Assembly: GCF_024223415.1 (NCBI RefSeq)
Contig: NZ_CP100500.1
Reading direction: 5' to 3' (one strand)
Source of the DNA: Escherichia coli
GTDB lineage: Bacteria; Pseudomonadota; Gammaproteobacteria; Enterobacterales; Enterobacteriaceae
Length of the DNA stretch: 64,000 nt
The position numbers were made by a program, and so were the translations under genes. Numbering within the stretch: position 1 is the first letter of the stretch; every line of letters begins with the position of its first letter. The notes below the pieces were generated by a model. That model worked only from the letters and a program-made list of their open reading frames with translations, was not told the DNA's origin and made no database searches. Shown piece by piece: positions 1-64,000 of the stretch.

Positions 1-602
1 ACGAGGTAGTGAGTAAAAAATGGCAGGGCAGAGCGGTAGTGACCTTCTGTCGTCGCCATATTGGTATTCCGCTGGAGAAAGCGCCAGGGGAGTGGGTACA
101 CAGTGTGGCTGCACCGCATGAGCTACCGGCATTATTGGCGCGTATTTATTTGATCGAGATGGAGAGCGACGATCCTGCTAACGCTCTGACGTCGACGGAC
201 AAAGCGGTCAGCGATAATGACGATATGATGATTCTGGTCGTGGATGATCATCCGATTAACCGACGTCTGCTGGCAGATCAGTTGGGATCGTTGGGCTATC
301 AATGTAAAACCGCGAATGATGGCGTCGATGCGCTTAATGTACTTAGCAAGAATCATATTGATATCGTGCTTAGCGACGTCAACATGCCAAATATGGATGG
401 TTACCGCTTGACGCAACGCATTCGTCAGTTGGGACTGACGTTGCCGGTAATCGGAGTAACTGCTAATGCGTTGGCTGAAGAGAAGCAGCGGTGTCTGGAG
501 TCCGGTATGGACAGCTGCCTCTCGAAGCCGGTAACGCTGGATGTGATAAAACAGACGCTGACGGTATATGCCGAGAGGGTCAGGAAATCGCGGGAATCGT
601 AG
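1..602 (+). CDS. rcsC: Hybrid sensor kinase RcsC, C-terminal receiver part (gene begins upstream of the window)
   Basis: The frame is open to the window edge. It carries the receiver-domain motif MILVVDDHPINRRLL...SDVNMPNMDGY and lies convergent with rcsB/rcsD as in E. coli. Confidence 0.9.
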   Translation, partial: EVVSKKWQGRAVVTFCRRHIGIPLEKAPGEWVHSVAAPHELPALLARIYLIEMESDDPANALTSTDKAVSDNDDMMILVVDDHPINRRLLADQLGSLGYQCKTANDGVDALNVLSKNHIDIVLSDVNMPNMDGYRLTQRIRQLGLTLPVIGVTANALAEEKQRCLESGMDSCLSKPVTLDVIKQTLTVYAERVRKSRES

Positions 603-800
603 GACGGATAAGGTGTTTATGCCGCATCAGGCATTCAGTGCAAATGCCAGATGCGACGCTGACGCGTCTTATCTGGCCTACTTTAATGTAATCTGTTGAA
701 ATAATGGGAATCGTAGGACGGATAAGGCGTTTACGCCGCATCCGGCAATCGGTGCAAATGCCAGATAAGACACTAACGCGTCTTATCTGGCCTACAGGTG
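598..800. repeat. REP/BIME element with two ~100-bp direct copies of paired palindromic units
   Basis: The string cgtaggacggataagg..gccgcatc.ggca..gccagat..acgcgtcttatctggcctac occurs twice in tandem between the convergent rcsC and rcsB genes. Confidence 0.8.
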
Positions 801-801
801 A

Positions 802-1452
802 TTAGTCTTTATCTGCCGGACTTAAGGTCACTGAAGAGAGATAATTCAGCAGGGCGATATCGTTCTCGACACCCAGCTTCATCATCGCAGATTTCTTCTG
901 GCTACTGATGGTTTTAATACTGCGGTTCAGCTTTTTAGCGATCTCGGTCACCAGGAAGCCTTCCGCAAACAGGCGCAGAACTTCACTCTCTTTTGGCGAG
1001 AGACGCTTGTCACCGTAACCACCAGCACTGATTTTTTCCAACAGGCGAGAAACGCTTTCCGGGGTAAATTTCTTCCCTTTCTGCAGCGCGGCGAGAGCTT
1101 TCGGCAGATCGGTCGGTGCACCTTGTTTCAGCACGATCCCTTCGATATCCAGATCCAATACCGCACTAAGAATCGCCGGGTTGTTGTTCATAGTCAGAAC
1201 AATGATCGACAGGCTTGGGAAATGGCGCTTGATGTACTTGATTAAGGTAATGCCATCGCCGTACTTATCGCCAGGCATGGAGAGATCGGTAATCAACACA
1301 TGCGCATCCAGTTTCGGCAGGTTGTTGATCAGTGCTGTAGAGTCTTCAAATTCGCCGACAACATTCACCCACTCAATTTGCTCAAGTGATTTGCGAATAC
1401 CGAACAAGACTATCGGATGGTCATCGGCAATAATTACGTTCATATTGTTCAT
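802..1452 (-). CDS. rcsB: Response regulator RcsB (LuxR/FixJ family)
   Basis: The ORF is 802..1497. The accepted start MNNMNVIIADDHP is at 1452. It has a receiver domain plus a C-terminal HTH (LSPKESEVLRLFAEGFLVTEIAKKLNRSIKTISSQK). Confidence 0.95.
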   Translation of the reverse strand: MNNMNVIIADDHPIVLFGIRKSLEQIEWVNVVGEFEDSTALINNLPKLDAHVLITDLSMPGDKYGDGITLIKYIKRHFPSLSIIVLTMNNNPAILSAVLDLDIEGIVLKQGAPTDLPKALAALQKGKKFTPESVSRLLEKISAGGYGDKRLSPKESEVLRLFAEGFLVTEIAKKLNRSIKTISSQKKSAMMKLGVENDIALLNYLSSVTLSPADKD

Positions 1453-1468
1453 GTAATAGGCTACCTTG

Positions 1469-4141
1469 CTACAGCAAGCTCTTGACATAACTGTCAATGT
1501 CGCTGATGTATTTTTCTATTCCTGGAACATCCTTCTCACGAATCAGATGTTCCAGCGTTTCACATAACTGCTTGCCGGGTACCAGATTTAGCATGGCAAA
1601 TACGCCTTTAAGACGATGAGCCGTTTGGGCTAACGCAGCAAAGTCACTGGTTGCTGCTTCAGTATACAGCCTCTTAACATCATCCGGTACTGTGTCTACA
1701 AAGAGCGCATAATAGCCGCTGGCATGGAGTTGCGCATTTTCATCTCCGCCCAGAGGCGATTCTGTCACCTCTTCCTGCGCCAGTTGCACTTCAATTAATT
1801 GTAAGACCGCTTCCTGCATAGCGTTGCTCATATTGAAGTTGACGCACAATTGACCAGGCCCAATTTCTCGTACGCCAGACTCATCATCGCTTAAAAGCAA
1901 GCCAGAGGCAGTAAGATTAGACGGATTATCCGTTAAAAAGATATCATAATCTTGACTAATTAATCTTTCATCGGGTGTGATACAGGTTGCACCCCAATTT
2001 TCTAACTGGCGAGTGACAATATTCCGAATTTCTGCCGAAGTAACATCCACCATTACGCAGACATCATCCAGTAAACGCTCTTCTTCCTCTTCAACTTCCG
2101 GGTCAGCTGCGAGCATTTTGATATGCACAGAGTAGCGTGTACCAAGCCCATCCCGCGTTTTGATGTTTAAATGACCGCCCAGTTTACGTGCCAGTTGATC
2201 GCTCAGCCAGAATGCCAGCGGGTCCGCCTTGCCATAGCGATCGTTTTGGGTCTGGTTGATAAACGGGAAGTGCAAATTATCCATTTCATGAATGCTTACG
2301 CCTTCTCCGGTGTCCAGAATGCGGAACGTCAGGCGGTCTTCGGAGGACTCATCCTGATCAACCTCAAGGGTGATTTTTCCCAATTGCGTTGAGGTCACGG
2401 CATATTGCATCAGTAGCAGCAAAATACGTCGTAAGGCATCGCGATCGCCGCGGCGCATATCGTGTGCTTTCAGATGATTGTTAATCAGCAGTTGCAGACC
2501 TTTACGCTTGATGGCAGGCAACACTGAAGGCACAACTTCATCAATTAAATCCTGCACGGAGAACAGCACCGTCTCACTTTTCCAGCTATCGTCCGCAAGC
2601 ATGTTCGCTAACTGTATTTCATCGACCAGCCGCACCAGCACATCTGCCTGATTCGCCAGTTGTTTGCTTTCCGGGGCGTTGAGTTTAGCCGCGCTCTCCG
2701 CCAGGGACTGTGCAGGTTCTTTCAGCGCATCGCCAATGTTTTTCATAAAGGTCATCCGCCCCTGCTGGTTTTTCTCATACAGACGCTGCGCCTGCTTGAG
2801 TTTCTTGTTTACCAGCACTTCGCGATCCTGATCGCGAATAATGAAAATTTGTGTGCGCGGCGCAACCTGGCTGCGGAACATGCGGATCTCATACAGCTCG
2901 TTATTGATCGTCGCCTGAATAATCCCCTGATGCTGTTCCGCCATGGTGGTGATGTTTTGCAGATTCAAATGCGGCAGCAAATGATCGGCAATTTTGTTAC
3001 TTATGACAGTGCGGTTCGATTCCTGATCGTGAACCAGCAGGCCGAGCGGCAGCAGTGAGACTATCTCTTCATTGATTGCCCGTAAAATGCGCAATTCGTT
3101 ATTGACCGCCGTGCTGGGGACGCTTTCTGTACTGCGGCTGGAGAAATGGCGGAATGTGGTATAGCCAAATAACGCCAGCGCCAGCAAACCGATGTTCAGC
3201 AGCAGTGGCAGCAGAATGTTTTGCAACGTATCCAGCAGTAAGGTGCCATAAGGAACCTGCCAGACCAGTCGCATATCGGTAGAGTTGAGTGCCGAGGAGA
3301 TTTCAATCTTCGTACTGTTAAAGTGGATACTGACGCTATCCGTCCCTTCTTTCTCATTATCATTGTCTCCCGTTGCCGTCGCGTCTGGCTCAAGGCGGAA
3401 ACTGTCCAGCGGCATACCCGGTGGGATCAAATCATTAATCGGCAGATCAAAAGCCACGACCGTTGCCAGATGTCCCGGCTGGTTGAACGTGGTACGCAAG
3501 GTAAAGTAATGACCGTTCTGCCAGGCCAGGCGGCGCATGTTAGAAAAACTTTCGCGTTCATCGAGGGCGTTGGCCTGTTGCAACATCTCTGCACGACGTG
3601 AATCAACAATGTCACTGACGGTCGATTCTTTAAATCCGGAGGTGAGATCTTTGAGGGGCAGGGTTGAGATCAGCACCAGACTGTTATCCTGACCATTCAG
3701 GTAATACATTGACCACGGTACATTTTCTGCGCCCCACAATGTGTCCAGATAGGTGGACATCCGCTGAGTCATCTCAAGCGTTGAGTTGTCGTGAGAGCCA
3801 AAGATTAACGCTTCCGTTTTGCGACGCGGTTTTTCCAGATAGTAGACATCCTGTTTCAGGCGCGTCTCTTGTAAACCTTCGCCGGAGGAGGGGGAGGTCG
3901 TCGCGGCAATGTTGTCGTAGATCTGCCAGGTCACGTAACGCCAGGTATCGACGCGCTTTTGGATAGCGTGGGTAATGTCGACAATCTGGTAACTTTTATC
4001 TTTCAGCCAGGCGTTAACGGCGCTTTGTACCATTACCCCCATCGTCACCAGTAACACAATGATCAACAGTAAAAAGAAGCGGGTAATGCTCCCCGGTAGG
4101 AGTGAAAAGCGGGTCGTGGCCGTTGTCTCTTTCTGACGCAT
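1469..4141 (-). CDS. rcsD: Phosphotransfer intermediate RcsD (YojN)
   Basis: This is an 890-aa ORF with N-terminal transmembrane segments and a C-terminal HPt motif (AHRLKGVFAMLNL), immediately upstream of rcsB. Confidence 0.93.
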   Translation of the reverse strand: MRQKETTATTRFSLLPGSITRFFLLLIIVLLVTMGVMVQSAVNAWLKDKSYQIVDITHAIQKRVDTWRYVTWQIYDNIAATTSPSSGEGLQETRLKQDVYYLEKPRRKTEALIFGSHDNSTLEMTQRMSTYLDTLWGAENVPWSMYYLNGQDNSLVLISTLPLKDLTSGFKESTVSDIVDSRRAEMLQQANALDERESFSNMRRLAWQNGHYFTLRTTFNQPGHLATVVAFDLPINDLIPPGMPLDSFRLEPDATATGDNDNEKEGTDSVSIHFNSTKIEISSALNSTDMRLVWQVPYGTLLLDTLQNILLPLLLNIGLLALALFGYTTFRHFSSRSTESVPSTAVNNELRILRAINEEIVSLLPLGLLVHDQESNRTVISNKIADHLLPHLNLQNITTMAEQHQGIIQATINNELYEIRMFRSQVAPRTQIFIIRDQDREVLVNKKLKQAQRLYEKNQQGRMTFMKNIGDALKEPAQSLAESAAKLNAPESKQLANQADVLVRLVDEIQLANMLADDSWKSETVLFSVQDLIDEVVPSVLPAIKRKGLQLLINNHLKAHDMRRGDRDALRRILLLLMQYAVTSTQLGKITLEVDQDESSEDRLTFRILDTGEGVSIHEMDNLHFPFINQTQNDRYGKADPLAFWLSDQLARKLGGHLNIKTRDGLGTRYSVHIKMLAADPEVEEEEERLLDDVCVMVDVTSAEIRNIVTRQLENWGATCITPDERLISQDYDIFLTDNPSNLTASGLLLSDDESGVREIGPGQLCVNFNMSNAMQEAVLQLIEVQLAQEEVTESPLGGDENAQLHASGYYALFVDTVPDDVKRLYTEAATSDFAALAQTAHRLKGVFAMLNLVPGKQLCETLEHLIREKDVPGIEKYISDIDSYVKSLL

Positions 4142-4452
4142 TCGTGTTTATGACCTGTTAAAACTTCGCGAAGTGATAGGGCAGTATAAAGGGTACAGTG
4201 TGAAATTCCAGACTCTTACCTGATTGATGATTCTCTATTCTCCCGTGATATTTATCATCCTGCATTGGGGGAAATAGATGTACAAGCGCCATTTTGCTGT
4301 ACAAATAACCTACAAAAAGCCCAACGAAAATAATTGCAAATAAACAAAGATTGCTGGAAATTATGCTGATGTTAATTATTTGTGAAATAGTTAACAAGCG
4401 TTATAGTTTTTCTCTGGTAGCACAGAATAATGAAAAGTGTGTAAAGAAGGGT

Positions 4453-4545
4453 AAAAAAAACCGGATGCGAGGCATCCGGTTGAAATAGGGGTAAACAGAC
4501 ATTCAGAAATGAATGACGGTAATAAATAAAGTTAATGATGATAGC
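4453..4545 (-). ncRNA. micF: MicF antisense sRNA
   Basis: The minus strand reads GCTATCATCATTAACTTTATTTATTACCGTCATTCATTTCTGAATGTCTGTTTACCCCTATTTCAACCGGATGCCTCGCATCCGGTTTTTTTT, which matches my memory of micF. It is divergent from ompC and ends in a terminator hairpin plus U-run. Confidence 0.85.
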
Positions 4546-4700
4546 GGGAGTTATTCTAGTTGCGAGTGAAGGTTTTGTTTTGACATTCAGTGCTGTCAAA
4601 TACTTAAGAATAAGTTATTGATTTTAACCTTGAATTATTATTGCTTGATGTTAGGTGCTTATTTCGCCATTCCGCAATAATCTTAAAAAGTTCCCTTCTA

Positions 4701-4762
4701 TTTACATTTTGAAACATCTATAGCGATAAATGAAACATCTTAAAAGTTTTAGTATCATATTC
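4701..4762 (+). promoter_or_regulatory. ompC upstream OmpR-binding boxes (C1-C3)
   Basis: Three tandem ~20-bp units are present: TTTACATTTTGAAACATCTA, TAGCGATAAATGAAACATCT and TAAAAGTTTTAGTATCATAT. They lie upstream of a GAGAAT -10-like hexamer and fit the known ompC promoter architecture. Confidence 0.6.
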
Positions 4763-4879
4763 GTGTTGGATTATTCTGCATTTTTGGGGAGAATGGACTT
4801 GCCGACTGATTAATGAGGGTTAATCAGTATGCAGTGGCATAAAAAAGCAAATAAAGGCATATAACAGAGGGTTAATAAC

Positions 4880-5992
4880 ATGAAAGTTAAAGTACTGTCC
4901 CTCCTGGTCCCAGCTCTGCTGGTAGCAGGCGCAGCAAACGCTGCTGAAGTTTACAACAAAGACGGCAACAAATTAGATCTGTACGGTAAAGTAGACGGCC
5001 TGCACTATTTCTCCGACAACGATAAGGTTGATGGCGACAAGACCTACATGCGTCTTGGCTTCAAAGGTGAAACTCAGGTTACTGACCAGCTGACCGGTTA
5101 CGGCCAGTGGGAATATCAGATCCAGGGCAACGCTCCTGAAAGCGAAAACAACTCCTGGACCCGTGTGGCATTTGCTGGTCTGAAATTCCAGGACGTTGGT
5201 TCTTTCGACTACGGTCGTAACTACGGCGTTGTTTACGACGTAACCTCCTGGACCGACGTGCTGCCAGAATTCGGTGGCGACACCTACGGTTCTGACAACT
5301 TCATGCAGCAGCGTGGTAACGGCTTCGCGACCTACCGTAACACCGACTTCTTCGGTCTGGTTGACGGCCTGAACTTTGCTGTTCAGTACCAGGGCAAAAA
5401 CGGTAGCGTAAGCGGCGAAGGCATGACCAACAACGGTCGTGATGCTCTTGAGCAGAACGGTGACGGTGTTGGTGGTTCTATCACTTATGACATCGGTGAA
5501 GGCTTCAGCTTCGGTGGTGCGATCTCCAGCTCCAAACGCACCGCAGAGCAGAACAACAGTGCTCGTTTCATCGGTAATGGTGATCGTGCAGAAACCTACA
5601 CTGGTGGTCTGAAATACGACGCTAACAACATCTACCTGGCTGCTCAGTACACCCAGACTTATAACGCAACTCTGGCTGGTGATTTAGGCTGGGCGAACAA
5701 AGCCCAGAACTTTGAAGTGGTTGCCCAGTATCAGTTCGACTTCGGTCTGCGTCCTTCTGTTGCTTACCTGCAGTCCAAAGGTAAAAATCTGAATGCCAAC
5801 ATCGCTGGTCGTACTTACGACGACGAAGATCTGGTGAAATATGTTGATGTTGGTGCTACCTACTACTTCAACAAAAACATGTCCACCTATGTTGATTACA
5901 AAATCAACCTGCTGGACGACAATAACTTCACCCGCGCTGCTGGCATCAACACTGATGACATCGTAGCTCTGGGTCTGGTTTACCAGTTCTAA
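4880..5992 (+). CDS. ompC: Outer membrane porin OmpC (non-K-12 allele, 370 aa)
   Basis: The signal peptide [21 protein letters not shown], the [24 protein letters not shown] start and the terminal LGLVYQF are all present. The RBS is GAGGG. Confidence 0.95.
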
Positions 5993-6013
5993 TCTCGATT
6001 TCTATCGAACAAA

Positions 6014-6033
6014 GGGCCTGCGGGCCCTTTTTT
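6014..6033 (+). terminator. Rho-independent terminator of ompC
   Basis: GGGCC-tgcg-GGCCC hairpin followed by TTTTTT. Confidence 0.8.
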
Positions 6034-6103
6034 CATTGTTTTCAGCGTACAAACTCAGTTTTTTGGTGTACTCTTGCGACCGTTCGCATGAGGATAATCA
6101 CGT

Positions 6104-7159
6104 ATGGAAATAAGCTTTACCCGCGTGGCACTGCTGGCTGCCGCGCTCTTCTTTGTTGGTTGCGATCAAAAACCACAACCCGCCAAAACCCACGCTACTG
6201 AAGTTACCGTTCTTGAAGGCAAAACTATGGGTACCTTCTGGCGTGCCAGCATCCCGGGCATTGACGCCAAACGCAGCGCCGAACTTAAAGAAAAGATTCA
6301 GACCCAGCTGGACGCCGACGATCAGCTGCTTTCGACCTATAAAAAAGATTCCGCGCTGATGCGCTTTAACGATTCGCAAAGTTTATCGCCGTGGCCGATA
6401 AGTGAAGCGATGGCCGAAATCGTCACTACCTCGCTGCGCATTGGCGCAAGGACCGATGGCGCGATGGATATAACCGTCGGGCCGCTGGTGAATCTGTGGG
6501 GCTTTGGCCCGGAACAACAGCCGGTTCAAATTCCGAGCCAGGAACAGATCGATGCGATGAAAGCCAAAACCGGCTTACAGCACCTGACGGTCATTAATCA
6601 GTCGCATCAGCAATATCTGCAAAAAGACCTGCCGGATTTATATGTCGATCTCTCCACCGTCGGTGAAGGTTATGCGGCGGATCACCTGGCACGCTTGATG
6701 GAGCAGGAAGGGATTTCCCGCTATCTGGTGTCGGTGGGCGGCGCGCTGAACAGCCGTGGTATGAACGGTGAAGGCCAGCCGTGGCGGGTAGCGATTCAAA
6801 AGCCAACCGATAAAGAAAATGCGGTTCAGGCCGTGGTGGATATCAACGGTCATGGTATTAGCACCTCTGGCAGCTACCGTAACTATTACGAACTGGACGG
6901 CAAACGTCTTTCCCATGTTATCGATCCGCAAACCGGGCGTCCCATCGAACACAATCTGGTATCTGTGACGGTGATTGCTCCGACGGCGCTGGAAGCCGAT
7001 GCCTGGGATACTGGCTTGATGGTCCTCGGGCCGGAGAAAGCCAAAGAGGTTGTTCGCCGGGAAGGGCTGGCGGTTTATATGATCACCAAAGAAGGCGATA
7101 GCTTTAAAACCTGGATGTCACCACAGTTTAAAAGCTTCCTTGTCAGCGAAAAAAATTAA
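6104..7159 (+). CDS. apbE: FAD:protein FMN transferase lipoprotein ApbE (Ftp)
   Basis: This is a 351-aa ORF with a lipobox (LFFVGC) and conserved ApbE family sequence. Its position between ompC and ada matches synteny. Confidence 0.9.
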   Translation: MEISFTRVALLAAALFFVGCDQKPQPAKTHATEVTVLEGKTMGTFWRASIPGIDAKRSAELKEKIQTQLDADDQLLSTYKKDSALMRFNDSQSLSPWPISEAMAEIVTTSLRIGARTDGAMDITVGPLVNLWGFGPEQQPVQIPSQEQIDAMKAKTGLQHLTVINQSHQQYLQKDLPDLYVDLSTVGEGYAADHLARLMEQEGISRYLVSVGGALNSRGMNGEGQPWRVAIQKPTDKENAVQAVVDINGHGISTSGSYRNYYELDGKRLSHVIDPQTGRPIEHNLVSVTVIAPTALEADAWDTGLMVLGPEKAKEVVRREGLAVYMITKEGDSFKTWMSPQFKSFLVSEKN

Positions 7160-7232
7160 AGCGCAAGATTGTTGGTTTTTGCGTGATGGTGGCCGGGCAG
7201 ACTAAAGGCTATCCTTAACCAGGGAGCTGATT

Positions 7233-8297
7233 ATGAAAAACGCCACATGCTTAACTGACGATCAACGCTGGCAATCTGTCTTAGCCCGCGACCCGAATGC
7301 CGACGGCGAATTCGTTTTCGCCGTGCGCACCACAGGCATCTTTTGCCGTCCGTCTTGCCGCGCCAGACATGCTTTGCGGGAAAACGTCTCCTTCTACGCA
7401 AATGCCAGCGAGGCACTCGCCGCCGGATTTCGCCCCTGCAAACGCTGCCAACCTGATAAAGCCAATGCCCAGCAACATCGGTTGGATAAAATCACCCACG
7501 CGTGTCGACTGCTGGAACAGGAAACGCCTGTAACGCTGGAAGCCTTAGCCGACCAGGTGGCGATGAGTCCGTTCCATCTGCATCGGTTGTTTAAAGCGAC
7601 TACCGGAATGACGCCTAAAGCCTGGCAACAGGCCTGGCGCGCTCGCCGTTTGCGCGAATCGCTGGCGAAAGGGGAGAGCGTGAAGACGTCTATTCTTAAT
7701 GCCGGATTCCCCGACAGCAGCAGTTACTACCGCAAAGCCGATGAAACGCTGGGCATGACGGCTAAACAATTCCGTCACGGTGGCGAAAATCTGGCGGTGC
7801 GTTACGCGCTGGCTGATTGTGAGCTGGGTCGTTGCCTGGTGGCAGAAAGCGAGCGGGGGATTTGCGCGATATTGCTGGGCGATGATGACGCGACACTAAT
7901 CAGCGAGTTGCAGCAGATGTTTCCCGCTGCCGACAACGCGCCTGCCGATCTGACGTTTCAGCAACATGTGCGTGAAGTGATCGCCAGCCTCAATCAACGC
8001 GATACGCCGCTGACGTTACCGCTGGATATTCGCGGCACTGCTTTTCAGCAACAAGTCTGGCAGGCACTGCGCACGATACCTTGCGGTGAAACCGTCAGTT
8101 ATCAGCAACTGGCTAACGCCATCGGCAAACCGAAAGCGGTACGGGCCGTTGCCAGTGCCTGTGCCGCCAACAAGCTGGCTATCGTAATTCCCTGTCATCG
8201 AGTGGTCCGTGGTGATGGCACACTTTCCGGTTACCGCTGGGGCGTGTCGCGTAAAGCGCAACTGCTGCGCCGCGAAGCTGAAAATGAGGAGAGGTAA
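7233..8297 (+). CDS. ada: Bifunctional Ada regulator / O6-methylguanine-DNA methyltransferase
   Basis: The N-terminal Zn Cys cluster (FCRPSCRARHA...PCKRCQP), an AraC HTH and the C-terminal PCHRV active site are present. An Ada-box-like AATTAAAGCGCAAG lies upstream at about 7154. Confidence 0.95.
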   Translation: MKNATCLTDDQRWQSVLARDPNADGEFVFAVRTTGIFCRPSCRARHALRENVSFYANASEALAAGFRPCKRCQPDKANAQQHRLDKITHACRLLEQETPVTLEALADQVAMSPFHLHRLFKATTGMTPKAWQQAWRARRLRESLAKGESVKTSILNAGFPDSSSYYRKADETLGMTAKQFRHGGENLAVRYALADCELGRCLVAESERGICAILLGDDDATLISELQQMFPAADNAPADLTFQQHVREVIASLNQRDTPLTLPLDIRGTAFQQQVWQALRTIPCGETVSYQQLANAIGKPKAVRAVASACAANKLAIVIPCHRVVRGDGTLSGYRWGVSRKAQLLRREAENEER

Positions 8298-8947
8298 TGT
8301 TGGATCTGTTTGCCGATGCTGAACCGTGGCAAGAGCCACTGGCGGCTGGTGCGGTGATTTTACGGCGTTTTGCTTTTAACGCTGCAGAGCAACTAATCCG
8401 CGATATTAATGACGTTGCCAGCCAGTCGCCGTTTCGCCAGATGGTCACCCCCGGGGGATATACCATGTCGGTGGCGATGACCAACTGTGGGCATCTGGGC
8501 TGGACGACCCATCGGCAAGGTTATCTCTATTCGCCCATTGATCCGCAAACAAATAAACCGTGGCCCGCCATGCCGCAGAGTTTTCATAATTTATGTCAAC
8601 GTGCGGCTACGGCGGCGGGCTATCCAGATTTCCAGCCAGATGTTTGTCTTATCAACCGCTACGCTCCTGGCGCGAAACTGTCGCTGCATCAGGATAAAGA
8701 CGAACCGGATCTGCGCGCGCCAATTGTTTCTGTTTCTCTGGGCTTACCCGCGATTTTTCAATTTGGTGGCCTGAAACGTAATGATCCGCTCAAACGTTTG
8801 TTGTTGGAACATGGCGATGTGGTGGTATGGGGCGGTGAATCGCGGCTGTTTTATCACGGTATTCAACCGTTGAAAGCGGGGTTTCATCCACTCACCACCG
8901 ACTGCCGCTACAACCTGACATTCCGTCAGGCAGGTAAAAAAGAATAA
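8297..8947 (+). CDS. alkB: Fe(II)/2-oxoglutarate DNA dioxygenase AlkB
   Basis: This is a 216-aa ORF whose start overlaps the ada stop (ATG/TAA overlap). It carries the HQDKDE and RYNLTFR motifs. Confidence 0.95.
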   Translation: MLDLFADAEPWQEPLAAGAVILRRFAFNAAEQLIRDINDVASQSPFRQMVTPGGYTMSVAMTNCGHLGWTTHRQGYLYSPIDPQTNKPWPAMPQSFHNLCQRAATAAGYPDFQPDVCLINRYAPGAKLSLHQDKDEPDLRAPIVSVSLGLPAIFQFGGLKRNDPLKRLLLEHGDVVVWGGESRLFYHGIQPLKAGFHPLTTDCRYNLTFRQAGKKE

Positions 8948-9022
8948 AAATAAGAATTATTATTGCTGTGCGCGCGAAGATGTTTAAACTGCGGGCTGTA
9001 ATTCATTGTCCGGGTTTTCTGC

Positions 9023-10666
9023 ATGGAACTTCTTGTACTTGTCTGGCGGCAGTATCGCTGGCCATTTATCAGTGTGATGGCGCTAAGCCTCGCCAGTGCG
9101 GCTTTAGGCATTGGCTTAATTGCTTTTATCAATCAGCGCCTTATCGAAACGGCGGATACCAGTCTGCTGGTGTTGCCGGAGTTTCTGGGATTATTGCTGC
9201 TGTTGATGGCAGTCACTCTCGGATCGCAACTGGCGCTCACCACTTTGGGGCATCACTTCGTTTACCGACTGCGTAGTGAATTTATCAAGCGGATTCTGGA
9301 TACCCACGTCGAGCGCATTGAACAACTCGGTAGCGCCTCGTTGCTGGCGGGATTAACCAGCGATGTGCGCAATATCACCATTGCTTTTGTGCGTCTGCCG
9401 GAACTGGTGCAGGGGATCATTCTCACTATCGGTTCCGCGGCGTATCTGTGGATGCTGTCGGGCAAAATGTTGCTGGTAACGGCTATCTGGATGGCAGTCA
9501 CCATCTGGGGCGGTTTTGTGCTGGTGGCGCGGGTGTACAAACATATGGCGACCCTGCGTGAAACCGAAGACAAGCTGTACACGGATTTTCAAACTGTACT
9601 TGAAGGGCGCAAAGAGCTGACTCTGAACCGGGAACGCGCCGAGTATGTGTTTAACAACCTCTACATTCCTGATGCGCAAGAGTATCGCCATCATATTATT
9701 CGCGCAGACACCTTCCATCTTAGTGCCGTGAACTGGTCAAACATCATGATGCTGGGCGCTATCGGCCTGGTGTTCTGGATGGCGAACAGTCTCGGTTGGG
9801 CTGATACCAACGTTGCCGCGACCTATTCGTTGACGCTTTTATTCCTGCGTACGCCGCTGCTTTCGGCGGTTGGCGCATTGCCGACGCTGCTGACGGCGCA
9901 GGTGGCGTTTAACAAGCTGAACAAATTCGCGCTCGCGCCTTTCAAAGCAGAATTTCCGTGCCCGCAGGCGTTTCCAAACTGGCAAACGCTGGAGCTGCGT
10001 AATGTGACGTTTGCTTATCAGGATAACGCGTTTTCCGTTGGTCCGATTAATCTCACCATCAAACGTGGCGAGCTGCTGTTTCTGATTGGCGGCAACGGTA
10101 GCGGAAAATCGACGCTGGCGATGTTGTTGACGGGCTTGTATCAGCCACAAAACGGCGAAATCTTGCTGGATGGCAAACCTGTCAGCGGCGAACAACCGGA
10201 AGATTATCGCAAACTGTTTTCGGCAGTGTTTACCGATGTCTGGCTGTTTGATCAACTGCTGGGGCCGGAGGGTAAACCCGCTAACCCGCAACTGGTTGAG
10301 AAGTGGCTGGCGCAGCTGAAAATGGCTCATAAGCTTGAGTTAAGCAACGGGCGTATTGTTAACCTGAAGTTATCAAAAGGGCAGAAAAAACGCGTGGCGC
10401 TGTTGCTGGCGCTGGCAGAAGAACGCGATATTATCCTGCTGGATGAATGGGCGGCGGATCAGGATCCACACTTCCGTCGTGAGTTTTATCAGGTGTTGCT
10501 GCCGCTGATGCAGGAGATGGGTAAAACTATTTTCGCTATCAGTCATGATGATCATTACTTTATCCACGCCGACCGCCTGCTGGAAATGCGCAACGGGCAA
10601 CTTAGCGAGCTGACGGGCGAAGAGCGCGATGCTGCTTCGCGTGATGCCGTTGCCCGGACGGCATAA
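9023..10666 (+). CDS. yojI: ABC transporter YojI (fused permease-ATPase, microcin J25 efflux)
   Basis: This is a 547-aa ORF with six predicted transmembrane segments, Walker [10 protein letters not shown], the signature LSKGQKKR and Walker [12 protein letters not shown]. Confidence 0.9.
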
Positions 10667-10871
10667 TATTACGACGCTGACCTGGCGGACTGCTGCCGCC
10701 AGGTCAATATGCTACAAATCCCTTCATTTCTAATAACCCTATAATTAATCAACGAAATTATAATGTTTCTAAAATTAGAATATAATTTATAAACATTATT
10801 TAAATGTTGTTACTTAAGTGTTACCGTTGATGCCGCGCAAATCTCACCTGCAATAAAGCGACTAAAAGTAA

Positions 10872-12530
<1,659 letters not shown>

Positions 12531-12927
12531 TGATGTGCCACATCCGGCATGGTATGCCGGATGTGGCGTATGCTGATAAGACGCGCCAGCGTCGCATCAG
12601 GCAACCGGCTTGGGTGTTAGATGTCGGATGCGGCGTAACCGACTTATTCGACCTACGGGGTGGAGCACTTCACAGCGGTGTAGGCCTGATAACACGCGTC
12701 AGCGTCGCATCAGGCAACCGGCTCGGGTGTTAGATGTCGGATGCGGCGTAACCGACTTATTCGACCTACGGGGTGGAGCACTTCACAGCGGTGTAGGCCT
12801 GATAAGACGCGTCAGCGTCGCATCAGGCAACCGGCTCGGACGTTGGATGTCGGATGCGGCGTAACCGCCTTATCCGACCTACGGGGTGGAGCACTTCACA
12901 GCGGTGTAGGCCTGATAACACGCGTCA
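12531..12927. repeat. BIME/REP tandem array (113-bp unit, three copies before the IS)
   Basis: The unit gcgtcgcatcaggcaaccggct.ggg.gttagatgtcggatgcggcgtaacc..cttat.cgacctacggggtggagcacttcacagcggtgtaggcctgataa.acgcgtca starts at 12589, 12702 and 12815. The ORFs at 12530-12995 in the track are translations of this repeat. Confidence 0.85.
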
Positions 12928-13451
12928 TGAACTGCACCCCAAATGTTGGACATAATCTGACATCTGAAGGTGCAGTTTATGAAACATTCATTTGAAGTAA
13001 AACTTGCCGCTGTAAATCATTACCTGGCCGGTCATGCAGGCATCATTTCTACGGCAAAACTCTTTCAACTTTCTCACACCAGCCTCTCACACTGGATTAA
13101 TCTTTTTCTTCTTCACGGTCCTCAGGCACTGGATTGCAGACACAAGCGTAGCTATTCTCCTGAAGATAAACTTTGCGTGGTTCTTTATGCTCTCGGGCAT
13201 TCTGAGTCTCTACCCCGGGTAGCTGCCCGGTTTAACATTCCCAGCCACAACATGGTTAAAAACTGGATAAAAGGCTACCGCAAATCTGGTAATGAGGCCT
13301 TTATCAGGCGCAGGAAGGAGAAAAGCATGACCCGTTCTGATGATACCCATGAAAACGAGGCAAACATGACGCCGGAAGAGATGAAGAATGAGCTGCGTTA
13401 TCTTCGCGCAGAAAATGCATATCTGAAAGCCATGCAGGAGCATCTCCTGGA

Positions 13452-14359
<908 letters not shown>

Positions 14360-14445
14360 GTCAGCGTCGCATCAGGCAACCGGCTCGGGCGTTAGATGTC
14401 GGATGCGGCGTGACCGCTTTATCCAACCTACGGGGTGCCGCACTT
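14360..14445. repeat. Continuation of the BIME/REP array (fourth unit, displaced by the IS)
   Basis: The sequence gtcagcgtcgcatcaggcaaccggctcgggcgttagatgtcggatgcggcgtgacc... resumes the 113-bp unit exactly where the IS interrupts it. Confidence 0.75.
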
Positions 14446-14454
14446 CACGGCAGT

Positions 14455-14943
14455 TTAGCGAACTACCGCGTTGTCAATTTTCTCTTCCGCCTTCCAGACG
14501 CGGTACTTCACATCTACATTGTCTGGCGTATACACCACGATCGGCAGCTTGCTGTTGTAACGCAGCATTCCAGCATCGCCCAGATACGCGGTGACAAATT
14601 TCTTCTCTTTCTTGCCATCCGGGCAGGCCATCATCGTGGAAACCGGCGAGCTAACTTTATCAAAGACATAATAATCATAGCCCCAGCCTTCCAGCGTTTT
14701 GCTTTCCAGCTTCCCGCCGAGACGATGCAAATTGCAATCGACTTCCAGCGTCTGACCGATTAACAGTTCTACTTTCAGGGTAGATTCATCTTCTTGCGGG
14801 GTTAACTGAATCACCTGACGCTTCATGCCTTTTTCAGCTTGTGGATAAGGCGCGATTTTTTCCAGTGGCTGGACGCTCTCTGCCGCCCAGGCGGAAGTGG
14901 TGGCGAAAGCGGCAAACAATACTGCAGGTAGAATGGTCTTCAT
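14455..14943 (-). CDS. eco: Ecotin, periplasmic serine-protease inhibitor
   Basis: This is a 162-aa ORF with a signal peptide ending SAWA and the reactive-site region [13 protein letters not shown]. Confidence 0.95.
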
Positions 14944-15201
14944 TTTTTGCTTTCCTTCTTCATTTATAGGTTTGCACCGATGATGTCGCTGAAGGTTAAC
15001 ATATTCATCAGATTTATTAATTTGCTTTATGAATAACTTAAAGAATATTCAGACAATTTTACCTGCTCTTTTAGTGTTAAATTCTGATGAGAGAGCAAAC
15101 CAGCAGAAATATCTCTGGTGAATTAATCGCTATATAAATATATTTATAACCATTTGAAATGTGAGCAAAAGCCCGTTTTTGCCACGCTTCCCGCCACTCT
15201 T

Positions 15202-15215
15202 TTGATCCTGCTACA
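15202..15215 (+). promoter_or_regulatory. Candidate FNR site of the napF promoter
   Basis: The sequence is TTGATCCTGCTACA, with the left half-site exact to the TTGAT-N4-ATCAA consensus. Its centre lies 20 bp upstream of the NarP/NarL site centre, as in the described napF control region. Confidence 0.55.
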
Positions 15216-15220
15216 GGTTT

Positions 15221-15236
15221 TACCTCGATCGGGGTA
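15221..15236 (+). promoter_or_regulatory. NarP/NarL 7-2-7 heptamer pair of the napF promoter
   Basis: TACCTCG-AT-CGGGGTA is an inverted pair of TACYYMT-type heptamers. Confidence 0.6.
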
Positions 15237-15349
15237 TGCATCTTTGACACATCCTTTAATATCTTAGCGGCTATAAAAATGGCTTATTAATTATGCGGTT
15301 TATTTGGTCGCTCTCAATTTTCAGAGCGCGTTAATGATGGAAGGTCAAT

Positions 15350-15844
15350 GTGAAGATTGATGCATCCCGTCGGGGCATACTCACTGGTCGCTGGCGCAAA
15401 GCCAGTAACGGTATCCGTCCGCCCTGGTCCGGTGATGAATCTCATTTTCTGACCCATTGCACCCGCTGCGACGCCTGTATTAATGCTTGTGAAAACAACA
15501 TCCTGCAACGCGGCGCGGGCGGCTATCCGAGCGTTAATTTCAAAAATAACGAGTGCAGCTTCTGTTACGCCTGCGCGCAGGCTTGCCCCGAATCGCTATT
15601 TTCTCCGCGCCACACCAGGGCCTGGGATTTGCAGTTCACCATTGGGGACGCGTGCCTGGCGTATCAGTCAGTTGAATGCCGCCGCTGTCAGGATAGCTGT
15701 GAGCCAATGGCAATTATCTTTCGCCCGACGCTCTCCGGGATCTACCAGCCGCAACTTAATAGCCAACTTTGCAACGGATGTGGAGCATGTGCAGCCAGCT
15801 GTCCGGTATCAGCCATAACTGCGGAGTATCTCCATGCACACTAA
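15350..15844 (+). CDS. napF: Ferredoxin-type protein NapF
   Basis: This is a 164-aa ORF with a GTG start and several CxxCxxCxxxCP 4Fe-4S motifs. It is the first gene of the nap operon. Confidence 0.9.
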   Translation: MKIDASRRGILTGRWRKASNGIRPPWSGDESHFLTHCTRCDACINACENNILQRGAGGYPSVNFKNNECSFCYACAQACPESLFSPRHTRAWDLQFTIGDACLAYQSVECRRCQDSCEPMAIIFRPTLSGIYQPQLNSQLCNGCGACAASCPVSAITAEYLHAH

Positions 15845-16097
15845 CTGGCAAGTTTGCAGCCTGGTCGTGCAGGCCAAAAGCGAACGAATTTCAGACATCA
15901 GCACCCAACTGAACGCCTTTCCCGGCTGTGAAGTTGCTGTCAGCGACGCGCCGAGCGGTCAGTTGATTGTGGTGGTGGAAGCAGAAGACAGCGAAACGCT
16001 GATCCAAACCATTGAGTCAGTACGCAACGTAGAGGGCGTGCTGGCGGTGTCGCTGGTTTATCACCAGCAGGAAGAGCAAGGTGAGGAAACACCATGA
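15834..16097 (+). CDS. napD: NapA chaperone NapD
   Basis: This is an 87-aa ORF that overlaps napF and napA (translational coupling). Confidence 0.9.
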
Positions 16098-18580
16098 AAC
16101 TCAGTCGTCGTAGCTTTATGAAAGCTAACGCCGTTGCGGCCGCTGCGGCGGCTGCCGGTCTCAGCGTGCCGGGCGTTGCCCGCGCCGTTGTTGGTCAGCA
16201 GGAAGCCATTAAATGGGACAAAGCGCCGTGCCGTTTCTGCGGTACTGGTTGCGGCGTTCTGGTCGGAACGCAGCAGGGGCGTGTGGTGGCCTGTCAGGGC
16301 GACCCGGACGCACCGGTTAACCGTGGCCTGAACTGCATTAAGGGCTATTTCCTGCCCAAGATCATGTACGGTAAAGACCGTTTGACGCAGCCGCTGCTGC
16401 GTATGAAAAACGGTAAATATGACAAAGAAGGCGAATTTACCCCAATCACCTGGGATCAAGCCTTCGATGTGATGGAAGAGAAATTCAAAACCGCCCTGAA
16501 AGAAAAAGGGCCGGAATCGATCGGTATGTTCGGTTCTGGTCAGTGGACTATCTGGGAAGGTTATGCCGCGTCCAAGCTGTTTAAAGCGGGCTTCCGTTCG
16601 AACAACATCGACCCGAACGCGCGTCACTGTATGGCGTCGGCAGTAGTTGGCTTTATGCGTACCTTTGGTATGGATGAGCCGATGGGCTGCTATGACGACA
16701 TCGAGCAGGCTGACGCGTTTGTGCTGTGGGGTGCAAACATGGCGGAGATGCACCCGATCCTCTGGTCACGCATCACTAACCGTCGTCTCTCTAACCAGGA
16801 CGTCACCGTGGCGGTGCTTTCAACCTACCAGCATCGTAGCTTCGAGCTGGCGGATAACGGCATCATCTTTACGCCACAGTCTGACCTGGTGATCCTGAAC
16901 TACATCGCCAATTATATCATTCAAAACAATGCGATAAATCAGGACTTCTTCAGCAAACACGTTAACCTGCGCAAAGGGGCGACGGACATCGGCTACGGTT
17001 TACGTCCGACCCATCCGCTGGAAAAAGCAGCGAAGAATCCGGGTTCTGACGCCTCCGAACCGATGAGCTTTGAAGATTACAAAGCCTTCGTTGCTGAGTA
17101 TACGCTGGAAAAAACCGCTGAAATGACTGGCGTACCAAAAGATCAGCTGGAACAACTGGCGCAGCTGTATGCCGATCCGAACAAGAAAGTCATCTCCTAC
17201 TGGACGATGGGCTTCAACCAGCATACTCGTGGCGTGTGGGCCAACAACCTGGTCTACAACCTGCACCTGCTGACCGGCAAAATTTCCCAGCCGGGTTGCG
17301 GTCCGTTCTCCCTGACCGGGCAGCCTTCCGCGTGTGGTACTGCGCGTGAAGTGGGCACCTTTGCTCACCGTCTGCCTGCGGACATGGTGGTAACTAACGA
17401 GAAACATCGTGATATCTGCGAGAAGAAGTGGAATATCCCGAGCGGCACCATTCCGGCAAAAATCGGTCTGCACGCGGTGGCACAAGACCGTGCGCTGAAA
17501 GACGGCAAGCTGAATGTTTACTGGACCATGTGTACCAACAACATGCAGGCCGGGCCGAACATTAATGAAGAGCGTATGCCGGGCTGGCGCGATCCGCGCA
17601 ACTTCATCATCGTCTCCGATCCGTATCCGACAGTCAGTGCGCTGGCAGCGGACTTGATCCTGCCGACCGCAATGTGGGTAGAGAAAGAGGGCGCTTACGG
17701 TAACGCCGAACGCCGTACTCAGTTCTGGCGTCAGCAGGTACAGGCGCCAGGCGAAGCGAAATCGGACCTCTGGCAGTTAGTCCAGTTCTCCCGCCGCTTC
17801 AAAACTGAAGAAGTATGGCCGGAAGAGCTGCTGGCGAAGAAACCGGAACTGCGTGGCAAAACGCTGTACGAAGTTCTGTATGCCACCCCCGAAGTGAGCA
17901 AATTCCCGGTATCCGAACTGGCGGAAGATCAGCTGAACGATGAATCACGCGAGCTGGGCTTCTATCTGCAAAAAGGGCTGTTCGAAGAGTACGCATGGTT
18001 TGGTCGCGGTCACGGTCACGATCTCGCGCCGTTTGATGACTACCACAAAGCGCGCGGTCTGCGCTGGCCGGTGGTGAACGGTAAAGAAACGCAGTGGCGT
18101 TACAGCGAAGGTAACGACCCGTACGTGAAAGCGGGCGAAGGCTATAAGTTCTACGGTAAACCGGATGGTAAAGCGGTGATCTTCGCGCTGCCGTTCGAAC
18201 CGGCGGCAGAAGCACCGGATGAAGAGTACGACCTGTGGCTCTCTACCGGACGCGTCCTGGAGCACTGGCACACCGGCAGTATGACTCGCCGTGTGCCGGA
18301 ACTGCACCGCGCCTTCCCGGAAGCGGTCCTGTTTATTCACCCGCTGGATGCGAAAGCGCGCGATCTGCGCCGTGGCGACAAAGTGAAAGTGGTTTCTCGC
18401 CGTGGCGAAGTGATCTCGATTGTCGAAACGCGCGGTCGTAACCGTCCGCCGCAGGGCCTGGTGTACATGCCGTTCTTCGACGCCGCACAGCTGGTTAACA
18501 AACTGACGCTGGATGCGACCGATCCGCTCTCGAAAGAGACGGACTTCAAGAAGTGCGCGGTCAAACTGGAGAAGGTGTAA
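16094..18580 (+). CDS. napA: Periplasmic nitrate reductase catalytic subunit NapA
   Basis: This is an 828-aa ORF with the twin-arginine signal [19 protein letters not shown], the N-terminal 4Fe-4S motif CRFCGTGCG and a molybdopterin oxidoreductase fold. Confidence 0.96.
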
Positions 18581-18586
18581 GCCATT

Positions 18587-19282
18587 ATGTCCCGGTCAGC
18601 GAAACCTCAAAATGGCCGCCGCCGCTTTCTGCGCGATGTCGTTCGCACAGCAGGCGGGCTGGCTGCCGTGGGTGTGGCGCTGGGGTTACAACAGCAAACC
18701 GCACGCGCATCTGGCGTGCGGTTGCGCCCGCCCGGAGCCATAAACGAGAACGCCTTTGCCAGTGCCTGTGTGCGTTGCGGTCAGTGTGTTCAGGCTTGCC
18801 CTTACGACACCTTAAAACTGGCGACGCTGGCTTCTGGCCTGTCGGCGGGCACGCCATATTTTGTCGCACGGGATATTCCTTGCGAAATGTGTGAGGACAT
18901 TCCGTGCGCCAAAGTGTGCCCGAGCGGTGCGCTGGATCGTGAGATCGAATCGATCGACGAAGCGCGGATGGGGCTGGCGGTACTGGTGGACCAGGAAAAC
19001 TGTCTCAACTTTCAGGGGCTGCGCTGCGATGTTTGTTATCGCGAATGCCCGAAAATTGATGAGGCCATCACCCTAGAGCTGGAGCGCAACACGCGTACCG
19101 GTAAGCACGCCCGCTTTCTGCCGACGGTTCACAGCGACGCCTGTACCGGCTGCGGTAAGTGCGAAAAAGTGTGCGTGCTGGAACAACCGGCAATCAAGGT
19201 GTTACCGCTGTCACTGGCGAAAGGGGAGTTAGGTCACCATTACCGCTTCGGCTGGCTGGAGGGGAACAATGGCAAATCGTAA
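18587..19282 (+). CDS. napG: Ferredoxin-type NapG
   Basis: This is a 231-aa ORF with a Tat-like RRRFLR signal and four Cys clusters. Confidence 0.92.
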
Positions 19283-20132
19283 ACGTGACGCCGGGCGCGA
19301 GGCGCTGGAGAAAAAAGGCTGGTGGCGCAGTCACCGTTGGCTGGTGTTACGTCGCCTTTGTCAGTTCTTCGTGCTGGGGATGTTTTTTAGCGGTCCGTGG
19401 TTTGGTGTGTGGATCTTGCACGGCAACTACAGCAGTAGCCTGTTATTCGACACCGTTCCGCTGACCGATCCGCTGATGACGCTGCAAAGTCTTGCCAGTG
19501 GTCATCTGCCTGCCACGGTGGCGTTGACCGGTGCGGTGATTATCACCGTGCTCTACGCCCTGGCAGGAAAGCGATTATTTTGCAGCTGGGTCTGCCCGCT
19601 GAACCCGATTACCGACTTAGCGAACTGGTTACGCAGGCGCTTTGACCTCAATCAGTCTGCGACGATCCCTCGCCACATTCGCTACGTGCTGTTGGTGGTC
19701 ATTCTGGTGGGATCAGCCTTAACTGGCACGCTCATCTGGGAATGGATCAACCCCGTTTCCCTGATGGGGCGTAGCCTGGTAATGGGCTTCGGCAGCGGCG
19801 CGCTGCTTATTCTCGCGCTGTTTTTATTTGATCTACTGGTCGTTGAACACGGCTGGTGCGGGCACATTTGTCCGGTTGGCGCGCTGTATGGCGTGCTGGG
19901 TAGCAAAGGTGTGATTACCGTTGCGGCCAGCGATCGGCAGAAATGTAACCGCTGTATGGATTGTTTTCATGTTTGCCCGGAACCGCATGTGCTACGTGCC
20001 CCGGTGCTGGATGAACAAAGCCCGGTGCAGGTCACCAGCCGCGATTGCATGACGTGCGGTCGCTGCGTGGATGTCTGTTCTGAGGATGTATTTACAATAA
20101 CTACACGATGGAGTTCGGGAGCGAAATCATGA
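19269..20132 (+). CDS. napH: Membrane ferredoxin-type NapH
   Basis: This is a 287-aa ORF with transmembrane segments and C-terminal CxxCxxCxxxCP motifs. Confidence 0.92.
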
Positions 20133-20578
20133 AAAGCCATGACCTGAAGAAAGCGCTGTGTCAATGGACGGCGATGCTGGCCCTGGTGGTAAGCGGCGCG
20201 GTTTGGGCGGCTAATGGCGTCGATTTTAGCCAGTCGCCGGAAGTATCCGGGACGCAGGAAGGGGCCATTCGGATGCCAAAAGAGCAGGATCGGATGCCGC
20301 TGAACTATGTGAATCAGCCGCCAATGATCCCGCATAGCGTTGAAGGTTATCAGGTAACGACCAATACCAACCGCTGCTTGCAGTGCCACGGTGTCGAAAG
20401 CTATCGCACCACTGGCGCGCCGCGTATCAGTCCTACTCACTTTATGGACAGCGACGGCAAAGTGGGCGCGGAAGTGGCTCCGCGTCGTTATTTCTGTCTG
20501 CAATGTCACGTACCGCAGGCCGATACCGCGCCAATCGTGGGGAATACCTTTACCCCATCAAAAGGTTACGGGAAATAA
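20129..20578 (+). CDS. napB: Dihaem cytochrome c NapB
   Basis: The ORF is 20108..20578. The accepted start MKSHDLKK is at 20129. It has two CxxCH motifs (CLQCH twice). Confidence 0.9.
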   Translation: MKSHDLKKALCQWTAMLALVVSGAVWAANGVDFSQSPEVSGTQEGAIRMPKEQDRMPLNYVNQPPMIPHSVEGYQVTTNTNRCLQCHGVESYRTTGAPRISPTHFMDSDGKVGAEVAPRRYFCLQCHVPQADTAPIVGNTFTPSKGYGK

Positions 20579-20587
20579 GAGGTTATT

Positions 20588-21190
20588 ATGGGAAATTCTG
20601 ACCGTAAGCCTGGTCTGATTAAGCGCCTGTGGAAATGGTGGCGTACCCCCAGCCGTCTGGCGCTGGGGACGCTGCTGTTGATCGGTTTTGTCGGCGGCAT
20701 CGTCTTCTGGGGCGGCTTTAACACCGGGATGGAAAAAGCCAATACCGAAGAGTTCTGCATTAGCTGCCACGAAATGCGTAACACGGTGTATCAGGAATAC
20801 ATGGATTCCGTGCACTACAACAACCGTAGCGGCGTCCGTGCGACCTGTCCGGATTGTCACGTTCCGCACGAGTTTGTGCCGAAGATGATACGCAAGCTCA
20901 AAGCAAGTAAAGAGCTGTATGGTAAAATTTTTGGCGTTATTGACACGCCGCAGAAATTTGAAGCTCATCGTCTGACGATGGCACAGAATGAGTGGCGGCG
21001 CATGAAGGACAATAACTCGCAGGAGTGCCGTAACTGTCACAACTTCGAGTATATGGATACAACCGCCCAGAAATCGGTTGCCGCGAAGATGCATGACCAG
21101 GCGGTGAAAGATGGGCAAACCTGTATTGATTGCCATAAAGGGATAGCGCACAAGCTGCCCGATATGCGTGAAGTCGAGCCAGGTTTTTAA
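20588..21190 (+). CDS. napC: Tetrahaem cytochrome c NapC (NapC/NirT family)
   Basis: This is a 200-aa ORF with an N-terminal transmembrane anchor and four CxxCH motifs (CISCH, CPDCH, CRNCH, CIDCH). Confidence 0.95.
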   Translation: MGNSDRKPGLIKRLWKWWRTPSRLALGTLLLIGFVGGIVFWGGFNTGMEKANTEEFCISCHEMRNTVYQEYMDSVHYNNRSGVRATCPDCHVPHEFVPKMIRKLKASKELYGKIFGVIDTPQKFEAHRLTMAQNEWRRMKDNNSQECRNCHNFEYMDTTAQKSVAAKMHDQAVKDGQTCIDCHKGIAHKLPDMREVEPGF

Positions 21191-21202
21191 CAGGGTTATT
21201 GC

Positions 21203-21826
21203 GTGGGTATGCTTGAAGTCAGAGAGTTACTTTGTGAGCGGGATGAACGAACCTTATTTAGTGGCTTGTCATTTACGCTGAACGCAGGAGAGTGGGTACA
21301 AATCACCGGTAGCAACGGCGCGGGGAAGACAACGCTTCTCCGTTTGCTGACGGGGTTGTCTCGCCCTGACGCAGGCGAGGTTCTCTGGCAAGGGCAGCCC
21401 TTGCATCAGGTACGCGACAGCTACCATCAAAACCTGTTATGGATAGGCCATCAGCCGGGGATCAAAACCCGGCTGACGGCGTTAGAAAATCTGCACTTTT
21501 ATCATCGCGATGGCGATACCGCACAATGTCTGGAAGCCCTGGCGCAGGCCGGGCTTGCCGGATTCGAAGATATTCCGGTAAATCAACTTTCTGCCGGGCA
21601 ACAACGCCGCGTCGCTTTAGCGCGTCTGTGGCTGACCCGTGCCACGTTATGGATCCTCGACGAGCCTTTTACCGCGATTGACGTCAACGGCGTCGATCGT
21701 CTGACCCAGCGTATGGCGCAGCATACGGAGCAGGGGGGGATTGTGATTCTGACTACCCACCAGCCGCTCAACGTTGCTGAAAGTAAAATTCGCCGCATTT
21801 CACTGACGCAAACGAGGGCTGCATGA
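21203..21826 (+). CDS. ccmA: Haem exporter ATPase CcmA
   Basis: This is a 207-aa ORF with Walker A GSNGAGKT, the signature LSAGQQRR and Walker B LWILDEP. Confidence 0.93.
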
Positions 21827-22485
21827 TGTTCTGGCGCATTTTCCGTCTTGAGCTGCGCGTAGCGTTTCGCCATAGCGCCGAAATCGCCAACCCGCTGTGG
21901 TTCTTCCTGATTGTAATTACCCTTTTTCCGCTCAGTATCGGTCCGGAGCCGCAACTGCTGGCGCGTATTGCACCGGGCATTATCTGGGTTGCTGCGCTGC
22001 TTTCATCCTTGCTGGCGCTGGAACGACTGTTCCGTGACGATTTGCAGGACGGCAGTCTTGAACAATTGATGTTGTTGCCGTTACCCTTGCCCGCCGTTGT
22101 GCTGGCGAAGGTGATGGCGCACTGGATGGTAACCGGTCTGCCGTTACTCATCCTTTCGCCCCTGGTAGCAATGCTACTGGGAATGGATGTTTATGGCTGG
22201 CAAGTGATGGCGTTAACGCTACTGCTGGGAACGCCTACGCTTGGCTTTCTTGGTGCACCGGGCGTGGCGCTGACAGTGGGACTTAAGCGCGGTGGTGTGC
22301 TGCTCAGCATACTGGTGTTACCGCTGACTATCCCATTACTCATCTTTGCCACCGCCGCGATGGACGCGGCTTCTATGCATTTGCCCGTTGACGGGTATCT
22401 GGCAATTTTAGGCGCGTTGCTGGCAGGCACCGCGACATTAAGTCCTTTTGCGACGGCGGCAGCGTTACGAATCAGCATTCAATAA
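21823..22485 (+). CDS. ccmB: Haem exporter permease CcmB
   Basis: This is a 220-aa polytopic membrane ORF that overlaps the ccmA stop. Confidence 0.93.
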
Positions 22486-22526
22486 CGCTGGATTACTGAT
22501 TTTTGTTCGAGTCTGGTATCGAAACT

Positions 22527-23264
22527 ATGTGGAAAACACTGCATCAACTGGCGATCCCACCACGGCTGTATCAAATCTGTGGCTGGTTTATACCGTGGCT
22601 GGCAATTGCCAGTGTGGTCGTGCTTACCGTCGGCTGGATCTGGGGATTCGGCTTTGCTCCGGCTGATTATCAACAGGGAAATAGCTACCGCATTATTTAC
22701 CTGCATGTGCCTGCGGCGATCTGGTCGATGGGCATTTATGCATCAATGGCGGTGGCGGCGTTTATTGGCCTTGTCTGGCAGATGAAAATGGCCAACCTGG
22801 CGGTGGCGGCGATGGCCCCCATTGGTGCCGTGTTTACCTTTATTGCCCTGGTTACCGGCTCTGCATGGGGAAAACCGATGTGGGGCACCTGGTGGGTATG
22901 GGATGCACGTCTGACTTCTGAACTGGTGCTGCTGTTTTTGTATGTGGGTGTGATTGCCCTGTGGCACGCCTTCGACGACCGCCGTCTGGCGGGCCGTGCG
23001 GCAGGTATCCTGGTGCTGATTGGCGTGGTGAATCTGCCGATTATTCATTACTCCGTGGAGTGGTGGAACACCCTGCATCAGGGATCAACGCGGATGCAGC
23101 AAAGTATCGATCCGGCGATGCGTTCGCCGCTGCGCTGGTCGATTTTTGGCTTCCTGCTCCTGTCTGCCACGCTGACGCTGATGCGGATGCGTAATTTGAT
23201 TTTGCTGATGGAAAAACGCCGTCCGTGGGTGAGTGAACTGATACTGAAAAGAGGCCGTAAATGA
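22527..23264 (+). CDS. ccmC: Haem lyase/exporter subunit CcmC
   Basis: The ORF is 22503..23264. The accepted start is MWKTLHQLAIPPRLYQ at 22527. It carries the WGxxWxWD tryptophan-rich motif (WGKPMWGTWWVWDARL). Confidence 0.92.
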   Translation: MWKTLHQLAIPPRLYQICGWFIPWLAIASVVVLTVGWIWGFGFAPADYQQGNSYRIIYLHVPAAIWSMGIYASMAVAAFIGLVWQMKMANLAVAAMAPIGAVFTFIALVTGSAWGKPMWGTWWVWDARLTSELVLLFLYVGVIALWHAFDDRRLAGRAAGILVLIGVVNLPIIHYSVEWWNTLHQGSTRMQQSIDPAMRSPLRWSIFGFLLLSATLTLMRMRNLILLMEKRRPWVSELILKRGRK

Positions 23265-23470
23265 CCCCTGCATTTGCTTCCTGGAATGAATTTTTCGCAA
23301 TGGGCGGTTACGCCTTTTTTGTCTGGCTGGCGGTGGTGATGACCGTTATTCCGCTGGTGGTTTTGGTCGTGCACTCGGTGATGCAGCATCGCGCAATTCT
23401 GCGTGGTGTGGCGCAACAGCGGGCGCGTGAGGCGCGTTTACGTGCTGCGCAACAGCAGGAGGCTGCATGA
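23261..23470 (+). CDS. ccmD: CcmD
   Basis: This is a 69-aa single-transmembrane ORF coupled between ccmC and ccmE. Confidence 0.9.
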
Positions 23471-23946
23471 ATATTCGCCGTAAAAACCGCTTGTGGATTG
23501 CCTGTGCCGTGTTGGCAGGGCTGGCGCTGACTATCGGTCTGGTGCTATATGCGCTGCGCTCGAATATCGATCTCTTTTATACGCCGGGGGAAATTCTCTA
23601 CGGCAAGCGTGAAACTCAGCAGATGCCGGAAGTCGGTCAGCGTCTGCGCGTTGGCGGGATGGTGATGCCGGGTAGCGTGCAGCGCGATCCCAATTCGCTG
23701 AAAGTGACCTTCACCATTTACGATGCTGAAGGCTCAGTGGATGTCTCTTACGAAGGCATTTTGCCGGATCTGTTCCGTGAAGGGCAGGGCGTTGTGGTGC
23801 AGGGCGAGCTGGAAAAAGGCAATCATATCCTCGCAAAAGAAGTGCTGGCGAAACATGATGAAAATTATACGCCGCCAGAAGTTGAGAAAGCGATGGAAGC
23901 TAACCATCGTCGCCCGGCGAGTGTTTATAAGGACCCAGCATCATGA
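23467..23946 (+). CDS. ccmE: Haem chaperone CcmE
   Basis: This is a 159-aa ORF with a membrane anchor and the haem-binding region [13 protein letters not shown]. Confidence 0.94.
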
Positions 23947-25886
23947 TGCCGGAAATTGGAAACGGGCTGCTGTGCCTGGCGTTAGGGATTGCGCTGCTGC
24001 TGTCCGTGTATCCGCTATGGGGCGTGGCGCGCGGAGATGCGCGCATGATGGCGTCTTCCCGCTTGTTTGCCTGGCTGCTGTTTATGTCTGTGGCTGGCGC
24101 ATTTCTGGTGCTGGTCAATGCTTTCGTGGTCAACAACTTTACCGTCACCTATGTTGCCAGCAACTCCAATACCCAGCTTCCGGTGTGGTATCGCGTGGCG
24201 GCTACCTGGGGCGCGCATGAAGGTTCGCTTCTGCTGTGGGTGCTGCTGATGAGCGGCTGGACCTTTGCGGTGGCGATTTTTAGTCAGCGTATTCCGCTGG
24301 ATATTGTGGCCCGTGTACTGGCGATAATGGGGATGGTCAGCGTCGGCTTTTTGCTGTTCATTCTCTTTACCTCTAACCCGTTCTCACGCACGCTGCCGAA
24401 CTTCCCGATTGAAGGGCGCGATCTTAACCCGCTGTTACAGGATCCGGGGCTGATCTTCCATCCGCCTCTGCTCTATATGGGGTACGTGGGTTTCTCGGTG
24501 GCGTTTGCTTTTGCCATTGCTTCTTTGTTGAGCGGGCGTCTGGACAGCACTTATGCGCGTTTTACTCGTCCGTGGACACTGGCAGCGTGGATCTTTCTGA
24601 CGCTCGGCATTGTGCTCGGTTCCGCATGGGCCTATTACGAACTCGGCTGGGGCGGCTGGTGGTTCTGGGATCCGGTAGAAAACGCCTCATTTATGCCGTG
24701 GTTGGTGGGGACTGCGCTGATGCACTCACTGGCGGTCACTGAACAACGCGCCAGCTTCAAAGCGTGGACATTACTGCTGGCAATCAGTGCCTTCTCGTTG
24801 TGTCTGTTGGGGACTTTCCTCGTGCGTTCCGGCGTGCTGGTATCGGTACACGCGTTTGCGTCTGATCCGGCGCGCGGTATGTTTATCCTCGCCTTTATGG
24901 TGCTGGTGATTGGCGGTTCGCTGCTGCTGTTTGCCGCGCGTGGACACAAAGTTCGCTCACGCGTAAACAATGCGCTGTGGTCGCGGGAATCTCTGCTGTT
25001 AGCGAACAACGTTTTGCTGGTCGCCGCGATGCTGGTGGTGTTGCTGGGGACGCTGCTGCCGCTGGTGCACAAGCAACTGGGACTAGGCAGTATTTCGATT
25101 GGCGAACCGTTCTTCAACACCATGTTTACCTGGCTGATGGTGCCGTTTGCGCTACTGCTGGGTGTCGGTCCTCTGGTGCGCTGGGGGCGCGATCGCCCAC
25201 GTAAAATCCGCAATTTATTGATTATCGCCTTCATCTCTACGCTGGTGCTGTCTCTGCTGTTGCCGTGGCTGTTCGAAAGCAAAGTTGTGGCGATGACGGT
25301 GCTCGGCCTGGCAATGGCCTGCTGGATTGCGGTGCTGGCAATTGCGGAAGCTGCGCTACGTATTTCACGCGGCACGAAAACCACCTTCAGTTATTGGGGG
25401 ATGGTGGCGGCTCACCTGGGGCTGGCAGTGACAATTGTTGGCATTGCCTTTAGCCAGAATTATAGCGTTGAGCGTGATGTGCGCATGAAGTCCGGCGATA
25501 GCGTCGATATTCATGAATATCGCTTCACCTTCCGTGATGTCAAAGAGGTGACTGGCCCGAACTGGCGTGGCGGTGTGGCGACTATCGGCGTAACGCGAGA
25601 GGGTAAACCGGAAACGGTGCTGTATGCGGAAAAACGTTATTACAACACTGCCGGGTCGATGATGACCGAAGCGGCGATTGACGGCGGCATCACCCGTGAC
25701 CTGTACGCCGCGCTCGGTGAAGAACTGGAAAACGGTGCCTGGGCTGTTCGTCTCTACTACAAACCTTTTGTTCGCTGGATCTGGGCGGGCGGGCTGATGA
25801 TGGCGCTGGGCGGGCTGCTGTGCCTGTTTGATCCTCGCTATCGTAAGCGCGTGAGCCCGCCAAAAACTGCGCCGGAGGCTGTATGA
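23943..25886 (+). CDS. ccmF: Cytochrome c haem lyase subunit CcmF
   Basis: This is a 647-aa polytopic ORF with the WWFWD tryptophan-rich motif. Confidence 0.95.
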
Positions 25887-26440
25887 AGCGCAAAGTATTG
25901 TTAATTCCGTTGATTATCTTCCTGGCGATTGCCGCGGCGCTGCTGTGGCAGCTGGCGCGTAATGCCGAAGGGGATGATCCGACCAATCTGGAATCGGCGC
26001 TCATTGGCAAGCCTGTGCCGAAGTTTCGTCTCGAATCACTGGACAATCCGGGGCAGTTTTATCAGGCGGATGTGCTGACTCAGGGCAAACCTGTGCTGCT
26101 TAACGTCTGGGCGACCTGGTGTCCGACCTGCCGTGCGGAACATCAATATCTGAATCAGCTTTCTGCGCAGGGCATCCGCGTGGTCGGCATGAACTATAAA
26201 GACGATCGCCAGAAGGCAATCAGCTGGCTGAAAGAGCTGGGCAATCCTTACGCGCTAAGCCTGTTTGATGGCGACGGCATGTTAGGGCTGGATCTCGGTG
26301 TCTATGGCGCGCCAGAAACGTTCCTTATTGACGGCAACGGCATCATTCGCTATCGCCATGCGGGCGATCTGAATCCTCGCGTCTGGGAAGAAGAGATCAA
26401 GCCGCTGTGGGAGAAATACAGTAAGGAGGCCGCACAATGA
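25883..26440 (+). CDS. ccmG: Thiol:disulfide interchange protein CcmG (DsbE)
   Basis: This is a 185-aa ORF with the thioredoxin motif WATWCPTC. Confidence 0.95.
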   Translation: MKRKVLLIPLIIFLAIAAALLWQLARNAEGDDPTNLESALIGKPVPKFRLESLDNPGQFYQADVLTQGKPVLLNVWATWCPTCRAEHQYLNQLSAQGIRVVGMNYKDDRQKAISWLKELGNPYALSLFDGDGMLGLDLGVYGAPETFLIDGNGIIRYRHAGDLNPRVWEEEIKPLWEKYSKEAAQ

Positions 26441-27489
26441 GGTTTTTATTGGGCGTGCTGATGCTGATGATCTCCGGCTCAGCGCTGGCGACCATCGACG
26501 TGTTGCAGTTTAAAGATGAAGCACAGGAACAACAGTTCCGTCAGCTCACTGAAGAACTGCGCTGCCCGAAATGTCAGAATAACAGCATTGCCGATTCCAA
26601 CTCGATGATTGCCACCGACCTGCGCCAGAAAGTGTATGAACTGATGCAGGAAGGCAAAAGTAAGAAAGAGATTGTCGATTATATGGTGGCGCGTTACGGC
26701 AACTTCGTCACTTACGATCCGCCGTTAACGCCGCTGACCGTGCTGCTGTGGGTGCTTCCGGTAGTGGCTATTGGTATTGGCGGTTGGGTCATTTACGCCC
26801 GCTCGCGGCGTCGGGTACGCGTGGTACCGGAAGCGTTTCCTGAACAAAGCGTGCCGGAAGGTAAGCGTGCCGGATATGTTGTTTATCTGCCGGGTATTTT
26901 AGTGGCGTTAATTGTAGCTGGCGTCAGCTACTACCAGACTGGCAATTATCAGCAGGTGAAAATCTGGCAGCAGGCCACGGCACAGGCTCCGGCGTTGCTG
27001 GACAGGGCGCTGGATCCGAAAGCCGATCCGCTCAACGAAGAAGAGATGTCGCGCCTTGCGCTGGGGATGCGTACTCAACTGCAAAAAAATCCGGGAGATA
27101 TAGAAGGCTGGATTATGTTGGGCCGCGTTGGCATGGCGCTGGGTAACGCCAGTATCGCCACCGATGCATACGCTACTGCGTATCGCCTCGATCCGAAAAA
27201 CAGCGATGCCGCACTGGGTTATGCTGAAGCGTTGACACGTTCATCTGATCCCAACGACAACCGCCTCGGCGGCGAACTGCTGCGCCAGTTGGTGAGAAGC
27301 GACCACAGCAATATCCGTGTGTTAAGCATGTATGCGTTTAATGCCTTTGAGCAGCAGCGATTTGGCGAAGCCGTTGCCGCGTGGGAGATGATGTTGAAAC
27401 TCTTACCTGCCAACGATACTCGCCGTGCGGTGATTGAACGTAGTATCGCGCAGGCGATGCAACATTTGTCGCCGCAGGAGAGTAAATAA
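26437..27489 (+). CDS. ccmH: Cytochrome c maturation protein CcmH (fused CcmH/CcmI type)
   Basis: This is a 350-aa ORF with the LRCPKCQ motif and a TPR-like C-terminal half. Confidence 0.93.
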   Translation: MRFLLGVLMLMISGSALATIDVLQFKDEAQEQQFRQLTEELRCPKCQNNSIADSNSMIATDLRQKVYELMQEGKSKKEIVDYMVARYGNFVTYDPPLTPLTVLLWVLPVVAIGIGGWVIYARSRRRVRVVPEAFPEQSVPEGKRAGYVVYLPGILVALIVAGVSYYQTGNYQQVKIWQQATAQAPALLDRALDPKADPLNEEEMSRLALGMRTQLQKNPGDIEGWIMLGRVGMALGNASIATDAYATAYRLDPKNSDAALGYAEALTRSSDPNDNRLGGELLRQLVRSDHSNIRVLSMYAFNAFEQQRFGEAVAAWEMMLKLLPANDTRRAVIERSIAQAMQHLSPQESK

Positions 27490-27495
27490 AAAGAG

Positions 27496-27525
27496 GCCCG
27501 ATGGTGATGCCATCGGGCTATTTTT
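27496..27525. terminator. Bidirectional terminator between convergent ccmH and narP
   Basis: GCCCGATGG-tgatg-CCATCGGGC hairpin flanked by an A-run and a T-run. Confidence 0.75.
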
Positions 27526-28171
27526 ATTGTGCCCCGCGTTGTTGCAGGAACAGAATGGTGGCTGCCACGCGTGAGCGGACATTGAGTTTGCGCAGCAGAT
27601 TGCGAATATGTACTTTTACTGTCTGCTCGGAAATATTCAACACCGAGGCAATCTGTTTATTTGACAGCCCCTGTGCCAGCTCGTGCAGAACATCCAGCTC
27701 GCGCTCCGTCAGCACGCTGAAGGGATCTTCTTCCGCGCCAAACATTTCACGTTCATGTAAGTACTGATTGACGCGTTCGCTAAAGACTTTGCTGCCTTTC
27801 GCTCCGGCACGAATCGCTTCCAGCAACACTTCCGGGTCGCTGTCTTTCAACAGATAACCGTCTGCGCCTGCGTCTATCAGCGCAAAGACATCGCTGGAGG
27901 CATCTGATACGGTCAGGATAATAATTTGCGCGGTAACGCCATCCCTGCGCAAGGCATTGAGGGTATCCAGGCCACTCATACCTTTCATATTGAGATCCAG
28001 CAAGATCACGTCGATATCCAGTCTATTCGCCAGATCGATCGCGCTCGCGCCGTCGCCTGCTTCGGCGACCACTTCAAAGCCACGATCAAGCTCCAGTAAC
28101 TGACGAACACCGCGTCGCATAAGTGGATGATCATCCACAATCATCACCTGAAAAGGCGTTGCTTCAGGCAT
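27524..28171 (-). CDS. narP: Nitrate/nitrite response regulator NarP
   Basis: The ORF is 27524..28201. The accepted start MPEATPFQVMIVDDHPLMRRG is at 28171. It has a receiver domain plus a LuxR HTH. Confidence 0.93.
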   Translation of the reverse strand: MPEATPFQVMIVDDHPLMRRGVRQLLELDRGFEVVAEAGDGASAIDLANRLDIDVILLDLNMKGMSGLDTLNALRRDGVTAQIIILTVSDASSDVFALIDAGADGYLLKDSDPEVLLEAIRAGAKGSKVFSERVNQYLHEREMFGAEEDPFSVLTERELDVLHELAQGLSNKQIASVLNISEQTVKVHIRNLLRKLNVRSRVAATILFLQQRGAQ

Positions 28172-28490
28172 AGTAGTCTCCTGAGGTTTTATTAGAATCA
28201 TTATGTTTGAGCGTAGCGTTGGTAACGCTACCAGGCGCGTGAATGTTACCCCATTTTATGTATGGACATGTAGCGAAAACTACAACCTTGTCGTTCGCTT
28301 TGGCATCATTTTCATTATAAAGACGGAATTTTGCATCAGCTTCTCATCAAGAAAAACAACTAAAAAATCAATCACAATACTTGTGCATTTCTTTAAACAG
28401 TTTTTAAAAACTGACTCCGGGTATGGAGCTATGGGTATTTTCTCTACCCAATGCTTTTAACAGCAATTAATTTCATAGGATGAAAGCTCA

Positions 28491-31082
28491 ATGCATCAAT
28501 CTGGTTCTGTTTCTCTTTGTCGTTCCGCAATATCTGTTCTGGTGGCTACAGCGTTATATTCACCCATAGCATTGGCATCAACAGTTGAGTATGGTGAGAC
28601 AGTTGATGGTGTTGTCCTGGAAAAAGATATCCAGCTGGTTTATGGGACCGCCAATAATACGAAAATCAATCCTGGCGGAGAACAGCATATTAAAGAATTT
28701 GGTATAAGTAGTAATACTGAAATTAACGGCGGGTATCAGTACATTGAAATGAATGGCACCGCAGAATACTCAGTATTAAATGATGGTTATCAAATTGTTC
28801 AAATGGGTGGCGCGGCAAACCAGACTACGCTCAATAATGGTGTGCTACAGGTTTATGGCGCGGCGAATGATCCCACGATTAAAGGCGGGCGCTTAATTGT
28901 TGAAAAAGATGGGATTGCCGTCTTTGCCGCTATCGAAAAGGGAGGATTACTGGAGGTTAAAGACGGGGGATTAGCATTTGCGGTAGATCAGAAGGCAGGC
29001 GGTGCTATTAAAGCAACCACGCGGGTCATGGAGGTATTCGGAACAAACCGTCTCGGTCAGTTCGATATCAAGAATGGAATTGCAAACAATATGCTGTTGG
29101 AAAACGGCGGAAGTTTGCGAGTTGAAGAAAATGACTTCGCTTATAATACTACTGTAGATAGTGGCGGCTTACTGGAGGTTATGGATGGCGGGACTGCAAC
29201 TGGCGTTGATAAAAAAGCAGGCGGAAAATTAATTGTCTCAACGAATGCGCTGGAAGTGAGTGGTACAAACAGTAAAGGCCAATTTAGTATAAAAGATGGT
29301 GTGTCAAAAAATTATGAACTGGATGATGGTTCCGGGCTTATTGTTATGGAGGACACGCAGGCCATTGACACTATCCTTGATGAGCATGCCACTATGCAAT
29401 CGCTGGGAAAGGATACTGGGACGAGAGTGCAGGCAAATGCGGTATATGATCTCGGTCGATCAGATCAGAATGGAAGTATCACGTATTCCTCAAAAGCCAT
29501 CTCTGAAAATATGGTTATCAACAATGGCCGCGCTAACGTCTGGGCTGGCACAATGGTTAACGTGTCAGTCAGAGGGAATGATGGCATTCTTGAGGTCATG
29601 AAGCCGCAAATAAATTATGCACCCGCAATGTTGGTGGGTAAGGTAGTGGTTTCTGAGGGCGCTTCTTTTAGAACGCATGGTGCCGTGGATACCAGCAAAG
29701 CGGACGTTTCGCTCGAAAATAGCGTATGGACCATCATTGCCGATATCACTACGACGAACCAAAACACCCTCCTCAACTTAGCCAACCTTGCGATGTCTGA
29801 CGCAAATGTGATTATGATGGATGAGCCAGTGACTCGTTCATCAGTGACGGCAAGTGCGAAAAATTTCATTACGTTGACCACCAATACCCTGTCGGGAAAC
29901 GGCAATTTTTATATGCGTACCGATATGGCTAATCATCAGAGCGATCAGCTCAACGTCACCGGTCAGGCAACAGGTGATTTCAAAATATTCGTGACGGACA
30001 CCGGTGCCAGCCCGGCAGCAGGAGATAGCCTTACACTGGTAACAACGGGCGGCGGTGATGCTGCATTTACGTTGGGCAATGCCGGAGGTGTTGTTGATAT
30101 CGGTACGTATGAATATACCTTGCTGGATAATGGCAACCATAGCTGGAGTCTGGCAGAGAATCGCGCGCAAATTACCCCTTCAACCACTGATGTGCTGAAT
30201 ATGGCGGCCGCACAACCGCTGGTATTTGATGCAGAACTGGACACCGTGCGTGAGCGTCTTGGTAGCGTAAAAGGCGTTAGTTACGATACGGCGATGTGGA
30301 GTTCGGCAATTAACACCCGCAACAACGTGACCACTGATGCGGGAGCTGGTTTTGAGCAAACATTGACGGGCCTGACGCTCGGTATCGATAGCCGTTTCTC
30401 CCGTGAAGAAAGCAGCACAATTCGCGGCTTGTTCTTTGGTTACTCTCATTCTGATATTGGTTTTGATCGCGGCGGCAAAGGCAATGTCGATAGCTATACC
30501 CTGGGTGCTTATGCCGGTTGGGAGCATCAGAACGGTGCCTATGTTGATGGGGTGGTGAAAGTTGACCGTTTTGCCAACACCATCCATGGCAAGATGAGTA
30601 ATGGGGCAACAGCGTTTGGAGATTACAATAGTAACGGCGCGGGTGCTCATGTTGAGAGCGGGTTCCGTTGGGTTGACGGATTGTGGAGTGTTAGACCCTA
30701 TCTGGCCTTTACCGGCTTTACCACAGATGGTCAGGACTACACGTTATCAAACGGCATGCGCGCGGACGTGGGAAATACCCGGATATTACGCGCTGAAGCG
30801 GGAACGGCGGTAAGCTATCACATGGACCTGCAAAACGGTACGACGCTGGAACCCTGGCTGAAAGCCGCCGTGCGTCAGGAATACGCCGATTCTAACCAGG
30901 TGAAAGTTAATGACGATGGCAAATTTAATAATGATGTGGCTGGAACCAGTGGCGTTTATCAGGCTGGGATAAGGTCATCGTTTACCCCGACGTTAAGCGG
31001 TCATTTGTCAGTCAGCTATGGCAATGGCGCAGGGGTAGAATCGCCGTGGAATACCCAGGCGGGTGTGGTCTGGACGTTCTGA
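28491..31082 (+). CDS. yejO: Autotransporter adhesin-like protein YejO (intact, 863 aa)
   Basis: It has a signal peptide, an AIDA-type repeated beta-helix passenger (repeated GG.L.V..GG.A units) and a C-terminal beta-barrel ending VVWTF. Confidence 0.88.
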   Translation: MHQSGSVSLCRSAISVLVATALYSPIALASTVEYGETVDGVVLEKDIQLVYGTANNTKINPGGEQHIKEFGISSNTEINGGYQYIEMNGTAEYSVLNDGYQIVQMGGAANQTTLNNGVLQVYGAANDPTIKGGRLIVEKDGIAVFAAIEKGGLLEVKDGGLAFAVDQKAGGAIKATTRVMEVFGTNRLGQFDIKNGIANNMLLENGGSLRVEENDFAYNTTVDSGGLLEVMDGGTATGVDKKAGGKLIVSTNALEVSGTNSKGQFSIKDGVSKNYELDDGSGLIVMEDTQAIDTILDEHATMQSLGKDTGTRVQANAVYDLGRSDQNGSITYSSKAISENMVINNGRANVWAGTMVNVSVRGNDGILEVMKPQINYAPAMLVGKVVVSEGASFRTHGAVDTSKADVSLENSVWTIIADITTTNQNTLLNLANLAMSDANVIMMDEPVTRSSVTASAKNFITLTTNTLSGNGNFYMRTDMANHQSDQLNVTGQATGDFKIFVTDTGASPAAGDSLTLVTTGGGDAAFTLGNAGGVVDIGTYEYTLLDNGNHSWSLAENRAQITPSTTDVLNMAAAQPLVFDAELDTVRERLGSVKGVSYDTAMWSSAINTRNNVTTDAGAGFEQTLTGLTLGIDSRFSREESSTIRGLFFGYSHSDIGFDRGGKGNVDSYTLGAYAGWEHQNGAYVDGVVKVDRFANTIHGKMSNGATAFGDYNSNGAGAHVESGFRWVDGLWSVRPYLAFTGFTTDGQDYTLSNGMRADVGNTRILRAEAGTAVSYHMDLQNGTTLEPWLKAAVRQEYADSNQVKVNDDGKFNNDVAGTSGVYQAGIRSSFTPTLSGHLSVSYGNGAGVESPWNTQAGVVWTF

Positions 31083-31143
31083 TAACAGACAATAAACAGG
31101 CCGTGATGTGTCGCGGTCTGTTTATCGAATTAAATGCAGATAT

Positions 31144-31175
31144 AAAAAAACCAACCTTTACGGTTGGTTTTTTTT
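31144..31175. terminator. Bidirectional hairpin terminator, likely the ancestral proL terminator displaced by the island
   Basis: An A-run, an ACCAACC-tttac-GGTTGGT hairpin and a T-run lie directly next to the degenerate copy of the tRNA 3' end. Confidence 0.7.
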
Positions 31176-31177
31176 GG

Positions 31178-31206
31178 GATTTTTGGTCCACGAGAGTAGT
31201 TTAATT
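31178..31206. repeat. Distal att repeat, a degenerate copy of the proL 3' end
   Basis: gattttTGGTC-CACGAGAGtagTTTaAtt aligns with gatt-TGGTCGGCACGAGAGgaTTTgAac at 42416-42445. The minus strand reads CTCTCGTG--GACCA, against CTCTCGTGCCGACCA for the tRNA end. Confidence 0.65.
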
Positions 31207-31257
31207 GAGTGTGTAACCACATGATTTTAAATAATATGCTTGATTCAACTTTTAAAT

Positions 31258-31278
31258 CGTATAACCAAACGTATAACT
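31258..31278 (+). repeat. Two direct CGTATAAC(C/T) motifs, candidate integrase arm-type sites at the distal end
   Basis: CGTATAACC at 31258 and CGTATAACT at 31270. The same 9-mer occurs four times next to int at 42236-42285. Confidence 0.55.
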
Positions 31279-31447
31279 AAAATCATTTGCTGAAAAAGTG
31301 TACAATTTAAAGGCGAGTTTTCCCAGAGGTTTATTAAACTACGAAAATTTCGTAGTTTGTGAATATATTCCGGCCTGCTGGTTAACAGTCCTCAGATGTG
31401 AGGGATGTAGCCAGCGCAATTTTGCGCTTTGCTTTAATCTCAGTCAG

Positions 31448-31729
31448 TTATCGCCGTAACCGCTCCGGCTTCTTCCAGTGGTACGTAATTTTTTCTTTCT
31501 CCCGATACAGTTCAACGCGGCGATTGTAGGCCAGCATTTCCAGAACGCGGATCCGTATGTCGCGCATATCCACGCCGTTAAGCTCAATACCGTCACGGCG
31601 CATCACCTCAGCAACCACACGCGCATAATTTTCGGCGGTCACGCTGTCCGGCTGCGTGGCCTGTTCGTCAGCCTGCTGGCTGATTCCGGCAACGCGACGG
31701 ATTAATCGCAGTAGTTCGGCTTCTGTCAT
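31448..31729 (-). CDS. Hypothetical 93-aa protein flanking cos-1
   Basis: The ORF has a plausible composition, is the last gene before the island end, and abuts the cosQ side of cos-1. I do not recognise the family. Confidence 0.55.
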   Translation of the reverse strand: MTEAELLRLIRRVAGISQQADEQATQPDSVTAENYARVVAEVMRRDGIELNGVDMRDIRIRVLEMLAYNRRVELYREKEKITYHWKKPERLRR

Positions 31730-31763
31730 TGTGCCCCCATCGTTCTGATAGTCTGGTGTCGTC

Positions 31764-31989
31764 GGGTCCTTCCTGGAATTATGGCCCGTTACGGGGCGTC
31801 GACCTCGCGGTTTTTCGCTATTTATGAGATTTTTTGAGGGGGTGGTTGTTGTTTAATTGTTTGGTATATCTAATTGATAAGTAAGGTAAAAATAAAATAA
31901 ATACAACAACCTTACGGTGTATTTTGATGTCATTAATGTGAAAAAATTCAATGATATCAAATGGTTTTGTAAAAACATATGGTTGTTGT
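31764..31989 (+). other. cos-1: lambda-type cohesive-end site (cosQ GGGTCCT, cosN, cosB with GGTTGTTGT repeats), reading rightward
   Basis: gggtccttcctggaattatggcccgttacg|GGGCGTCGACCT|cgcggtttttcgctatttatgag aligns with the lambda junction GGGTCCTTTCCGGTGATCCGACAGGTTACG|GGGCGGCGACCT|CGCGGGTTTTCGCTATTTATGAA. The 12-nt end equivalent is at 31794-31805. Confidence 0.8.
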
Positions 31990-32163
31990 ATCGCGTATTT
32001 GATGGCGTAACAGAAAGTGATTTTTAACTTTACCGCTCTGTAACTACGGATTATTCCATGCTGGCACGGAGAACGGCTACGGCATGACGCCACCCAGCCT
32101 ATACAGAACAGTAAAGCCGATAAATTGTTAATCACGCGCAGCAATGCGTGTGATTTTTGCACA

Positions 32164-32359
32164 CTTCCGGTTAACGGGTACGATGTCCGGTTTGTTTGTA
32201 CATTTTTTGCACATGTCCGGTTCGCAGAAAGCATGTTTTTATATTTTTCATATAGTTAACTTGCAGAGAAACCGGACATGGATCCCGAAAAATTTTCATA
32301 AATAGTGAAAACGCGCGAGGTCGACGCCCCGTAACGGGTCCACATGCCGGAAAGGACCC
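32164..32359 (-). other. cos-2: second lambda-type cos site in inverted orientation (cosB with ATGTCCGGTT repeats), reading leftward
   Basis: The minus strand reads gggtcctttccggcatgtggacccgttacg|GGGCGTCGACCT|cgcgcgttttcactatttatgaaaattttc. The 12-nt end equivalent is at 32329-32318. Confidence 0.8.
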
Positions 32360-32361
32360 GC

Positions 32362-32384
32362 AAAAAAAGCCGGATTTCTCCGGC
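32362..32384 (-). terminator. Rho-independent terminator ending the capsid operon
   Basis: The minus strand reads GCCGGA-gaaa-TCCGGC followed by TTTTTTT, 7 nt after the stop of the 137-aa gene. Confidence 0.8.
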
Positions 32385-32390
32385 CTTGTC

Positions 32391-32804
32391 TCAGATGGTT
32401 TTCAGTATGCGATCGATGTTGCCGTCATCGACCGGGTTTCTGCCATCGTATGCCATGCCAGCTGATACGGCTTTCGGGCTGTGCATGTCCATAAAGTTTT
32501 CAAAGGCTGAAGTAAGCTGTGGTGCAACCTTCGGGCGTTCCTGCTCTATGGTCATGCTAAGGATGCTTTTAGCCGTACCAACATCGATACAAGGCACGTT
32601 AGCCATTGCACGTAACAGCGGCTGGTAGTCGTCAGATTCATGAAGCGCCATAATCGCATCAGCGCGCTGCTTGTCCTGTTCTTCCAGTTTGTTTAGTCGG
32701 TGTATGGCCTCGTAGGTTGATAAACCTCTGTCAGCCATTGCCCGCGCTTCGGCTTTAAATTTACTCGCCAGCGGTAGCGTCATGATACTTTCATTCGTTG
32801 CCAT
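32391..32804 (-). CDS. Hypothetical 137-aa protein, last gene of the capsid operon (possible scaffold or size-determination factor)
   Basis: The ORF is tightly spaced after the decoration gene and has an acidic, helical-looking sequence. I do not recognise the family. Confidence 0.6.
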   Translation of the reverse strand: MATNESIMTLPLASKFKAEARAMADRGLSTYEAIHRLNKLEEQDKQRADAIMALHESDDYQPLLRAMANVPCIDVGTAKSILSMTIEQERPKVAPQLTSAFENFMDMHSPKAVSAGMAYDGRNPVDDGNIDRILKTI

Positions 32805-32816
32805 CGTTCCCCCTGC

Positions 32817-33152
32817 TTATCGGGCCAGCGGCTGAACGGATACGCCGGAACCCGCAAAGGCGGCGCATTTTTTCGCATCGGTGTCGACGCTGTCAGGCCA
32901 GTTAACGGCGGCAATATTGAATATCCCCGTTTTGTAACACTGTGCTGATTTCTGCTTTGACGTGTCCACGGGGTGCGAAGTCAGATAAACAGCTTTGCCA
33001 GATTCCTGACCATCCCACGCCTTAAACTCGCCATTGTCTGCCAGCATCAGCGGGGTAAATTCCTGAATAACGCCAGCATCAGCGGCAAAATGTACCAGCG
33101 TCGTGGATACCTGCTGGCTGCCTGCAAATAACTCAATATATGGAGCGTCCAT
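32817..33152 (-). CDS. Head decoration protein, lambda gpD family
   Basis: TPLMLADNGEFKAWDG and YKTGIFNIAAVNWP...KKCAAFAGSGVSV align with lambda gpD TPLMLDTSSRKLVAWDG and YKSGTFRYEDVLWP...KKRTAFAGTAISI. Confidence 0.85.
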   Translation of the reverse strand: MDAPYIELFAGSQQVSTTLVHFAADAGVIQEFTPLMLADNGEFKAWDGQESGKAVYLTSHPVDTSKQKSAQCYKTGIFNIAAVNWPDSVDTDAKKCAAFAGSGVSVQPLAR

Positions 33153-33163
33153 AGAATCCCCCG

Positions 33164-34219
33164 TTAAGCAATTTTGACGGTAACAAATTTGCGAATATCT
33201 GCCGGTACCGGCTGCGGTGCGCTGTGCGTCTGCACGTACTCAATCGCCGGATCGCCGTCCTCAATCCAGTTTTTCGGGTAGTACATGTTTTGCGTTGCGC
33301 CCGTTCTTACCGCTTCCTGATCCATAATCGCACCATATGCCACAAGCCCTTTATTGTTGGTGTTACCCAGGACAAGCAAATCAGGCTCAAGGAAATATTT
33401 TTCGGTGCCGTCGCTGTCAGTGTATTTGCCGGAATAGACGATAAGGGCCAGATCACCAAGATAGCCTTTAAAGCTCACCACTTCGCCCAGGTTTTTACAG
33501 GCCAGCTCGGCGGCGGATTCTGAGCCACGGTAAAGATCGTACAGTTCACGGAATTTTTTAAAGCTGCGTAATGTGCGCCATGCCTCACCGCCCATAATCA
33601 TGACGTTGGCGGGGCAACCTGCCTGATCAGCATAAAGCTCGATGTCATAGATTGGGTCGTGCATGTCTTTATCCTGCTGGGACCATTTTTTACCACTGGC
33701 CTGCTGTATGATGCAGTTTTCCGGTATTTTCCAGTCGATTTCATAGCGTTCTATGCCTTCGCCCTCAATGATGTTTTTTCCGGTCGTTACCGCATTCACC
33801 GCCAGCCATTCCACGCGCGCCTTAATGGCGTTTATCTGGCGGCGCATGTTGCCAGTAATCAGGCGCATACGGCGGTAAGTTGGATCGTTAAGCTGTGCCG
33901 GATCTTCTCCAGCCATGCGCATGATGGTCTTTGTTGGATCGATTTCGTGCTTTGGCTTCATGTAGCCTGGTTTAATCGTGCTGGTTTCGTACCCTTTATC
34001 GCGCTGGACCTGACTACCCACCATAGGAGAACAGAACGCTGACATCGTAACCTCTTCAATGTCCAGGGTGTCCAGCATGATGTTTTGGGTGTTGAAGGTC
34101 GCCACGTTCGGGAAAAACAGCGTGGTAAACAGCGGACTAAATTTAAATTCCGAAATATCCCCGCGATTCAGGTACGCGAAAAGCTGGTTAGTTGTAAGTG
34201 CCGTTGCTTTGCCTGTCAT
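33164..34219 (-). CDS. Major capsid protein, lambda gpE family
   Basis: FKFSPLFTTLFF, PGYMKPKHEIDP, DPTYRRMRLI, IVYSGKY and YPKNWIEDGDPAIEY align with lambda gpE FKFDPLFLRLFF, PGYVKPKHEVNP, DPAYRRRRII, VVYSGQY and YPKNWVTTGDPAREF. Confidence 0.9.
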   Translation of the reverse strand: MTGKATALTTNQLFAYLNRGDISEFKFSPLFTTLFFPNVATFNTQNIMLDTLDIEEVTMSAFCSPMVGSQVQRDKGYETSTIKPGYMKPKHEIDPTKTIMRMAGEDPAQLNDPTYRRMRLITGNMRRQINAIKARVEWLAVNAVTTGKNIIEGEGIERYEIDWKIPENCIIQQASGKKWSQQDKDMHDPIYDIELYADQAGCPANVMIMGGEAWRTLRSFKKFRELYDLYRGSESAAELACKNLGEVVSFKGYLGDLALIVYSGKYTDSDGTEKYFLEPDLLVLGNTNNKGLVAYGAIMDQEAVRTGATQNMYYPKNWIEDGDPAIEYVQTHSAPQPVPADIRKFVTVKIA

Positions 34220-34425
34220 TATTCACCTCCGTGAACCTGATTGATACCCAGCGCCGCACGTAAATAGGTACGCACCTGCCAGCCTGTTGACGGCTCAACC
34301 ATCGCCAGCGGATCAAGTCCTGCCGCAATGCCTGCTTTTACATTCTGCTGGTGGCGTTCCTTGAGCGCCTCCACGATGTCGGGGCTTATGTAGACCGTCA
34401 CCCCGCCTTTTTTCTCTTCTGCCAT
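34219..34425 (-). CDS. Hypothetical 68-aa protein, first gene of the capsid operon
   Basis: The RBS AGAGGAA precedes the ATG, and the stop overlaps the capsid gene start (ATGA coupling). Confidence 0.6.
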   Translation of the reverse strand: MAEEKKGGVTVYISPDIVEALKERHQQNVKAGIAAGLDPLAMVEPSTGWQVRTYLRAALGINQVHGGE

Positions 34426-34459
34426 AGTCAGAAATTCCTCTTTGACTTAAAAAATCATA

Positions 34460-34509
34460 ACTGGATGTTCATCCAGTCCTGATTATAATCATGATTGCAT
34501 TTTGCGCAA
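34460..34509 (-). promoter_or_regulatory. Candidate sigma70 promoter of the capsid operon with an overlapping palindromic operator
   Basis: The minus strand reads TTGCGC (34509-34504), a 16-nt spacer, then TATAAT (34487-34482). The inverted repeat ACTGGATG-aa-CATCCAGT (34477-34460) follows at about +1. Confidence 0.5.
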
Positions 34510-34592
34510 CAATATTGAGTTACGTTGCAAATTATGAAATGATTATCCCGATCATGTGTGCCAGTGCACCATAAAAAACCTCGTATACAAAA

Positions 34593-34630
34593 GCCCGATA
34601 AGCCCCCTGTGACCTTATCGGGCTTTTTTT
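34593..34630. terminator. Hairpin terminator upstream of the capsid promoter
   Basis: GCCCGATAAG-11 nt-CTTATCGGGC hairpin followed by TTTTTTT on the plus strand and by TTTTG on the minus strand. Confidence 0.6.
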
Positions 34631-34636
34631 AGGCGT

Positions 34637-34658
34637 AAAAAAGCCGGATTGCTCCGGC
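34637..34658 (-). terminator. Rho-independent terminator after the ProQ/FinO-like gene
   Basis: The minus strand reads GCCGGA-gcaa-TCCGGC followed by TTTTTT, 26 nt after the stop at 34684. Confidence 0.75.
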
Positions 34659-34683
34659 TTCGTCTCTTCATGTGGTCAGGGTT

Positions 34684-35278
34684 TTATGCTTTCCGTACGC
34701 CCGAGGAACTGGCATTTTTCAGAATAATATTATGCCCTGCTGGTGGCTTACCGTTATGCTTATTTTCTGCCTTCATGTTTCTGCGCTCCTGCTGTTTTTT
34801 CTTCATCTCATCCAGTCGCTTCCCCGCGTTCAACTGGTGCTCCTGTGTCACCTCCCCGCACGGATGGCCTTTCAGGTCGTAACGCACGCCACCAGCCATC
34901 AGGGAACGGTAATATCGCACTGAACTGACATAATACGCCAGCGTTGCGCGAAGCGCTCCCTGACCTAATGAAATACCTCTCGCAGTAATATCCTCCATCA
35001 GGTCATCAAATATGCCAACCTTAAGCGGTCTGGGCGATTCCTGGCTGAAAAGTTCAGGCCAGAGCGCGGCAAGGCGTTCAACGCGTCTGATATTTTTTTT
35101 CCGGCTCTTTTCTGATTTGCGTTTTGCTGCCGTCTTCTGTTGTGTTTTCTGCTCGCGGCTCTGCTTTTGCGCTGGTGTGGTTTTATCCGGCTGTTCAGCC
35201 TCCTGCGTCTTTTTCTGCGGTGTGCCGTATATGCCTTTTGGTTTTCGGTTAATGGTCAGCTTTGTCATGTTCTCCCCC
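34684..35278 (-). CDS. ProQ/FinO-domain RNA-binding protein with a lysine-rich N-terminal tail
   Basis: PRPLKVGIFDDL...LRATLAYYVSSVRYYRSL..GGVRYDLKGHPCGEVTQEH aligns with E. coli ProQ ARPLKIGIFQDL...LRSALRLYTSSWRYLYGV..GATRVDLDGNPCGELDEQH. The preferred start is MTKLTINRK at 35278, behind the RBS AGGGGGAG. The track ORF extends to 35364. Confidence 0.8.
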
Positions 35279-35347
35279 TTTGTGCTGTTCCACCAGCGGC
35301 ATCTGCTACCCCGTGTCGCTCCCGCTGGTGTCGTGTTTCCCCGCCTG

Positions 35348-35668
35348 TTAATAACCGTCATCATTTACGTTATCAGGGTAATCACGCCATATTTCATCAG
35401 TAAGCGACGGTAGCCCCATCTGTTGTATTGTCCTGTCTGCGGCCCTTCTGACTGCGTGAACATCATAACGGTTTTCAGGTATCGGGCGCTTTGCCTTCCT
35501 GATACATTCCCTTGCTCTCATTGCCGCAAGTTCTCTGTGCCTGTCTTCCTGAAGAGTAATCATCACATCCTGCCACCTTCTGGCAGCCCGTCGCCACAGT
35601 CCCCTGCTCTCGAGTTCTTCTGCTGTCGCGTCGCTTATTGTCCGGTTCTTCGGTGTGCTGTTGTTCAT
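35348..35668 (-). CDS. PerC-family (PerC/Pch-like) transcriptional regulator
   Basis: This is a 106-aa ORF. The N-terminal AEELESRGLWRRAARRW motif resembles the PerC signature. The call is made from memory of the family only. Confidence 0.55.
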   Translation of the reverse strand: MNNSTPKNRTISDATAEELESRGLWRRAARRWQDVMITLQEDRHRELAAMRARECIRKAKRPIPENRYDVHAVRRAADRTIQQMGLPSLTDEIWRDYPDNVNDDGY

Positions 35669-35685
35669 GTTGCTCCCCGCCTGAT

Positions 35686-36096
35686 TCAGAAGGGTATATC
35701 ATCTCCGTAGGGGTCATCGCCTCCCGCTGGTGGCTCATTCCCCTGTGTGCCTGTGGTTTTGCGTCTGTTCCCGCCATGACGTGCCGCACGCGCACTGATT
35801 ACGCTGTCTGCGATAACCTGCCAGCCCTGCCGCGTTTCCCCGTTCTGTCCGGTCCACTGGCTCACCTGCATGTTACCCGCCACGCTCAGGAGTTCACCTT
35901 TGCGGTGCTTTGCCAGTGCTTCGGCCTGTCTGCCAAACGCCAGCACAGATAACCACATCGTCGCCGTTCCGTCATCTGCCTGGCTGCACGGAAGGGGGAC
36001 CGCCATACTCGCCATCGCCATTTGTGTCCCCTTGCTGGTGGTCTTTAACTGCGGGTCAGCCACCAGCCGCCCGTAAGCCGCTATCTGTGCTGTCAT
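35686..36096 (-). CDS. ssb: Single-stranded DNA-binding protein
   Basis: It has an OB-fold N-terminus (GRLVADPQLKTTSKG...WLSVLAFGRQAE), a Gly/Pro-rich linker and the canonical acidic tip DDIPF. Confidence 0.85.
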   Translation of the reverse strand: MTAQIAAYGRLVADPQLKTTSKGTQMAMASMAVPLPCSQADDGTATMWLSVLAFGRQAEALAKHRKGELLSVAGNMQVSQWTGQNGETRQGWQVIADSVISARAARHGGNRRKTTGTQGNEPPAGGDDPYGDDIPF

Positions 36097-36344
36097 GCTG
36101 TATGCTCTCCGGTTTTAACGTTGATGGTTGTCACCTGTTCCGCTCCGGCAATCTCCCGTTCTGTCAGCGTGGCAAAATTTGCCGCTACCGTTGTCATGAA
36201 TGCGCTTATCAGTTCGGGATGTGCTTTCGCGTATCCTTCTCCCGCGTGGCGGTCTATCGTTCTGATTGCCACCTTTAAGGCGTGCTCTGTCATGTCTAAC
36301 GCTTTATATTTTGGCGCTGTCTTATCTCTGGTTTTTCTGTTCAT
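36093..36344 (-). CDS. Hypothetical protein (83 aa from MNRKTRDK)
   Basis: The track ORF is 36093..36374. Its first 10 codons are translated iteron repeats, so the start at 36344 is preferred. It overlaps the ssb start. Confidence 0.55.
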   Translation of the reverse strand: MNRKTRDKTAPKYKALDMTEHALKVAIRTIDRHAGEGYAKAHPELISAFMTTVAANFATLTEREIAGAEQVTTINVKTGEHTA

Positions 36345-36555
36345 TCCCCACCACTCCCCACTTTTGCTCCCCACTTTTTAAATTCCCCACTTGCTCCCCA
36401 CCTCGTTTTTTGAGTGAATCTAATGCTTTGTTTTTCATTGCGTTTTTTACTCCCCACTTTTTTGGATGTATACAGGTGGGAAAGTGGGGAATTATGTTTC
36501 AATTTTGTTAAATTCCCCACTCTCCCCACTTTTACTACCCACTTTTTACAGTGGG
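36345..36555. repeat. Iteron-type replication origin: about 13 copies of YCCCCAC(T) flanking an AT-rich spacer
   Basis: Direct copies are tccccac, ctccccact (x4), ttccccac (x2), tctccccact and tacccact. Inverted copies are gtggga, gtgggga and gtgggta. The AT-rich core is at 36411-36448. The region lies immediately 3' of the helicase gene. Confidence 0.7.
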
Positions 36556-37961
36556 TAAACATCATCCCCATCGACACAAATCACGCCGTCTTTTTCCAGC
36601 TTGGACAGCCAGCGCCGGAAGTGCTTCATCTCATACCCCAGCTTTTTCATATCGTCGCGGAGAAGGGCGATAGTGCATGGCTCTTTGTGTGCCGTCCGCG
36701 TTCTGATGCACTGCCATAGCGCGGTATGGTTTTCCGTCTTGTTGCCTGCCTCCTCGATGCGCTCCAGTTCAACGGGAGAGCGCGGCTTATCAACCACCAC
36801 CAGCGACGTGATTAACTCCCCGTCAGCGTCGGTAAAAAGCTCCACCACGCGTAAATCGTAGGCGGCCTCTTTCAGTTCCTCCGCGTCCTTCATTTTGGTG
36901 CAGGATATAACCAGGGCTTTACTGTCTGCACCTTCTCGGCGAATACGGTATTCAGCGTCCAGAGATGCACGAAATGCACTGGAACCACGCGCCCCCTTTG
37001 TTTCATCCTTGCCGGAATGGTGGACCACCAGCACCGTGGCCCCTGTGCGTCGTTTCAGGTCGTCACATCCACGGATAAACGCCCCCATATCCCGCGCGTC
37101 ATTTTCATCATTACCGCCAAAGCAACGCGCCAGCGTATCCAGAATAATCATGCGTACCGGTTTACCCGTTTCCCGTTCAACCTGGCGGGAAGCGATAACC
37201 ATTTCATCAACATCAAGCGGGGCTGCCGGAAAAATCGGGCGGTTTACCAGGTACAGATTTTTCACCCGTTCATCATTAACGATTTCCCATGCCTTGATAC
37301 GACGGGGGACACCAATGCCACCTTCACCGACAACATACATCACCGAACCATGCGCCACCCTGCGGCCTCCCCAGTGGCGCCCCGTGGCAACATGACACGC
37401 CCAGGAACACGCAAGGAATGATTTATAGGAACCGCTCGCACCGTATGTGCTGCACAATGAATTAGCCGGAATCACGCCCTTAACGACATAATCAAGCTGT
37501 GTGTCGTATCCTGCAGATCCAATGCTCATGGGTAGCGTGGTTTTTCGCTGGCTGTATTGCTCATCAGTAAGTATTTCCCCGCGCTCTGCCTGTTCGCGGA
37601 TCCGTTGCAGGTAGTCGCGCCATTCCTCCCGCTTCTGGCTGTGCATTCCCTCGGGGTAATAACTCGCATCCCGTATACCTGCCGCCGCCAGTTTTTGCCC
37701 GATGGCATTAATATTTGATGGCTTGATGTGGCCTGCCTTGTACAGCCGGACACAATAGCGACCATCGTCGATAATTTTCAGGTCTGCCAGTTCGTCAAGC
37801 TGACTGTCTCCCAGCCATACTGGCGGGACGTTATCGCCAGCAAGTCGCCCGTCCTGTTCCTGCCATTGTTTTGCGTGCGCCCAGGCATCACTACCTGCAA
37901 AAATAATGACTTCGGTCATTTTGTTGTGTGGCTGTTTTTTTAAGTTCGGTGCCAGTTTCAT
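36546..37961 (-). CDS. Replication initiator helicase (RecA-fold, RepA/DnaB-like AAA_25 type) with a C-terminal winged-helix domain
   Basis: This is a 471-aa ORF with a Walker A-like GASGSYKS, Walker B MIILDTLARCFGG and the motif VLVVHHSGKD. The start is coupled to the upstream gene (ATGA). Confidence 0.8.
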   Translation of the reverse strand: MKLAPNLKKQPHNKMTEVIIFAGSDAWAHAKQWQEQDGRLAGDNVPPVWLGDSQLDELADLKIIDDGRYCVRLYKAGHIKPSNINAIGQKLAAAGIRDASYYPEGMHSQKREEWRDYLQRIREQAERGEILTDEQYSQRKTTLPMSIGSAGYDTQLDYVVKGVIPANSLCSTYGASGSYKSFLACSWACHVATGRHWGGRRVAHGSVMYVVGEGGIGVPRRIKAWEIVNDERVKNLYLVNRPIFPAAPLDVDEMVIASRQVERETGKPVRMIILDTLARCFGGNDENDARDMGAFIRGCDDLKRRTGATVLVVHHSGKDETKGARGSSAFRASLDAEYRIRREGADSKALVISCTKMKDAEELKEAAYDLRVVELFTDADGELITSLVVVDKPRSPVELERIEEAGNKTENHTALWQCIRTRTAHKEPCTIALLRDDMKKLGYEMKHFRRWLSKLEKDGVICVDGDDVYPL

Positions 37962-38257
37962 TTTTTATCCCTGAATCCGTTAATCATGGTTTTCATCTTC
38001 TGAATATTGGCGCGTGCTTTCTCCCTGCTGGTTGGTTTACTGCGGGGCGCTGCCTGTACCAGAGAAAAATCACGCCGGAACTGATAAACAGGCATCACGC
38101 AGTCATATTCGTAGCCATCACGGCGGTAAGTGATGCGCCGTTCTGCCACGCCTTTAATCGTTACCGTACCGCCGTAGTTATCACGGAAAATATCGCCGGG
38201 ACGGATTTCAGGCCGAGCGGGGCCGCTGGCAGTAAAGCCAGAATTTTTCTTTTTCAT
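37958..38257 (-). CDS. Hypothetical 99-aa protein (possibly DUF4222-like)
   Basis: The ORF is coupled to the helicase gene, and small proteins of this type commonly precede satellite primase/helicase genes. The family assignment is only a recollection. Confidence 0.55.
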   Translation of the reverse strand: MKKKNSGFTASGPARPEIRPGDIFRDNYGGTVTIKGVAERRITYRRDGYEYDCVMPVYQFRRDFSLVQAAPRSKPTSREKARANIQKMKTMINGFRDKK

Positions 38258-38261
38258 GGTT

Positions 38262-38462
38262 TTATTTTCCTGTCAGTGATTCCGGCTTTATTCCGGCGCG
38301 AATACAGGCTTCAGAAAAAAAAGCCAGAGAACCAATAACCTCATTATTTCTAAGGCGGCATTGCGATTTCACTTTCCCTTTATCCAGGAATATCAAAACG
38401 CGCCCCGTATAATCAGATGGCACATTAAGCACTACAGGTAAGTGCGCTTCATGATTATTCAT
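38262..38462 (-). CDS. Hypothetical 66-aa protein
   Basis: The start MNNHEAHLPV at 38462 lies behind the RBS CAGGAGGTGG and overlaps the upstream stop (ATGAATAA). The track ORF extends to 38531. Confidence 0.6.
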   Translation of the reverse strand: MNNHEAHLPVVLNVPSDYTGRVLIFLDKGKVKSQCRLRNNEVIGSLAFFSEACIRAGIKPESLTGK

Positions 38463-38898
38463 GGCTAACCACCTCCTGGAATTTTCTTCTGTAACGCGCC
38501 TCTGCCACATATTCAGCATAGTCCGACGCAATATTGAGAATATCGCTACCCGTTCCTGAATGTTCGGCGGTTTCCAGTAAAAAACATGCAGCTTTTACCA
38601 TGTCAGCAACACATAACAGCGCAATATCTGTATCTTCCGGTGTGCCATCAAATTCCTGTTTCAGGGCATTAAAACGATCATCACGCATAACCCCATATTC
38701 ACAATCAGCAATCAGGATGGCTTTGGCCTCATTCAGTGCCATATCAGCGGTAAGCTGTGCGTAGGCCAGCAAATGCGGGATTATTGCCCCTGTATATTCC
38801 GGCTCTCTGATAATGTGGTCGGATGTGTTGATTAAATAGTTTGTGCGAAAAATGCACCTGTAACCATCAGTTAACAACGGATATACAGGGGGGACCAT
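38455..38898 (-). CDS. Hypothetical protein (about 147 aa if started at MVPPVY; the true start is uncertain)
   Basis: The C-terminal ~130 aa have protein-like composition (..ALNEAKAILIADCEYGVMRDDRFNALKQEFDGTPEDTDIALLCVADMVKAACFLLETAEH..) and the stop is coupled to the next gene. No strong RBS precedes 38898. Confidence 0.5.
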   Translation of the reverse strand: MVPPVYPLLTDGYRCIFRTNYLINTSDHIIREPEYTGAIIPHLLAYAQLTADMALNEAKAILIADCEYGVMRDDRFNALKQEFDGTPEDTDIALLCVADMVKAACFLLETAEHSGTGSDILNIASDYAEYVAEARYRRKFQEVVSHE

Positions 38899-39681
38899 GA
38901 ATGATAAGGGGGTGCCGTTTGATGTGCTCCTGCAAAAGCTGAATGCTGCACGCGCCGCAAGGGAACGTGAGCGCATGAGTAATAACCCTGTCCCTCCTGA
39001 ATTACCTCGCCCTGAACATTTTCCGCTTGAGGATTTCATCAGGGGACGAATCCGAACAAAACGATAACCGCCGCCGTGATATGAGGCATCACGACGCAAT
39101 GCATTACAGGTGAGCACCATGAACAAATCCATATTATCCCCCACAGTTCTGGACGTAAACACAAAGCAGCGACAGATATTATTACGCGCCGTCATTAAAG
39201 CCAGACACGAGAAATTAAACCAAATCTTAAAATAAGATACGCCGCTACCGCTGTAAGTCTTCATCAGAAACAGAAAACGCCAGAGCAGATGAGCACGGAG
39301 GTAACTCTTTATGAAAATAAACGAATCAGGGGAAATTACCGAAGCCAGCGTGGTACGCCAGCGGAGGCGGGAACGACGGGTACGGCCCCCCGCGCCATCC
39401 GATAATTTCCCGCTTGAGCGCTTCATCAGTGAACGGCCCCGCATACGCTGGAACGGCACAACCCCATACCCCGAGGAGAGACAGACAAAAAACAAACAGC
39501 GATGATGAAATCTGGAGGCCAATACCATCACGCAGCCATCAGGAGATTGCTGACGCGCTTCCTGTTCGCTGGTGGCCTCGATGGTAATCACGCGCGGTTG
39601 TGCAGTGCTCAGGGCGATAAAACGCCACACAAAGGCCGTTTGTGTGTGCGCAAGGCGTGGGGTATGCTGTGTTCCAGCCAT
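38455..39681 (-). CDS. Icd-like (host cell-division inhibitor-like) N-terminus continuing without a stop into the downstream gene. This may not be a single real protein.
   Basis: A strong RBS AGGAG lies 7 nt before the ATG at 39681. The sequence MAGTQHTPRLAHTQTAFVWRFIALSTAQPRVITIEATSEQEARQQ resembles Icd-like proteins of P4-type elements. The following ~260 codons are R/S/C-rich and junk-like, yet stop-free. Confidence 0.35.
   Translation of the reverse strand: MAGTQHTPRLAHTQTAFVWRFIALSTAQPRVITIEATSEQEARQQSPDGCVMVLASRFHHRCLFFVCLSSGYGVVPFQRMRGRSLMKRSSGKLSDGAGGRTRRSRLRWRTTLASVISPDSFIFIKSYLRAHLLWRFLFLMKTYSGSGVSYFKIWFNFSCLALMTARNNICRCFVFTSRTVGDNMDLFMVLTCNALRRDASYHGGGYRFVRIRPLMKSSSGKCSGRGNSGGTGLLLMRSRSLAARAAFSFCRSTSNGTPLSFMVPPVYPLLTDGYRCIFRTNYLINTSDHIIREPEYTGAIIPHLLAYAQLTADMALNEAKAILIADCEYGVMRDDRFNALKQEFDGTPEDTDIALLCVADMVKAACFLLETAEHSGTGSDILNIASDYAEYVAEARYRRKFQEVVSHE
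38897..39067 (+). CDS. Candidate small ORF (56 aa), paralogous to 39311..39505
   Basis: A G-rich RBS (GGGGGG) precedes the ATG. It shares ..FPLE.FI..R.RIR with the second ORF. It is antisense to the long minus-strand frame. Confidence 0.3.
   Translation: MNDKGVPFDVLLQKLNAARAARERERMSNNPVPPELPRPEHFPLEDFIRGRIRTKR
39311..39505 (+). CDS. Candidate small ORF (64 aa), paralogous to 38897..39067
   Basis: The RBS GGAGG lies 8 nt before the ATG. It shares the NFPLERFISERPRIR block with the other ORF. Confidence 0.3.
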   Translation: MKINESGEITEASVVRQRRRERRVRPPAPSDNFPLERFISERPRIRWNGTTPYPEERQTKNKQR

Positions 39682-39808
39682 AATCGTTACTCCTGTTAAC
39701 GGTTTGGTTAGACGCCCTGCATGTGTGCCACCACTGCGGGGCGTTGTTTTTGTGGTGTCATTGGTATACATTGTCACCTTAATGGCATTATCACTACAGA
39801 GGTTTATC

Positions 39809-39985
39809 ATGTCAACCAATGACAACAAAAAAGAAAGATTTTCCGTACAACTACGCCTAGACGCAGATTTGTTCGAGCGTTTAAGTATTGCCATGAAAGA
39901 AGATGGCGACGATAACCGATCTGGATGGATCAAAAGGCTTTTACGACGCGAATTAGATAAACGCGGCATTGAGTCAAAAAGCTGA
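39809..39985 (+). CDS. Ribbon-helix-helix (Arc/MetJ/CopG-like) DNA-binding protein and candidate island repressor. It is the only convincing plus-strand gene in the island.
   Basis: MSTNDNKKERFSVQLRLDADLFERLSIAMKEDGDDNRSGWIKRLLRRELDKRG has the beta-strand/helix/helix pattern typical of RHH proteins. An AGAGG RBS precedes it, and a terminator follows at 40079-40107. Confidence 0.6.
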   Translation: MSTNDNKKERFSVQLRLDADLFERLSIAMKEDGDDNRSGWIKRLLRRELDKRGIESKS

Positions 39986-40078
39986 CAGCCAACCAGCAAG
40001 CCAGCACACTGATCACATTGCCCACCAGCCGCAAATGTGGCATTGTTGGTGATGCTTTTGTTTTCCCTTGTTCCCACT

Positions 40079-40107
40079 GGCGACCCTTTTGCGGTCGCCT
40101 TTGTTTT
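40079..40107 (+). terminator. Plus-strand rho-independent terminator downstream of the RHH gene
   Basis: GGCGACC-cttttgc-GGTCGCC hairpin followed by TTTGTTTT. Confidence 0.65.
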
Positions 40108-40203
40108 GCCTGTTATCCGGCAATTGTGGCGCTTCGCCACACGGTTTATATAACCCCACTGCTCAGATTCATTTTTTGCGCAGTAGGTTAATTGTTCGCA
40201 AGG

Positions 40204-40230
40204 GCGGCTCCTTATCGGGGCCGCTTTTTT
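40204..40230 (+). terminator. Second plus-strand terminator, possibly the 3' end of a small antisense RNA
   Basis: GCGGCTCC-ttatc-GGGGCCGC hairpin followed by TTTTTT. It is not functional in the minus orientation, where no U-run follows. Confidence 0.55.
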
Positions 40231-40256
40231 CGTGTTTGTCATATCTGTGATACCCG

Positions 40257-40463
40257 TTAAGCAGCCGTTCCGCGTGCTTCCTGTTCGCGTTCTTTCTGCC
40301 AGGCCAACACATCATCCTCATACCATCCGCGACGGCGTAAACCAACGCGAAAACCCTGCGGAAATTCTCCGGCGTTGATCATGCTTTGCAGCGTGCTGTC
40401 TGCCTTGATGTGGATAATTTTTTTTACTTCCTGGCGAAAGATAATTTTTCTGATTGCTTCCAT
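40257..40463 (-). CDS. alpA: AlpA-family regulator/excisionase (MerR-type wHTH)
   Basis: This is a 68-aa ORF. The sequence ...STLQSMINAGEFPQGFRVGLRRRGWYEDDVLAWQ is typical of the AlpA/prophage CP4-57 regulatory family. Confidence 0.8.
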   Translation of the reverse strand: MEAIRKIIFRQEVKKIIHIKADSTLQSMINAGEFPQGFRVGLRRRGWYEDDVLAWQKEREQEARGTAA

Positions 40464-40481
40464 CGTGATTTACCTTGTGAA

Positions 40482-40498
40482 TCCGGTGTATTCCGGTG
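40482..40498. repeat. Two TCCGGTG motifs 10 bp apart just upstream of alpA
   Basis: The sequence is aTCCGGTGtatTCCGGTGac. The same heptamer is phased at 10 bp three times at 42386-42412, next to the att core. Confidence 0.6.
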
Positions 40499-40596
40499 AC
40501 AAATACGGTAAATCATCGGATATGGGTAAAAACAGTTCCCACCGTTTTTAAACGGTATACACCGTTTTTTATATTGATGATTTGAAATGGAATTAT

Positions 40597-40619
40597 AAAA
40601 AAAGCGGCATTTCTGCCGC
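40597..40619 (-). terminator. Rho-independent terminator after the int-orf83 unit
   Basis: The minus strand reads GCGGCA-gaaa-TGCCGC followed by TTTTTTT. Confidence 0.75.
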
Positions 40620-40630
40620 TTCCAGGATTG

Positions 40631-40882
40631 TTACCGCCATTTTTTGGGCCTGCCTCCGATCTTCATAGATGCCGGACGTACGACCTTATCAATACTTACC
40701 GCCAGATTTCTGGAAGCGCCACGGGATACCAGAAAATCTACTACCTGTTTTTTTGATGGGGCCGTCGTCCTGTCCTCCGGATCGTAGGTTGACCAAAATT
40801 CATGCTGAACCATCAGGGCCAGTTGCAGCCCGTCGCAATTGCATCTGATATTTTTTTGCATCTTAACGGTTTCATGTTTCAC
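40631..40882 (-). CDS. Hypothetical 83-aa protein downstream of int
   Basis: The ORF ends in a basic C-terminus (GGRPKKWR). I do not recognise the family. Confidence 0.5.
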   Translation of the reverse strand: MKHETVKMQKNIRCNCDGLQLALMVQHEFWSTYDPEDRTTAPSKKQVVDFLVSRGASRNLAVSIDKVVRPASMKIGGRPKKWR

Positions 40883-40959
40883 GGCCTTGTCGTTAAATTT
40901 GATGCAATTATACGACGGTTTTACATGGTTTTCGTAGTTTTTACTGGTTTTCTGTACAG

Positions 40960-42219
40960 CTACACGGCTCGGATACCCCTTTTACCACTGGCGAGGGTTA
41001 CGCCCGTCGCCGCAGCCTCGACAAATTCGCCCCACCAGCGCATCAGCACGATGCGTTTTTCTATGTAGTTGCTCCGGTTGTATGCCCGTCTAACTTCGTT
41101 GGTGTCGACGTGGGCAAGTGCCGCCTCTATTACGTCCGGCTCGAATCCTTCCTCGTTCGCTGCTGTGCTGAATATGGCGCGTAATCCATGAGACACCAGC
41201 ACGCCAGCGAATCCCATACGCCGCAATGCTGCGTTAGCTGTCTGGCTGTTCATCGGCTGCTGTGGGTCTTTCAGACTTGGGAAAACGTAATTGCGGTGGT
41301 GGCTGATTGGTTTCATGGCCTCCAGCACCGCCATAGCCTGACCGGAAAGCGGGATAACGTGATCCCTGCGCATCTTCATGCGTCCGGCAGGTATCGTCCA
41401 TTGCTTCGCGTCCAGGTTGATTTCATCCCACCGCGTTGATGACGCTTCGGCGGGACGGGTTACGGTCAGTAACTGCCATTCAATCAGTAATCTGGTCTGC
41501 CGTTCTGTTGCCGATACTGATAAAGCCTGCATAAGCTCGGGCAGCTGTTCGGGGCGGATTGTTGGCATATGTTTTTTTACAGGTGAGGGAAACGCCTTAC
41601 GCACATTCATAGCCGGATTGGCATCAATCAGCCCACTGTTGGCGGCGTAATCCATTACCTCATTAACGCGCTGTAAAACCCGCTTGAGTGTTTCCAGGTT
41701 GCCGCGCTCCTTGATGGGGGTAAGCACTTCAACGAACCTTCGGGCGGTGAGGGTATCTATTGGCGTGTTGCCGATGAACGGGAATACATATTTATCCAGC
41801 GAACGCCAGATGTCTTTAATCGTGTTGGGGGCCAGATTCTGGCTGATTTTCACCTGGTACCATGCCGCCGCCACATTTTCGAACGTGTTCCCTTGTCTTC
41901 GGGCCTCTGTCTCTCTTTTTTGCCTCTCGTGGTCCTGCGGGTCAGTTCCGGCACTGATTAACGTCCTGTACTCGCTACGGCGTTTTCTGGCATCAGCCAG
42001 GGAAACATCTTCAAGCGATCCAAAACTCAGCAATATTCTTTTTTTGTCCGATGGTCGGTAGTAGGAAAATCTCCAGAGTTTTGATCCAGACGGTTTGACC
42101 AGGAGAAAAAGCCCTCCGCCGTCCTGCAGGGTGTACTCCTTTTGCGCTGGTCTGGCTGCTTTGATCTGCACTGTGGTTAATGGGTGTGTTTTTCTCGCCA
42201 TATGTCTATGATTCCACAC
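40960..42219 (-). CDS. int: Tyrosine integrase, P4/CP4-57 (DUF4102 N-terminal arm-binding) type
   Basis: The N-terminus reads LTTVQIKAARPAQKEYTLQDGGGLFLLVKPSGSKLWRFSY. The catalytic region contains HGLRAIFST..ALAHV and RAYNRSNY. An alternative start MARKTHP lies at 42201. The gene is adjacent to the tRNA. Confidence 0.9.
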   Translation of the reverse strand: MWNHRHMARKTHPLTTVQIKAARPAQKEYTLQDGGGLFLLVKPSGSKLWRFSYYRPSDKKRILLSFGSLEDVSLADARKRRSEYRTLISAGTDPQDHERQKRETEARRQGNTFENVAAAWYQVKISQNLAPNTIKDIWRSLDKYVFPFIGNTPIDTLTARRFVEVLTPIKERGNLETLKRVLQRVNEVMDYAANSGLIDANPAMNVRKAFPSPVKKHMPTIRPEQLPELMQALSVSATERQTRLLIEWQLLTVTRPAEASSTRWDEINLDAKQWTIPAGRMKMRRDHVIPLSGQAMAVLEAMKPISHHRNYVFPSLKDPQQPMNSQTANAALRRMGFAGVLVSHGLRAIFSTAANEEGFEPDVIEAALAHVDTNEVRRAYNRSNYIEKRIVLMRWWGEFVEAAATGVTLASGKRGIRAV

Positions 42220-42235
42220 GAAAAAACAGGGTTTT

Positions 42236-42285
42236 AGTTATACGGCTTTAGTTATACGTCAGCCCGTATAACTAAACGTATAACT
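42236..42285. repeat. Four CGTATAACT motifs (two inverted, two direct), candidate integrase arm-type sites
   Basis: AGTTATACG at 42236 and 42250; CGTATAACT at 42265 and 42277. They lie directly upstream of int. Confidence 0.6.
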
Positions 42286-42385
42286 AAAAAATCCGGCTGA
42301 TAGCTTATAAATCCGGTGATGTTCGGTGACTAAAAAACATAAAAAAACCCGCCAATCAAGTGATTAGCGGGTTATCCCTGTCTTA

Positions 42386-42412
42386 TCCGGTGCTTTCCGG
42401 TGATATCCGGTG
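42386..42412. repeat. Three TCCGGTG motifs at exact 10-bp phasing abutting the tRNA 3' end
   Basis: The sequence is taTCCGGTGcttTCCGGTGataTCCGGTGgg. Confidence 0.65.
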
Positions 42413-42419
42413 GGCGATT

Positions 42420-42496
42420 TGGTCGGCACGAGAGGATTTGAACCTCCGACCCCCGACACCCCATGACGGTGCGCTACCAGGCTGCGCTACGTGCCG
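42420..42496 (-). tRNA. proL: tRNA-Pro (anticodon GGG)
   Basis: The minus strand reads CGGCACGTAGCGCAGCCTGGTAGCGCACCGTCATGGGGTGTCGGGGGTCGGAGGTTCAAATCCTCTCGTGCCGACCA. It is 77 nt with cloverleaf-compatible arms and an encoded CCA. Confidence 0.92.
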
Positions 42497-42570
42497 ACTC
42501 GTGGCTGTTAATACTACCGTTTTCCACACCGATTGCAAGTAAGATATTTCGCTAACTGATTTATAATTAA

Positions 42571-44331
42571 TCAGTTAGCGATAAAACGCTTCTCGTCTGT
42601 CAGTACTTGCAATAACAAACTTAACTGTGGTTTTTCATCTTTCACTCTTTCACCACGTAAGTTGTAAGTGCGGTATTTACCGTTATTGTTCAGCACCAGC
42701 GTCTTTTTCGGGGTGGTAATTGCCAGCGTATCGTTATCCGCTGCGGTAACCCAGTAATGACGGCGTTGAGGGTTGAACAAATCCTGACCTTGCGAATATT
42801 CGCTGGCAGGTGTGCTGACATGTAGCAGGCGTTGCATCAGCGTCGTCATCAGATCGGTATGATCAGTCAGCGCATTAATACGCTGCGCCGGCGTGCCTGG
42901 CCAGTGAATCACTAATGGCACCTGCAGGTGACCGTGGGACCAGTCAAAGGTTTCTTCCTCTTCGCTCAGTGGAATACCCCGACCGGCAGTGATAATCACC
43001 ACCGTATTGCCCAGTTTGCCAGAATCACGCAGTGCATTGAGCACGCGGTTGATCTGGTCATCGACATTGCCTGCCGCCCGGCTATATTTCCGTGCAAATG
43101 CCTGCTGATTGCTGTCGTCAATGTTGGTGCCATTGAAAGAGACCCACGAGAACCAGCGGTTATCTTCTTGTGCGTAGCGTCCCAGCCAGTTGATCCACTG
43201 CGTGGCGGTCTGCTCGTCGGATTGGGTGCGTACGCTCGGCATCGAGAAATCTGACAACAATGCCTGACGATAAAGCGGACTGGTAAAGCCATCTGACGAG
43301 AATAGGCCCAACTGATAGCCTTGCTGGTTGAGAGCGGTAATTAACGCCGCAGGCGTACGGGTCGACAGAATGCCGTCCATATAGCTCGGTGAGATGCCAT
43401 AGAACAGGCCAAAGATGCCGTTGTCTGTAGTGTTGCCGGAGCTCATATGGCGCGTGAACGAAATATTTTGCTCAGCAAAACCTGCCAGCGCAGGCATCTG
43501 CTTCTCGAAGCGTGAGTAGTTCAGGCCATCGACAGTAATCAACAAGACATTCTGCCCGGTGCCCATATCGCGATAGCGCAGTTCGCTTAACGGATACTGA
43601 ACGGAAACGGCGTCTGGATTACCTTGCTCAATAAGACGGCGTTGATACTCCTGTGCATCAAGCAGGCCATGCTTTTCAAGAAAACGTCGCGCCGTCATCG
43701 GGTACGAAAGCGGCAGGTTAGCGCGCTGCATGGTGATCGGGCGATAGAAGTTGGCATCGGCCCAGATATACACCACATGCGAGGCGATAAAGGCGATAAA
43801 TAAGAATGCGGCCAGCGGACGCGCGAAGCGCCGACGACGCGTCAGGCTGCGCAGCTTTTGCCAGCTCCACGTCGCAAACACCAGTTCAAGCAATAAAATA
43901 ACCGGCACGCTGATGAACATCAGCTGCCAGTCGCGCGCCATCTCATTTTCGTCTGGGTTGATAACCAGTTGCCAGACGATGGGATTAAGATGGAGATGGA
44001 AACGAGTAAAGACTTCGCTATCGATCAGTAATAGCGTCATTCCCGCCGTTGCCAGAATGACGGACAAAAACCTCATCAGCCTCTGGGAGCCGACGATAAA
44101 GGTCAGCGGGAAGAGGATCAGCAAGTAGGTGGCGAACACCAGGAAGCTGAAATGGCCGATAATGCTTACGTAGGAATAAATGCGACCAGCAAGCGTGGTC
44201 GGCCAGTCGGCGATAAACAGGTAACGGCTGCCAATGACGAGCGAAAGCAGAATATTGAACAGTGCAAACCAGTGCCCCCAACTGACCATCTGGGAGACTT
44301 TTTCACGGTAGCGCTGACGATGAGTTACCAT
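42571..44331 (-). CDS. yejM: Inner-membrane LPS/cardiolipin homeostasis protein YejM (PbgA/LapC)
   Basis: This is a 586-aa ORF with five N-terminal transmembrane segments and a sulfatase-like periplasmic domain. Confidence 0.92.
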   Translation of the reverse strand: MVTHRQRYREKVSQMVSWGHWFALFNILLSLVIGSRYLFIADWPTTLAGRIYSYVSIIGHFSFLVFATYLLILFPLTFIVGSQRLMRFLSVILATAGMTLLLIDSEVFTRFHLHLNPIVWQLVINPDENEMARDWQLMFISVPVILLLELVFATWSWQKLRSLTRRRRFARPLAAFLFIAFIASHVVYIWADANFYRPITMQRANLPLSYPMTARRFLEKHGLLDAQEYQRRLIEQGNPDAVSVQYPLSELRYRDMGTGQNVLLITVDGLNYSRFEKQMPALAGFAEQNISFTRHMSSGNTTDNGIFGLFYGISPSYMDGILSTRTPAALITALNQQGYQLGLFSSDGFTSPLYRQALLSDFSMPSVRTQSDEQTATQWINWLGRYAQEDNRWFSWVSFNGTNIDDSNQQAFARKYSRAAGNVDDQINRVLNALRDSGKLGNTVVIITAGRGIPLSEEEETFDWSHGHLQVPLVIHWPGTPAQRINALTDHTDLMTTLMQRLLHVSTPASEYSQGQDLFNPQRRHYWVTAADNDTLAITTPKKTLVLNNNGKYRTYNLRGERVKDEKPQLSLLLQVLTDEKRFIAN

Positions 44332-44350
44332 AACCTGTTATCTGTTTCCC

Positions 44351-44578
44351 TTAGTGCGCTTTGTCTTCGTTGATAGAGGACTGTAAGGCGCGGGCAAAAG
44401 AGTTGGCAATTGCCTGGCGTTGGGCCGGGGCAATGCTGGTGTTGATAAGGTTAGTGACCATGTTGCCTAACACCATCAGGGAAAGGTCGGTCGGAGCCTT
44501 ATGTTTTTCCAGTACGTTGAGCAGCTCTGCGAGCAATTGTTCAACCTGTTCATCACTGTAGCGGGAAATTTGTGGCAT
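44351..44578 (-). CDS. yejL: UPF0352 protein YejL
   Basis: This is a 75-aa ORF ([32 protein letters not shown]) in conserved synteny. Confidence 0.9.
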
Positions 44579-44759
44579 AAATCGAAATCAGTTAGTTGAT
44601 GAAAGGGCAACATATTACCGTAGCAACGGTTTTTTTTCTGCTTTTTTATGCGTTAAATCATTCTCGTTACGCTGCCTTCTGTAAAATGACCGCCATCTTT
44701 TATTGCGTCGCTTAACCGGCGGTGGTTGAATACCGCCCGGTCTTAAAGGAGAGTTTATC

Positions 44760-45767
44760 ATGAGTCTGGATATCAACCAGATTGCTCTGCACCAGCTTAT
44801 CAAGCGTGATGAGCAGAACCTTGAGCTGGTGTTGCGCGATTCATTGCTGGAACCGACAGAAACCGTCGTTGAGATGGTGGCAGAACTGCATCGGGTCTAT
44901 AGCGCCAAAAATAAAGCTTACGGCTTGTTTAGCGAAGAGAGTGAACTGGCGCAGACGCTGCGCTTACAGCGTCAGGGCGAAGAGGACTTTCTGGCATTTA
45001 GCCGCGCGGCAACCGGTCGCCTGCGTGACGAATTAGCGAAATATCCTTTTGCTGACGGTGGATTCGTGCTGTTTTGCCACTACCGTTATCTGGCGGTGGA
45101 GTATCTGCTGGTGGCAGTTCTGAGCAACCTGAGCAGTATGCGCGTTAACGAAAATCTCGACATCAACCCAACCCATTATCTTGATATCAATCATGCGGAT
45201 ATTGTTGCGCGTATCGATTTAACCGAATGGGAAACCAATCCAGAGTCGACCCGCTATCTCACTTTCCTGAAAGGGCGAGTAGGGCGCAAAGTGGCGGATT
45301 TCTTTATGGATTTCCTCGGGGCCAGCGAAGGATTGAACGCGAAAGCGCAAAACCGTGGGCTGTTGCAAGCGGTTGATGATTTCACTGCCGAAGCACAACT
45401 GGATAAAGCAGAGCGACAGAACGTGCGCCAGCAGGTTTATAGCTACTGTAATGAGCAGCTGCAGGCAGGCGAAGAGATCGAACTGGAATCGCTGTCGAAA
45501 GAGCTGGCAGGCGTCAGCGAAGTGAGCTTCACGGAGTTTGCGGCTGAAAAAGGCTACGAACTGGAAGAGAGCTTCCCGGCAGACCGTAGCACACTGCGTC
45601 AGTTGACGAAGTTTGCCGGTAGCGGCGGTGGCTTGACTATTAATTTTGATGCGATGCTGTTGGGCGAACGGATTTTCTGGGATCCGGCGACCGATACCCT
45701 GACTATTAAAGGCACGCCGCCGAATTTGCGCGATCAATTGCAGCGCCGGACGTCCGGCGGCAATTAA
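44760..45767 (+). CDS. yejK: Nucleoid-associated protein YejK (NdpA)
   Basis: This is a 335-aa ORF with full-length NdpA-like sequence. Confidence 0.92.
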
Positions 45768-45784
45768 TCGGTTTTGTGTTATGA

Positions 45785-45820
45785 ATGCCAGATGCGGCGT
45801 GAACGCCTTATCTGGCCTGC
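45785..45820. repeat. REP palindromic unit
   Basis: atgccagatgcggcgtgaacgccttatctggcctgc. Confidence 0.7.
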
Positions 45821-45861
45821 AAAAAATAGCAATATCGTAATCAGGCATAATCTGCAGATAC

Positions 45862-45889
45862 AAAAAACCCCGCCGGAGCGGGGTTTTTT
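45862..45889. terminator. Bidirectional terminator between yejK and rplY
   Basis: An A-run, a CCCCGC-cgga-GCGGGG hairpin and a T-run. Confidence 0.85.
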
Positions 45890-45905
45890 ACAACTTATTC
45901 AGCAA

Positions 45906-46298
<393 letters not shown>

Positions 46299-46314
46299 TC
46301 AATCAAAACTACCA

Positions 46315-48075
46315 TTAACCGCGTAATTCGTGTGCCCGACGAAAACGACCTTCGTAATCGAACACTTTTTCACGCACTTGCCAGTACTGACCTTTCATGC
46401 GGGCAACGACAAAATCCGGGTGTCGCAATAAGGCTTGCTGGGCGAGGATATCGGCGGCGGTGATCCAGCGCAGAGGGATGCCCGGTGTGCGCGTATGCGG
46501 GCGGATAAAAAGCTGCTCGAAGGCAGTTCGCTGGGCGGGCGTTTGCAGACGGAAACGCTCACTCACATCCGCGCCGTCTTCATCGTAATAGGTGATTTTC
46601 AACCATTCGCCTTTCTCGTCGTGCCCATGCTGCAAAGACATGCCGCTACAGCGTAATACCAGCGCATCTTTCAGTCGTAGCGCCGCTTTTAACATATCAT
46701 CCGGATCAACCAGTACCGTGTCACATTCGCGGCAGCGGCGAGCGGCAATATCATTTTCTGCGTTACATTGCGGGCAATTTTTAAAACGGAAACGGAAGTC
46801 ACACTGTTCGCGATGACCGTCGTCATCTTCAAACCATCCCTGACAGCGGCGACCAAAGTGTTCAATCAATGTCCCGTCGGCGGTCGTTTTCCCCCAAAAG
46901 GTGTTGGCAAAACCGCAGGCAGGGCAGAAAACCTGTACCGGAACGTTGTCACTTTTGCCTTTCGGTGTACCAACTTCCGGCGCGTAGAGATCGTGAGGAT
47001 TACCCGCATAATCAAGAATTAAGCAATCAGTCTTGCCAGGAGCGAGACGCAGACCGCGCCCGACAATTTGTTGGTAAAGACTCACTGATTCGGTAGGGCG
47101 CAGAATGGCGATAAGATCGACGTGCGGGGCGTCAAATCCGGTGGTCAGTACCGCGACGTTGACCAGATAGCGAAAACGCTGGGCTTTAAAATCTTCAATT
47201 AACACATCGCGCTCAGCGCCGGGGGTGTCGCCAGTAATCAGTGCAGCATCTTCGGCGGGTAGTAATCCCACAATCTCTTTTGCGTGTTCAACGGTGGCGG
47301 CGAAAATCATCACCCCTTTGCGCGTTGCAGCAAACTCCATAATCTGGCTGATGATGTGCGGGGTAATACGTTGTTGTTTTTTTAGCTCGCGGTTGAGATC
47401 GGCTTCGCTGAATAGCCCGTTACTCTGTGCCTGCAAGCGGCTGAAATCGTATTGCACTACTGGCATATCCAGTCGTTCTGGCGGCGTCAGATAGCCGTGT
47501 TTAATCATATAACGCAGCGGCAGTTCATAAATGCAGTCACGGAAAAGGGCTTTCTCATCGCCGCGTACCATGCCGTGATAATGGAACTGGTAGATCCAGC
47601 CTTTGCCCAGTCGAAAAGGCGTGGCAGTCAGCCCCAGCAGGCGTAAGTGGGGATTCACTTTTGTCAGGTGAGTGAGGATTTGCTGATACTGGCTCTCTTC
47701 ATCGTCACCAATACGGTGACATTCATCGACAATCAACAGCGAAAATTCACCCTGAAAGGCATCAAGATTACGGGCGACCGACTGCACGCTGCCAAATACC
47801 ACTTTACCGTGGCTCTCTTTGCGCTTTAGCCCGGCGGCAAAAATATCGGCTTCCAGCCCCAGCGCCTGATACTTTGCATGGTTTTGCGCCACCAGTTCTT
47901 TAACGTGTGCCAGCACCAGCACGCGACCACGAGCCAGCCGCGCAAGTTCCGCTATCACCAGGCTTTTACCTGCACCGGTGGGCAGCACGATAACGGCAGG
48001 GGTTTTATGATGACGAAAATGGTTGAGCGTGGCATCCACGGCTTCTTGCTGATATGGGCGAAGTGTAAAAATCAT
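46315..48075 (-). CDS. radD: Superfamily-2 DNA repair helicase RadD (YejH)
   Basis: This is a 586-aa ORF with Walker A PTGAGKS, a DECH box and a zinc-finger CxxC pair. Confidence 0.92.
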
Positions 48076-48224
48076 GGTCTCGCGTAGGTAGATTATTCTG
48101 CTAATAGTATGCCACGGATCTTTTTCCCTTGAGGGATGTTATTAGACCGCTATACTGGGCAGACAACAGTTCAGATTTTCGGGTCATTACCCGACCTCCG
48201 TTTTTTACAGGCAAAATCACACAC

Positions 48225-48920
48225 ATGCGACTTGATAAATTTATCGCACAGCAACTCGGCGTTAGCCGTGCTATTGCCGGGCGTGAAATCCGCGGCAATC
48301 GTGTCACCGTCGATGGCGAAATCGTCCGTAATGCAGCGTTCAAACTGCTTCCTGAACATGATGTCGCTTATGATGGCAACCCGCTGGCGCAGCAACACGG
48401 TCCACGTTACTTCATGCTCAATAAGCCTCAGGGCTATGTTTGCTCCACGGACGACCCTGATCACCCAACGGTGCTCTATTTTCTAGATGAACCAGTGGCG
48501 TGGAAACTGCACGCCGCAGGGCGGCTGGATATCGATACCACCGGTCTGGTGCTAATGACTGATGATGGTCAGTGGTCGCACCGCATTACTTCTCCGCGCC
48601 ATCATTGCGAGAAGACCTATCTGGTGACGCTGGAATCACCCGTAGCTGACGATACGGCAGAGCAATTTGCTAAAGGCGTGCAGCTGCATAACGAAAAAGA
48701 TCTCACTAAGCCGGCGGTGCTGGAAGTGATTACCCCAACGCAGGTTCGTCTGACCATCAGCGAAGGGCGTTATCATCAGGTGAAACGCATGTTCGCCGCT
48801 GTGGGTAACCATGTGGTTGAGCTGCATCGTGAACGTATTGGCGGCATTACGCTGGATGCTGATTTAGCCCCCGGTGAATATCGTCCGTTAACTGAAGAAG
48901 AAATTGCCAGCGTCGTCTAA
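48225..48920 (+). CDS. rsuA: 16S rRNA pseudouridine-516 synthase RsuA
   Basis: The accepted start [15 protein letters not shown] is at 48225. It has an S4 domain and the catalytic GRLDIDTTG motif. Confidence 0.93.
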
Positions 48921-48947
48921 CTTTTCAATGACTTTCAGGAGCCCGTT

Positions 48948-50138
48948 GTGACCACCCGACAGCATTCGTCGTTTGCTATTGTTTTTATCCTTGGCCTGCT
49001 GGCCATGTTGATGCCGCTGTCGATTGATATGTATCTGCCCGCGCTACCGGTAATTTCAGCGCAGTTTGGCGTACCGGCGGGCAGTACGCAGATGACCCTC
49101 AGTACTTATATTCTGGGCTTTGCGTTGGGGCAGTTAATCTACGGGCCGATGGCAGACAGCTTCGGGCGTAAGCCGGTGGTTCTTGGCGGTACGCTGGTGT
49201 TTGCCGCCGCCGCGGTGGCGTGTGCGTTGGCACAAACCATCGATCAGCTGATTGTGATGCGTTTCTTCCACGGGCTGGCGGCGGCTGCGGCCAGCGTGGT
49301 TATCAACGCCTTGATGCGTGATATCTACCCGAAAGAAGAGTTCTCGCGGATGATGTCGTTTGTCATGCTGGTGACAACCATTGCACCGCTGATGGCACCG
49401 ATAGTTGGCGGCTGGGTGCTGGTGTGGCTGAGCTGGCATTACATCTTCTGGATCCTCGCCGTGGCGGCGATTTTGGCTTCGGCAATGATCTTCTTTCTGA
49501 TCAAAGAAACCTTACCACCGGAGCGTCGCCAGCCTTTTCACATTCGTACCACTATTGGTAACTTTGCGGCGCTGTTCCGCCATAAACGTGTCCTGAGCTA
49601 CATGCTTGCCAGTGGTTTCAGCTTTGCCGGGATGTTCTCGTTCTTAAGCGCCGGACCGTTTGTCTACATTGAAATTAACCACGTCGCGCCGGAAAACTTT
49701 GGTTATTACTTTGCACTAAACATTGTTTTCCTGTTCGTGATGACCATCTTTAATAGCCGCTTCGTCCGCCGTATTGGCGCGTTAAATATGTTCCGCTCTG
49801 GGTTGTGGATACAATTTATTATGGCAGCGTGGATGGTCATCAGTGCGCTGCTGGGGCTGGGATTTTGGTCGCTGGTGGTTGGCGTTGCGGCGTTTGTGGG
49901 CTGCGTGTCGATGGTGTCATCCAATGCGATGGCGGTCATTCTTGATGAGTTTCCCCATATGGCGGGAACGGCATCTTCGCTGGCAGGAACCTTCCGTTTT
50001 GGCATAGGGGCAATTGTTGGCGCATTGCTTTCTCTTGCGACCTTTAACTCTGCATGGCCGATGATTTGGTCAATTGCATTCTGCGCAACCAGCTCCATTC
50101 TCTTCTGTCTGTACGCCAGTCGGCCGAAAAAACGGTGA
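48948..50138 (+). CDS. bcr: MFS bicyclomycin/multidrug efflux transporter Bcr
   Basis: This is a 396-aa, 12-transmembrane ORF with a GTG start and the motif [11 protein letters not shown]. Confidence 0.92.
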
Positions 50139-50470
50139 TCTATTGCACAACGAGGAAGCTAAAAGGCTTCCTTTGTTGATGCATGTCAACCACAAATCTA
50201 TCATTCCCCCGATATATGTTTATTTTATGTAAAATCAATTTATGTAAAAAGTCACATCATTGTAGTTAAAAAGGTTGAGTTAGATCGCAGAAACGGGTAC
50301 ATATAGCCCCGCAAACGTGACCACGCCCGCAGATATTACTTAAATCAGAGCCATAGAGGCCACGCAGGCGAGGCATCAATCTTTACGATCTGTATAAAGA
50401 CGGATTGTTGATGATGTGTTAAAATTGATGTAAACAAATTGTGAAGTAAATGTGCTTCCGGGGAAAATAA

Positions 50471-50815
50471 GTGACTTCATTACAACTCTCAATCGTCCAT
50501 CGACTGCCGCAGAACTATCGCTGGTCTGCTGGTTTCGCAGGTTCGAAGGTTGAACCGATTCCGCAAAATGGACCGTGCGGTGACAACAGCCTGGTGGCGC
50601 TTAAATTGCTTAGCCCGGATGGTGATAATGCATGGTCGGTGATGTATAAACTAAGCCAGGCGTTAAGCGACATCGAAGTTCCATGTTCGGTGCTGGAGTG
50701 TGAAGGTGAGCCGTGCCTGTTTGTAAATCGCCAGGACGAGTTTGCTGCAACATGCCGATTGAAAAATTTTGGTGTGGCAATTGCCGAACCCTTTTCAAAC
50801 TACAATCCTTTTTAA
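50471..50815 (+). CDS. yejG: Uncharacterised protein YejG
   Basis: This is a 114-aa ORF in the conserved position between bcr and yejF. Confidence 0.85.
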
Positions 50816-50818
50816 GCG

Positions 50819-52408
50819 TCAGCTCAACGCCAGTAGCTGACGCGTATACTCCTGCTGCGGTGTGGCAAACACGCGCGCGCACGGTCCTTGTTCCACTACT
50901 TCCCCTTGTCGCAGTACGATAACCTGATGACATAACGCGCGGACAACGTGCAAATCATGGCTGATAAACAAATAGGCCAGTTGATGCTTTTGTTGCAATG
51001 ATTTCAATAGCGTTAATATTTGCGCCTGTACCGTTTTGTCGAGTGATGATGTCGGTTCATCAAGTATGATCAGCGAGGGCTTAAGAATTAATGCCCTGGC
51101 AATCGCAATACGTTGTCGCTGACCACCAGAGAACTCCGCCGGATAACGGTGGCGTGTTTCAGGATCTAATCCCACTTCATGCATCACGGCTATCACTTGT
51201 TGTTCGCGTTGTGCGGCAGAAAGCGTCGGCTGGTGAACCCGTAAGCCTTCCTCAATAATCTGCAAAACGTTGAGTCGTGGGTTGAGCGAGGAGTTTGGAT
51301 CCTGAAATACCACCTGAATGCGATGACGAATAGGTAACAGCTGGCGGCGATTTAAATTTTGCAGTGGCTGACCGTCAAAGATGATGCTGCCCTGAGAATT
51401 AATCAGTCGCAGCAGCGCCAGTCCCGTCGTGCTTTTCCCGGAACCGGACTCGCCCACTAAACCCAGTGTTTCACCCGCCCGTAACGTAAAACTGATGTTT
51501 TTCACCACCACATTATGATCCACAATGCGCTTCAAAATCCCTTTGCGAATGGGGAAGGCAACCTGAAGCTGTTCAACATCCAGCAACGTTGAGGCAGGTT
51601 CTGGCAATGGCACCGGGTCGCCTGACGGTTCACTGTTGAGTAGCTTTTGTGTGTAAGGATGAGTGGGTGAGGCAAATAGCGTAGCGGCGTTATTTTGCTC
51701 GACACAGCGACCGTTTTGCATTACCGCCACGCGGTGGGCCAGTTTTCTGACAATGCTGAGATTATGAGTAATAAACAGCATGCCCATATTCAGCTCGCCT
51801 TGCAGTTCGCGCAACAGCTGTAAAATCTGCGCCTGGACAGAGACGTCCAGTGCGGTGGTCGGTTCATCGGCAATTAATAATTCCGGTCGCGTTAACAGTG
51901 CCATCGCAATCATCACCCGCTGGCGTTCGCCGCCGGAGAGCTGATGCGGATAATCTGTCAGCCGTTTTGCCGCCTGGCGGATACCGACGCGATCAAGGCA
52001 GTTAAGAATTTCGCCACGAGCCGCTTCCCGACGCATCCCGCGGTGGAGTGAAAGCACTTCATAAAGCTGTTTTTCCAGGGTATGCAATGGATTTAACGAC
52101 ACCATCGGCTCCTGAAAAATCATGGCGATCTTATTACCGCGTACACCGCGCAACGTTTGATCGCTGGCATGAAGCAGCGATTCGCCATGAAAACGAATAT
52201 CGCCGGAGAGATATTCAACCGGCGGGGAAGGGAGCAGGCGTAAAATTGACAGCGCGGTAACGCTTTTGCCTGAACCTGACTCACCCACCAGCGCCAGCGT
52301 TTCGCCAGCCTCAATCTGTAGTGAAACATCATTTACTACTGTACGTACGGTTTGCTGATGGCGAAAACCCACCGACAAATCTTCAATCGCTAACAGAGTT
52401 TGCGTCAT
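50819..52408 (-). CDS. yejF: Peptide/microcin C ABC importer ATPase YejF (two ATPase domains)
   Basis: The accepted start [13 protein letters not shown] is at 52408. It has two Walker A motifs (GESGSGKS twice). Confidence 0.93.
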
Positions 52409-52409
52409 G

Positions 52410-53435
52410 CTACACCGCCTTATTAGGATCAAATGCGTCGCGGACGGCTTCACCAATAAAGATCAGCAAAGACAATAATATCGCCACCGACAAGAAGGCG
52501 GTGATCCCAAGCCACGGGGCCTGAAGGTTATTTTTCCCTTGTAACAGCAGTTCACCGAGTGACGGTGAACCGAGCGGCAGACCGAAGCCGAGGAAATCGA
52601 GTGAGGTCAGGGTGGTTATCGAACTACATAAAATAAACGGTAAAAAGGTGAGGGTCGCGACCATGGCATTAGGCAACATATGACGCAGGATGATACTGCG
52701 ATCGCTGACGCCAAGCGCCTGCGCCGCACGAATGTAGTCGAAATTACGGGTACGTAAAAACTCCGCCCGCACCACGCCGACCAGACTCATCCAGCCAAAC
52801 AAGACAGTAATTGCCAGCAGCCACCAGAAGTTAGGCTGTACGACGCTGGAAAGTAAAATAATCAAAAACAGCGTCGGCATCCCCGACCATACTTCAATAA
52901 AGCGCTGCCCCCAGAGATCGACCTTACCGCCGTAATAGCCTTGTAGCGCCCCCGCCAGCACGCCCATCACGCTGGAACAAAGAGTCAGCATCAGGCCAAA
53001 CAGAACCGAGATCCGCGTGCCATAGAGAATACGTGCCAGCACATCGCCGCCGTTGGCATCCGTTCCCAGCCAGTTTTGCCGGGAGGGGGGAGAAGGGAAG
53101 GGCTTATCGGTAGCAAAGTTGATACTGGTAGCACCAAAGCGAATCGGTGCCCACAGTACCCAGCCATTATTTTCCAGCCGTTGTTTCAGCCACGGGTCCT
53201 GATAATCAGCCTGACTTGCCAGAGGGCCGCCAAAATCGCTTTCACTGTAATTTTTCAACAACGGGAAATACCAACTGCCGTCATAACGCACCAGCAACGG
53301 TTTATCGTTGGCGATAAGTTCAGAACACAAACTCAAACCAAACAAAACGAGGAAAATCCATAACGACCAGTAGCCGCGACGGTTATGGCGAAAACGCGCC
53401 CAACGGGTCTGATTGACGGGGCTGAGTCGCGACAT
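52410..53435 (-). CDS. yejE: ABC importer permease YejE
   Basis: This is a 341-aa polytopic BPD-type permease. Confidence 0.92.
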   Translation of the reverse strand: MSRLSPVNQTRWARFRHNRRGYWSLWIFLVLFGLSLCSELIANDKPLLVRYDGSWYFPLLKNYSESDFGGPLASQADYQDPWLKQRLENNGWVLWAPIRFGATSINFATDKPFPSPPSRQNWLGTDANGGDVLARILYGTRISVLFGLMLTLCSSVMGVLAGALQGYYGGKVDLWGQRFIEVWSGMPTLFLIILLSSVVQPNFWWLLAITVLFGWMSLVGVVRAEFLRTRNFDYIRAAQALGVSDRSIILRHMLPNAMVATLTFLPFILCSSITTLTSLDFLGFGLPLGSPSLGELLLQGKNNLQAPWLGITAFLSVAILLSLLIFIGEAVRDAFDPNKAV

Positions 53436-54529
53436 TAACGTCCCTCAAAATCTATACGCGGATCGACCAGCGTATAGCTGATATCACTGACAATATTCAG
53501 CAGCAGGCCAATCAGGGTGAAAATATACAAGGTACCAAACATTACAGGATAATCGCGCGAGACGGTCGCTTCGTAGCCCAGTAAGCCAAGACCATTGAGT
53601 GAAAACATCACCTCAATCAGCAGCGAGCCGGTAAAAAACATGCTGATAAACGTCGCCGGAAAACCGGCAATCACCAGCAGCATGGCGTTGCGGAACACAT
53701 GTTTCCAGAGAATATTTTTTTCACTTACCCCTTTCGCACGCGCGGTCACCACGTATTGCTTGCGCACTTCATCAAGGAATGAGTTTTTTGTCAGCATAGT
53801 CAGCGCCGCAAAGCCACCAATCACCGTCGCCAGCACCGGCAGCGTGATATGCCACAGATAATCGGTGATTTTCTGATACCACGGCAGCGAATCAAAGTTA
53901 GCGGAAACCAGGCCGCGTAGAGGGAACAGGTCGAAATAGCTGCCGCCTGCGAAGAAGACAATCAGCAGGATGGCAAACAAAAAGGCCGGAATGGCGTAGC
54001 CGATGATGATAAATGCGCTACTCCAGACGTCAAAGCGGCTCCCATTATAAACAGCTTTGCGAATGCCTAACGGAATCGACACCAGATAGATAATCAGCGT
54101 GCTCCACAATCCGAGGGTGATGGAAACCGGCAGACTGTCTTTAATCAGCGTCAGCACCGAGGCGCTGCGAAACAGGCTATCGCCAAAATCAAAGCGGATG
54201 TAGTCCCAGAGCATTTTGAAGTAACGTTCATGGATCGGCTTATCGAAACCGTAGCGATGAGTGATCTCGGCGATCACTTCTGGATCTAATCCGCGTCCGC
54301 CACGGTAATTACTGTCGCTGATATTGCCGACACCCGTTTGCGCATGGCTGGCACGAACACCTTCACCGCCTGCGCCGGGTAATACTCCGGCATTACCAAA
54401 CTCAATGGCGGCGATGGCCTGGTCGACCGGACCGCCAGGCGCAATTTGCACGATGAAAAAGTTGATAGTGATAATCGCCCATAACGTTGGGATCACCAGC
54501 AACAGACGGCGAATCAGATAAGCGCCCAT
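53435..54529 (-). CDS. yejB: ABC importer permease YejB
   Basis: This is a 364-aa polytopic permease that overlaps the yejE start. Confidence 0.92.
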
Positions 54530-56350
54530 CTACTCTCCCTGTTGTCTGGCTGACGGCAGTTTGGCCGCTTTATTAACGTCATACCACCAGGTATCGATAC
54601 CCAGGCTGTAAACAGGGCGTACAGCGGGTTGGGAGAATTTATCCCACCAGGCGAGACGGTCTTCCGCCATGTACCACATTGGCAGCATGTAATAATTCCA
54701 CGTTAATACGCGATCCAGTGCTCGCCCCAACGGCAGTAATTTTTCTTTATTTCCCTGCGCGGCAATAATTTGGTTGATCAGCGAGTCGATAACCGGGCTT
54801 TGCACGCCGGGGGCATTATAAGTGGAATTGATATATTCCGATGACCAGGAAATCTGTAAATCGGAACTGGGCCACGGCATCGCCCGCCATACGCGCGGCA
54901 TCATGTCATAGTCGCGATTGCGCATGCGGTTGGTGATTTGCGAGTTATCCACCTTGCGAATGTCCATGTTGATACCCAGCCGTTGCAGGCTGTACTGGAA
55001 CGGCAATACCCACTGACTATTGCTGCTTGCAGGAAGCAATAATTCAAAGCTGAGCGGCTGACCCGTAGTGGCATTAACGCGTTGCTGACCTTTCAGCACC
55101 CAGCCTGCTTCGTTAAGAAGTTTGTCGGCTTTTAACAGGTTGTCACGATCGTAGCCATCGCCTTTAGATACCGGCGGCTGGTAGATTTGTGTGAAGACTT
55201 CTGACGGTAGATCTTTTTTCATTGGTGCCAGAAGCACCAGCTCCGCGGCGTCGGGGTAATTTCTGGCCGCGTATTCGGTATTCTGAAAATAACTGTTCGT
55301 GCGACTCCAGGCATTGTAAAACAACGCCTTGTTCATCCATTCAAAGTCAAAGGCGAGGGTGATTGCTTCCCGGACCCGGCGATCGCTGAATACCAGACGT
55401 TGGATATTAAACGCCAGCCAGCGCGTATCCTGGGCTGATTCGTTCTTTTGCTCATCTTTGATGATGTATTTTTTATCGAAATTTTTACCGGTATAACGCG
55501 TGGCCCAGTTTTTAGCGTCGTTTTCCATACGCAAATCAAAAGCACCTGCTTTAAACGCTTCAAAGGCGACATTATCATCGAGGTAATAATCGTAGCGAAT
55601 GGTGTCGAAATTCCAGCGTCCACGGTTTACCGGTAAGTTTGCTGCCCAGTAATCTTTCACGCGGGAATAGACAATATTTTGCCCCATTTTCCAGGACGTA
55701 ATTCGGTACGGACCACTGGCAAGCGGAGGCGTGGCGAGCGGATCGCTAAGTTTGTGATCCTTCCAGTACTTTTCTGGAAATACCGGCAGCGAAAACAGAC
55801 TCAACATATCTTCTTTGCCGGGTTTAGCTAACTCAATGCGCACGGTTAACGGCGCAATGGCTTTGACGGTGGTGCCTTTGTAGACCAGACGAAATTGCGG
55901 CACGCCTTCGGTCATAAATTTTTGAAAAGTAAACTCTACATCGCGGGCAGTAATGGGCGAACCATCATGAAAACGGGCGCGCGGATTAATAGCGACCTCC
56001 ACCCAGGAATAATCGTCAGCATAGCGTGCACTTTCAGCAATCAGCGGGTAATAACTGCCTGGTTCGTCATCGGAAGTCGTAAATAGCGTGTCGTACAGCT
56101 GCTCGGTGCGTGCGCCCGGGTTGCCGCGCAGTGCATAGCGGTTGAAATTATCGAAGGTACCGAGGGCTGACAACGTTATCTGCCCACCTTTTGGCGCGGC
56201 GGGGTTCACATAATCAAAATGGTTGAAATTAAACGCGTACCGGGGTTCGCCCAGCACGGCAAAGACATAGCTTTCCTTGATAGCCTGCGCCTGCGCACCA
56301 AAGGTGAACAGAGCGATAAACAGCAGCAGTATGCGCACAATCATCTGCAA
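54530..56350 (-). CDS. yejA: Periplasmic substrate-binding protein YejA
   Basis: This is a 606-aa ORF with a signal peptide and an SBP family 5 fold. The start may be two codons downstream. Confidence 0.92.
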
Positions 56351-56425
56351 CGGATTTCCTTTTACTCATCATTAGCCGCAATCCGGCATGCTTTCACTAT
56401 GAATAATAAGGGACGTAAGCACACC

Positions 56426-57982
56426 TTACCACTGCGGCGTATACGGTTTCTTCAGCCAGCGGACAAAATCGTCCAGCGGTAACGGGCGACTAATCCAGTA
56501 GCCTTGCATGAAATTAACGCCGCGTTCGCTTAGCCATCGCGCCTGTTCCGGCGTTTCGACCCCTTCAGCAACCGTCAGCATATTGAGGCGTTTCGCCAGC
56601 GTCAGCACCGCGTCAAGTACGGGGGAAGTGATCGTTTCCGTACCGATGGCGTTGATAAATCCACGGTCAATTTTCAGATAATCGAGCGTAAAACGCTCAA
56701 GATAGATAAGCGCGCTGTGCCCGGTGCCGAAGTCATCAATAGCAATTTCTATGCCGACCGAGTGCAGCCAGGCGAAGAGTTGTGTGGCTTCTTGCTCTTT
56801 CAGCATATCGCGCTCGGTAATTTCCAGCACAATCTGGAAATGGTGTGCGGGTAGGGAAGTGAGCAGTTTCTGGATATCTGCTTTAAAGCTTTCGCTGTGC
56901 AGATGGTCCGGCGCAATGTTAATGCCAAATTTGACGCCTACCGGCAGAACTTTTTCTAATTCTGCGGCATCGCGGGCAATTAACTCAAACAGGTGCTGAG
57001 TCAGCGGCACAATCATCTTTTGCGATTCGGCAAAGTTAATGAAGGCATCCGGGGGAATTTCTCCCGCGACAGGATGCCGCCAGCGTAGCAGTACTTCCAG
57101 GCCCGTTACTCGCAAAGCTTGTGTATCCACCACCGGTTGATACGCCACGTAAAATTGTTCGCGCTTGATGGCGGTCATGATTTCTCTGCCGGGGCGCATA
57201 CGTACGCTCATCAGGTAATAGCAGAGCAGGCCAACGACAGTTCCACTCATGCCGCCCAGTAAAAATGCGTACCACACATCGTTCCATGTCCAGTCATCTG
57301 CATAAAGCCGAACGGTCAGAGGAATGCCCGCAATTTTAGTTTCACGGACTGGCATGTCGGTTAATTCGTTAACGTTCATCAAACGTGAAGAAAAGGTAGA
57401 TAGCGCAGTATTGCCAATAATGAGGGCGACGCCATCGTAATCTTCCTGCCGTGAACTATAAAAGAGTGAAGGCGTCAGGTTGAGATTCAGAGCGGCAAAG
57501 ACGCCGCTATTTTTCAGCAAAGGGTTGCGATACCAGATGACGATTGCGGGTTTGTTCGGCACCATCGGCGTGCCGGGTAAGATCGCCATATCGACATTTT
57601 TATTAATGTCGAGCGCCGGAATCAATTCATTGAGTGGAATGTCCATCTCACCGGTCGCAGATGAACAGAATGTTTTTTTATCTTTCACCAGCACAAACGT
57701 ACGGACATTCATGCTAAACGCCGCGCGGGCGGTCAGTTCGGGGTTAGCCTGCTGGCAGGTATCTAAGGTCAGCGGCTGAAGCCGGTCAGTAGTGGATTTC
57801 AGGTCGGCAAAATAGGTATCGAGATACTTTTGTACGTCGGTAATCAGTGTGTCGTATTTGACTTCGTGCTTATGCCAGGCCACCAAAAACTGAAGGCAGC
57901 TCACCAGTATCGCAATCATCACGCCTGCAACAATGCAGGTAAGCAGGAGCTTACGTCCAGAATTGGGAGCGCGTATGAACAT
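56426..57982 (-). CDS. pdeN: c-di-GMP phosphodiesterase Rtn/PdeN (CSS-motif sensor plus EAL domain)
   Basis: This is a 518-aa ORF with two transmembrane segments flanking a periplasmic domain with Cys residues, and an EAL domain (EVLLRW..DDFGTG). Confidence 0.9.
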   Translation of the reverse strand: MFIRAPNSGRKLLLTCIVAGVMIAILVSCLQFLVAWHKHEVKYDTLITDVQKYLDTYFADLKSTTDRLQPLTLDTCQQANPELTARAAFSMNVRTFVLVKDKKTFCSSATGEMDIPLNELIPALDINKNVDMAILPGTPMVPNKPAIVIWYRNPLLKNSGVFAALNLNLTPSLFYSSRQEDYDGVALIIGNTALSTFSSRLMNVNELTDMPVRETKIAGIPLTVRLYADDWTWNDVWYAFLLGGMSGTVVGLLCYYLMSVRMRPGREIMTAIKREQFYVAYQPVVDTQALRVTGLEVLLRWRHPVAGEIPPDAFINFAESQKMIVPLTQHLFELIARDAAELEKVLPVGVKFGINIAPDHLHSESFKADIQKLLTSLPAHHFQIVLEITERDMLKEQEATQLFAWLHSVGIEIAIDDFGTGHSALIYLERFTLDYLKIDRGFINAIGTETITSPVLDAVLTLAKRLNMLTVAEGVETPEQARWLSERGVNFMQGYWISRPLPLDDFVRWLKKPYTPQW

Positions 57983-58162
57983 GATTCCGTTAATTTCCTG
58001 AAATTACGACAACATTTAAAAGATAACAATGACCGGACTATAGCCTGGATCAAGACGCGGAAACATCATTTTCTCTGATGAATGAAAACAAAAAAGCACT
58101 GCCTAAGCAGTGCTTTCAGTTAACTCGTCAGGATAGCCAAGGGATTGCATCCAAACGGTTTA

Positions 58163-58729
58163 TTAGCTGCGGCTGAGAACCCGGCGTGCTTCGTTGTAAC
58201 GCTTCTTCCAGTACGGTTCATTCATGCTGGAAATAATAACACCACTGCTGGTGGAAGCATGGACAAACTGATTGTTGCCGATATAAATACCGACATGGCG
58301 TCCCGTTGAACCGGCACGGAACAGAACTAAATCACCCGTACGCAAATTACTGCGGGAAACAGATTTACCCATTTCCTGCTGTTCGTAAGTCGAACGCGGA
58401 AGTTCTAAGCCAAATTGCTCACGGAATGTACGCTGTACGAAACCAGAACAATCGATACCTTTTTTAGTGCTGCCGCCCAGACGATAACGTACGCCTTTCC
58501 AGTCAGCATACTGATCCATAATTCGCGATTTTACGTCGACATTACGAACCAGGTTTTCAAATTCATCCTGAGAAGCTTGCAGTGATGATGTTTCACTACC
58601 CACTGCACGTGTCTCAGGATGCATATTCTTTGCGGTGTTATTTGCACTACATGCAGAAAGCAGAACCGCTACTGCAATCGCGGGGATCCCGCGCAAGATA
58701 TATCTCAAAATCGGTTGAGATTTGACCAT
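58163..58729 (-). CDS. mepS: Peptidoglycan DD-endopeptidase lipoprotein MepS (Spr), NlpC/P60
   Basis: This is a 188-aa ORF with the lipobox LLSAC and the catalytic motifs DCSGF and HVGIY. Confidence 0.93.
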
Positions 58730-59140
58730 GTTGTTTGTTTTCCCTTGAAGTCCTTAACGACAAATATCGTTATAAAAAAATGCCAAGCGACACGAGACTA
58801 ATTACCTGGGCATGTTGAAACAATTCCTTAAGGCCAAATCTGTGGACTAACGCACAAAATTATATGCTGTGAGGATAATCTACCGCCGAGGCAAAACGAG
58901 TTCGAGATTACCCGATTGGTGCGGTCTTGGCGAGCGGTTTTACATGATTTTTTATAAGAAAAAGTGATACAGAAAGTTAATAAGCGGGATTGGTCAATTA
59001 AAGTACGATTGAGTGAAACGCATGCAATCCATTCATTTACTTAGAGAATGATTTTTGCTTTCGATGGATGAAAGCACGGTGCGCATCATCAGGATTATCC
59101 TCACTATAAAAATAAACCTGATGATGTTAATTACTGTGAG

Positions 59141-59854
59141 TTATTTGTTTTGGAAATGTTTGTTTTTTCCCGGTAGTGATTTGTCAAAAAAGGTGATTAA
59201 TCGATCACTTAATGGCGTCAGCAACACCCAGGGCAAACCGATCAATATCACGGTCATCGAACCGACAATGATGTCAGTAAACCAGTGTGCGCCAATCATT
59301 ACTCTGGGAAACGCAAAAACCACAAAAATAATAAGGGCGATAAGACCTGCAACTTTGCCGAAATAACGCCACATGAATGCCGAAAAAATAAGCAGCATCA
59401 TGCCGTGATCGCCGGGAAAGCTATCTCGTGAGGCATCTTTCGTGGGGACAGAGAGCAGTTCGCTGACGCAGTTAATATCGGTAAAAGTCAATGTTGGGCT
59501 GGCCCGTTTTACAGGAATTAATGCCTGACCCAGCTGGTTTAATACCACTGCAGTTAATAGCATGACCAGACCAATAATCACGATACGTCGTCTGCCTGGG
59601 GCGTTTTCTTTCAGCCAGAAACTCAGCATCAACATTCCCATCGCCAGCAGTGAACAACCGTCGAAAGCGCGATTGTTGGTCAATGCAACCAGCCACAAAA
59701 AGGCCTTACTTTCGACCAGTTTCTGATTAAAGAAATAAAAAATATCCGCATCAATCGGCAACCAGAATCCATGATTAACGGGAATATACCAGGAAAGAAA
59801 CAGCGCGAGGCCGACAATATTCAACAACACTATTTGCGGCAAATTTTTAATCAT
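59141..59854 (-). CDS. lpxT: Lipid A 1-diphosphate synthase LpxT (YeiU), PAP2 family
   Basis: The accepted start MIKNLPQIVLLN is at 59854. It carries the PAP2 motifs SFPGDH and AHWFTD. Confidence 0.9.
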   Translation of the reverse strand: MIKNLPQIVLLNIVGLALFLSWYIPVNHGFWLPIDADIFYFFNQKLVESKAFLWLVALTNNRAFDGCSLLAMGMLMLSFWLKENAPGRRRIVIIGLVMLLTAVVLNQLGQALIPVKRASPTLTFTDINCVSELLSVPTKDASRDSFPGDHGMMLLIFSAFMWRYFGKVAGLIALIIFVVFAFPRVMIGAHWFTDIIVGSMTVILIGLPWVLLTPLSDRLITFFDKSLPGKNKHFQNK

Positions 59855-59892
59855 ATTTTCTCTAATTATCTTACTGAAAAACGCAGGCAACC

Positions 59893-60879
59893 TTACGCGG
59901 TAGTCGCTAAACGAAGCTTCAACAGCGCGCTCTGCAAGGCATTCCAGTCAGCTTCGCTGCTGGAAATCAGCTCAATACGGCTGTCCGGTGGCGCAACGTT
60001 TTGCGTTTCAATGTGCAGGTCATCGCCCTGACGGTTGATTCGCACCAGCCCTTCGGGAATACGCAGCACGCCTTTGACGCGTTCCACCGGTGCAAGTCGC
60101 GCCCATTCCAGAATGCCAATGGTGTCGAATACCGTATCAGCGTCGAATATCCAGCCGCAGGCCTGATGTCCTTGTCCACTGTTCAGACTGCGACGCCAGC
60201 GTTGATGCTCTGGCAGGCTTAACGCTGCTAACCCTTTTTTCACGACATGCTGATGAGAATGCGCGGCGCTGGCGGGCAACTCGGCTAAATTGCGACGCGG
60301 CAAATCCAGAAGATGACCGTCAACTTTCCCATGCTCACTGTGAATTAATTGCCGATCGCCACCATTTTGCTGCCACCAGCGCTGTAGCGCTTGCTCGCTT
60401 TCAGGTGTCGCACGGTCGGATTTATTGGCGACAATGATGTCTGCGGCAGCCAGCTGGTCACGGAAGTTTTCATTGCTGGCGCTTTTTTCGGCCAGCAGCA
60501 GGCGTGGATCGAGAATGCACAACGTGGCGCGTAGATCTATCCACGGTTCATAGACTGGTGCGGTTAACAGATCGAGGATCTGTTTCGGATGGCCCAGCCC
60601 AGTCGGCTCTATCAACAAGCGGTCTGGTTTTCCCTGACGCAGTAAGGTATTCAACCCTACCTGCATGGGTAAACCATTAACGCAGCACATGCAGCCGCCG
60701 GGGATCTCTTTCAGCAATGCGCCGCTATCGGCGAGCAAAGCACCATCAATTCCGACTTCCCCAAATTCATTAACCAGTACCGCCCATTTTTCGTTGGGAT
60801 CTTTATGGGCTAACAGATGAAGAATCGACGTGGTTTTCCCGCTGCCGAGAAAACCGGTGATGAGGTTGGTCCTGGTCAC
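59893..60879 (-). CDS. yeiR: COG0523 zinc-associated GTPase YeiR
   Basis: This is a 328-aa ORF with the P-loop GFLGSGKTT and the CxCC motif GCMCC. Confidence 0.92.
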   Translation of the reverse strand: MTRTNLITGFLGSGKTTSILHLLAHKDPNEKWAVLVNEFGEVGIDGALLADSGALLKEIPGGCMCCVNGLPMQVGLNTLLRQGKPDRLLIEPTGLGHPKQILDLLTAPVYEPWIDLRATLCILDPRLLLAEKSASNENFRDQLAAADIIVANKSDRATPESEQALQRWWQQNGGDRQLIHSEHGKVDGHLLDLPRRNLAELPASAAHSHQHVVKKGLAALSLPEHQRWRRSLNSGQGHQACGWIFDADTVFDTIGILEWARLAPVERVKGVLRIPEGLVRINRQGDDLHIETQNVAPPDSRIELISSSEADWNALQSALLKLRLATTA

Positions 60880-60996
60880 AACGGCTCCGCAATACTCTGG
60901 TAAGTTAACTGAGCGTTAATCCTGGCTAAAAACGGCAGAAAAGAGAAGGGGAGAGCGGACGAAGGCGAGTTTCATCCGCTTTAACCGCAGAAATCG

Positions 60997-62463
60997 TTAA
61001 ATTTTGAGGGTGTTTAATAGCGCCTGATGTGCGCCGAATTGTACGATTTGTTGCCAGGCTTGTTCGATGGCCTGCACAAAATGCGGGTTATCTGGCAGAT
61101 CATCACCGAAAACTTCACGCAGGGAAAGCAGGGCGGTGACGCGTTGTTCACTGCTGCTGCCCGCAACAAGTTCGCGAATTTTATCGCTAAGCGGATCGCG
61201 AACATCAATGGCATTTCCGGCATCATCAACGCCGCTGACGTAACGCATCCAGCCTGCAACGCCTAATGCCAGCAACGACCAGTCCGTTTCGCGCCCCAGA
61301 TGTATGCGAATACCTGCCAGCATGCGTTGCGGTAATTTCTGGCTGCCATCCATCGCGATTTGCCAGGTCTTATGTTTCAGCGCCGGATTAGCAAAACGTG
61401 CAATTAACTTATCCGAATATTGTGTTAAATCGACATCTTTAATCCGCAGTGTCGGCGCTTGCTCATCCAGCATTAATGTTCTGGCAGCATGGCGAAATGC
61501 GCGATCCTGCATGCAATCACTGATATGGGCGAATCCTGAGAGGTAACCCAGATAAGCGAGAAAAGAGTGGCTGCCATTAAGCATACGCAGTTTCATCTCT
61601 TCCCATGGCAGGACATCATTCACCATTTGTACACCTGCGACTTCCCAGGCAGGACGCCCAGCGACGAAGTTATCTTCCACCACCCACTGGATAAACGGTT
61701 CGCAGCTAATCGCGCAGGGATCATTTACCCCCAGATGCTGGCTGATTTCTGCCAGTGATTCGTCGGTTGCAGCCGGAACAATGCGGTCGACCATGGTTCC
61801 CGGAAAACTGACGTGTTCTTTTATCCACCCGGCGAGTTCTGGCGAACGTTTTTCTGCCATTCCCAGCACCGCGTTTTTCACCACATGGCCATTGTCGGGA
61901 ATATTGTCGCAGGAGAGCACGGTAAACGGTGTAAGGCCGCGCTCACGGCGGCGTTTCAGTGCTTCGACGAGAATACCCGGTGCGGAGTGAGGTTCTTCAG
62001 GGGTTTGTAGATCGTGAATAATCCGCGGATTGCTGGTGTCGAGTGCACCGGTGGCCGGGTCAATACAATAGCCTTTTTCGGTAATCGTCAGGGAAACAAT
62101 TGCCACCTGTGGCTCGCAAAATTTCTCAATAATTGCCGCTAAGGAATCCAGTTTTGCATTCAGGCATTCGTGAACGGCACCGACAATTATCGCCTGATTG
62201 CCGTCCGCCCCTTTCTCCAGCACGGTATATAAATGGTTCTGTGCGCGGAGCTGGCTCATCAGTTGATCACCGCTGAACAAGCTGATTTCACAGATCCCCC
62301 AGTCGCCGCCCTGGGCATTCAGCACACGATCGGTCAGTAACGCCTGATGTGCGCGGTGAAAGGCTCCAAAGCCAAAATGAACGATACGTGATTGCAACTG
62401 CTGGCGATCGTAGCGTGGAGCGTGTACATGATGCGGGAGCGTAACGGAGGCGATTGTATTCAT
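60997..62463 (-). CDS. yeiQ: Mannitol-dehydrogenase-family oxidoreductase YeiQ
   Basis: The ORF extends to 62472. The likely start is MNTIASVTLPHH at 62463. It has a Rossmann N-terminus (VHFGFGAFHRAH). Confidence 0.9.
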   Translation of the reverse strand: MNTIASVTLPHHVHAPRYDRQQLQSRIVHFGFGAFHRAHQALLTDRVLNAQGGDWGICEISLFSGDQLMSQLRAQNHLYTVLEKGADGNQAIIVGAVHECLNAKLDSLAAIIEKFCEPQVAIVSLTITEKGYCIDPATGALDTSNPRIIHDLQTPEEPHSAPGILVEALKRRRERGLTPFTVLSCDNIPDNGHVVKNAVLGMAEKRSPELAGWIKEHVSFPGTMVDRIVPAATDESLAEISQHLGVNDPCAISCEPFIQWVVEDNFVAGRPAWEVAGVQMVNDVLPWEEMKLRMLNGSHSFLAYLGYLSGFAHISDCMQDRAFRHAARTLMLDEQAPTLRIKDVDLTQYSDKLIARFANPALKHKTWQIAMDGSQKLPQRMLAGIRIHLGRETDWSLLALGVAGWMRYVSGVDDAGNAIDVRDPLSDKIRELVAGSSSEQRVTALLSLREVFGDDLPDNPHFVQAIEQAWQQIVQFGAHQALLNTLKI

Positions 62464-62638
62464 AGGAGTCACGTCTTAGTAACGATTAATTAACAATGAC
62501 AGTGTAAAGTTATATGACAGCAATTGAAATTGGTCTGGATTGTTAATGCGATGAAGTGTGAGGGCGATCAATCAACGAGTGAAAATTGAGGGCGTAAGGT
62601 GTTCAGGAAGCGCAAAATAGAAGATTGGTATAATAAAT

Positions 62639-62666
62639 TAAAAAAGGGACAGCCTGAGCTATCCCT
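62639..62666 (-). terminator. Terminator of yeiP
   Basis: The minus strand reads AAGGGATAGC-tcag-GCTGTCCCTT followed by TTTTTT. Confidence 0.7.
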
Positions 62667-62685
62667 TTTCTGCATGCGGCTGAAG

Positions 62686-63258
62686 TTAGTCAGCACGCCC
62701 CATATAACGGCGTTCTTCGATATGGATACGAATTTTTTCGCCCGGGCTTAAATATTCTGGTACCTGAATCACCAGACCAGTGCTCAATGTCGCCGGTTTG
62801 TTACGGGCGCTTGCAGATGCCCCTTTGATGCCTGGTGCGGTTTCAACGATTTCCAGATCAACGGTCTGCGGCAGCTCAAGCGCCAGCAGTTGACCGTCCC
62901 AGGTCAGCACCTGCATGTCCGGCATGCCGCCCTCTGGCATAAACAGCAACTCTTCTTCAATCTGATCTTTGGTGAAGGTATACGGGGTATAGTCTTCTTT
63001 ATCCATAAAGACATATTCGTTGCCATCGACATAGGAGAAGTCAACGTAACGGCGGGTCAGCGTCACGGTGTCAACGATATCATCACCTTTGAAACGCTCT
63101 TCTACTTTCAGCCCGGTACGGACATCAGAAAAACGCATTTTGTACAGCGTAGCGGCACCGCGGGCAGTGGGCGACTGAATATCAATGTCCTTAACCAGCA
63201 GCAGTTTGCCGTTGTAATTCAGTACCATACCTTTTTTAATTTCGTTCGCTCTTGGCAT
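62686..63258 (-). CDS. yeiP: Elongation factor P-like protein YeiP
   Basis: The 190-aa protein starts at [20 protein letters not shown] (63258). The track ORF is N-terminally over-extended. Confidence 0.93.
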
Positions 63259-63412
63259 CGAAAAATTCCTGTAGTCGAAAATGTCAAAAATATCGCGACA
63301 AAGTACTCGCGACGGGCCTTTCGGGCAAGTGGTATTCGCACTTTTGCTGGTGCAAAAAAGGTGGTACTGTGCGCGCTCATCAATCCGGTGGTTAACCTTA
63401 AGAGAACAACGT

Positions 63413-63667
63413 ATGGAATGCCGTCCGGGTTGCGGGGCGTGTTGCACTGCCCCTTCAATTTCCAGCCCTATTCCCGGTATGCCTGATGGCAAGCCCGCCA
63501 ATACTCCCTGCATTCAGCTTGATGAACAGCAACGCTGTAAAATTTTCACCTCGCCACTGCGGCCGAAAGTCTGTGCAGGCTTACAAGCCAGCGCTGAAAT
63601 GTGCGGTAACTCGCGTCAGCAGGCAATGACCTGGCTTATCGATCTGGAAATGCTGACCGCGCCTTAA
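63413..63667 (+). CDS. yeiW: UPF0153 cysteine-cluster protein YeiW
   Basis: The 84-aa protein starts at [18 protein letters not shown] (63413). Confidence 0.85.
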
Positions 63668-64000
63668 ACATCTTTAATCCGCAGTAAGCAAAACAGAGTG
63701 GCGATAATCATCACCATCGCAAACCAGAACACAGCGTGATAATTCCAGATCTCGGCGACGATGCCCGCCACTGATCCTGCGATGATCCAGCCCACGCGCG
63801 ACGTGTTGGTATAGAGCGTGGTGGCTGAACCCGCTTGACCGGGCATCAGATCCTGAAAATAGAGCATCCCGATGCCGCCCAGAATGCCAATAAAAATAGC
63901 ATTTAGCAGCTGCAAGCCCAACAGAATGGCAGGTGAATGCGCCATCAGCATTCCTGCGTAAAAACAGACGCCACCCACGGCAGCAACGCGCATTAAGAAA
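63664..64000 (-). CDS. setB: Sugar efflux MFS transporter SetB, C-terminal part (gene continues beyond the window)
   Basis: The frame is open to the window edge and reads as hydrophobic MFS helices, ending ..LLRIKDV. Confidence 0.85.

Follow-up and report, generated by a model that had tools for sequence, protein, structure and literature searches.

A ProQ/FinO-family gene carried as an accessory by a PICI-type phage satellite of Escherichia coli

Among bacterial RNA chaperones, FinO-domain proteins make up the third major class, one whose origins are believed to be in mobile elements. A 2023 review of the family describes FinO/ProQ genes on plasmids and phages as frequent and as probably the ancestral ones (PMC9977716). 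The family acts by binding the base of a terminator hairpin together with the 3'-OH U-tail of the RNA (PMC9674577, PMC9977716, PMC12001967), and FinO/FinP, FopA/Inc and RocC/RocR are pairs in which a FinO-domain protein linked to a mobile element is matched with a terminator-bearing RNA (PMC9977716). FopA of pCol1B9, RocC of Legionella and the minimal ProQ protein NMB1681 are small, often linked to mobile elements, and have as partners one or a few terminator-bearing antisense RNAs or sRNAs (PMC9977716). In the crystal structure of RocC with RocR, the 3'-terminal nucleotide is held by Gly52, Arg75, Tyr87 and Arg97, all of which are required for function (PMC9674577). As for phage satellites, induction, replication and cos-dependent transfer of the PICI EcCICFT073 by lambda, phi80 and a resident prophage have been shown experimentally, and its genes c1499 and c1500 encode homologues of capsid and decoration proteins (PMC6092414). 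A ProQ/FinO-like gene is accessory cargo beside Icd and PerC-type regulators in the Enterobacter cloacae PICI AVS0889 (PMC13612085, 2026); unlike the gene described here, it belongs to another genus and is mentioned at the level of annotation, its distribution, context and function being left unanalysed. An island FinO gene goes unmentioned in the main PICI and cf-PICI papers, and no functional study of island-borne FinO proteins was found in the literature.

The window, which is the whole stretch of 64,000 nucleotides analysed here, is part of an E. coli chromosome and contains an island of about 11.3 kb (approximately 31185-42440) between yejM/tRNA-Pro and yejO. The main genes of the island are all on the minus strand, and its landmarks are as follows:

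31184-31198, partial att repeat (TGGTCCACGAGAG) marking the far end of the island
32817-34425, minus strand, capsid module (68-aa ORF, lambda-E-type major capsid protein and lambda-D-type decoration protein)
35686-36096, minus strand, SSB gene
36335-36548, iteron-like direct repeats (TTTTRCTCCCCACTTTTT) at a spacing of 83-85 bp
36546-37961, minus strand, RepA-helicase gene adjoining the iteron-like repeats
40257-40463, minus strand, AlpA-like HTH/excisionase-type regulator
40960-42219, minus strand, tyrosine integrase adjoining tRNA-Pro (42423-42496)

The genes are arranged in the order integrase, small ORF, AlpA-like HTH regulator, icd-like gene, DUF4222, RepA-type helicase, iterons (probably the island's origin of replication), small ORF, SSB, PerC, ProQ/FinO, two tandem terminators, a promoter-like gap, 68-aa ORF, major capsid protein, decoration protein and three small ORFs. 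This arrangement contains the core set of a PICI as defined in PMC10085698, namely an integrase, an alpA-type regulator and a replicase module (DUF4222, RepA helicase and iterons), and the island also resembles PICIs in its small size and in its homologues of capsid E and decoration D. The island gave no hits to tail or lysis genes and none to TerS, which is present in the sister island L025. The island falls outside the cf-PICI class, having only the capsid-E-type and decoration proteins and not the full head module of that class (capsid, protease, portal, head-tail connectors, TerS/TerL and HNH). When Rfam was applied to the whole window at the gathering threshold and to positions 31000-42600 at E<=1, the only match to a known RNA family within the island was tRNA-Pro, and no C4/CI-type immunity RNA was detected beside the icd-like gene. 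The exact island is rare: at least 80% of its length is found in only 4 complete genomes.

Its closest described relative is EcCICFT073, with which it shares int, alpA, small divergent ORFs, an icd-like gene, DUF4222, a replicase, SSB, PerC, the 68-aa ORF, capsid E and decoration D. The capsid modules are 93.4% identical over 2377 bp (the EcCICFT073 sequence being taken from the CFT073 genome), and the proteins are identical at 95% (major capsid), 95% (decoration), 93% (68-aa ORF), 80% (SSB) and 74% (DUF4222). In contrast, the integrases are only 24% identical and the att sites differ, the PerC proteins are 39% identical, EcCICFT073 has a primase where the island has the RepA helicase, and EcCICFT073 lacks a ProQ/FinO gene. 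Homology to this experimentally validated element, in both capsid module and gene order, justifies regarding the island as a phage satellite, as the original prediction had supposed.

The gene of interest and its landmarks are:

34684-35268, minus strand, ProQ/FinO-family CDS of 194 aa (WP_029400542.1 in RefSeq)
34780-35082, minus strand, FinO-domain core (aa ~63-163)
35272-35278, minus strand, strong Shine-Dalgarno sequence GGGGGAG, 3 nt before ATG 35268, read from the sequence

The start at ATG 35268 is given by PGAP and by our own reading alike; an alternative upstream start at ATG 35364 yields a 226-aa ORF with the same stop at 34684. The feature had originally been placed at 34684-35278, of which the stop is correct, whereas the upper coordinate falls on the G that opens the Shine-Dalgarno sequence, and the CDS begins at 35268. 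The three sequence motifs on which a FinO domain had been proposed are all present (PLKVGIFDDL, LRATLAYYVSSVRY and DLKGHPCGE), and the description of the flanks was equally accurate: lysine and glutamine make up 35% of the N-terminal 62 residues, and the C-terminus is basic.

The proposed FinO domain is confirmed by agreement among Pfam, sequence matches in the PDB, and an AlphaFold2 model compared by Foldseek. Pfam PF04352 (ProQ/FinO) matches with E=2.1e-26 and 92.5 bits (cut-off 27) over aa 95-195 of the 226-aa ORF, equivalent to about aa 63-163 of the 194-aa protein, and a sequence search of the PDB returns the N-terminal domain of E. coli ProQ (5nb9, 4e-18), FinO (1dvo, 2e-15) and RocC (7rgt, 2e-12), with Lpp1663 and NMB1681 also among the matches. 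The model, built with 36 homologues, has pLDDT >90 over roughly aa 60-160; profile and model together thus answer the call, made with the original prediction, for confirmation by HMM and structure of the FinO fold, a helical core with a beta-hairpin. In Foldseek against the PDB, the best 26 matches are all FinO-domain structures (target-normalised TM up to 0.85, rmsd about 2.2 A), and the first match after them has E >1. The assignment is therefore far beyond chance. It is also already public, since RefSeq names WP_029400542.1 "ProQ/FINO family protein". The protein is neither ProQ proper nor FinO proper by the NCBIfam models, scoring 76.4 bits against the ProQ equivalog NF003434 (cut-off 127) and 75.6 bits against the FinO model NF010317 (cut-off 136).

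In architecture the protein is FinO-like, not ProQ-like. A disordered, K/Q-rich N-terminal tail carrying a clade-specific motif (MTKLTINRKPKGIYG) leads into a long helix (aa 41-69) ahead of the FinO core, after which come a C-terminal helix (aa 142-171) and a basic tail; the linker and Tudor-like C-terminal domain of ProQ were found neither with Pfam profiles nor in the AlphaFold2 model. FinO of F-like plasmids (1dvo), which is the best Foldseek match, likewise has a single FinO domain with a long N-terminal helix bearing a basic tail and a C-terminal helix, and its gene is likewise carried by a mobile element, distally in a long operon. Unlike FinO, the island protein has its own N-terminal motif, is only ~35% identical in sequence, and is encoded away from any conjugative plasmid and without a finP/traJ pair. 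The N-terminal domain of E. coli ProQ is the closest match by sequence, and equivalents of its K35, R58, R69, Y70 and R80 are kept in the island protein, whereas K54 and R62 are replaced by Q103 and A111 and the linker and C-terminal domain are missing. RocC and NMB1681 are both structural matches as well; the vehicle of the island gene, a PICI satellite, sets it apart from them and from FopA. Alignments equate G85, R107, Y119 and R129 with the RocC pocket residues G52, R75, Y87 and R97 and with ProQ G37, R58, Y70 and R80; across the 36 homologues, G85, Y119 and R129 are at least 90% conserved, and the position of R107 is R or K in the clade. By profile, fold and pocket the protein is thus a member of the ProQ/FinO family (PF04352), and it would be expected to bind RNA. 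In an alignment of the 36 homologues, the allele in the window has an unusual, extended C-terminal tail.

The FinO-domain gene, hereafter proQ, lies on the same strand as the operon, between a perC gene and two terminators:

35348-35668, minus strand, PerC-family gene immediately upstream of proQ
34637-34660, minus strand, intrinsic terminator T1 (AAGCCGGAGCAATCCGGCTTTTTT), 24 nt past the proQ stop
34588-34630, minus strand, intrinsic terminator T2 (A7-stem-loop-stem-U4)

Nucleotide homology between the island and EcCICFT073 ends at the end of ssb (35686) and restarts exactly at T1 (34659). Thus, a perC-proQ cassette of ~1 kb (about 34660-35685) without nucleotide homology to EcCICFT073 stands in for a lone perC. 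The FinO-domain gene is missing not only from EcCICFT073 but also from the sister islands L025 and L026, which have the same tRNA-Pro site, integrase and capsid module as the island in the window; proQ is an accessory gene in an optional cassette. The tandem terminators fold with z=-4.6, and between T2 and the capsid module lies a conserved promoter-like region containing TATAAT. The terminators and promoter-like region are about 90% conserved in islands lacking proQ, where they directly follow perC. T1 and T2 are therefore features of the island backbone, and their candidacy as terminators specific to proQ was rejected. A crude scan found no sigma70-like promoter just upstream of perC-proQ, and PADLOC matched neither the protein nor the products of neighbouring genes to any defence system.

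A PerC-family gene, confirmed with Pfam, is directly adjacent in 61 of 95 loci bearing proQ. It is usually downstream of proQ (55 loci, with a gap of 0-50 nt and often an overlap), whereas in the lineage of the window it is upstream. A same-strand terminator-like hairpin occurs within 1 kb after proQ in 57 of 73 unique loci, typically behind the next small gene, and proQ, with or without perC, comes after ssb in most related islands. The FinO gene, alone or together with perC, thus sits where the early operon ends.

How widespread such genes are among related islands, a question that came with the original prediction, can be answered for E. coli: related genes are present in at least 1075 of 5426 complete genomes. 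A search at the DNA level located 1514 places, up to 9 per genome and all of them chromosomal, and all 40 of the records listed from it bear the RefSeq name "ProQ/FINO family protein". In the protein database the clade is diverse (40-68% amino acid identity, 160-215 aa) and extends over E. coli, Shigella, Salmonella and Citrobacter; a scan of GTDB species finds close relatives only in Escherichia. Sequenced phage genomes gave only 5 distant matches and the nearest plasmid relative is FinO at ~35%, which indicates that the clade is specific to islands and borne neither by phages nor by plasmids. From IMG/VR come 80 loci, the majority of them on contigs of 9-20 kb. The upstream order, in all the contexts examined, is int, alpA, one or other of antA/bro/ash/icd, DUF4222, primase or helicase, and SSB, and the order int-alpA-DUF4222-primase-SSB-ProQ is found in both E. 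coli and Salmonella. The modules downstream of proQ vary, consisting of three large unknown proteins, a head module or an E/D capsid pair. The E/D pair is that of the rare lineage in the window, and a head module as in cf-PICIs (capsid, protease, portal, HNH, TerS and TerL) follows in 17 of 73 loci, exemplified by island L008, which has all six of these genes and in which head-tail connectors were not identified. Median dN/dS over 52 nucleotide alleles comes to 0.21 for the N-terminal tail and 0.24 for the core; therefore the gene is maintained by purifying selection.

Regarding possible RNA partners, the original prediction had named plus-strand terminator hairpins antisense to the leader of the main operon (40079-40230) as natural clients of the protein. 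Terminator-like hairpins do exist on that strand near alpA, but their proposed role as clients is at best weakly supported. The relevant features are:

39809-39985, plus strand, unannotated ribbon-helix-helix-like ORF of 58 aa, with Shine-Dalgarno sequence AGAGG
40012-40107, plus strand, conserved element of ~95 nt consisting of a 5' stem-loop, a U-rich spacer and the terminator hairpin 40079-40099 with its U tract
40079-40099, 40125-40141 and 40200-40228, plus strand, terminator-like hairpins
40200-40228, plus strand, the strong terminator among these (12-bp stem, U6), adjoining the stop codon of the alpA-like gene and kept in sister islands lacking proQ

The hairpins fall within a 595-aa ORF that RefSeq names "Icd-like". 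The Icd domain covers only aa 204-245 of this ORF, and a gene is defined within it by a good Shine-Dalgarno sequence with ATG 39681 on the minus strand and by a near-consensus promoter (TTGACA-17-GATAAT, 39815-39787); the 595-aa ORF is thus almost certainly a run-on, with the real start of the icd-like gene at ATG 39681. The 58-aa ORF points away from the icd-like gene and towards the alpA-like gene, and a homologue 45% identical is annotated on the same strand in a sister island. Its product looks like a ribbon-helix-helix repressor, with a sub-threshold match to Pfam RHH_1 (E=0.02). Since this ORF is immediately followed on its 3' side by the hairpins, the simplest reading is that they would terminate the mRNA of the repressor-like gene, which converges with alpA, and would not be free-standing antisense RNAs to an operon leader.

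The ~95-nt element folds with z=-3.5. Other islands keep it behind small ORFs that are unrelated, and 899 E. coli genomes contain it without annotation. Co-occurrence with proQ had been suggested by the first four to five loci. When 120 islands that could be evaluated were compared, the element was present in 55 of 65 with proQ vs 26 of 55 without; after removal of duplicates the counts are 45 of 54 (83%) vs 21 of 36 (58%), an odds ratio of 3.6 with p=0.014 when phylogeny is ignored and islands from two sampling frames are pooled, so that the association is weak. The islands L029 and L108 have deleted the element while encoding a protein identical to that of the window, and EcCICFT073 has the element without the protein. 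Because of these cases, the element was rejected as an obligate cognate sRNA of the protein. RNAalifold on 25 unique variants supports only the 7-bp terminator stem, with one compensatory pair, and the 5' stem-loop is not part of the consensus. It is possible that the element is a cis-encoded RNA client, one not specific to islands with proQ.

The reading that we favour, with a probability of roughly 0.55, is that proQ encodes a single-domain FinO-like RNA-binding protein that is accessory to an EcCICFT073-type PICI and acts on transcripts of the island. The cassette would be the last part of an early operon (alpA, icd, replication and SSB), ahead of two terminators and a capsid module with a promoter of its own, and, as proQ would be the last gene of this operon, production of the protein would be expected when the operon turns on after induction by a helper phage, a timing suggested by gene order. 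Like other FinO-domain proteins, it would clamp the base of the intrinsic-terminator hairpin and the 3'-OH U-tail of its target transcripts, and might thereby stabilise them, aid antisense pairing, or both. The most accessible targets would be the 3' end of the operon to which proQ belongs (T1/T2) and the plus-strand RNA or RNAs converging on alpA, and helper-phage RNAs might be targets as well. Against this reading, the sole conserved candidate for a cis-antisense-like RNA is not coupled to proQ, and T1 and T2 occur without proQ. Moreover, EcCICFT073 transfers without any FinO-domain protein (PMC6092414), and so proQ is not needed for the basic satellite cycle. A more elaborate version, in which the FinO protein and PerC form a dedicated two-gene regulatory cassette, is quite unlikely: PerC would activate a late promoter, that of the capsid or cargo genes, the FinO protein would act on terminator-ended island RNAs (the plus-strand ~95-nt RNA and/or the 3' end of the early operon), and the two would jointly set the switch from early to late expression or the silence of the island.

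The optional nature of proQ in otherwise near-identical islands, its position at a boundary where PICIs carry accessory genes, and the perC that adjoins it in nearly two thirds of loci would also suit a host-directed 'moron' cassette, with PerC, a transcription factor, and the FinO-domain protein reprogramming host expression from the integrated island instead of serving the satellite. PerC might then control LEE and virulence genes, PICI-borne PerC homologues being reported to affect LEE expression (PMC6092414, PMC11773190), while the FinO-domain protein might compete with or supplement ProQ on sRNA and mRNA ligands; overlap in ligands is plausible because the N-terminal domain of host ProQ is the closest characterised relative by sequence (E=4e-18; ~43% identity). 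However, the crude scan revealed no sigma70-like promoter upstream of perC-proQ, the cassette is within the early operon and not in the terminal accessory region, and the protein has no counterpart of the ProQ linker and C-terminal domain. Both of these parts contribute to the global functions of ProQ, and we consider direction toward the host unlikely, though the leading alternative. Decidedly improbable is a factor directed at the helper phage, which would bind regulatory RNAs of the helper (e.g., lambdoid antisense RNAs or terminated leaders) and skew the helper programme toward the satellite or contribute to interference. Lambda and phi80 induce islands of the EcCICFT073 type and suffer interference from them (PMC6092414), phage-derived RNAs are bound by FinO-family proteins in enterobacteria (PMC9977716), and the clade is diverse among E. 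coli and Salmonella; yet nothing in the dN/dS of ~0.2 points to an arms race, no specific phage RNA partner is in evidence, and the interfering island that has been studied, EcCICFT073, lacks proQ. The conserved place of proQ right after SSB, downstream of the replicase and the iteron origin, might be taken to mean that the protein binds single-stranded or structured DNA during replication or packaging of the island. This is very improbable, considering that operon order accounts for the adjacency to SSB, that the conserved pocket is the one that in RocC receives the 3'-terminal ribose with its 3'-OH (PMC9674577), and that all characterised members of the family act on RNA (PMC9977716). Finally, that proQ is a non-functional hitch-hiker or a decaying gene is hardly credible: the gene is dispensable in sister islands and the window allele has its unusual tail, but intact ORFs occur in at least 1075 genomes, the 52 alleles have a dN/dS of ~0.2, and three pocket residues (G85, Y119 and R129) are at least 90% conserved.

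What is new here on the descriptive side is the prevalence of the gene, its pairing with perC, its position at the end of the operon and its absence from EcCICFT073. One or more extra, satellite-borne FinO-domain proteins, usually with a PerC regulator, are encoded in about 20% of complete E. coli genomes, and these island paralogues may confound work on how ProQ regulates genes in natural isolates. PICIs may employ a post-transcriptional level of control that has so far not been looked for, and EcCICFT073, a tractable close relative lacking proQ, is a ready system for adding the gene back. Should the reading as a two-gene regulatory cassette be true, it would be the first RNA-chaperone-dependent circuit in a phage satellite, and one carried by roughly a fifth of E. 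coli strains. In the Salmonella islands, two FinO-domain genes are found in tandem.

In 61 of the 95 ProQ-bearing loci the FinO-domain gene directly adjoins a PerC-family gene. Because the two are immediate neighbours in these loci, in either order and frequently overlapping, they are suggested to constitute a two-gene unit. The neighbouring pairs are located as follows:

Window 34684-35668, minus strand: FinO-domain and PerC-family genes
L009:10001-10806 and L036:10001-10806, related island loci: FinO-domain and PerC-family genes
59 loci besides L009 and L036: FinO-domain and PerC-family genes

Tandem FinO-domain genes, encoding proteins of 213 aa and 152 aa, are present in the Salmonella enterica islands L006 (9364-10478) and L007 (3045-4159).

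Downstream of the FinO-domain gene of the window, three features were identified in and around the capsid module:

34637-34666: intrinsic terminator T1
32363-32392: second copy of T1, 90% identical, following the 137-aa capsid-module gene
34430-34590, minus strand: highly conserved promoter-like region separating the terminators from the capsid module

The promoter-like region, which contains a perfect TATAAT, a weak -35 sequence and repeated TTGCAA/TTGCGCAA motifs, is a candidate activator-dependent late promoter, with PerC as a conceivable activator.

The regulatory region of the PICI family retains an unannotated element of approximately 95 nt, which is found in 899 of 5426 E. coli genomes and has no match in Rfam:

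40012-40107, plus strand: the element in the window
L003:5672-5766, minus strand: copy in a related island
L185:6133-6239, minus strand: copy in the validated PICI EcCICFT073

Its 5' motif (ATTGCCCACCAGCC) is invariant and its inner hairpin variable, with three or more sequence types; a U-rich spacer is also present, and the intrinsic terminator is conserved and shows one compensatory pair. An sRNA is one possible identity for the element; another is a 3'UTR lying antisense to read-through of alpA, the gene for an AlpA-like regulator. The invariant motif, at 40022, is the reverse complement of Chi (GCTGGTGG), a sequence strongly enriched in the island (31185-42440), with 12 copies in 11.3 kb (5 on the plus strand and 7 on the minus strand) versus 12 in the remaining 52.7 kb of the window. 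Chi density in related islands averages approximately 0.94 per kb. No Gam homologue was detected in the Chi-rich island, and Chi enrichment may afford it protection against RecBCD.

Three further features were located in the island:

38455-40242, minus strand: 595-aa "Icd-like" ORF (RefSeq annotation)
39809-39985, plus strand: unannotated RHH-like gene of 58 aa, opposite the "Icd-like" ORF
36335-36548: iteron-like repeats TTTTRCTCCCCACTTTTT, 3-4 copies spaced 83-85 bp apart

The 595-aa ORF appears to be a run-on artefact: its Icd domain is confined to residues 204-245, the C-terminal 120 aa match separate PHROG families, and the true icd-like gene starts at ATG 39681, preceded by a near-consensus promoter (39815-39787). 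The iteron-like repeats, flanked by the RepA-helicase gene on one side and the next ORF on the other, are probably the island's origin of replication.

Among the Rfam matches in the window are ordinary chromosomal RNA features, namely MicF, naRNA4 (REP-type) in three copies, and the L25 leader (4453-4546, 602-792, 12796-12879 and 46212-46237).

Follow-up and report, generated by a model that had tools for sequence, protein, structure and literature searches.

The 1.8-kb stop-free frame on the minus strand of this island is real and conserved, and it is probably an eta-type read-through ORF of a P4-like/capsid-forming PICI satellite. By analogy with P4, what appears to be selected is the translatability of the frame and not its protein sequence, and its translation would serve to prevent transcription termination. 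The window, a 64,000-nucleotide stretch of Escherichia coli DNA (GCF_024223415.1 NZ_CP100500.1), holds an E. coli capsid-forming PICI/P4-like satellite at tRNA-Pro. The island carries tRNA-Pro, an integrase gene, an HTH/AlpA-like gene, DUF4222, a RepA helicase, SSB, PerC, ProQ/FinO, a major capsid gene and head-decoration genes. It thus has an integrase by a tRNA gene, alpA, a helicase replication module and capsid genes, and it is co-oriented.

The long minus-strand frame and its mosaic origin

The stop-free run around the 595-codon ORF extends over 618 codons (38458-40311, minus strand). The original prediction held that an open frame of this size is highly improbable, and this judgment is borne out by 2000 dinucleotide-preserving shuffles of 38200-40500, in which the longest stop-free run in any frame had a mean of 137 codons (sd 29) and a maximum of 259. 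Stops number 33 and 41 in the other two minus frames across 38400-40300, and 19-29 in the plus frames. A sequencing or assembly frameshift had been raised as a possible cause. The frame is not an assembly error, because the identical 595-aa ORF is found on 100 contigs and 9 of 5426 complete E. coli genomes carry the module in its middle.

Table 1. Features of the region between the alpA-like gene and the replication genes, in window coordinates
Feature	Position	Strand	Remarks
AlpA-like HTH gene	40257..40463	-	Pfam Phage_AlpA, E 0.0035; PHROG excisionase/regulator, E 5.5e-7; PGAP: HTH regulator
Long eta-like frame	38455..40242	-	595 codons from ATG 40242; named 'Icd-like protein' by PGAP in an identical genome
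Intrinsic terminator-like hairpin and T-run	40200..40228	+	Long-frame ATG comes after it, on the other strand
Conserved intrinsic terminator	40079..40099	+	Closes the transcription unit of the small genes; L005 has the same hairpin at 4126-4146
58-aa ribbon-helix-helix (RHH)-like gene, YlcI/YnfO-like	39809..39985	+	Fully antisense to long frame; weak matches to NF041551 (E 0.018) and RHH_1 (E 0.12)
Predicted sigma-70 promoter-like site	39787..39815	-	TTGACA-17-GATAAT, 11/12 consensus matches; inside long frame, upstream of Icd-like gene
Nested Icd-like gene	39503..39681	-	Own RBS; lacks last ~8 codons and stop
64-aa ORF, F-[AP]-L-E-x-F family	39311..39505	+	Antisense to long frame; RBS GGAGGT
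Mosaic module, ~0.7 kb	38805..39510		Junctions inside Icd-like gene (~39503-39520) and inside next gene (~38800-38815)
Truncated/pseudogenised paralogue of a 67-aa family member	39119..39310	+	38-aa ORF, then two in-frame TAA in the motif region
Intercistronic hairpin	39071..39097	+	Repeated before most small plus ORFs of related islands
56-aa ORF, F-[AP]-L-E-x-F family	38897..39067	+	Antisense to long frame; some records annotate it as a gene (P0051)
Block with homology to the stretch of C4-type islands that lies immediately upstream of IsrK/c4-a1b1 and overlaps its 5' end	38783..38853	-	
3' 113 codons of a phrog_2512-type gene	38458..38805	-	First ~37 codons replaced by module; full-length homologue at L009 1571-2020
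Next operon gene	38262..38462	-	ATG overlaps long-frame stop by 8 nt

Only two parts of the frame had seemed protein-like, and family matches are indeed limited to residues 188-246, which match Icd-like NF033153 (E 3.8e-14) and phrog_6196 (E 1.2e-24), and residues 474-594, which match phrog_2512 (E 4.7e-49). The middle part (residues 247-448) yields one matching 90%-identity cluster, all E. coli, among 5.8 billion. It is rich in R, S and C, as had been noticed (0.31, compared with 0.11 in the C-terminal part). A Pfam search with the 595-aa frame at E <= 1 gave no hit, including no match to Phage_ASH (PF10554). The 595-residue 'Icd-like protein' of the databases is probably not an ordinary protein.

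The ends of the frame are closely tied to its neighbors. A 14-nt spacer separates the TAA of the alpA-like gene (40257-40259) from the long-frame ATG, whose SD is weak. The overlap that would allow the predicted coupling to the following gene is present, with the long-frame stop at 38455-38457 and a start at ATG 38462; DUF4222 and then the RepA-type helicase lie downstream. The Icd-like start at 39681 also has its expected strong RBS, AGGAG, 8 nt upstream. Membership of NF033153 calls for a small protein (about 60-70 aa) with a domain match over the curated cut-off of 25 bits. The Icd-like domain reaches 52.5 bits, but the conserved C-terminal ~8 residues (IRQEVxHA) and the stop are absent and the ORF runs on. 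P4 Kil can be aligned with the Icd-like family, including the sequence of the window and relatives.

Owing to the upstream junction of the mosaic module, a further 349 codons follow the Icd-like domain in frame. The module took the place of the last ~8 Icd-like codons, the stop after them and the initial ~37 codons of the next gene, and both junctions are in frame; therefore, two eta-type segments and a truncated gene are read as a single ORF. The truncated gene retains a nested, complete 77-aa phrog_24341 unit (start ATG 38688). The suggestion that an Icd-like gene lost its stop and now reads through is literally true at this mosaic junction, but it covers only these downstream codons. The module is nearly invariant and occurs in two island types. 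Its source is the equivalent region of another island type, and in that type the region is open. Since the junctions sit in patches of similarity, the sequences point to acquisition via recombination between islands. A blastn search of phage and plasmid collections with the module gave no match. We also considered a transposable element and rejected it, as terminal repeats or target duplication were looked for at the junctions and not found.

A 24-nt inverted repeat (39748-39771 / 39809-39832) lies on both sides of the promoter-like site within the frame. Judging from its sequence, we propose that this site is the analogue of the P4 internal constitutive promoter PLE. Rfam matched only tRNA-Pro in the window, with nothing at E <= 1 in 33000-44000, which excludes a known C4/IsrK leader RNA (the corresponding models are C4, RF01695, and c4-a1b1, RF03163). 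The block at 38783-38853 occupies the position of the P4 internal-promoter region, and no IsrK or C4 RNA follows it in the window.

Small genes and signals on the plus strand

The four plus-strand ORFs that had been predicted, starting at 38897, 39119, 39311 and 39809, are present and preceded by SD-like sequences. Their third codon positions coincide with those of the long frame, as claimed (coordinate mod 3 = 1 for all). For the RHH-like protein, ten representative homologues of 52-93 aa and 44-58% identity were collected among 1.84 billion proteins, and the substitutions are conservative. Stand-alone homologues of this gene exist outside the long-frame context. The 56-aa ORF product is modeled by AlphaFold2 as two helices (mean pLDDT 77). 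For the 64-aa ORF, a single-sequence protein search found no homologue; relatives surfaced only via a family profile. The F-[AP]-L-E-x-F motif is retained through synonymous Ala codons that alter the minus-frame residue. Where the paralogue at 39119..39310 has been truncated or pseudogenised, the minus frame is still open. A frameshifted variant of the 56-aa ORF (P0054) was set aside as evidence for a broken frame, since its contig (L015) has many fragmented genes and the variant is probably an artefact of assembly quality.

The noncoding signals of this strand are conserved as well. Terminator 40079..40099 has 76-85% DNA conservation, and its reverse complement encodes a conserved 'KTKAT' near the N-terminus of eta-like frames; the KTKA motif is also found in Klebsiella, Hafnia and Pantoea. 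The intercistronic hairpin shows compensatory changes in 6/10 pairs, with G-U pairs on the plus strand.

Openness among related islands and its footprint in codon choice

The same geometry is seen in 15 of the 18 E. coli/Shigella islands examined (window included), which share ancestry and are not fully independent, as well as in six other enterobacterial genera and in P4. Typical relatives have 290-660 codons with 0-1 stops in the frame versus 9-46 stops in other frames. For the E. coli islands, the frames measure 294-662 aa from the first ATG (13-46 stops in other frames) and begin within about 50 nt of the stop of the upstream gene or overlap its end; for the six other genera they measure 289-349 aa (9-25 stops). 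Starts in relatives either overlap the upstream gene by 4-14 nt or come 8-50 nt after it, and a strong SD precedes several of them. Among further E. coli islands, 5/6 are open or tiled. Of the 5,426 complete E. coli genomes, about 1,600 have a match to this region.

Throughout these relatives, the small genes are always antisense to the frame with third codon positions facing, and they belong to two unrelated plus-gene families. The long frame and the nested Icd-like gene share a stop in L002, L003, L005, L012, L024, L028, L029, L031 and L032, but not in the window; in L008 and L009 the long frame is out of frame with the Icd-like gene. L005, L008 and L012 carry IsrK/seqA and C4/CI inside the frame. 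Stops shortly after the Icd-like module in relatives, together with a lack of conserved openness, had been named as an observation that would speak against a significant open frame. Relatives do stop there, and the extension is specific to the window; upstream of the Icd-like gene, however, openness is strongly conserved. Openness is not obligatory, since L033, an intact island with a plus-strand Abi gene, has 32 stops in the frame. In a decayed O157 remnant without alpA and Icd, 7 stops interrupt the frame, while the plus ORFs remain intact.

Synonymous recoding of the plus ORFs in the window predicts 3.1 antisense stops, whereas none is observed (P = 0.011). The deficit is larger in L005 (6.0 expected, 0 observed; P = 2e-4) and in L012 (6.3 expected, 0 observed; P < 2e-4). 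The test errs on the conservative side: for 23 control genes from the window it expects 385 stops, and 442 are observed. Within the plus ORFs of the window, the long-frame phase has 0 stops versus 14 and 8 in the other two minus phases. Plus-gene codon choice thus avoids antisense stops and keeps the frame open. About 200 spacer codons outside the plus ORFs are likewise without stops in the long frame. A generic 'shadow ORF' explanation was rejected by two comparisons: the control genes have 3.8% stops per codon in the long-frame phase and a longest open run of 251 codons, and an RHH homologue outside the island context has 4 antisense stops in 59 codons.

Nothing in these sequences indicates selection on the amino-acid sequence of the minus frame. 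Its dN/dS exceeds that of the plus frame (0.06-0.58) in 6/6 comparisons, although the strand differences are modest and the sample is small. Counts of substitutions at plus codon position 1 versus 2 (14/11, 8/9, 3/3, 9/11 and 11/10) do not discriminate between the strands. The minus-frame sequence is swapped wholesale between islands, and openness persists. Pfam gives no family beyond the Icd or Ash parts. Because the frame has no family, a dN/dS above that of the plus strand and a hypervariable sequence, its residues are not evidently selected.

Precedents, mechanism and alternative explanations

In P4, eta is coupled to an alpA homologue, an internal constitutive promoter is present, Kil is a truncated product, and termination is prevented by eta translation, according to the account in PMC10111431 (citing Forti et al. 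1999, J Bacteriol 181:5225). The P4 long frame (8168-8812, minus strand) overlaps the ORF88/alpA stop (ATGA), has a promoter-like site at 8728-8699, holds C4, IsrK and a1b1, and ends in Kil. The window shares much of this design, its AlpA-like gene being the counterpart of P4 ORF88/Vis. In both systems, a long ORF begins at the stop of the alpA/vis homologue (with an overlap in P4 and a spacer in the window), a shorter Icd-like/Kil gene that has its own start sits in frame within it, and a translationally coupled replication operon follows. For the promoter within the P4 long ORF, the window has a putative equivalent, predicted by consensus match. There are also differences. P4 eta has 197-214 codons, so that the window frame is three times longer; P4 eta has the CI/C4 and IsrK RNAs and a Phage_ASH match, all of which the window frame lacks; and P4 eta ends with the nested gene, whereas the window frame reads on via the mosaic module into the truncated gene. 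The window frame is also antisense to four small plus-strand ORFs and two terminators. Papers returned by full-text searches make no mention of such an overlap, and those dealing with Icd-like or YlcI/YnfO genes in satellites give gene lists only and do not describe it.

The P4 precedent suggests how such a frame could be used. During transcription from the alpA promoter, ribosomes finishing alpA would reinitiate and translate the whole frame, so that the nascent RNA would be protected against Rho and terminator structures. Transcription could then cross the regulatory region into the replication genes. Under repression, activity would be confined to the internal promoter(s) and to the plus-strand unit that opposes the frame. 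If ribosomes shield the RNA up to the replication genes in this manner, then selection would act on translatability and not on the product. Selection against stops for some other reason was one of the explanations offered by the original prediction, and it is the best supported of its three, given that openness is conserved across islands and genera and is reflected in codon choice. The structured leader RNA given as its example is not indicated, and the closest precedent is P4 eta translation.

Several other scenarios could be envisioned. Accidental read-through would mean that the Icd-like stop was lost by recombination, that the remaining openness reflects luck or composition, and that the 595-aa call is an annotation artefact. 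The downstream extension is restricted to a rare, nearly invariant module, frames of relatives end at the Icd-like stop, and the composition of the plus-strand proteins alone cuts the expected antisense stops to about 1.4-2% per codon, all of which fit this scenario. We nevertheless regard it as unlikely, because the run of 618 open codons far exceeds the longest in shuffles and in real genes, the spacer codons beyond the plus ORFs have no stop either, the 187 upstream codons follow an arrangement that other genera conserve, neither junction shifts the frame, and the island type that contributed the module is open in the corresponding region.

A genuine multi-domain protein whose residues matter, for example a 'Bro network' regulator fused to an Icd-like domain with the plus ORFs as mere shadows, seems to us quite unlikely. 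PGAP and Pfam do handle such frames as proteins ('Icd-like', 'ash family', Phage_ASH), PMC10111431 counts eta among the Bro-network genes, and the frame is intact in many strains. Against this stand the confinement of family hits to the Icd-like domain and the C-terminal gene, the R/S/C-rich middle, the wholesale replacement of sequence with retention of openness, the consistently lower dN/dS on the plus strand, the F-[AP]-L-E-x-F motif kept by synonymous codons that change the minus residue, the stand-alone RHH homologues, the conserved plus-strand terminators, RBSs and G-U-containing hairpins, and the coincidence of Phage_ASH with RNA genes: this model matches P4 Eta and L005 over the stretch encoding the IsrK and C4 RNAs. 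The same evidence weighs against true dual coding, in which both strands of an antisense overlapping gene pair or array would specify functional proteins. The constant phase with facing third positions, found in every island and with two unrelated plus-gene families, and the constraint on codon choice on both strands agree with this scenario; however, the minus-frame sequence is without sign of conservation, and selection for mere openness would equally favor a constant phase because this phase has the lowest intrinsic stop rate. We consider dual coding very unlikely. The earlier proposal of genuine overlapping antisense genes therefore survives in one respect, as real small plus genes lie opposite a probably translated frame, but not in the sense that minus-strand residues are evidently selected.

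Returning to the eta-type reading, a broader statement, in which our confidence is about evenly divided, is that the 1-2 kb between alpA and the replication genes of enterobacterial P4-like/PICI satellites may be used on both strands. The plus strand would provide small regulatory proteins (RHH and the F-x-L-E-x-F family), structured hairpins between cistrons and a terminator, and the minus strand one translationally coupled frame, variable in sequence but selected for openness. This would be a general, previously undescribed extension of eta, and the long 'Icd-like', 'ash family', Phage_ASH and phrog_4106 entries would largely be by-products. If this is true, then a kilobase-scale frame is kept open for the act of translation and not for its product, and selection for openness runs across real opposite-strand genes with a measurable footprint in codon choice. 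It would also offer a testable mechanism for the switch of PICI/P4-like satellites from the repressed state to alpA-driven expression of replication genes, with stop codons that are silent on the plus strand as a direct experimental handle. Moreover, it would account for an annotation problem in the E. coli loci examined, which show 300-660-aa 'Icd-like proteins', 'ash family' pseudogenes and unannotated small plus genes.

The P1 immI operon has an Icd-family small gene at its head, and its transcription depends on translation of the leader gene. The P1/P7 arrangement (c4 RNA - icd - ant) and the window have an Icd-family gene in common, and relatives of the window carry C4 and its targets. 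The window itself lacks a C4 RNA and an antA/antB gene, although antA/antB occurs in some relatives. To our knowledge, no long upstream in-frame ORF has been described for P1.

The window frame resembles shadow ORFs in being a long ORF opposite real genes that has been taken up by annotation pipelines, and the phrog_4106, 'ash family' and 'Icd-like' pseudogene calls appear to be products of this type. It differs from shadow ORFs in that its openness is far above that of real genes in the same phase, it spans intergenic spacers and terminators, and frames of its type are conserved across islands of unrelated sequence. The stretch from alpA to the replication genes is also where Gram-negative PICIs/HE-PICIs have their 'Bro zone' genes, which show the same degree of mosaicism and include immunity RNAs within 'genes' (PMC10111431). 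That study treats the Bro-zone frames as domain-swapping proteins; judging from our comparison, a large part of each such frame would seem to be maintained solely for its openness opposite antisense genes.

The long minus-strand frame and its host element

The long frame is a real, non-random feature. The 595-aa minus-strand ORF of the original prediction was confirmed, and it lies inside 618 consecutive codons without a stop. When positions 38200-40500 were shuffled 2000 times with dinucleotides preserved, the longest stop-free run in any frame averages 137 codons and never exceeds 259, and each of the region's other five frames carries 19-41 stops. The frame is not an assembly error; the ORF was found on 100 contigs. 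As predicted, only two parts look protein-like, with family matches confined to residues 188-246, which are Icd-like (NF033153, E 3.8e-14; phrog_6196, E 1.2e-24), and residues 474-594 (phrog_2512, E 4.7e-49). The R/S/C-rich middle also held up (R/S/C 0.31 over the 202 residues between these parts), and it matches one E. coli protein cluster among 5.8 billion. In a complete genome that is identical, PGAP labels the frame 'host cell division inhibitor Icd-like protein'. The frame is best regarded as a variant of the phage P4 eta/kil arrangement rather than as an Icd-like protein of 595 residues.

The satellite holding the frame sits at tRNA-Pro, adjoining yejM in E. coli, and is a capsid-forming PICI/P4-like element. 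Its gene order is integrase, AlpA-like HTH gene, long frame, small gene, DUF4222, RepA-type helicase, SSB, PerC and ProQ/FinO, followed by major capsid and head-decoration genes. Upstream of the Icd-like gene, the window has the ordinary layout of L002/L024-type islands that lack C4: alpA is followed by two plus-strand terminators, then by an RHH gene on the strand opposite the frame, a promoter-like site and the Icd-like gene. Nested inverted repeats upstream of the alpA-like gene, together with a terminator-like hairpin that closes the small gene preceding it, probably regulate the alpA promoter, equivalent to PLL, the late promoter of P4.

Coordinates of features in the window and in related loci
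Feature	Locus	Strand	Coordinates	Remark
Long frame	window	minus	38455..40242
Enclosing stop-free run	window	minus	38458-40311
Promoter-like site (predicted)	window		39815-39787	TTGACA-17-GATAAT; flanked by 24-nt inverted repeat
Nested inverted repeats	window		40484-40503/40545-40564; 40528-40547/40550-40569
Terminator-like hairpin	window	minus	40623-40600
Terminator read as K-T-K-A-[AT]	window	plus	40079-40099
ORF antisense to Icd-like	window	plus	39502-39699	65 aa
Hairpin	window		39071-39097
Hairpins	L005		3019-3045, 3262-3288, 3547-3573
Gene(s) after Icd-like	window		38458-38805
Gene(s) after Icd-like	L002		2996-3461
Gene(s) after Icd-like	L009		1571-2020
Eta frame	P4 (L016)		8168-8812	214 codons
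Promoter-like site	P4 (L016)		8728-8699
Phage_ASH stretch	P4 (L016)		8330-8704
Phage_ASH stretch	L005		2532-2897
RHH-like homologue upstream of Fic-domain gene	L025/L026		2501-3289
Decayed remnant	L006/L007		2572-3282	E. coli O157:H7 and others
sRNA Esr41	L006		4683-4756	~1.4 kb from remnant
'Abortive infection protein' gene	L033	plus	3200-3883	E. coli C 237-04; between YlcI and HTH gene

Openness across related islands

Upstream of the Icd-like gene, related islands conserve the openness of the frame but not its protein sequence. One minus frame is almost stop-free in every intact island first examined, between the upstream gene (alpA/HTH or antA) and the Icd-like stop; the other frames carry 13-46 stops. 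Counted from the first ATG, these frames encode 662 (L004), 634 (L012), 596 (L005), 477 (L010), 420 (L003), 392 (L002), 343 (L008) and 294 aa (L009). Each begins no more than ~50 nt from the stop of the upstream gene or overlaps the end of that gene, and several begin behind a strong SD or at an ATGA-type overlap. Four of six further E. coli islands have 432, 386, 443 and 333 open codons, and one is 'tiled', with a single stop just before the Icd-like gene. The exception is L033, the sole intact island examined with a broken long frame; its 32 stops coincide with a 227-aa plus-strand Abi gene. The slot is possibly a hotspot for cargo or defence genes, which would come at the expense of the read-through frame. 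When one genome per species was scanned, the Icd-like gene ends a 289-349-aa frame in six of seven loci (Pantoea, E. ruysiae, Hafnia, Cedecea, Klebsiella and Enterobacter; 9-25 stops in other frames), and the seventh, from Shigella, is short. The island sequences are largely unrelated, and therefore the conserved property is openness.

Part of the frame is peculiar to the window. Homology to L002/L024-type islands breaks off inside the Icd-like C-terminus (~39503-39520), and the ~0.7 kb beyond is nearly invariant, occurs in 9 of 5426 complete E. coli genomes and is carried by two island types with different integrases. This module resembles the alpA-proximal part of the L005-type frame, with antisense small ORFs and then the block just upstream of IsrK. 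At its second junction (~38800-38815), where a ~25-nt similarity patch underlies the join, it meets a phrog_2512-type gene lacking its first ~37 codons. Both junctions are in frame, and therefore translation from the ATG at 40242 or the Icd-like ATG at 39681 would run to 38455 and end at a stop that overlaps the ATG of the following gene. L024, the same island without the module (integrase/HTH region 99.5% identical), has ~378 open codons. Depending on the island, the gene after Icd-like is a single ~150-aa ORF (phrog_2512) or two overlapping ~77-aa ORFs (phrog_5146 and phrog_24341), a recurrent fusion or split.

Small genes on the opposite strand

The predicted plus-strand ORFs at 38897, 39119, 39311 and 39809 are present, each with an SD-like sequence, and their coordinates bear out that they share third codon positions with the long frame. 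This third-to-third phase recurs in all islands checked, for both plus-gene families. These genes look real. The 58-aa ORF at 39809 has an RHH-like pattern and ten homologues of 52-93 aa, with conservative substitutions, among 1.84 billion representative proteins. One homologue stands alone beside a Fic gene in a P2-like prophage, a neighbourhood which hints that the family may be an antitoxin-like regulator. The 56-, 38- and 64-aa ORFs belong to one E. coli/Shigella family (39 clusters) sharing an N-terminal helix, a Pro-rich linker and the motif F-[AP]-L-[ED]-x-F; an AlphaFold2 model predicts two helices (mean pLDDT 77). The motif is kept via all four Ala codons, altering the minus-frame residue, and in all six comparisons the plus frame has the lower dN/dS (0.06-0.58, versus 0.16-0.80 in the long frame).

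A conserved plus-strand intrinsic terminator closes the small-gene unit. Its reverse complement reads K-T-K-A-[AT] near long-frame N-termini in E. coli, Klebsiella, Hafnia and Pantoea (window, L005, L018, L020, L022); this apparent protein motif is really the opposite-strand terminator. Most small plus-strand ORFs are preceded by a ~27-nt hairpin and then CATTGCTTTACAGGTG, also in L003, L006, L008, L009, L010 and L012. The hairpin has compensatory changes in 6 of 10 pairs, G-U pairs on the plus strand and often a GTGAGG loop, and could be an intercistronic attenuator, processing site or protein-binding site. The same island encodes a ProQ/FinO protein. The ORF exactly antisense to Icd-like matches phrog_4106 (E 2.8e-13), a family that may have been built from antisense calls on Icd-like genes.

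The openness is more than a by-product of these genes. When the plus ORFs were recoded with synonymous codons and antisense stops were counted, 3.1 stops were expected in the window (P 0.011), 6.0 in L005 (P 2e-4) and 6.3 in L012 (P < 2e-4), and none was observed in any of them. The test errs on the conservative side, since 23 control genes of the window gave 442 stops against 385 expected (3.8% per codon; longest run 251 codons). An out-of-context RHH homologue has four stops in the long-frame phase within 59 codons, and in a decayed O157:H7 remnant that lacks both alpA and Icd, the frame has seven stops and the plus ORFs are intact. The window's middle plus ORF is itself degenerate: two in-frame TAA codons interrupt its motif region, and the minus frame is still open. 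The O157:H7 remnant is flanked by IS fragments and retains three intact small plus-strand ORFs of the F-[AP]-L-[ED]-x-F family; many sampled O157:H7 and other EHEC genomes match the central one, at ~76% identity to L005.

The P4 precedent and rival explanations

In P4, as in the window, a long frame lies at the end of an alpA homologue, overlapping the ORF88 stop. It encloses a promoter-like site and the a1b1, IsrK and C4 RNAs, and ends in Kil, which aligns with the Icd-like family. According to the passages of PMC10111431 that cite Forti et al. (1999), a constitutive promoter inside eta yields transcripts that are terminated through CI/seqA, Kil is a truncated product, and eta, when translated from the upstream late promoter, keeps transcription from terminating, so that it reads into downstream genes. 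L005, L008 and L012 reproduce this arrangement completely, C4 and IsrK included (343-634 aa), with four, one and four small plus-strand genes, respectively, between alpA and the internal promoter region. The papers that full-text searches returned do not mention the wider pattern, in which satellites throughout the enterobacteria keep an eta-type frame open over antisense genes.

The analysis shows the anatomy, the conserved openness, a constraint on antisense codon choice and a product that is not conserved. By analogy with P4, ribosomes from alpA would translate the long frame during induced transcription, shielding the RNA from Rho and keeping terminators from folding; transcription would thus reach the replication genes. 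More speculatively, the RHH protein and opposing plus-strand transcription might silence the internal promoter and Icd-like at rest.

A sequence-specific multi-domain protein is disfavoured as the product, because openness is conserved without sequence, the plus genes look real and openness exceeds a by-product. True dual coding of both strands would entail selection on minus-frame residues, of which there is no sign. Accident or artefact is likewise disfavoured, by the statistics and by the cross-genus pattern, although it is still partly true of the window-specific extension. In P4 and L005, the Pfam family Phage_ASH (PF10554) covers exactly the part of the eta-type frame that carries the IsrK-like, c4-a1b1 and C4/CI RNAs, so what is conserved in this family may be RNA genes and not a protein domain.

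What the first reader, a model, noticed from the sequence alone, without database searches (positions are those of the whole stretch)
38897..39505. Two paralogous small plus-strand ORFs (or a dispersed ~25-bp repeat) inside the antisense region
**Evidence**
- TTTCCGCTTGAGgatTTCATCAG (39019-39042) and TTCCCGCTTGAGcgcTTCATCAG (39406-39429) are about 390 bp apart.
- In the plus frame they encode HFPLEDFIRGRIR and NFPLERFISERPRIR near the C-termini of a 56-aa and a 64-aa ORF.
- Both ORFs have arginine-rich middles (RERER and RRRERR) and G-rich RBSs.
- Several differences are synonymous in that frame (ttt/ttc, cga/cgg, atc/ata, cga/cgc). They are also partly synonymous in the overlapping minus frame (aaa/aag, gga/ggg).

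**Interpretation**
The coding strand cannot be decided from this sequence alone. Alternatively, the repeats could be protein- or RNA-binding sites in the leader of the replication operon.
Basis: seen in the sequence. Interest (0 to 1): 0.5.

Follow-up and report, generated by a model that had tools for sequence, protein, structure and literature searches.

The report
Small satellite genes inside antisense leader ORF
The two repeats are the conserved core of two diverged copies (plus a decayed third) of an uncharacterised small-protein gene family from E. coli phage satellites, and these genes lie antisense inside a long P4 eta-like reading frame that selection keeps free of stop codons.

Summary
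Two ORFs, 38897-39067 (56 aa) and 39311-39505 (64 aa), share a 31-nt repeat that chance does not explain. A third, decayed copy lies between them at 39119-39292.

They are divergent members of a small-protein family: variable Arg-rich N-terminal helix, Pro-rich linker, F-[A/P]-L-[E/D]-x-F-[ILV] motif, basic tail. I found 56 distinct gene sequences of this family in related E. coli/Shigella PICI/P4-like islands. They always lie on the strand opposite the replication operon, usually just after a ribbon-helix-helix repressor gene. RefSeq annotates some as hypothetical proteins. Here they are hidden under a 595-aa "Icd-like" call.

That minus-strand ORF is not noise. It starts 14 nt after alpA and contains an internal strong promoter and an in-frame nested Icd/Kil-like ORF, as in the P4 eta/kil arrangement. 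Across the family, the antisense frame that shares third codon positions has 0 stops in 3630 codons, against 11-15 expected per 1028 codons.

So both strands are constrained. The plus strand is constrained as protein. The minus strand is constrained to stay open, most likely for translation-coupled read-through. The binding-site reading is not supported. The function of the small proteins is unknown, and their expression in this island is unproven.

The parts
38897..39067 (+). ORF56, an intact divergent member of the small-protein family (MNDKG...PEHFPLEDFIRGRIRTKR).
   Evidence: It is identical to database protein P0006 ('hypothetical protein', E. coli). It scores 21.9 bits (E=1.5e-5) with an HMM trained without this lineage.
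39018..39048 (+). Repeat copy 1, the codons for H-F-P-L-E-D-F-I-R-G.
39066..39118 (+). Conserved pre-ORF element with a hairpin (stem 39075-39080 / 39088-39093, loop atGAGGc) and ACAGG-N8-ATG. The same element precedes most family members.
   Evidence: 9-bp consensus hairpin, weak covariation. One search shows a C-G to T-A compensatory change in the O157:H7 copy. It is 84.5% identical over 58 nt to L093.
39119..39292 (+). psiORF41, a decayed family member. It is homologous without indels to the 67-aa gene of L093 but is interrupted by TAA at 39233 and by TAA at 39254 inside the motif (PL*VFI). Repeat copy 3 lies at 39248-39267.
39311..39505 (+). ORF64, an intact divergent family member (MKINE...RQRRRERRVRPPAPSDNFPLERFISERPRIRW...), preceded by GGAGG.
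   Evidence: HMM without this lineage: 15.1 bits, E=0.0019. AlphaFold2: helix 5-22, helix 34-41 (the motif), rest coil, pLDDT 67.6.
39405..39435 (+). Repeat copy 2, the codons for N-F-P-L-E-R-F-I-S-E.
38455..40242 (-). 595-codon eta-like open reading frame (stop-to-stop 38458-40311, 618 codons). It is antisense to the RHH gene and to all three small-ORF units. PGAP annotates it as an 'Icd-like protein'.
   Evidence: Stop avoidance across the family is shown. The P4 eta precedent comes (PMC10111431).
39508..39684 (-). Nested Icd/Kil-like ORF, in frame with the long ORF, with its own GGAG-N9-ATG (ATG 39682-39680).
   Evidence: NCBIfam NF033153, 52.5 bits. Sequence. 28% identity to P4 Kil, E=2e-4.
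39787..39815 (-). Internal sigma-70 promoter-like site (TTGACA-17-GATAAT, 11/12) upstream of the Icd-like ORF. Palindromic candidate operators overlap it (39748-39771 / 39809-39832).
   Evidence: (inverted repeat I1).
39809..39985 (+). Ribbon-helix-helix repressor-like ORF (58 aa), in the same frame as the small ORFs and antisense in the long ORF.
   Evidence: Weak RHH_1/NikR-N/YlcI hits. Homologous RHH genes precede the small ORF in related islands.
40079..40228 (+). Two terminator-like hairpins that end the plus-strand unit. The first is the same terminator that follows the last small ORF in L093 and L107.
40257..40463 (-). alpA/vis-like gene. Its TAA (40259-40257) lies 14 nt before the ATG of the long ORF.
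38455..38817 (-). phrog_2512 domain that lacks its own N-terminus and start codon and is fused in frame to the long ORF.
   Evidence: E=5.5e-50, profile positions 36-153 of 154. Searches show that relatives have their own ATG and about 35 more residues.
38817..38853 (.). Junction element GGTCGGATGTGTTG-N8-GTTTGTGCGAAAAAT, shared only with L093 and O157-type islands. It marks the edge of the small-ORF array.

Best explanation
The repeat is the conserved motif-coding core of two diverged paralogues (ORF56, ORF64), plus a decayed third (psiORF41), of a small-protein gene family. The family is specific to E. coli/Shigella PICI/P4-like satellites.

The proteins are 50-92 aa. They have a variable Arg-rich N-terminal helix, a Pro-rich linker, a short amphipathic helix F-[A/P]-L-[E/D]-x-F-[ILV], and a basic tail. 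The genes always lie on the strand opposite the replication operon. Normally there is one copy directly after the RHH repressor gene and before a shared terminator. Sometimes there are tandem arrays.

This whole plus-strand unit lies antisense inside a long minus-strand ORF that is built like P4 eta. It starts just after alpA/vis. It contains an internal constitutive-type promoter. It also contains an in-frame nested Icd/Kil-like ORF.

Shown here:
- Family membership of the two ORFs.
- Amino-acid-level conservation in the plus frame.
- Absolute stop-codon avoidance in the one antisense frame that shares third positions, achieved through codon choice.
- In this island the array is an insertion of about 580 nt between the Icd-like domain and a truncated phrog_2512 domain, and it is kept in frame.

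Inferred:
- The minus frame must stay open because ribosomes translating the eta-like ORF on transcripts from the upstream alpA promoter protect them from Rho-dependent termination, as reported for P4 eta. This carries transcription into the replication genes.
- The small proteins are regulators of the maintenance module. Their constant C-terminal motif would bind a constant partner, and their fast-evolving N-terminal helix would give specificity.

Their real function, and whether the two copies here are expressed, remain unknown.
For: Repeat and ORFs.

Family:
- L093 has four PGAP-annotated plus-strand genes with the same motif.
- 19 protein clusters were found in the 5.8-billion-protein database, including ORF56 itself.
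- 21 representative clusters were found among 1.84 billion proteins.
- 56 distinct DNA sequences were found in about 57 of 77 islands fetched through an unrelated gene.
- All have a conserved ATG preceded by ACAGG-N8.
- The motif codons vary synonymously: TTT/TTC, GCC/GCG/GCT/GCA, CTT/CTC/TTG, GAG/GAA.
- Within subfamilies, changes that are synonymous only in the plus frame are enriched 1.64x. Changes synonymous only in the minus frame are depleted to 0.59x (12 vs 7 observed, 7.3 vs 11.9 expected).
- An HMM without this lineage picks only ORF56 and ORF64 in the window.
- psiORF41 aligns with the L093 67-aa gene.

Minus frame:
- 0 stops in 3630 codons, against 221 and 95 in the other two antisense frames.
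- Control genes of the window have 0.037 stops per codon in that frame.
- Synonymous recoding of 16 representatives gives 10.9-15 expected stops, with a minimum of 3-6 in 2000 trials, against 0 observed.
- The codon before TAN never ends in C or T (0/19). The codon before CAN never ends in T (0/70).
- The RHH gene and the small ORF share a frame in 42/45 cases.
- In most loci the open frame runs from the end of alpA to the end of the Icd-like domain.

Eta analogy:
- The 14-nt alpA-ATG gap and the GGAG-ATG of the nested ORF.
- The promoter-like site.
- The P4 layout.
- Kil/Icd similarity.
- The published description of eta/kil translation-coupled read-through (PMC10111431, citing Forti et al. 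1999).
Against: - There is no expression data.
- No consensus promoter was found upstream of ORF56. The junction element has a poor -10 here (AATGCA, against AATATT in L093).
- ORF56 and ORF64 lack the usual KYPRRLKATKNRPPG tail and the usual pre-ORF hairpin. One neighbouring copy is already a pseudogene, so these two may be decaying.
- The dN/dS contrast between strands rests on only 19 discordant events (binomial p about 0.02-0.03 by my estimate). Overall constraint is weak (omega about 0.4 for the plus frame, about 0.6 for the minus frame).
- Family sequences are related by descent, so the stop-avoidance statistics overstate independence.
- Rho dependence is not testable here.
- The window lacks the Phage_ASH domain and the C4/CI RNA of the P4 system.
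- In some loci the open frame stops shortly before the Icd-like ORF.
Confidence: 0.68

Rival explanations
1. Only the minus strand codes. The 595-aa ORF is a genuine multi-domain Bro-network/Eta-like protein, as PGAP annotates it. The repeats are internal repeats of that protein (…LMK[SR]SSGK…), and the plus ORFs are shadow ORFs in the permissive antisense frame.
For: - PGAP calls it a gene.
- The frame is stop-free for 618 codons, and stop avoidance is highly significant.
- P4 Eta is a real translated ORF of this type.
- The plus ORFs are short enough that a single one could be open by chance (about 0.09 at 0.037 stops per codon).
Against: - The minus-frame translation of the region is Cys/Ser/Arg/Phe-rich. 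It matches no Pfam, NCBIfam or PADLOC family outside the Icd-like stretch. Its only database relative is one near-identical cluster.
- Across paralogues the plus frame keeps F-A-L-E-x-F while the minus frame reads variable K/N/R-S-S-R/S-A/G-K/N.
- Changes synonymous only in the plus frame outnumber those synonymous only in the minus frame.
- A conserved ATG with ACAGG-N8 and a defined terminator frame the plus ORFs.
- N-terminal halves are swapped while the C-terminal tail is kept, as in modular proteins.
- PGAP annotates the plus genes in other genomes.
Confidence: 0.1
2. The repeats are cis-acting sites in the leader RNA or DNA of the replication operon. They could be seqA/seqC-like targets of a CI/C4-type immunity RNA, or repressor binding sites. 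The ORFs would then be incidental.
For: - P4 and P1 immunity uses two dispersed target repeats in exactly this kind of leader.
- Related islands do carry C4 and isrK RNAs on the operon strand (L093, L094, L028, L060).
- The Leu codon of the motif is CTT in most copies.
Against: - No C4, isrK or c4-a1b1 match in the window at E<=1.
- No inverted copy of the motif that could act as seqB. The best is a 10-nt match at chance level.
- In islands that have C4/isrK, those RNAs lie elsewhere, between the plus-strand unit and Icd.
- The motif diverges at synonymous positions while amino acids are kept, including a CTT to TTG Leu change.
- The candidate operators of the RHH repressor are different palindromes at the promoter.
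Confidence: 0.05
3. The ORFs are family members by descent but are now non-functional relics. They were carried in with a recombined module and survive only because any frameshift or stop in the region would also break the essential minus-strand frame.
For: - psiORF41 is already dead.
- No promoter match. Atypical position downstream of Icd. Missing tail and hairpin.
- The region occurs in only 9 of 5426 complete E. coli genomes, all at least 99% identical, so there is no within-lineage test.
- One relative has a 1-nt insertion that truncates ORF56 (L015). This could be a sequencing error.
Against: - Both ORFs keep the start codon, a Shine-Dalgarno-like sequence, the motif and a basic tail, although they have diverged to about 30% identity from each other and from other members.
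- Point mutations to plus-frame stops that are compatible with the minus frame were available. They occurred in psiORF41 but not in ORF56 or ORF64.
Confidence: 0.17

Closest known systems
Bacteriophage P4 eta/kil nested genes downstream of vis (alpA), with the internal promoter PLE (Forti et al. 1999, as summarised in PMC10111431)
   Same: - A long ORF starts at the end of the alpA/vis homologue.
- There is an internal strong promoter.
- A short Kil/Icd-like ORF is nested in the same frame at the distal part.
- The replication genes lie downstream.
- The eta-type frame appears to be needed as a translated tract rather than for its sequence.
   Different: - P4 eta (214 aa) carries a Phage_ASH domain and the CI RNA/seqA elements, and has no genes on the opposite strand.
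- Here the ORF is 595 codons, has no ASH domain and no C4/CI RNA, and continues past the Icd-like part into a truncated phrog_2512 domain.
- It overlaps an RHH gene and three small-ORF units in antisense.
Unnamed family of RefSeq 'hypothetical proteins' (e.g. WP_071827874.1, 62 aa, in E. coli O157:H7 islands; also WP_075825937.1, WP_075825936.1, WP_024196219.1)
   Same: Same architecture and motif, same strand relation to the Icd/replication operon, and the same frame relation to the long antisense ORF.
   Different: - ORF56 and ORF64 are the most divergent members. They have Pro instead of Ala in the motif, no KYPRRLKATKNRPPG tail and no canonical upstream hairpin.
- They lie downstream rather than upstream of the Icd-like ORF.
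P1/P7 c4-icd-ant and P4 CI immunity RNAs with dispersed target repeats (Rfam C4 RF01695, isrK RF01394, c4-a1b1 RF03163)
   Same: Same genomic neighbourhood (leader before an Icd-like ORF), with two dispersed direct repeats in the leader.
   Different: No such RNA or complementary partner exists in this window. The repeats behave as codons.
Ribbon-helix-helix repressor operons of PICI/SaPI-type satellites (repressor divergent from the replication operon)
   Same: An RHH gene with palindromic candidate operators overlaps the main promoter. In relatives the small ORF is the second gene of that unit.
   Different: The whole repressor unit is embedded antisense in a translated ORF. In the window, the small ORFs are separated from the RHH gene.

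Membership tests
Satellite small-protein family (F-[A/P]-L-[E/D]-x-F-[ILV]; WP_071827874-like) | Significant match to a family profile built without the query lineage | tested here: met
   ORF56 scores 21.9 bits (E=1.5e-5) and ORF64 15.1 bits (E=0.0019). They are the only hits among 1512 six-frame segments of the window.
Satellite small-protein family (F-[A/P]-L-[E/D]-x-F-[ILV]; WP_071827874-like) | Architecture: 50-92 aa, Arg-rich helix, Pro-rich linker, motif as a short helix, basic tail | tested here: met
   Alignments. AlphaFold2 model of ORF64: helix 5-22 and helix 34-41, pLDDT 67.6. The canonical KYPRRLKATKNRPPG tail is absent.
Satellite small-protein family (F-[A/P]-L-[E/D]-x-F-[ILV]; WP_071827874-like) | Lies on the strand opposite the Icd/replication operon, in the frame whose third positions coincide with a stop-free antisense frame | tested here: met
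Satellite small-protein family (F-[A/P]-L-[E/D]-x-F-[ILV]; WP_071827874-like) | Preceded by the conserved hairpin element and ACAGG-N8-ATG | tested here: inconclusive
   psiORF41 has the full element. ORF56 keeps only ACAGG-N7-ATG. ORF64 has a degenerate version with GGAGG.
P4 eta/kil-type nested leader ORF | Long ORF begins at the end of the alpA/vis homologue (translational coupling) | tested here: met
   TAA at 40259-40257 and ATG at 40242, a 14-nt gap. The same layout is seen in most related loci. Coupling itself was not tested.
P4 eta/kil-type nested leader ORF | Internal constitutive promoter with an in-frame nested Kil-like ORF downstream | tested here: met
   TTGACA-17-GATAAT at 39815..39787. 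GGAG-N9-ATG at 39682 in the same frame. NF033153 at 52.5 bits. 28% identity to P4 Kil, E=2e-4.
P4 eta/kil-type nested leader ORF | Phage_ASH (Bro-network) domain in the long ORF | tested here: not met
   No Pfam hit in the 595-aa ORF. The L093 counterpart has it (4.6e-16).
P4 eta/kil-type nested leader ORF | CI/C4-type immunity RNA and seqA-type target inside the ORF | tested here: not met
   No Rfam match at E<=1 in 34000-44000. Present in L093, L094, L028 and L060.
P4 eta/kil-type nested leader ORF | Translation of the ORF suppresses a Rho-dependent terminator | not testable with these tools
   There is only indirect support: selection against stops in that frame.
seqA/seqC-type targets of an immunity RNA | Complementarity of the repeats to a loop sequence (seqB) of a nearby small RNA | tested here: not met
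   No inverted copy beyond a 10-nt chance-level match. No C4/isrK.

The most novel reading that the evidence does not exclude
The maintenance operon of these satellites (RHH repressor plus small F-A-L-E-x-F proteins) is obligatorily embedded antisense in a translated eta-like leader ORF. That ORF's only selected property is being open, which would make this a several-hundred-codon case of two-strand coding in bacteria. The small proteins, with a constant C-terminal motif and rapidly diversifying N-terminal helices, sometimes in arrays of 3-4, would be the helper-phage-sensing or specificity components of satellite derepression.
Probability: 0.25. Interest if true: 0.75.

Novelty: new variant of a known kind. 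Interest (0 to 1): 0.55.

Why it matters
Three reasons.

1. It corrects an annotation. A 595-aa "Icd-like protein" call hides two or three small genes in this island. Gene callers systematically miss this family, which is why ORF64 is absent from a 5.8-billion-protein database.

2. It gives unusually clean comparative evidence that a long bacterial reading frame is kept open by selection while its amino-acid sequence is free. This fits the P4 model in which translation of eta, not the Eta protein, prevents Rho-dependent termination. It extends that logic to PICI-type satellites that use a protein repressor instead of the CI RNA.

3. It defines an uncharacterised, satellite-restricted small-protein family at the regulatory heart of these islands. 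The family gives a direct handle on how E. coli PICIs with RHH repressors are maintained or induced.

The predicted experiment is simple: insert stops in one strand that are synonymous in the other.

Tried and rejected
- **Rfam.** The search over 34000-44000 at E<=1 found only tRNA-Pro and a chance hit, with no C4 or isrK. I therefore rejected a seqA/seqC-type reading.
- **Inverted repeats.** None complementary to the motif.
- **Family libraries for the small ORFs.** Pfam, NCBIfam, PHROGs and PADLOC gave nothing credible. The CRF hit (E=0.003, below the cut-off), the Gp5.5-like hit (E=0.017) and PD-T4-7 (E=0.008) are noise.
- **Solved structures.** A PDB profile search gave nothing.
- **Protein searches.** ORF64 found nothing, not even itself. 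The minus-frame translation of the region found one near-identical cluster only.
- **DNA and protein searches against phages and plasmids.** No match.
- **Genome contigs.** The P0003 peptide patterns gave no relative. The hairpin pattern hit only a Shigella flexneri genome.
- **Motif scan in viral contigs.** The single-match loci L002, L003, L005, L006, L008, L010 and L011 are about the number expected by chance. I did not follow them up.
- **Plus-frame recoding test.** Reciprocal recoding of the minus frame gave 10.7-11.9 expected stops against 0 observed. I do not use this as evidence, because the plus ORFs were selected for being open.
- **Forti et al. 1999.** The paper could not be read. 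I rely on the summary in PMC10111431 and on my own recollection.
- **Fold search.** Not run, because pTM was 0.27.
Full report
**Setting**

The window is E. coli chromosome. It carries a PICI/P4-like satellite integrated at tRNA-Pro (42423-42496) next to yejM. An identical copy in strain Ch1 is annotated with these genes, all on the minus strand:
- integrase
- an AlpA-type HTH gene
- a 595-aa "host cell division inhibitor Icd-like protein" (38455-40242)
- DUF4222
- a RepA-family helicase
- SSB
- PerC
- ProQ/FinO
- capsid genes

The finding lies inside that 595-aa call.

**Check of the observation**

Both ORFs exist as described: 38897-39067 (56 aa) and 39311-39505 (64 aa). It extends to 31 nt at 81% identity, and there is a third, 75% copy at 39248-39267. 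Allowing 3 mismatches, the pattern occurs twice in 64 kb against 0.02 expected. The plus ORFs (starting at 38897, 39110, 39311, and the RHH ORF at 39809) all share one frame. The third codon positions of that frame coincide with those of the long minus ORF, which is why differences look synonymous on both strands.

**What the ORFs are**

The 600-bp region is rare. It occurs in 9 of 5426 complete E. coli genomes, all at least 99% identical. It is absent from the phage and plasmid collections.

I fetched relatives through the downstream phrog_2512 gene. In them, the Icd-like ORF is followed after about 110-126 nt by that gene. So the region is an insertion of about 580 nt in this lineage.

A 58-nt match led to an island in strain Z1323MEC0001 (L093). 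There PGAP annotates four tandem plus-strand genes of 62-82 aa. Each ends in the same motif (PPPLEVFL, FALEDFV, FALEDFL, FALDNFL), and each is in the same frame.

A profile of these genes plus the two window ORFs found the following:
- 19 protein clusters, all E. coli "hypothetical proteins", including ORF56 itself.
- 21 representative clusters among 1.84 billion proteins.
- A member in about 57 of 77 related viral-contig islands, giving 56 distinct DNA sequences, always on the strand opposite the operon.

The architecture is constant:
- M-[TNSD]… at the start.
- A variable Arg-rich helix.
- A Pro-rich linker.
- The motif F-[A/P]-L-[E/D]-x-F-[ILV].
- A basic tail, often KYPRRLKATKNRPPG.

N-terminal halves are swapped between members that share the same tail.

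An HMM trained without the window lineage hits only ORF56 (21.9 bits) and ORF64 (15.1 bits) among the window's 1512 six-frame segments.

The 41-aa ORF at 39110/39119-39235 is the front of a decayed third member. It aligns without indels to the 67-aa gene of L093 and carries TAA at 39233 and a TAA inside the motif (PL*VFI).

AlphaFold2 models ORF64 as helix 5-22, coil, a short helix 34-41 (the motif), then coil (pLDDT 67.6).

No Pfam, NCBIfam, PHROG, PADLOC or PDB relative exists.

**Usual context of the family**

In typical islands (L020, L094) the plus-strand unit reads as follows:
1. A promoter/operator region with palindromes.
2. An RHH repressor gene.
3. A conserved element of about 55 nt with a hairpin and ACAGG-N8-ATG.
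4. One small ORF.
5. An intrinsic terminator, convergent with alpA.

In O157:H7 islands a single copy (WP_071827874.1) sits alone before the same terminator.

The hairpin is mostly conserved in sequence, with a few compensatory changes.

In the window the RHH gene (39809-39985) is followed directly by the terminators (40079-40099, 40200-40228). The small-ORF array lies on the other side of the Icd-like ORF. It borders a junction element (38817-38853) shared only with L093 and O157-type islands.

**Which strand codes**

*Plus frame.*
- The motif is kept as amino acids while the codons vary: TTT/TTC, GCN, CTT/CTC/TTG, GAG/GAA. The minus-frame reading of the same bases varies (R/S/N…).
- I classified 146 variant events within subfamilies. 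Changes synonymous on both strands are enriched 1.8x. Changes synonymous in the plus frame only are enriched 1.64x (12 observed). Changes synonymous in the minus frame only are at 0.59x (7 observed). Changes non-synonymous on both are at 0.77x.
- This gives omega of roughly 0.42 for the plus frame and 0.58 for the minus frame. The plus frame carries the stronger amino-acid constraint, but the sample is small.

*Minus frame.*
- In the 56 sequences (3630 codons), the antisense frame that shares third positions has 0 stops. The other two antisense frames have 221 and 95.
- Real genes of the window have 0.037 stops per codon in that frame, and their longest stop-free run is 251 codons.
- I recoded 16 representatives (1028 codons) synonymously. 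This gives 10.9-15 expected stops and never fewer than 3 in 2000 trials. Shuffling codon order gives 20.6.
- The avoidance is visible in codon choice. The codon before TAN never ends in C or T (0/19). The codon before CAN never ends in T (0/70).
- The RHH gene is in the same frame as the small ORF in 42 of 45 cases, and its antisense frame is likewise depleted of stops.
- Even the dead psiORF41 keeps the minus frame open.

So the minus frame is under selection to remain open. Yet its translation is low-complexity and unconserved, and its only database relative is one near-identical cluster.

**What the long minus ORF is**

In most loci the open frame runs from the end of alpA, through the antisense of the small ORF and the RHH gene, to the end of the Icd-like domain.

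In the window:
- alpA ends at 40257 and the long ORF starts at 40242.
- A near-consensus promoter (TTGACA-17-GATAAT, 39815..39787) lies inside the ORF.
- The Icd-like ORF (GGAG-N9-ATG at 39682; NF033153 at 52.5 bits) is nested in the same frame.

This is the layout of P4, where vis is followed by eta (8168-8812, 214 aa) with Kil as its last 65 residues. The window's Icd-like segment is 28% identical to P4 Kil (E=2e-4).

PMC10111431 summarises Forti et al. 1999 as follows. [quoted passage not shown] It is fully translated only from the upstream late promoter. Its translation prevents termination, so transcription reads into the downstream genes.

That mechanism explains why only the openness of the frame is selected. 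It also explains why genes on the other strand sit in the one frame that interferes least.

Differences from P4:
- No Phage_ASH domain and no C4/isrK RNA here. L093, L094, L028 and L060 have them.
- An RHH repressor unit and small genes are embedded in antisense. P4 has none.
- In this island the frame continues past Icd, through the inserted array, into a phrog_2512 domain that has lost its own first ~35 codons.

**Interpretation and limits**

The repeat is the motif-coding core of paralogous small genes. It is not a cis site.

Their function is unknown. The position behind the repressor gene, the constant motif and the diversifying N-termini suggest a regulatory adaptor, but this is inference only.

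Whether ORF56 and ORF64 are still expressed is open:
- No promoter match precedes them.
- Their -10-like hexamer is poor.
- They lack the canonical tail and hairpin.
- Their neighbour is a pseudogene.
- One relative (L015) has a 1-nt C-run insertion that truncates ORF56, which may be a sequencing error.

The Rho-dependent step is inferred from P4 and was not tested. The family appears confined to E. coli and Shigella.

**Verdict**

- The "paralogous small ORFs" reading is supported.
- The "binding sites" reading is not supported.
- The coding-strand question is answered as follows: both strands are constrained, the plus strand as protein and the minus strand as an open, probably translated, eta-like leader.
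- This is a new variant of the P4 eta/kil arrangement together with an uncharacterised satellite small-protein family. It is of moderate to good interest.

Noticed in passing
window 38455-40242 (-): RefSeq/PGAP annotates the whole 595-codon frame as one 'host cell division inhibitor Icd-like protein' (WP_244567439.1). Only residues 204-245 match the Icd-like model. The call masks the plus-strand RHH gene and the small ORFs.
   Followed up: yes
window 39748-39832: A 24-nt inverted repeat (TTTTGTGGTGTCATTGGTATACAT / ATGTCAACCAATGACAACAAAAAA) and TGTCA-N5-TGACA palindromes flank and overlap the -35 of the strong minus-strand promoter and the ATG of the RHH ORF. They are probably repressor operators.
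   Followed up: partly
window 39626-39646 (-): A terminator-like hairpin (CACACAAACGGCCTTTGTGTG + GCGTTTTATC) lies just inside the 5' part of the Icd-like ORF. It might be an attenuation point comparable to the P4 immunity terminator region.
   Followed up: no
window 39502-39699 (+): A 65-aa ORF lies antisense to the Icd-like ORF. Its ATG overlaps the stop of ORF64 (ATGATGA), and it is in a different frame from the other plus ORFs. Its sequence is low-complexity, and a similar shadow ORF exists in L020. It is probably not a gene.
   Followed up: partly
L093 1638-2385, L094 1980-2165, L028 3198-3386, L060 3148-3333: Related islands carry strong Rfam C4 (69-78 bits) and isrK (48-66 bits) matches on the operon strand between the plus-strand unit and the Icd-like ORF. 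L093 has two C4 copies. The window, L020 and L004 have none, so immunity-RNA and RHH-only versions of the module coexist.
   Followed up: partly
window 38455-38817 (-), compare L020 3902-4366: The phrog_2512 gene of this island lacks the first ~35 codons and the start codon found in relatives. It can be translated only as the C-terminal part of the long ORF.
   Followed up: partly
L107 3160-3212 (O157:H7) vs other loci: The pre-ORF hairpin shows a compensatory C-G to T-A change (GCGCTGTG…CTACAGCGC vs GCGCCGTG…CTACGGCGC). Its loop always contains GAGG-like purines. Its role is unknown: an attenuator between the RHH gene and the small ORF, a processing site, or a protein-binding site.
   Followed up: partly
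L004 6830-7075 / L015 2010-2255: The closest relatives of this island (98% identical in the region) carry an additional 63-aa family member at the canonical position near the RHH/alpA end. The window has none there, so copy number and position of these genes change quickly.
   Followed up: no
window 40631-40882 (-): An 83-aa ORF between the integrase and alpA is annotated as a hypothetical protein in strain Ch1. I did not examine it.
   Followed up: no

Follow-up and report, generated by a model that had tools for sequence, protein, structure and literature searches.

A small gene that runs against every other function of a mobile island raises the question of what is encoded, and on which strand, between the activator gene and the replication genes of the element. 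The gene lies in a window of 64,000 nucleotides (the whole stretch of DNA analysed), which is part of an E. coli chromosome (micF, yejM and, at 42420-42496, tRNA-Pro(GGG)), with an island of about 11 kb integrated beside tRNA-Pro. The island genes on the minus strand comprise the integrase (40960-42219), a small ORF, alpA (40257-40463) and then the ‘Icd-like’ CDS and the genes for DUF4222, a RepA-type helicase, SSB, PerC, a ProQ/FinO protein, capsid E and decoration D. The alpA product is an AlpA/Vis-type HTH activator and excisionase-like protein, the counterpart of P4 vis (ORF88); it is labelled as an AlpA family regulator in RefSeq and matches the PHROG ‘excisionase and transcriptional regulator’ (E = 5.5e-7) and, under the family cut-off, Pfam Phage_AlpA (E = 0.0035). 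The ProQ/FinO gene, which the preliminary description of the locus had already placed on the same element, is carried by the island indeed (Pfam E = 2e-26). Capsid E and decoration D form a lambda-type pair, as in most reference phage-inducible chromosomal islands (PICIs), and terminase, portal, tail and lysis genes are absent. The hallmarks of Gram-negative PICIs are present, namely int, alpA and primase/helicase genes in the same direction and a specific att site, and the gene order is that of EcCICFT073, the model Gram-negative PICI. Judged by gene content and order, the island is an EcCICFT073-type PICI at tRNA-Pro. In the Gram-negative PICIs, transcription is described as unidirectional and driven by the AlpA activator, and the global repressor as ‘unclear’ (PMC6092414).

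The gene on the opposite strand (39809-39985, plus strand) is an ORF of 58 codons that encodes a protein of 58 aa. A fold search confidently predicts a strand-helix-helix fold over about 45 residues of this ribbon-helix-helix (RHH; Arc/MetJ/CopG superfamily) protein; the fold search was needed, given that a PDB sequence-profile search with the RHH alignment yielded no significant match. Against the sequence models, the protein scores below threshold with Pfam RHH_1 (15.3 bits for a cut-off of 20.5, E = 0.02) and with YlcI/YnfO (NCBIfam NF041551, 17.2 bits for a cut-off of 30), and, likewise below threshold, matches the NikR N-terminal models with E = 1.2e-3. There are 96 homologues, mostly of 56-62 aa, from many Enterobacterales genera. 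A small plus-strand gene with an RHH pattern occupies the same slot in 120 of the 120 related loci, a count that overstates independence, since the loci were collected with exact motifs and are mosaics that share modules by recombination. At least six RHH sequence types that look unrelated occur in the slot, and Klebsiella and Morganella satellites carry the window type between the AlpA gene and small pre-primase genes. Given this recurrence in the same slot and in other genera, the ORF is a real, conserved gene, and its product is an RHH protein by predicted fold; the preliminary description was thus correct in treating it as genuine. True YlcI/YnfO genes are among the types that occupy the slot in relatives, and the window gene is therefore a positional analogue of YlcI/YnfO, not a member of that family. 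The further statement that it is the only convincing plus-strand gene of the island is doubtful. In relatives, a second small basic ORF (‘ORF2’) often comes after the RHH gene, and the motif of the ORF2 family is found in two plus-strand ORFs of the window, 38897-39067 and 39311-39505. In CFT073, RefSeq already annotates small plus-strand genes, so the genes themselves are not new. A literature search on RHH proteins or small RNAs in PICIs or P4-like islands and on YlcI/YnfO function found nothing relevant.

The arrangement is far more widespread than the exact sequence. The exact 601-nt segment is present in three of the 5426 complete E. coli genomes, and its parts in over 1000. The order int-alpA, RHH gene on the plus strand, icd-like gene and primase recurs in E. 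coli, Klebsiella, Morganella, Raoultella and EcCICFT073. When 39600-40500 was searched with blastn against a phage database, the sole match was 59 nt in a Morganella phage, with none in P4. The exact T1 pattern (see below) retrieved a single locus from species-representative genomes, and viral and metagenome collections were used to gather relatives.

On the minus strand, the whole segment is traversed by an ORF of 595 codons (38455-40242, 1788 nt), annotated in RefSeq as the CDS of an ‘Icd-like’ protein (WP_244567439.1). The ORF begins with an ATG at 40242, 15 nt past the alpA stop, passes through two terminators of the opposite strand (T2 and T1) and antisense to the RHH gene, and reaches in the same frame an Icd-like (P4 Kil-type) domain (39508-39633; NCBIfam NF033153, E = 3.8e-14, residues 204-245). 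The ‘alpA-proximal leader’ of the preliminary description is accordingly not an untranslated region; it is the 5' part of this ORF, which is strongly selected to stay open.

A similar layout is known from P4. There, a constitutive promoter is located inside eta, the transcript is ended early via the CI RNA, and Kil is a truncated form of Eta (PMC10111431). The P4 eta ORF (8761-8168 in X51522, 197 codons) starts at the stop of ORF88 (vis) and encodes a Phage_ASH domain (E = 3.8e-23) followed by an Icd-like segment at residues 144-191. The window shares with P4 the succession of an AlpA/Vis-type gene, a long ORF that starts at its stop and shares its frame with an Icd-like (Kil) segment, and a primase/helicase operon (PMC10111431), as well as a promoter, here a candidate by consensus match, within a long ORF that is kept open; we refer to the window ORF as eta-like. 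The differences are that the window ORF has no Phage_ASH domain and runs about 350 codons beyond the Icd-like domain, that no CI/seqA-type RNA is found in the window, with no Rfam match to C4 or isrK even at E = 10, and that the window has the opposite-strand RHH gene and plus-strand terminators, to which relatives add a small promoter-terminator unit. Immunity RNAs are mentioned in only ‘several’ PICIs (PMC10111431). On balance, we consider it somewhat more likely than not, going by sequence and layout, that the segment is an immunity-type regulatory cassette, with a layout homologous to that of P4 vis-eta/kil, that is repressed by the RHH protein. The repressor-plus-antisense-RNA immunity layout proposed previously is supported in part, by the location of the RHH gene at the P4 immunity position and by the overlap of its start with the -35 of a promoter-like site; the promoter and the leader as then defined are not upheld.

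Both terminators are intrinsic ones of the plus strand, and T1 is that of the RHH transcript. T1 (40079-40107, plus strand) consists of the stem 40079-40085/40093-40099 followed by TTTGTTTT at 40100-40107, and T2 (40204-40230, plus strand) of the stem 40204-40211/40217-40224 followed by T6 at 40225-40230. A 3-kb scan detects nine terminator-like sites compared with 3.3 +/- 2.0 in shuffled sequences, with T2 and T1 at the top of the list. For T1, covariation was assessed in loci fetched via an unrelated motif and hence not selected on T1: pairing holds in 99.4% of the stem cells, and the covariation score amounts to 0.126 compared with 0.053 in shuffles (0 of 500 reach it). A second allele, GGCCACC...GGTGGCC instead of GGCGACC...GGTCGCC, is two-sided, with one CG pair replaced by GC; three one-sided variants yield G·U pairs; and the Klebsiella copy, GGCGGCC...GGCCGCC, has an extra change of A-U to G-C. 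The T2 stem comes in two alleles, one with an extra base pair through insertions in both arms, and also shows several variants of the C-to-U type; all 16 of the 16 T2 variants fold better on the plus strand (mean of -13.9 versus -9.6 kcal/mol). From the compensatory and G·U changes and the plus-strand folding preference, it follows that T1 and T2 are under selection as plus-strand RNA hairpins, as far as sequence comparison can tell. The scan, the stems with their U-runs, and the covariation or folding preference thus bear out both terminators as originally described, and likewise the remark that neither hairpin can terminate minus-strand transcription, for neither is followed by a U-run in that orientation.

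Whether a dedicated small RNA ends at T2 is a different matter. The promoter suggested for it, TTGTGG (40124-40129), a 17-nt spacer and TATATA (40147-40152), exists as letters and spacing and fails as a credible match: TTGTGG has three of the six consensus bases, TATATA lacks the final T, and the site is absent from the promoter-like sites called in the scan, which number three versus 3.7 expected and so are not enriched. The conserved element is displaced by two bases to the right. In a comparison of 45 distinct versions of the module, taken from viral contigs, metagenome contigs and E. coli genomes, the element at 40146-40154 is TGATATAAT in 43, TGATATAAC in one and TTATATAAC in the window only. 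The common form is a perfect extended -10 (TGaTATAAT) with variable flanks, and it is perfect in EcCICFT073 (segment 1379713-1380860 of CFT073, NC_004431), too. The window copy on the plus strand, TTaTATAAC, has decayed by the loss of the TG and of the final T and is the sole version with both changes.

In the relatives, the extended -10 is located about 70 nt before the U-run of T2, so that a transcript of about 70 nt is a reasonable prediction there. The corresponding RNA in the window would span 40161-40231 on the plus strand and would pair with roughly codons 4-27 of the eta-like ORF; its predicted fold has an energy of -24.4 kcal/mol (z = -2.5). In EcCICFT073, the RNA would pair with the interior of the eta-like ORF, not with its start. 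The proposal of a roughly 70-nt antisense transcript therefore survives in part: the near-invariant extended -10 makes it plausible in relatives, and the loss of both key bases makes it doubtful in the window, where the predicted small RNA is probably not made at useful levels. No other site complementary to the predicted RNA was found within the window, and a trans target of the conserved AGGTTAATTGTTC stretch was rejected, as there is no other complementary window site at up to three mismatches. Two further candidate structures were discarded. The 5' hairpin of the predicted RNA is affected by one-sided changes that break pairing without compensation and shows no convincing covariation, and the perfect palindrome at 40125-40141, considered as an operator or an RNA hairpin, is not a conserved feature, given that only its 5' arm (GGCAATTGTGGCGCTTC) is conserved while the 3' arm varies uncompensated.

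Among the alternatives to the RHH-repressed cassette with an antisense RNA, the one that survives best, which we consider rather unlikely, is that the RHH gene is real but no dedicated small RNA exists; T2 would then be a back-up terminator or insulator that, together with T1, shields alpA and int against convergent transcription, and the -10-like element would be a relic or would act through promoter interference only. The decayed window element and the lack of a promoter call in the scan agree with this explanation, and so does a class of relatives in which the RHH 3' UTR is joined straight to the T2 segment with no promoter, which indicates that T2 can serve as a plain operon terminator. 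Searches of Rfam over the whole window at gathering scores, and over 39000-41000 with E up to 10, found nothing credible in the segment and no matching family, and variability peaks in the 5' part of the predicted RNA, where no covariation is seen. A relic, however, is hard to reconcile with the retention of TGATATAAT in 43 of the 45 variants amid varying neighbours, and an insulator would stand only 100 nt downstream of T1, which is already a strong terminator.

The region between the RHH gene and T1 provides another potential source of antisense RNA. The 3' UTR of the RHH transcript (‘module 1’, 39986-40078, plus strand) has a core at 40008-40078 in which the invariant TTGCCCACCAGC is followed by a hypervariable stretch and then by a U-rich one. 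In E. coli, the part from module 1 to T1 (about 40008-40107) is widespread and keeps its orientation: of the 5426 E. coli genomes, 1282 have some match to the query for the gap to which it belongs, compared with 223 genomes that have modules 1 and 2 together (at least 80% of the gap). A consistent small plus-strand ORF across the two modules was sought and rejected, as the frames vary among alleles. Conceivably, then, the functional antisense RNA derives from the RHH mRNA and not from the promoter-T2 unit: the 3' end of this mRNA (module 1 plus T1), intact or after processing, would pair with the beginning of the eta-like ORF. In most relatives, this ORF starts 6 nt past the U-run of T1. This explanation, which we rate as unlikely, gains from the much broader distribution of module 1 and from the resemblance of its invariant box, hypervariable ‘types’ and U-rich stretch to the specificity regions of antisense control RNAs. 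The start sites of the eta-like ORF point both ways. In relatives, a Shine-Dalgarno sequence and an ATG in the alpA stop region open into the T1 sequence (peptide ..KTKAT..), and in about half of the loci they are found right after the alpA stop and 9 nt before AAAACAAAG; the largest class of loci, in contrast, has no start codon beside T1, and the window has its eta-like start 135 nt further on, past T2. Moreover, the module 1 interior is wholly missing in some relatives, where T1 comes directly, and the variable part shows no consistent secondary structure.

Candidate control elements are located around the start of the RHH gene. A PLE-like promoter candidate (39787-39815, minus strand), TTGACA-17-GATAAT with 11 of the 12 consensus matches in the scan, has a -35 that overlaps the RHH start codon, and the site faces the Icd-like and replication genes. 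Its TGTCAA part is invariant in relatives, although this sequence is also coding, and its -10 is unconserved in other genera. The candidate promoter of the RHH gene itself, TTGTTT-17-TACATT, is weakly defined. An inverted repeat with 24-nt arms (39748-39771/39809-39832, 83% complementary; 39748-39832 overall) surrounds the site and is a candidate operator, with CCAATGACA/TGTCATTGG as candidate half-sites within 39740-39840. From our reading of the alignment, the arms of the repeat appear to co-vary in Raoultella and Klebsiella relatives. Across the RHH types, where some of the starts are mis-called, a repeat between the start codon and the upstream region gives a mean of 12.6 of 20, barely higher than the 11.6 of shuffles, and the repeat was therefore rejected as a general feature of all types.

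That the RHH protein is not the regulator of the island at all, being instead an orphan regulator of antitoxin-like or accessory type (acting on host or helper genes, for example) in a variable ‘dynamic zone’, appears improbable. In Yersinia, the same RHH protein is encoded beside a Gp49/HTH_37 pair in an ICE-like context, and the pairing of the RHH gene with the small basic ORF2 in relatives would also suit such a role. Nevertheless, the window contains no toxin partner, the start of the RHH gene coincides in part with the -35 of the promoter-like site directed at the replication operon, and RHH types and genera alike keep the slot, the orientation and the promoter-region overlap.

The openness of the eta-like frame is no accident. 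A conserved downstream box was found in 103 loci; in 100 of them, the spacing to it is 75, 78, 81 or 84 nt, with indels in multiples of three. The frame is stop-free in 77 of 84 distinct 540-nt segments, with 25 stops in total compared with 586 and 973 in the other minus-strand frames. Within the plus-strand genes, T-ending codons before His or Gln occur in only two of 222 cases, against about 20% expected, and pyrimidine-ending codons before Tyr in two of 37; these contexts, which would create stops on the minus strand, are nearly absent. The frame continues into the Icd-like motif in 69 of 93 loci and, in Morganella, stays open across about 590 nt of unrelated sequence. The Yersinia RHH copy, which is not flanked by alpA and primase genes, has the frame broken five to six times. 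The amino acid sequence itself is not conserved: in relatives, segments are shifted out of frame and then restored, so that GSPVGTRENKS in one corresponds to GRQWIHTKLER in another. With the frame kept open and its amino acids unconserved, comparison of the sequences indicates that selection acts on the translatability of the eta-like frame, not on the protein. That the region encodes just the 595-aa protein of RefSeq, with the plus-strand features as by-products of coding, is very improbable: the annotated 1788-nt frame is open and strongly preserved in relatives, but no domain other than the 42-residue Icd-like segment is recognisable in it, the frameshifts with compensation leave no conserved amino acids, the RHH protein has family-like conservation on the plus strand and a confident fold, and the G·U-type substitutions favour plus-strand hairpins.

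For the RHH-repressed cassette, the following course of events is envisaged. The RHH protein would bind the inverted repeat around 39748-39832 and, when bound, would repress the PLE-like promoter (39815 to 39787) that drives the icd-like and replication genes, which would keep the island quiescent; it would probably also repress its own overlapping weak promoter. Upon induction, AlpA-activated transcription would start upstream of alpA and read through the cassette, with the ribosomes on the eta-like ORF shielding the transcript from premature termination, a protection that has been published for P4 eta. For a Rho-dependent terminator masked by translation of eta, as in the P4-type nested genes, the signs here are indirect: the strong selection for an open frame and a modest C>G stretch that begins near 39671 on the minus strand. 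T1 would halt transcription of the RHH gene before it enters alpA and int as antisense, and T1 and T2 together would block plus-strand transcription into them. In relatives, the unit of extended -10 and T2 would produce the RNA of about 70 nt antisense to the eta-like ORF, which would damp leaky read-through by blocking translation or else by favouring cleavage or termination. T2 is probably mainly a back-up terminator in the window, since the promoter there has lost the TG and the final T. Both the repression by the RHH protein and the function of the antisense RNA are what we infer from the arrangement of these elements.

Several well-studied control systems have comparable parts. In the copy control of R1, the CopB repressor and the CopA antisense RNA act together with the tap leader peptide, which is coupled to repA. 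By analogy, the window would combine a read-through upstream promoter, an internal promoter shut by a small repressor, and a terminator-bearing antisense RNA directed against a leader ORF whose translation the downstream replication genes require. There is no sequence relationship with R1, the repressor gene of the window is located on the opposite strand inside the leader ORF, and this leader ORF has hundreds of codons and is fused in frame to Kil. In the CopG/RNAII system of pMV158, copG is co-transcribed with repB, unlike the RHH gene here, there is no homology beyond the fold, and the window RHH protein falls under the Pfam RHH_1 cut-off. R1 CopB/CopA/tap and pMV158 CopG/RNAII appear to be the closest functional analogies, and they are offered as analogies, with no claim of membership. 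In the immI system of P1/P7 (c4-icd-ant), an Icd-type gene heads the operon, and expression of the operon depends on its translation. Some relatives of the window locus resemble it in having AntA/AntB genes beside alpA; in P1/P7, however, the C4 RNA shares its strand with the operon and targets upstream sites in trans, and the window has no C4 match. With FinP/FinO, the window element shares a gene with a FinO/ProQ domain and antisense-oriented predicted RNAs that end in GC-rich hairpins with U-tails, but EcCICFT073 has the RNA elements without a ProQ/FinO gene at the corresponding place. The Stl/Rpr repressors of Gram-positive PICIs are likewise encoded by an opposite or divergent gene between the int and replication sides (PMC6092414), a role for which the RHH protein is a candidate; the protein classes are unrelated, and the window RHH gene lies within a translated ORF, in antisense orientation.

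A broader proposal, which we advance tentatively, is that opposite-strand RHH genes supply the missing immunity repressor in Gram-negative PICIs as well as in many P4-like satellites, with a protein in place of the CI RNA. The interchangeable alleles may define immunity groups, the gene would be dual-coded in antisense within an eta-like ORF whose translation overrides repression upon induction, and the antisense RNA or the RHH 3' UTR might provide a second lock. What is new here is the reading of the RHH genes as a replacement of CI and the selected antisense overlap with the eta-like frame. Being conserved and present in EcCICFT073, the RHH gene is a concrete and easily testable candidate for a PICI repressor, and if the proposal is true, the control of PICIs would be tied to the eta/kil logic of P4. 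The gene pair is also a clean natural example of overlapping antisense genes, where selection maintains the protein of one frame but only the translatability of the other. This has a bearing on annotation, for RefSeq gives the 595-aa ‘Icd-like’ protein in some genomes and the small plus-strand genes in others.

The annotation of the eta-like locus is inconsistent between genomes. The minus-strand read-through frame that is continuous with the Icd-like (Kil) domain, at 38455-40242 (-) (10756-12543 in the coordinates of L001), carries the RefSeq product name 'host cell division inhibitor Icd-like protein' (WP_244567439.1, 595 aa). For the DNA of this frame, the annotations of other genomes instead show small genes on the plus strand, or pseudogenes of the 'ash family'. 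The eta ORF of phage P4 (L297, X51522, 8168-8761 (-)) has a Phage_ASH match (E = 3.8e-23) as well as an Icd-like one (E = 1.2e-20). It follows that Kil of P4 belongs with the Icd-like proteins, and that the DNA encoding the CI RNA is covered by the 'Ash' family.

Two plus-strand ORFs lie within the read-through frame, at 38897-39067 (+) and 39311-39505 (+), and end in FPLEDFI and FPLERFI, respectively. These endings are similar to the FALEQFL and FALEDFV endings of the 'ORF2' family, the small basic ORFs located 3' of the ribbon-helix-helix (RHH) gene in relatives. The segment around the two ORFs is rare: only 9 genomes contain 80% or more of 38400-39700. The eta-like frame is open throughout this segment.

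At the start of the RHH gene, the promoter region is flanked on both sides by a 24-nt inverted repeat, with arms at 39748-39771 and 39809-39832 that are 83% complementary, and the right arm coincides with RHH codons 1-8. As a result of this repeat, the two strands encode near-identical peptide starts: MSTNDNKK in the plus direction and, from an ATG at 39771 that shares the frame of the Icd-like domain, MYTNDTTK in the minus direction. In other RHH types, the inverted repeat barely exceeds that in shuffled sequences by a crude test.

Directly upstream of the RHH promoter region lies a third terminator-like element, T0 (39712-39751 (+)), a hairpin ACGCCC...GGGCGT followed by TGTTTTT. An alignment of relatives indicates that T0 is kept in E. 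coli, Raoultella, Klebsiella, Morganella and Yersinia, and the changes in its stem, judged by eye, look compensatory. On the minus strand, a terminator scan detected a weak terminator-like hairpin, GCTGGTTGGCTGTCAGC followed by TTTTTG (39981-39997 (-)), that overlaps the RHH stop codon; the U-run is gone in several relatives.

The 3' UTR of the RHH gene (40008-40078 (+) and its counterparts in relatives) consists of an invariant TTGCCCACCAGC box and a subsequent stretch of 25-30 nt whose sequence falls into six or more discrete types, unrelated to one another and shuffled among the islands, a combination of fixed and discretely variable parts that is reminiscent of specificity regions. A direct repeat, GCAAATGTGGC at 40031-40041 (+) and GCAATTGTGGC at 40120-40130 (+), may be a protein-binding motif; of its two copies, GCAATTGTGGC forms the 5' half, which is conserved, of the 'palindrome' that precedes the -10 element.

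Upstream of alpA, the terminator scan yielded a minus-strand terminator at 40623-40600 (-). After this terminator, within 40464-40630, the sequence contains a GGTATACACC palindrome with a AAAACGGTG repeat on either side, and repeats of the form CACCGGAAT/CACCGGATT are present in the same interval; these repeats and the palindrome are candidate sites of AlpA autoregulation.

Elsewhere in the island, a ProQ/FinO-domain gene (34684-35364 (-); Pfam ProQ, 2.1e-26) is located between PerC and the capsid gene, unlike in EcCICFT073, the model Gram-negative PICI, which is without such a gene at the corresponding place.
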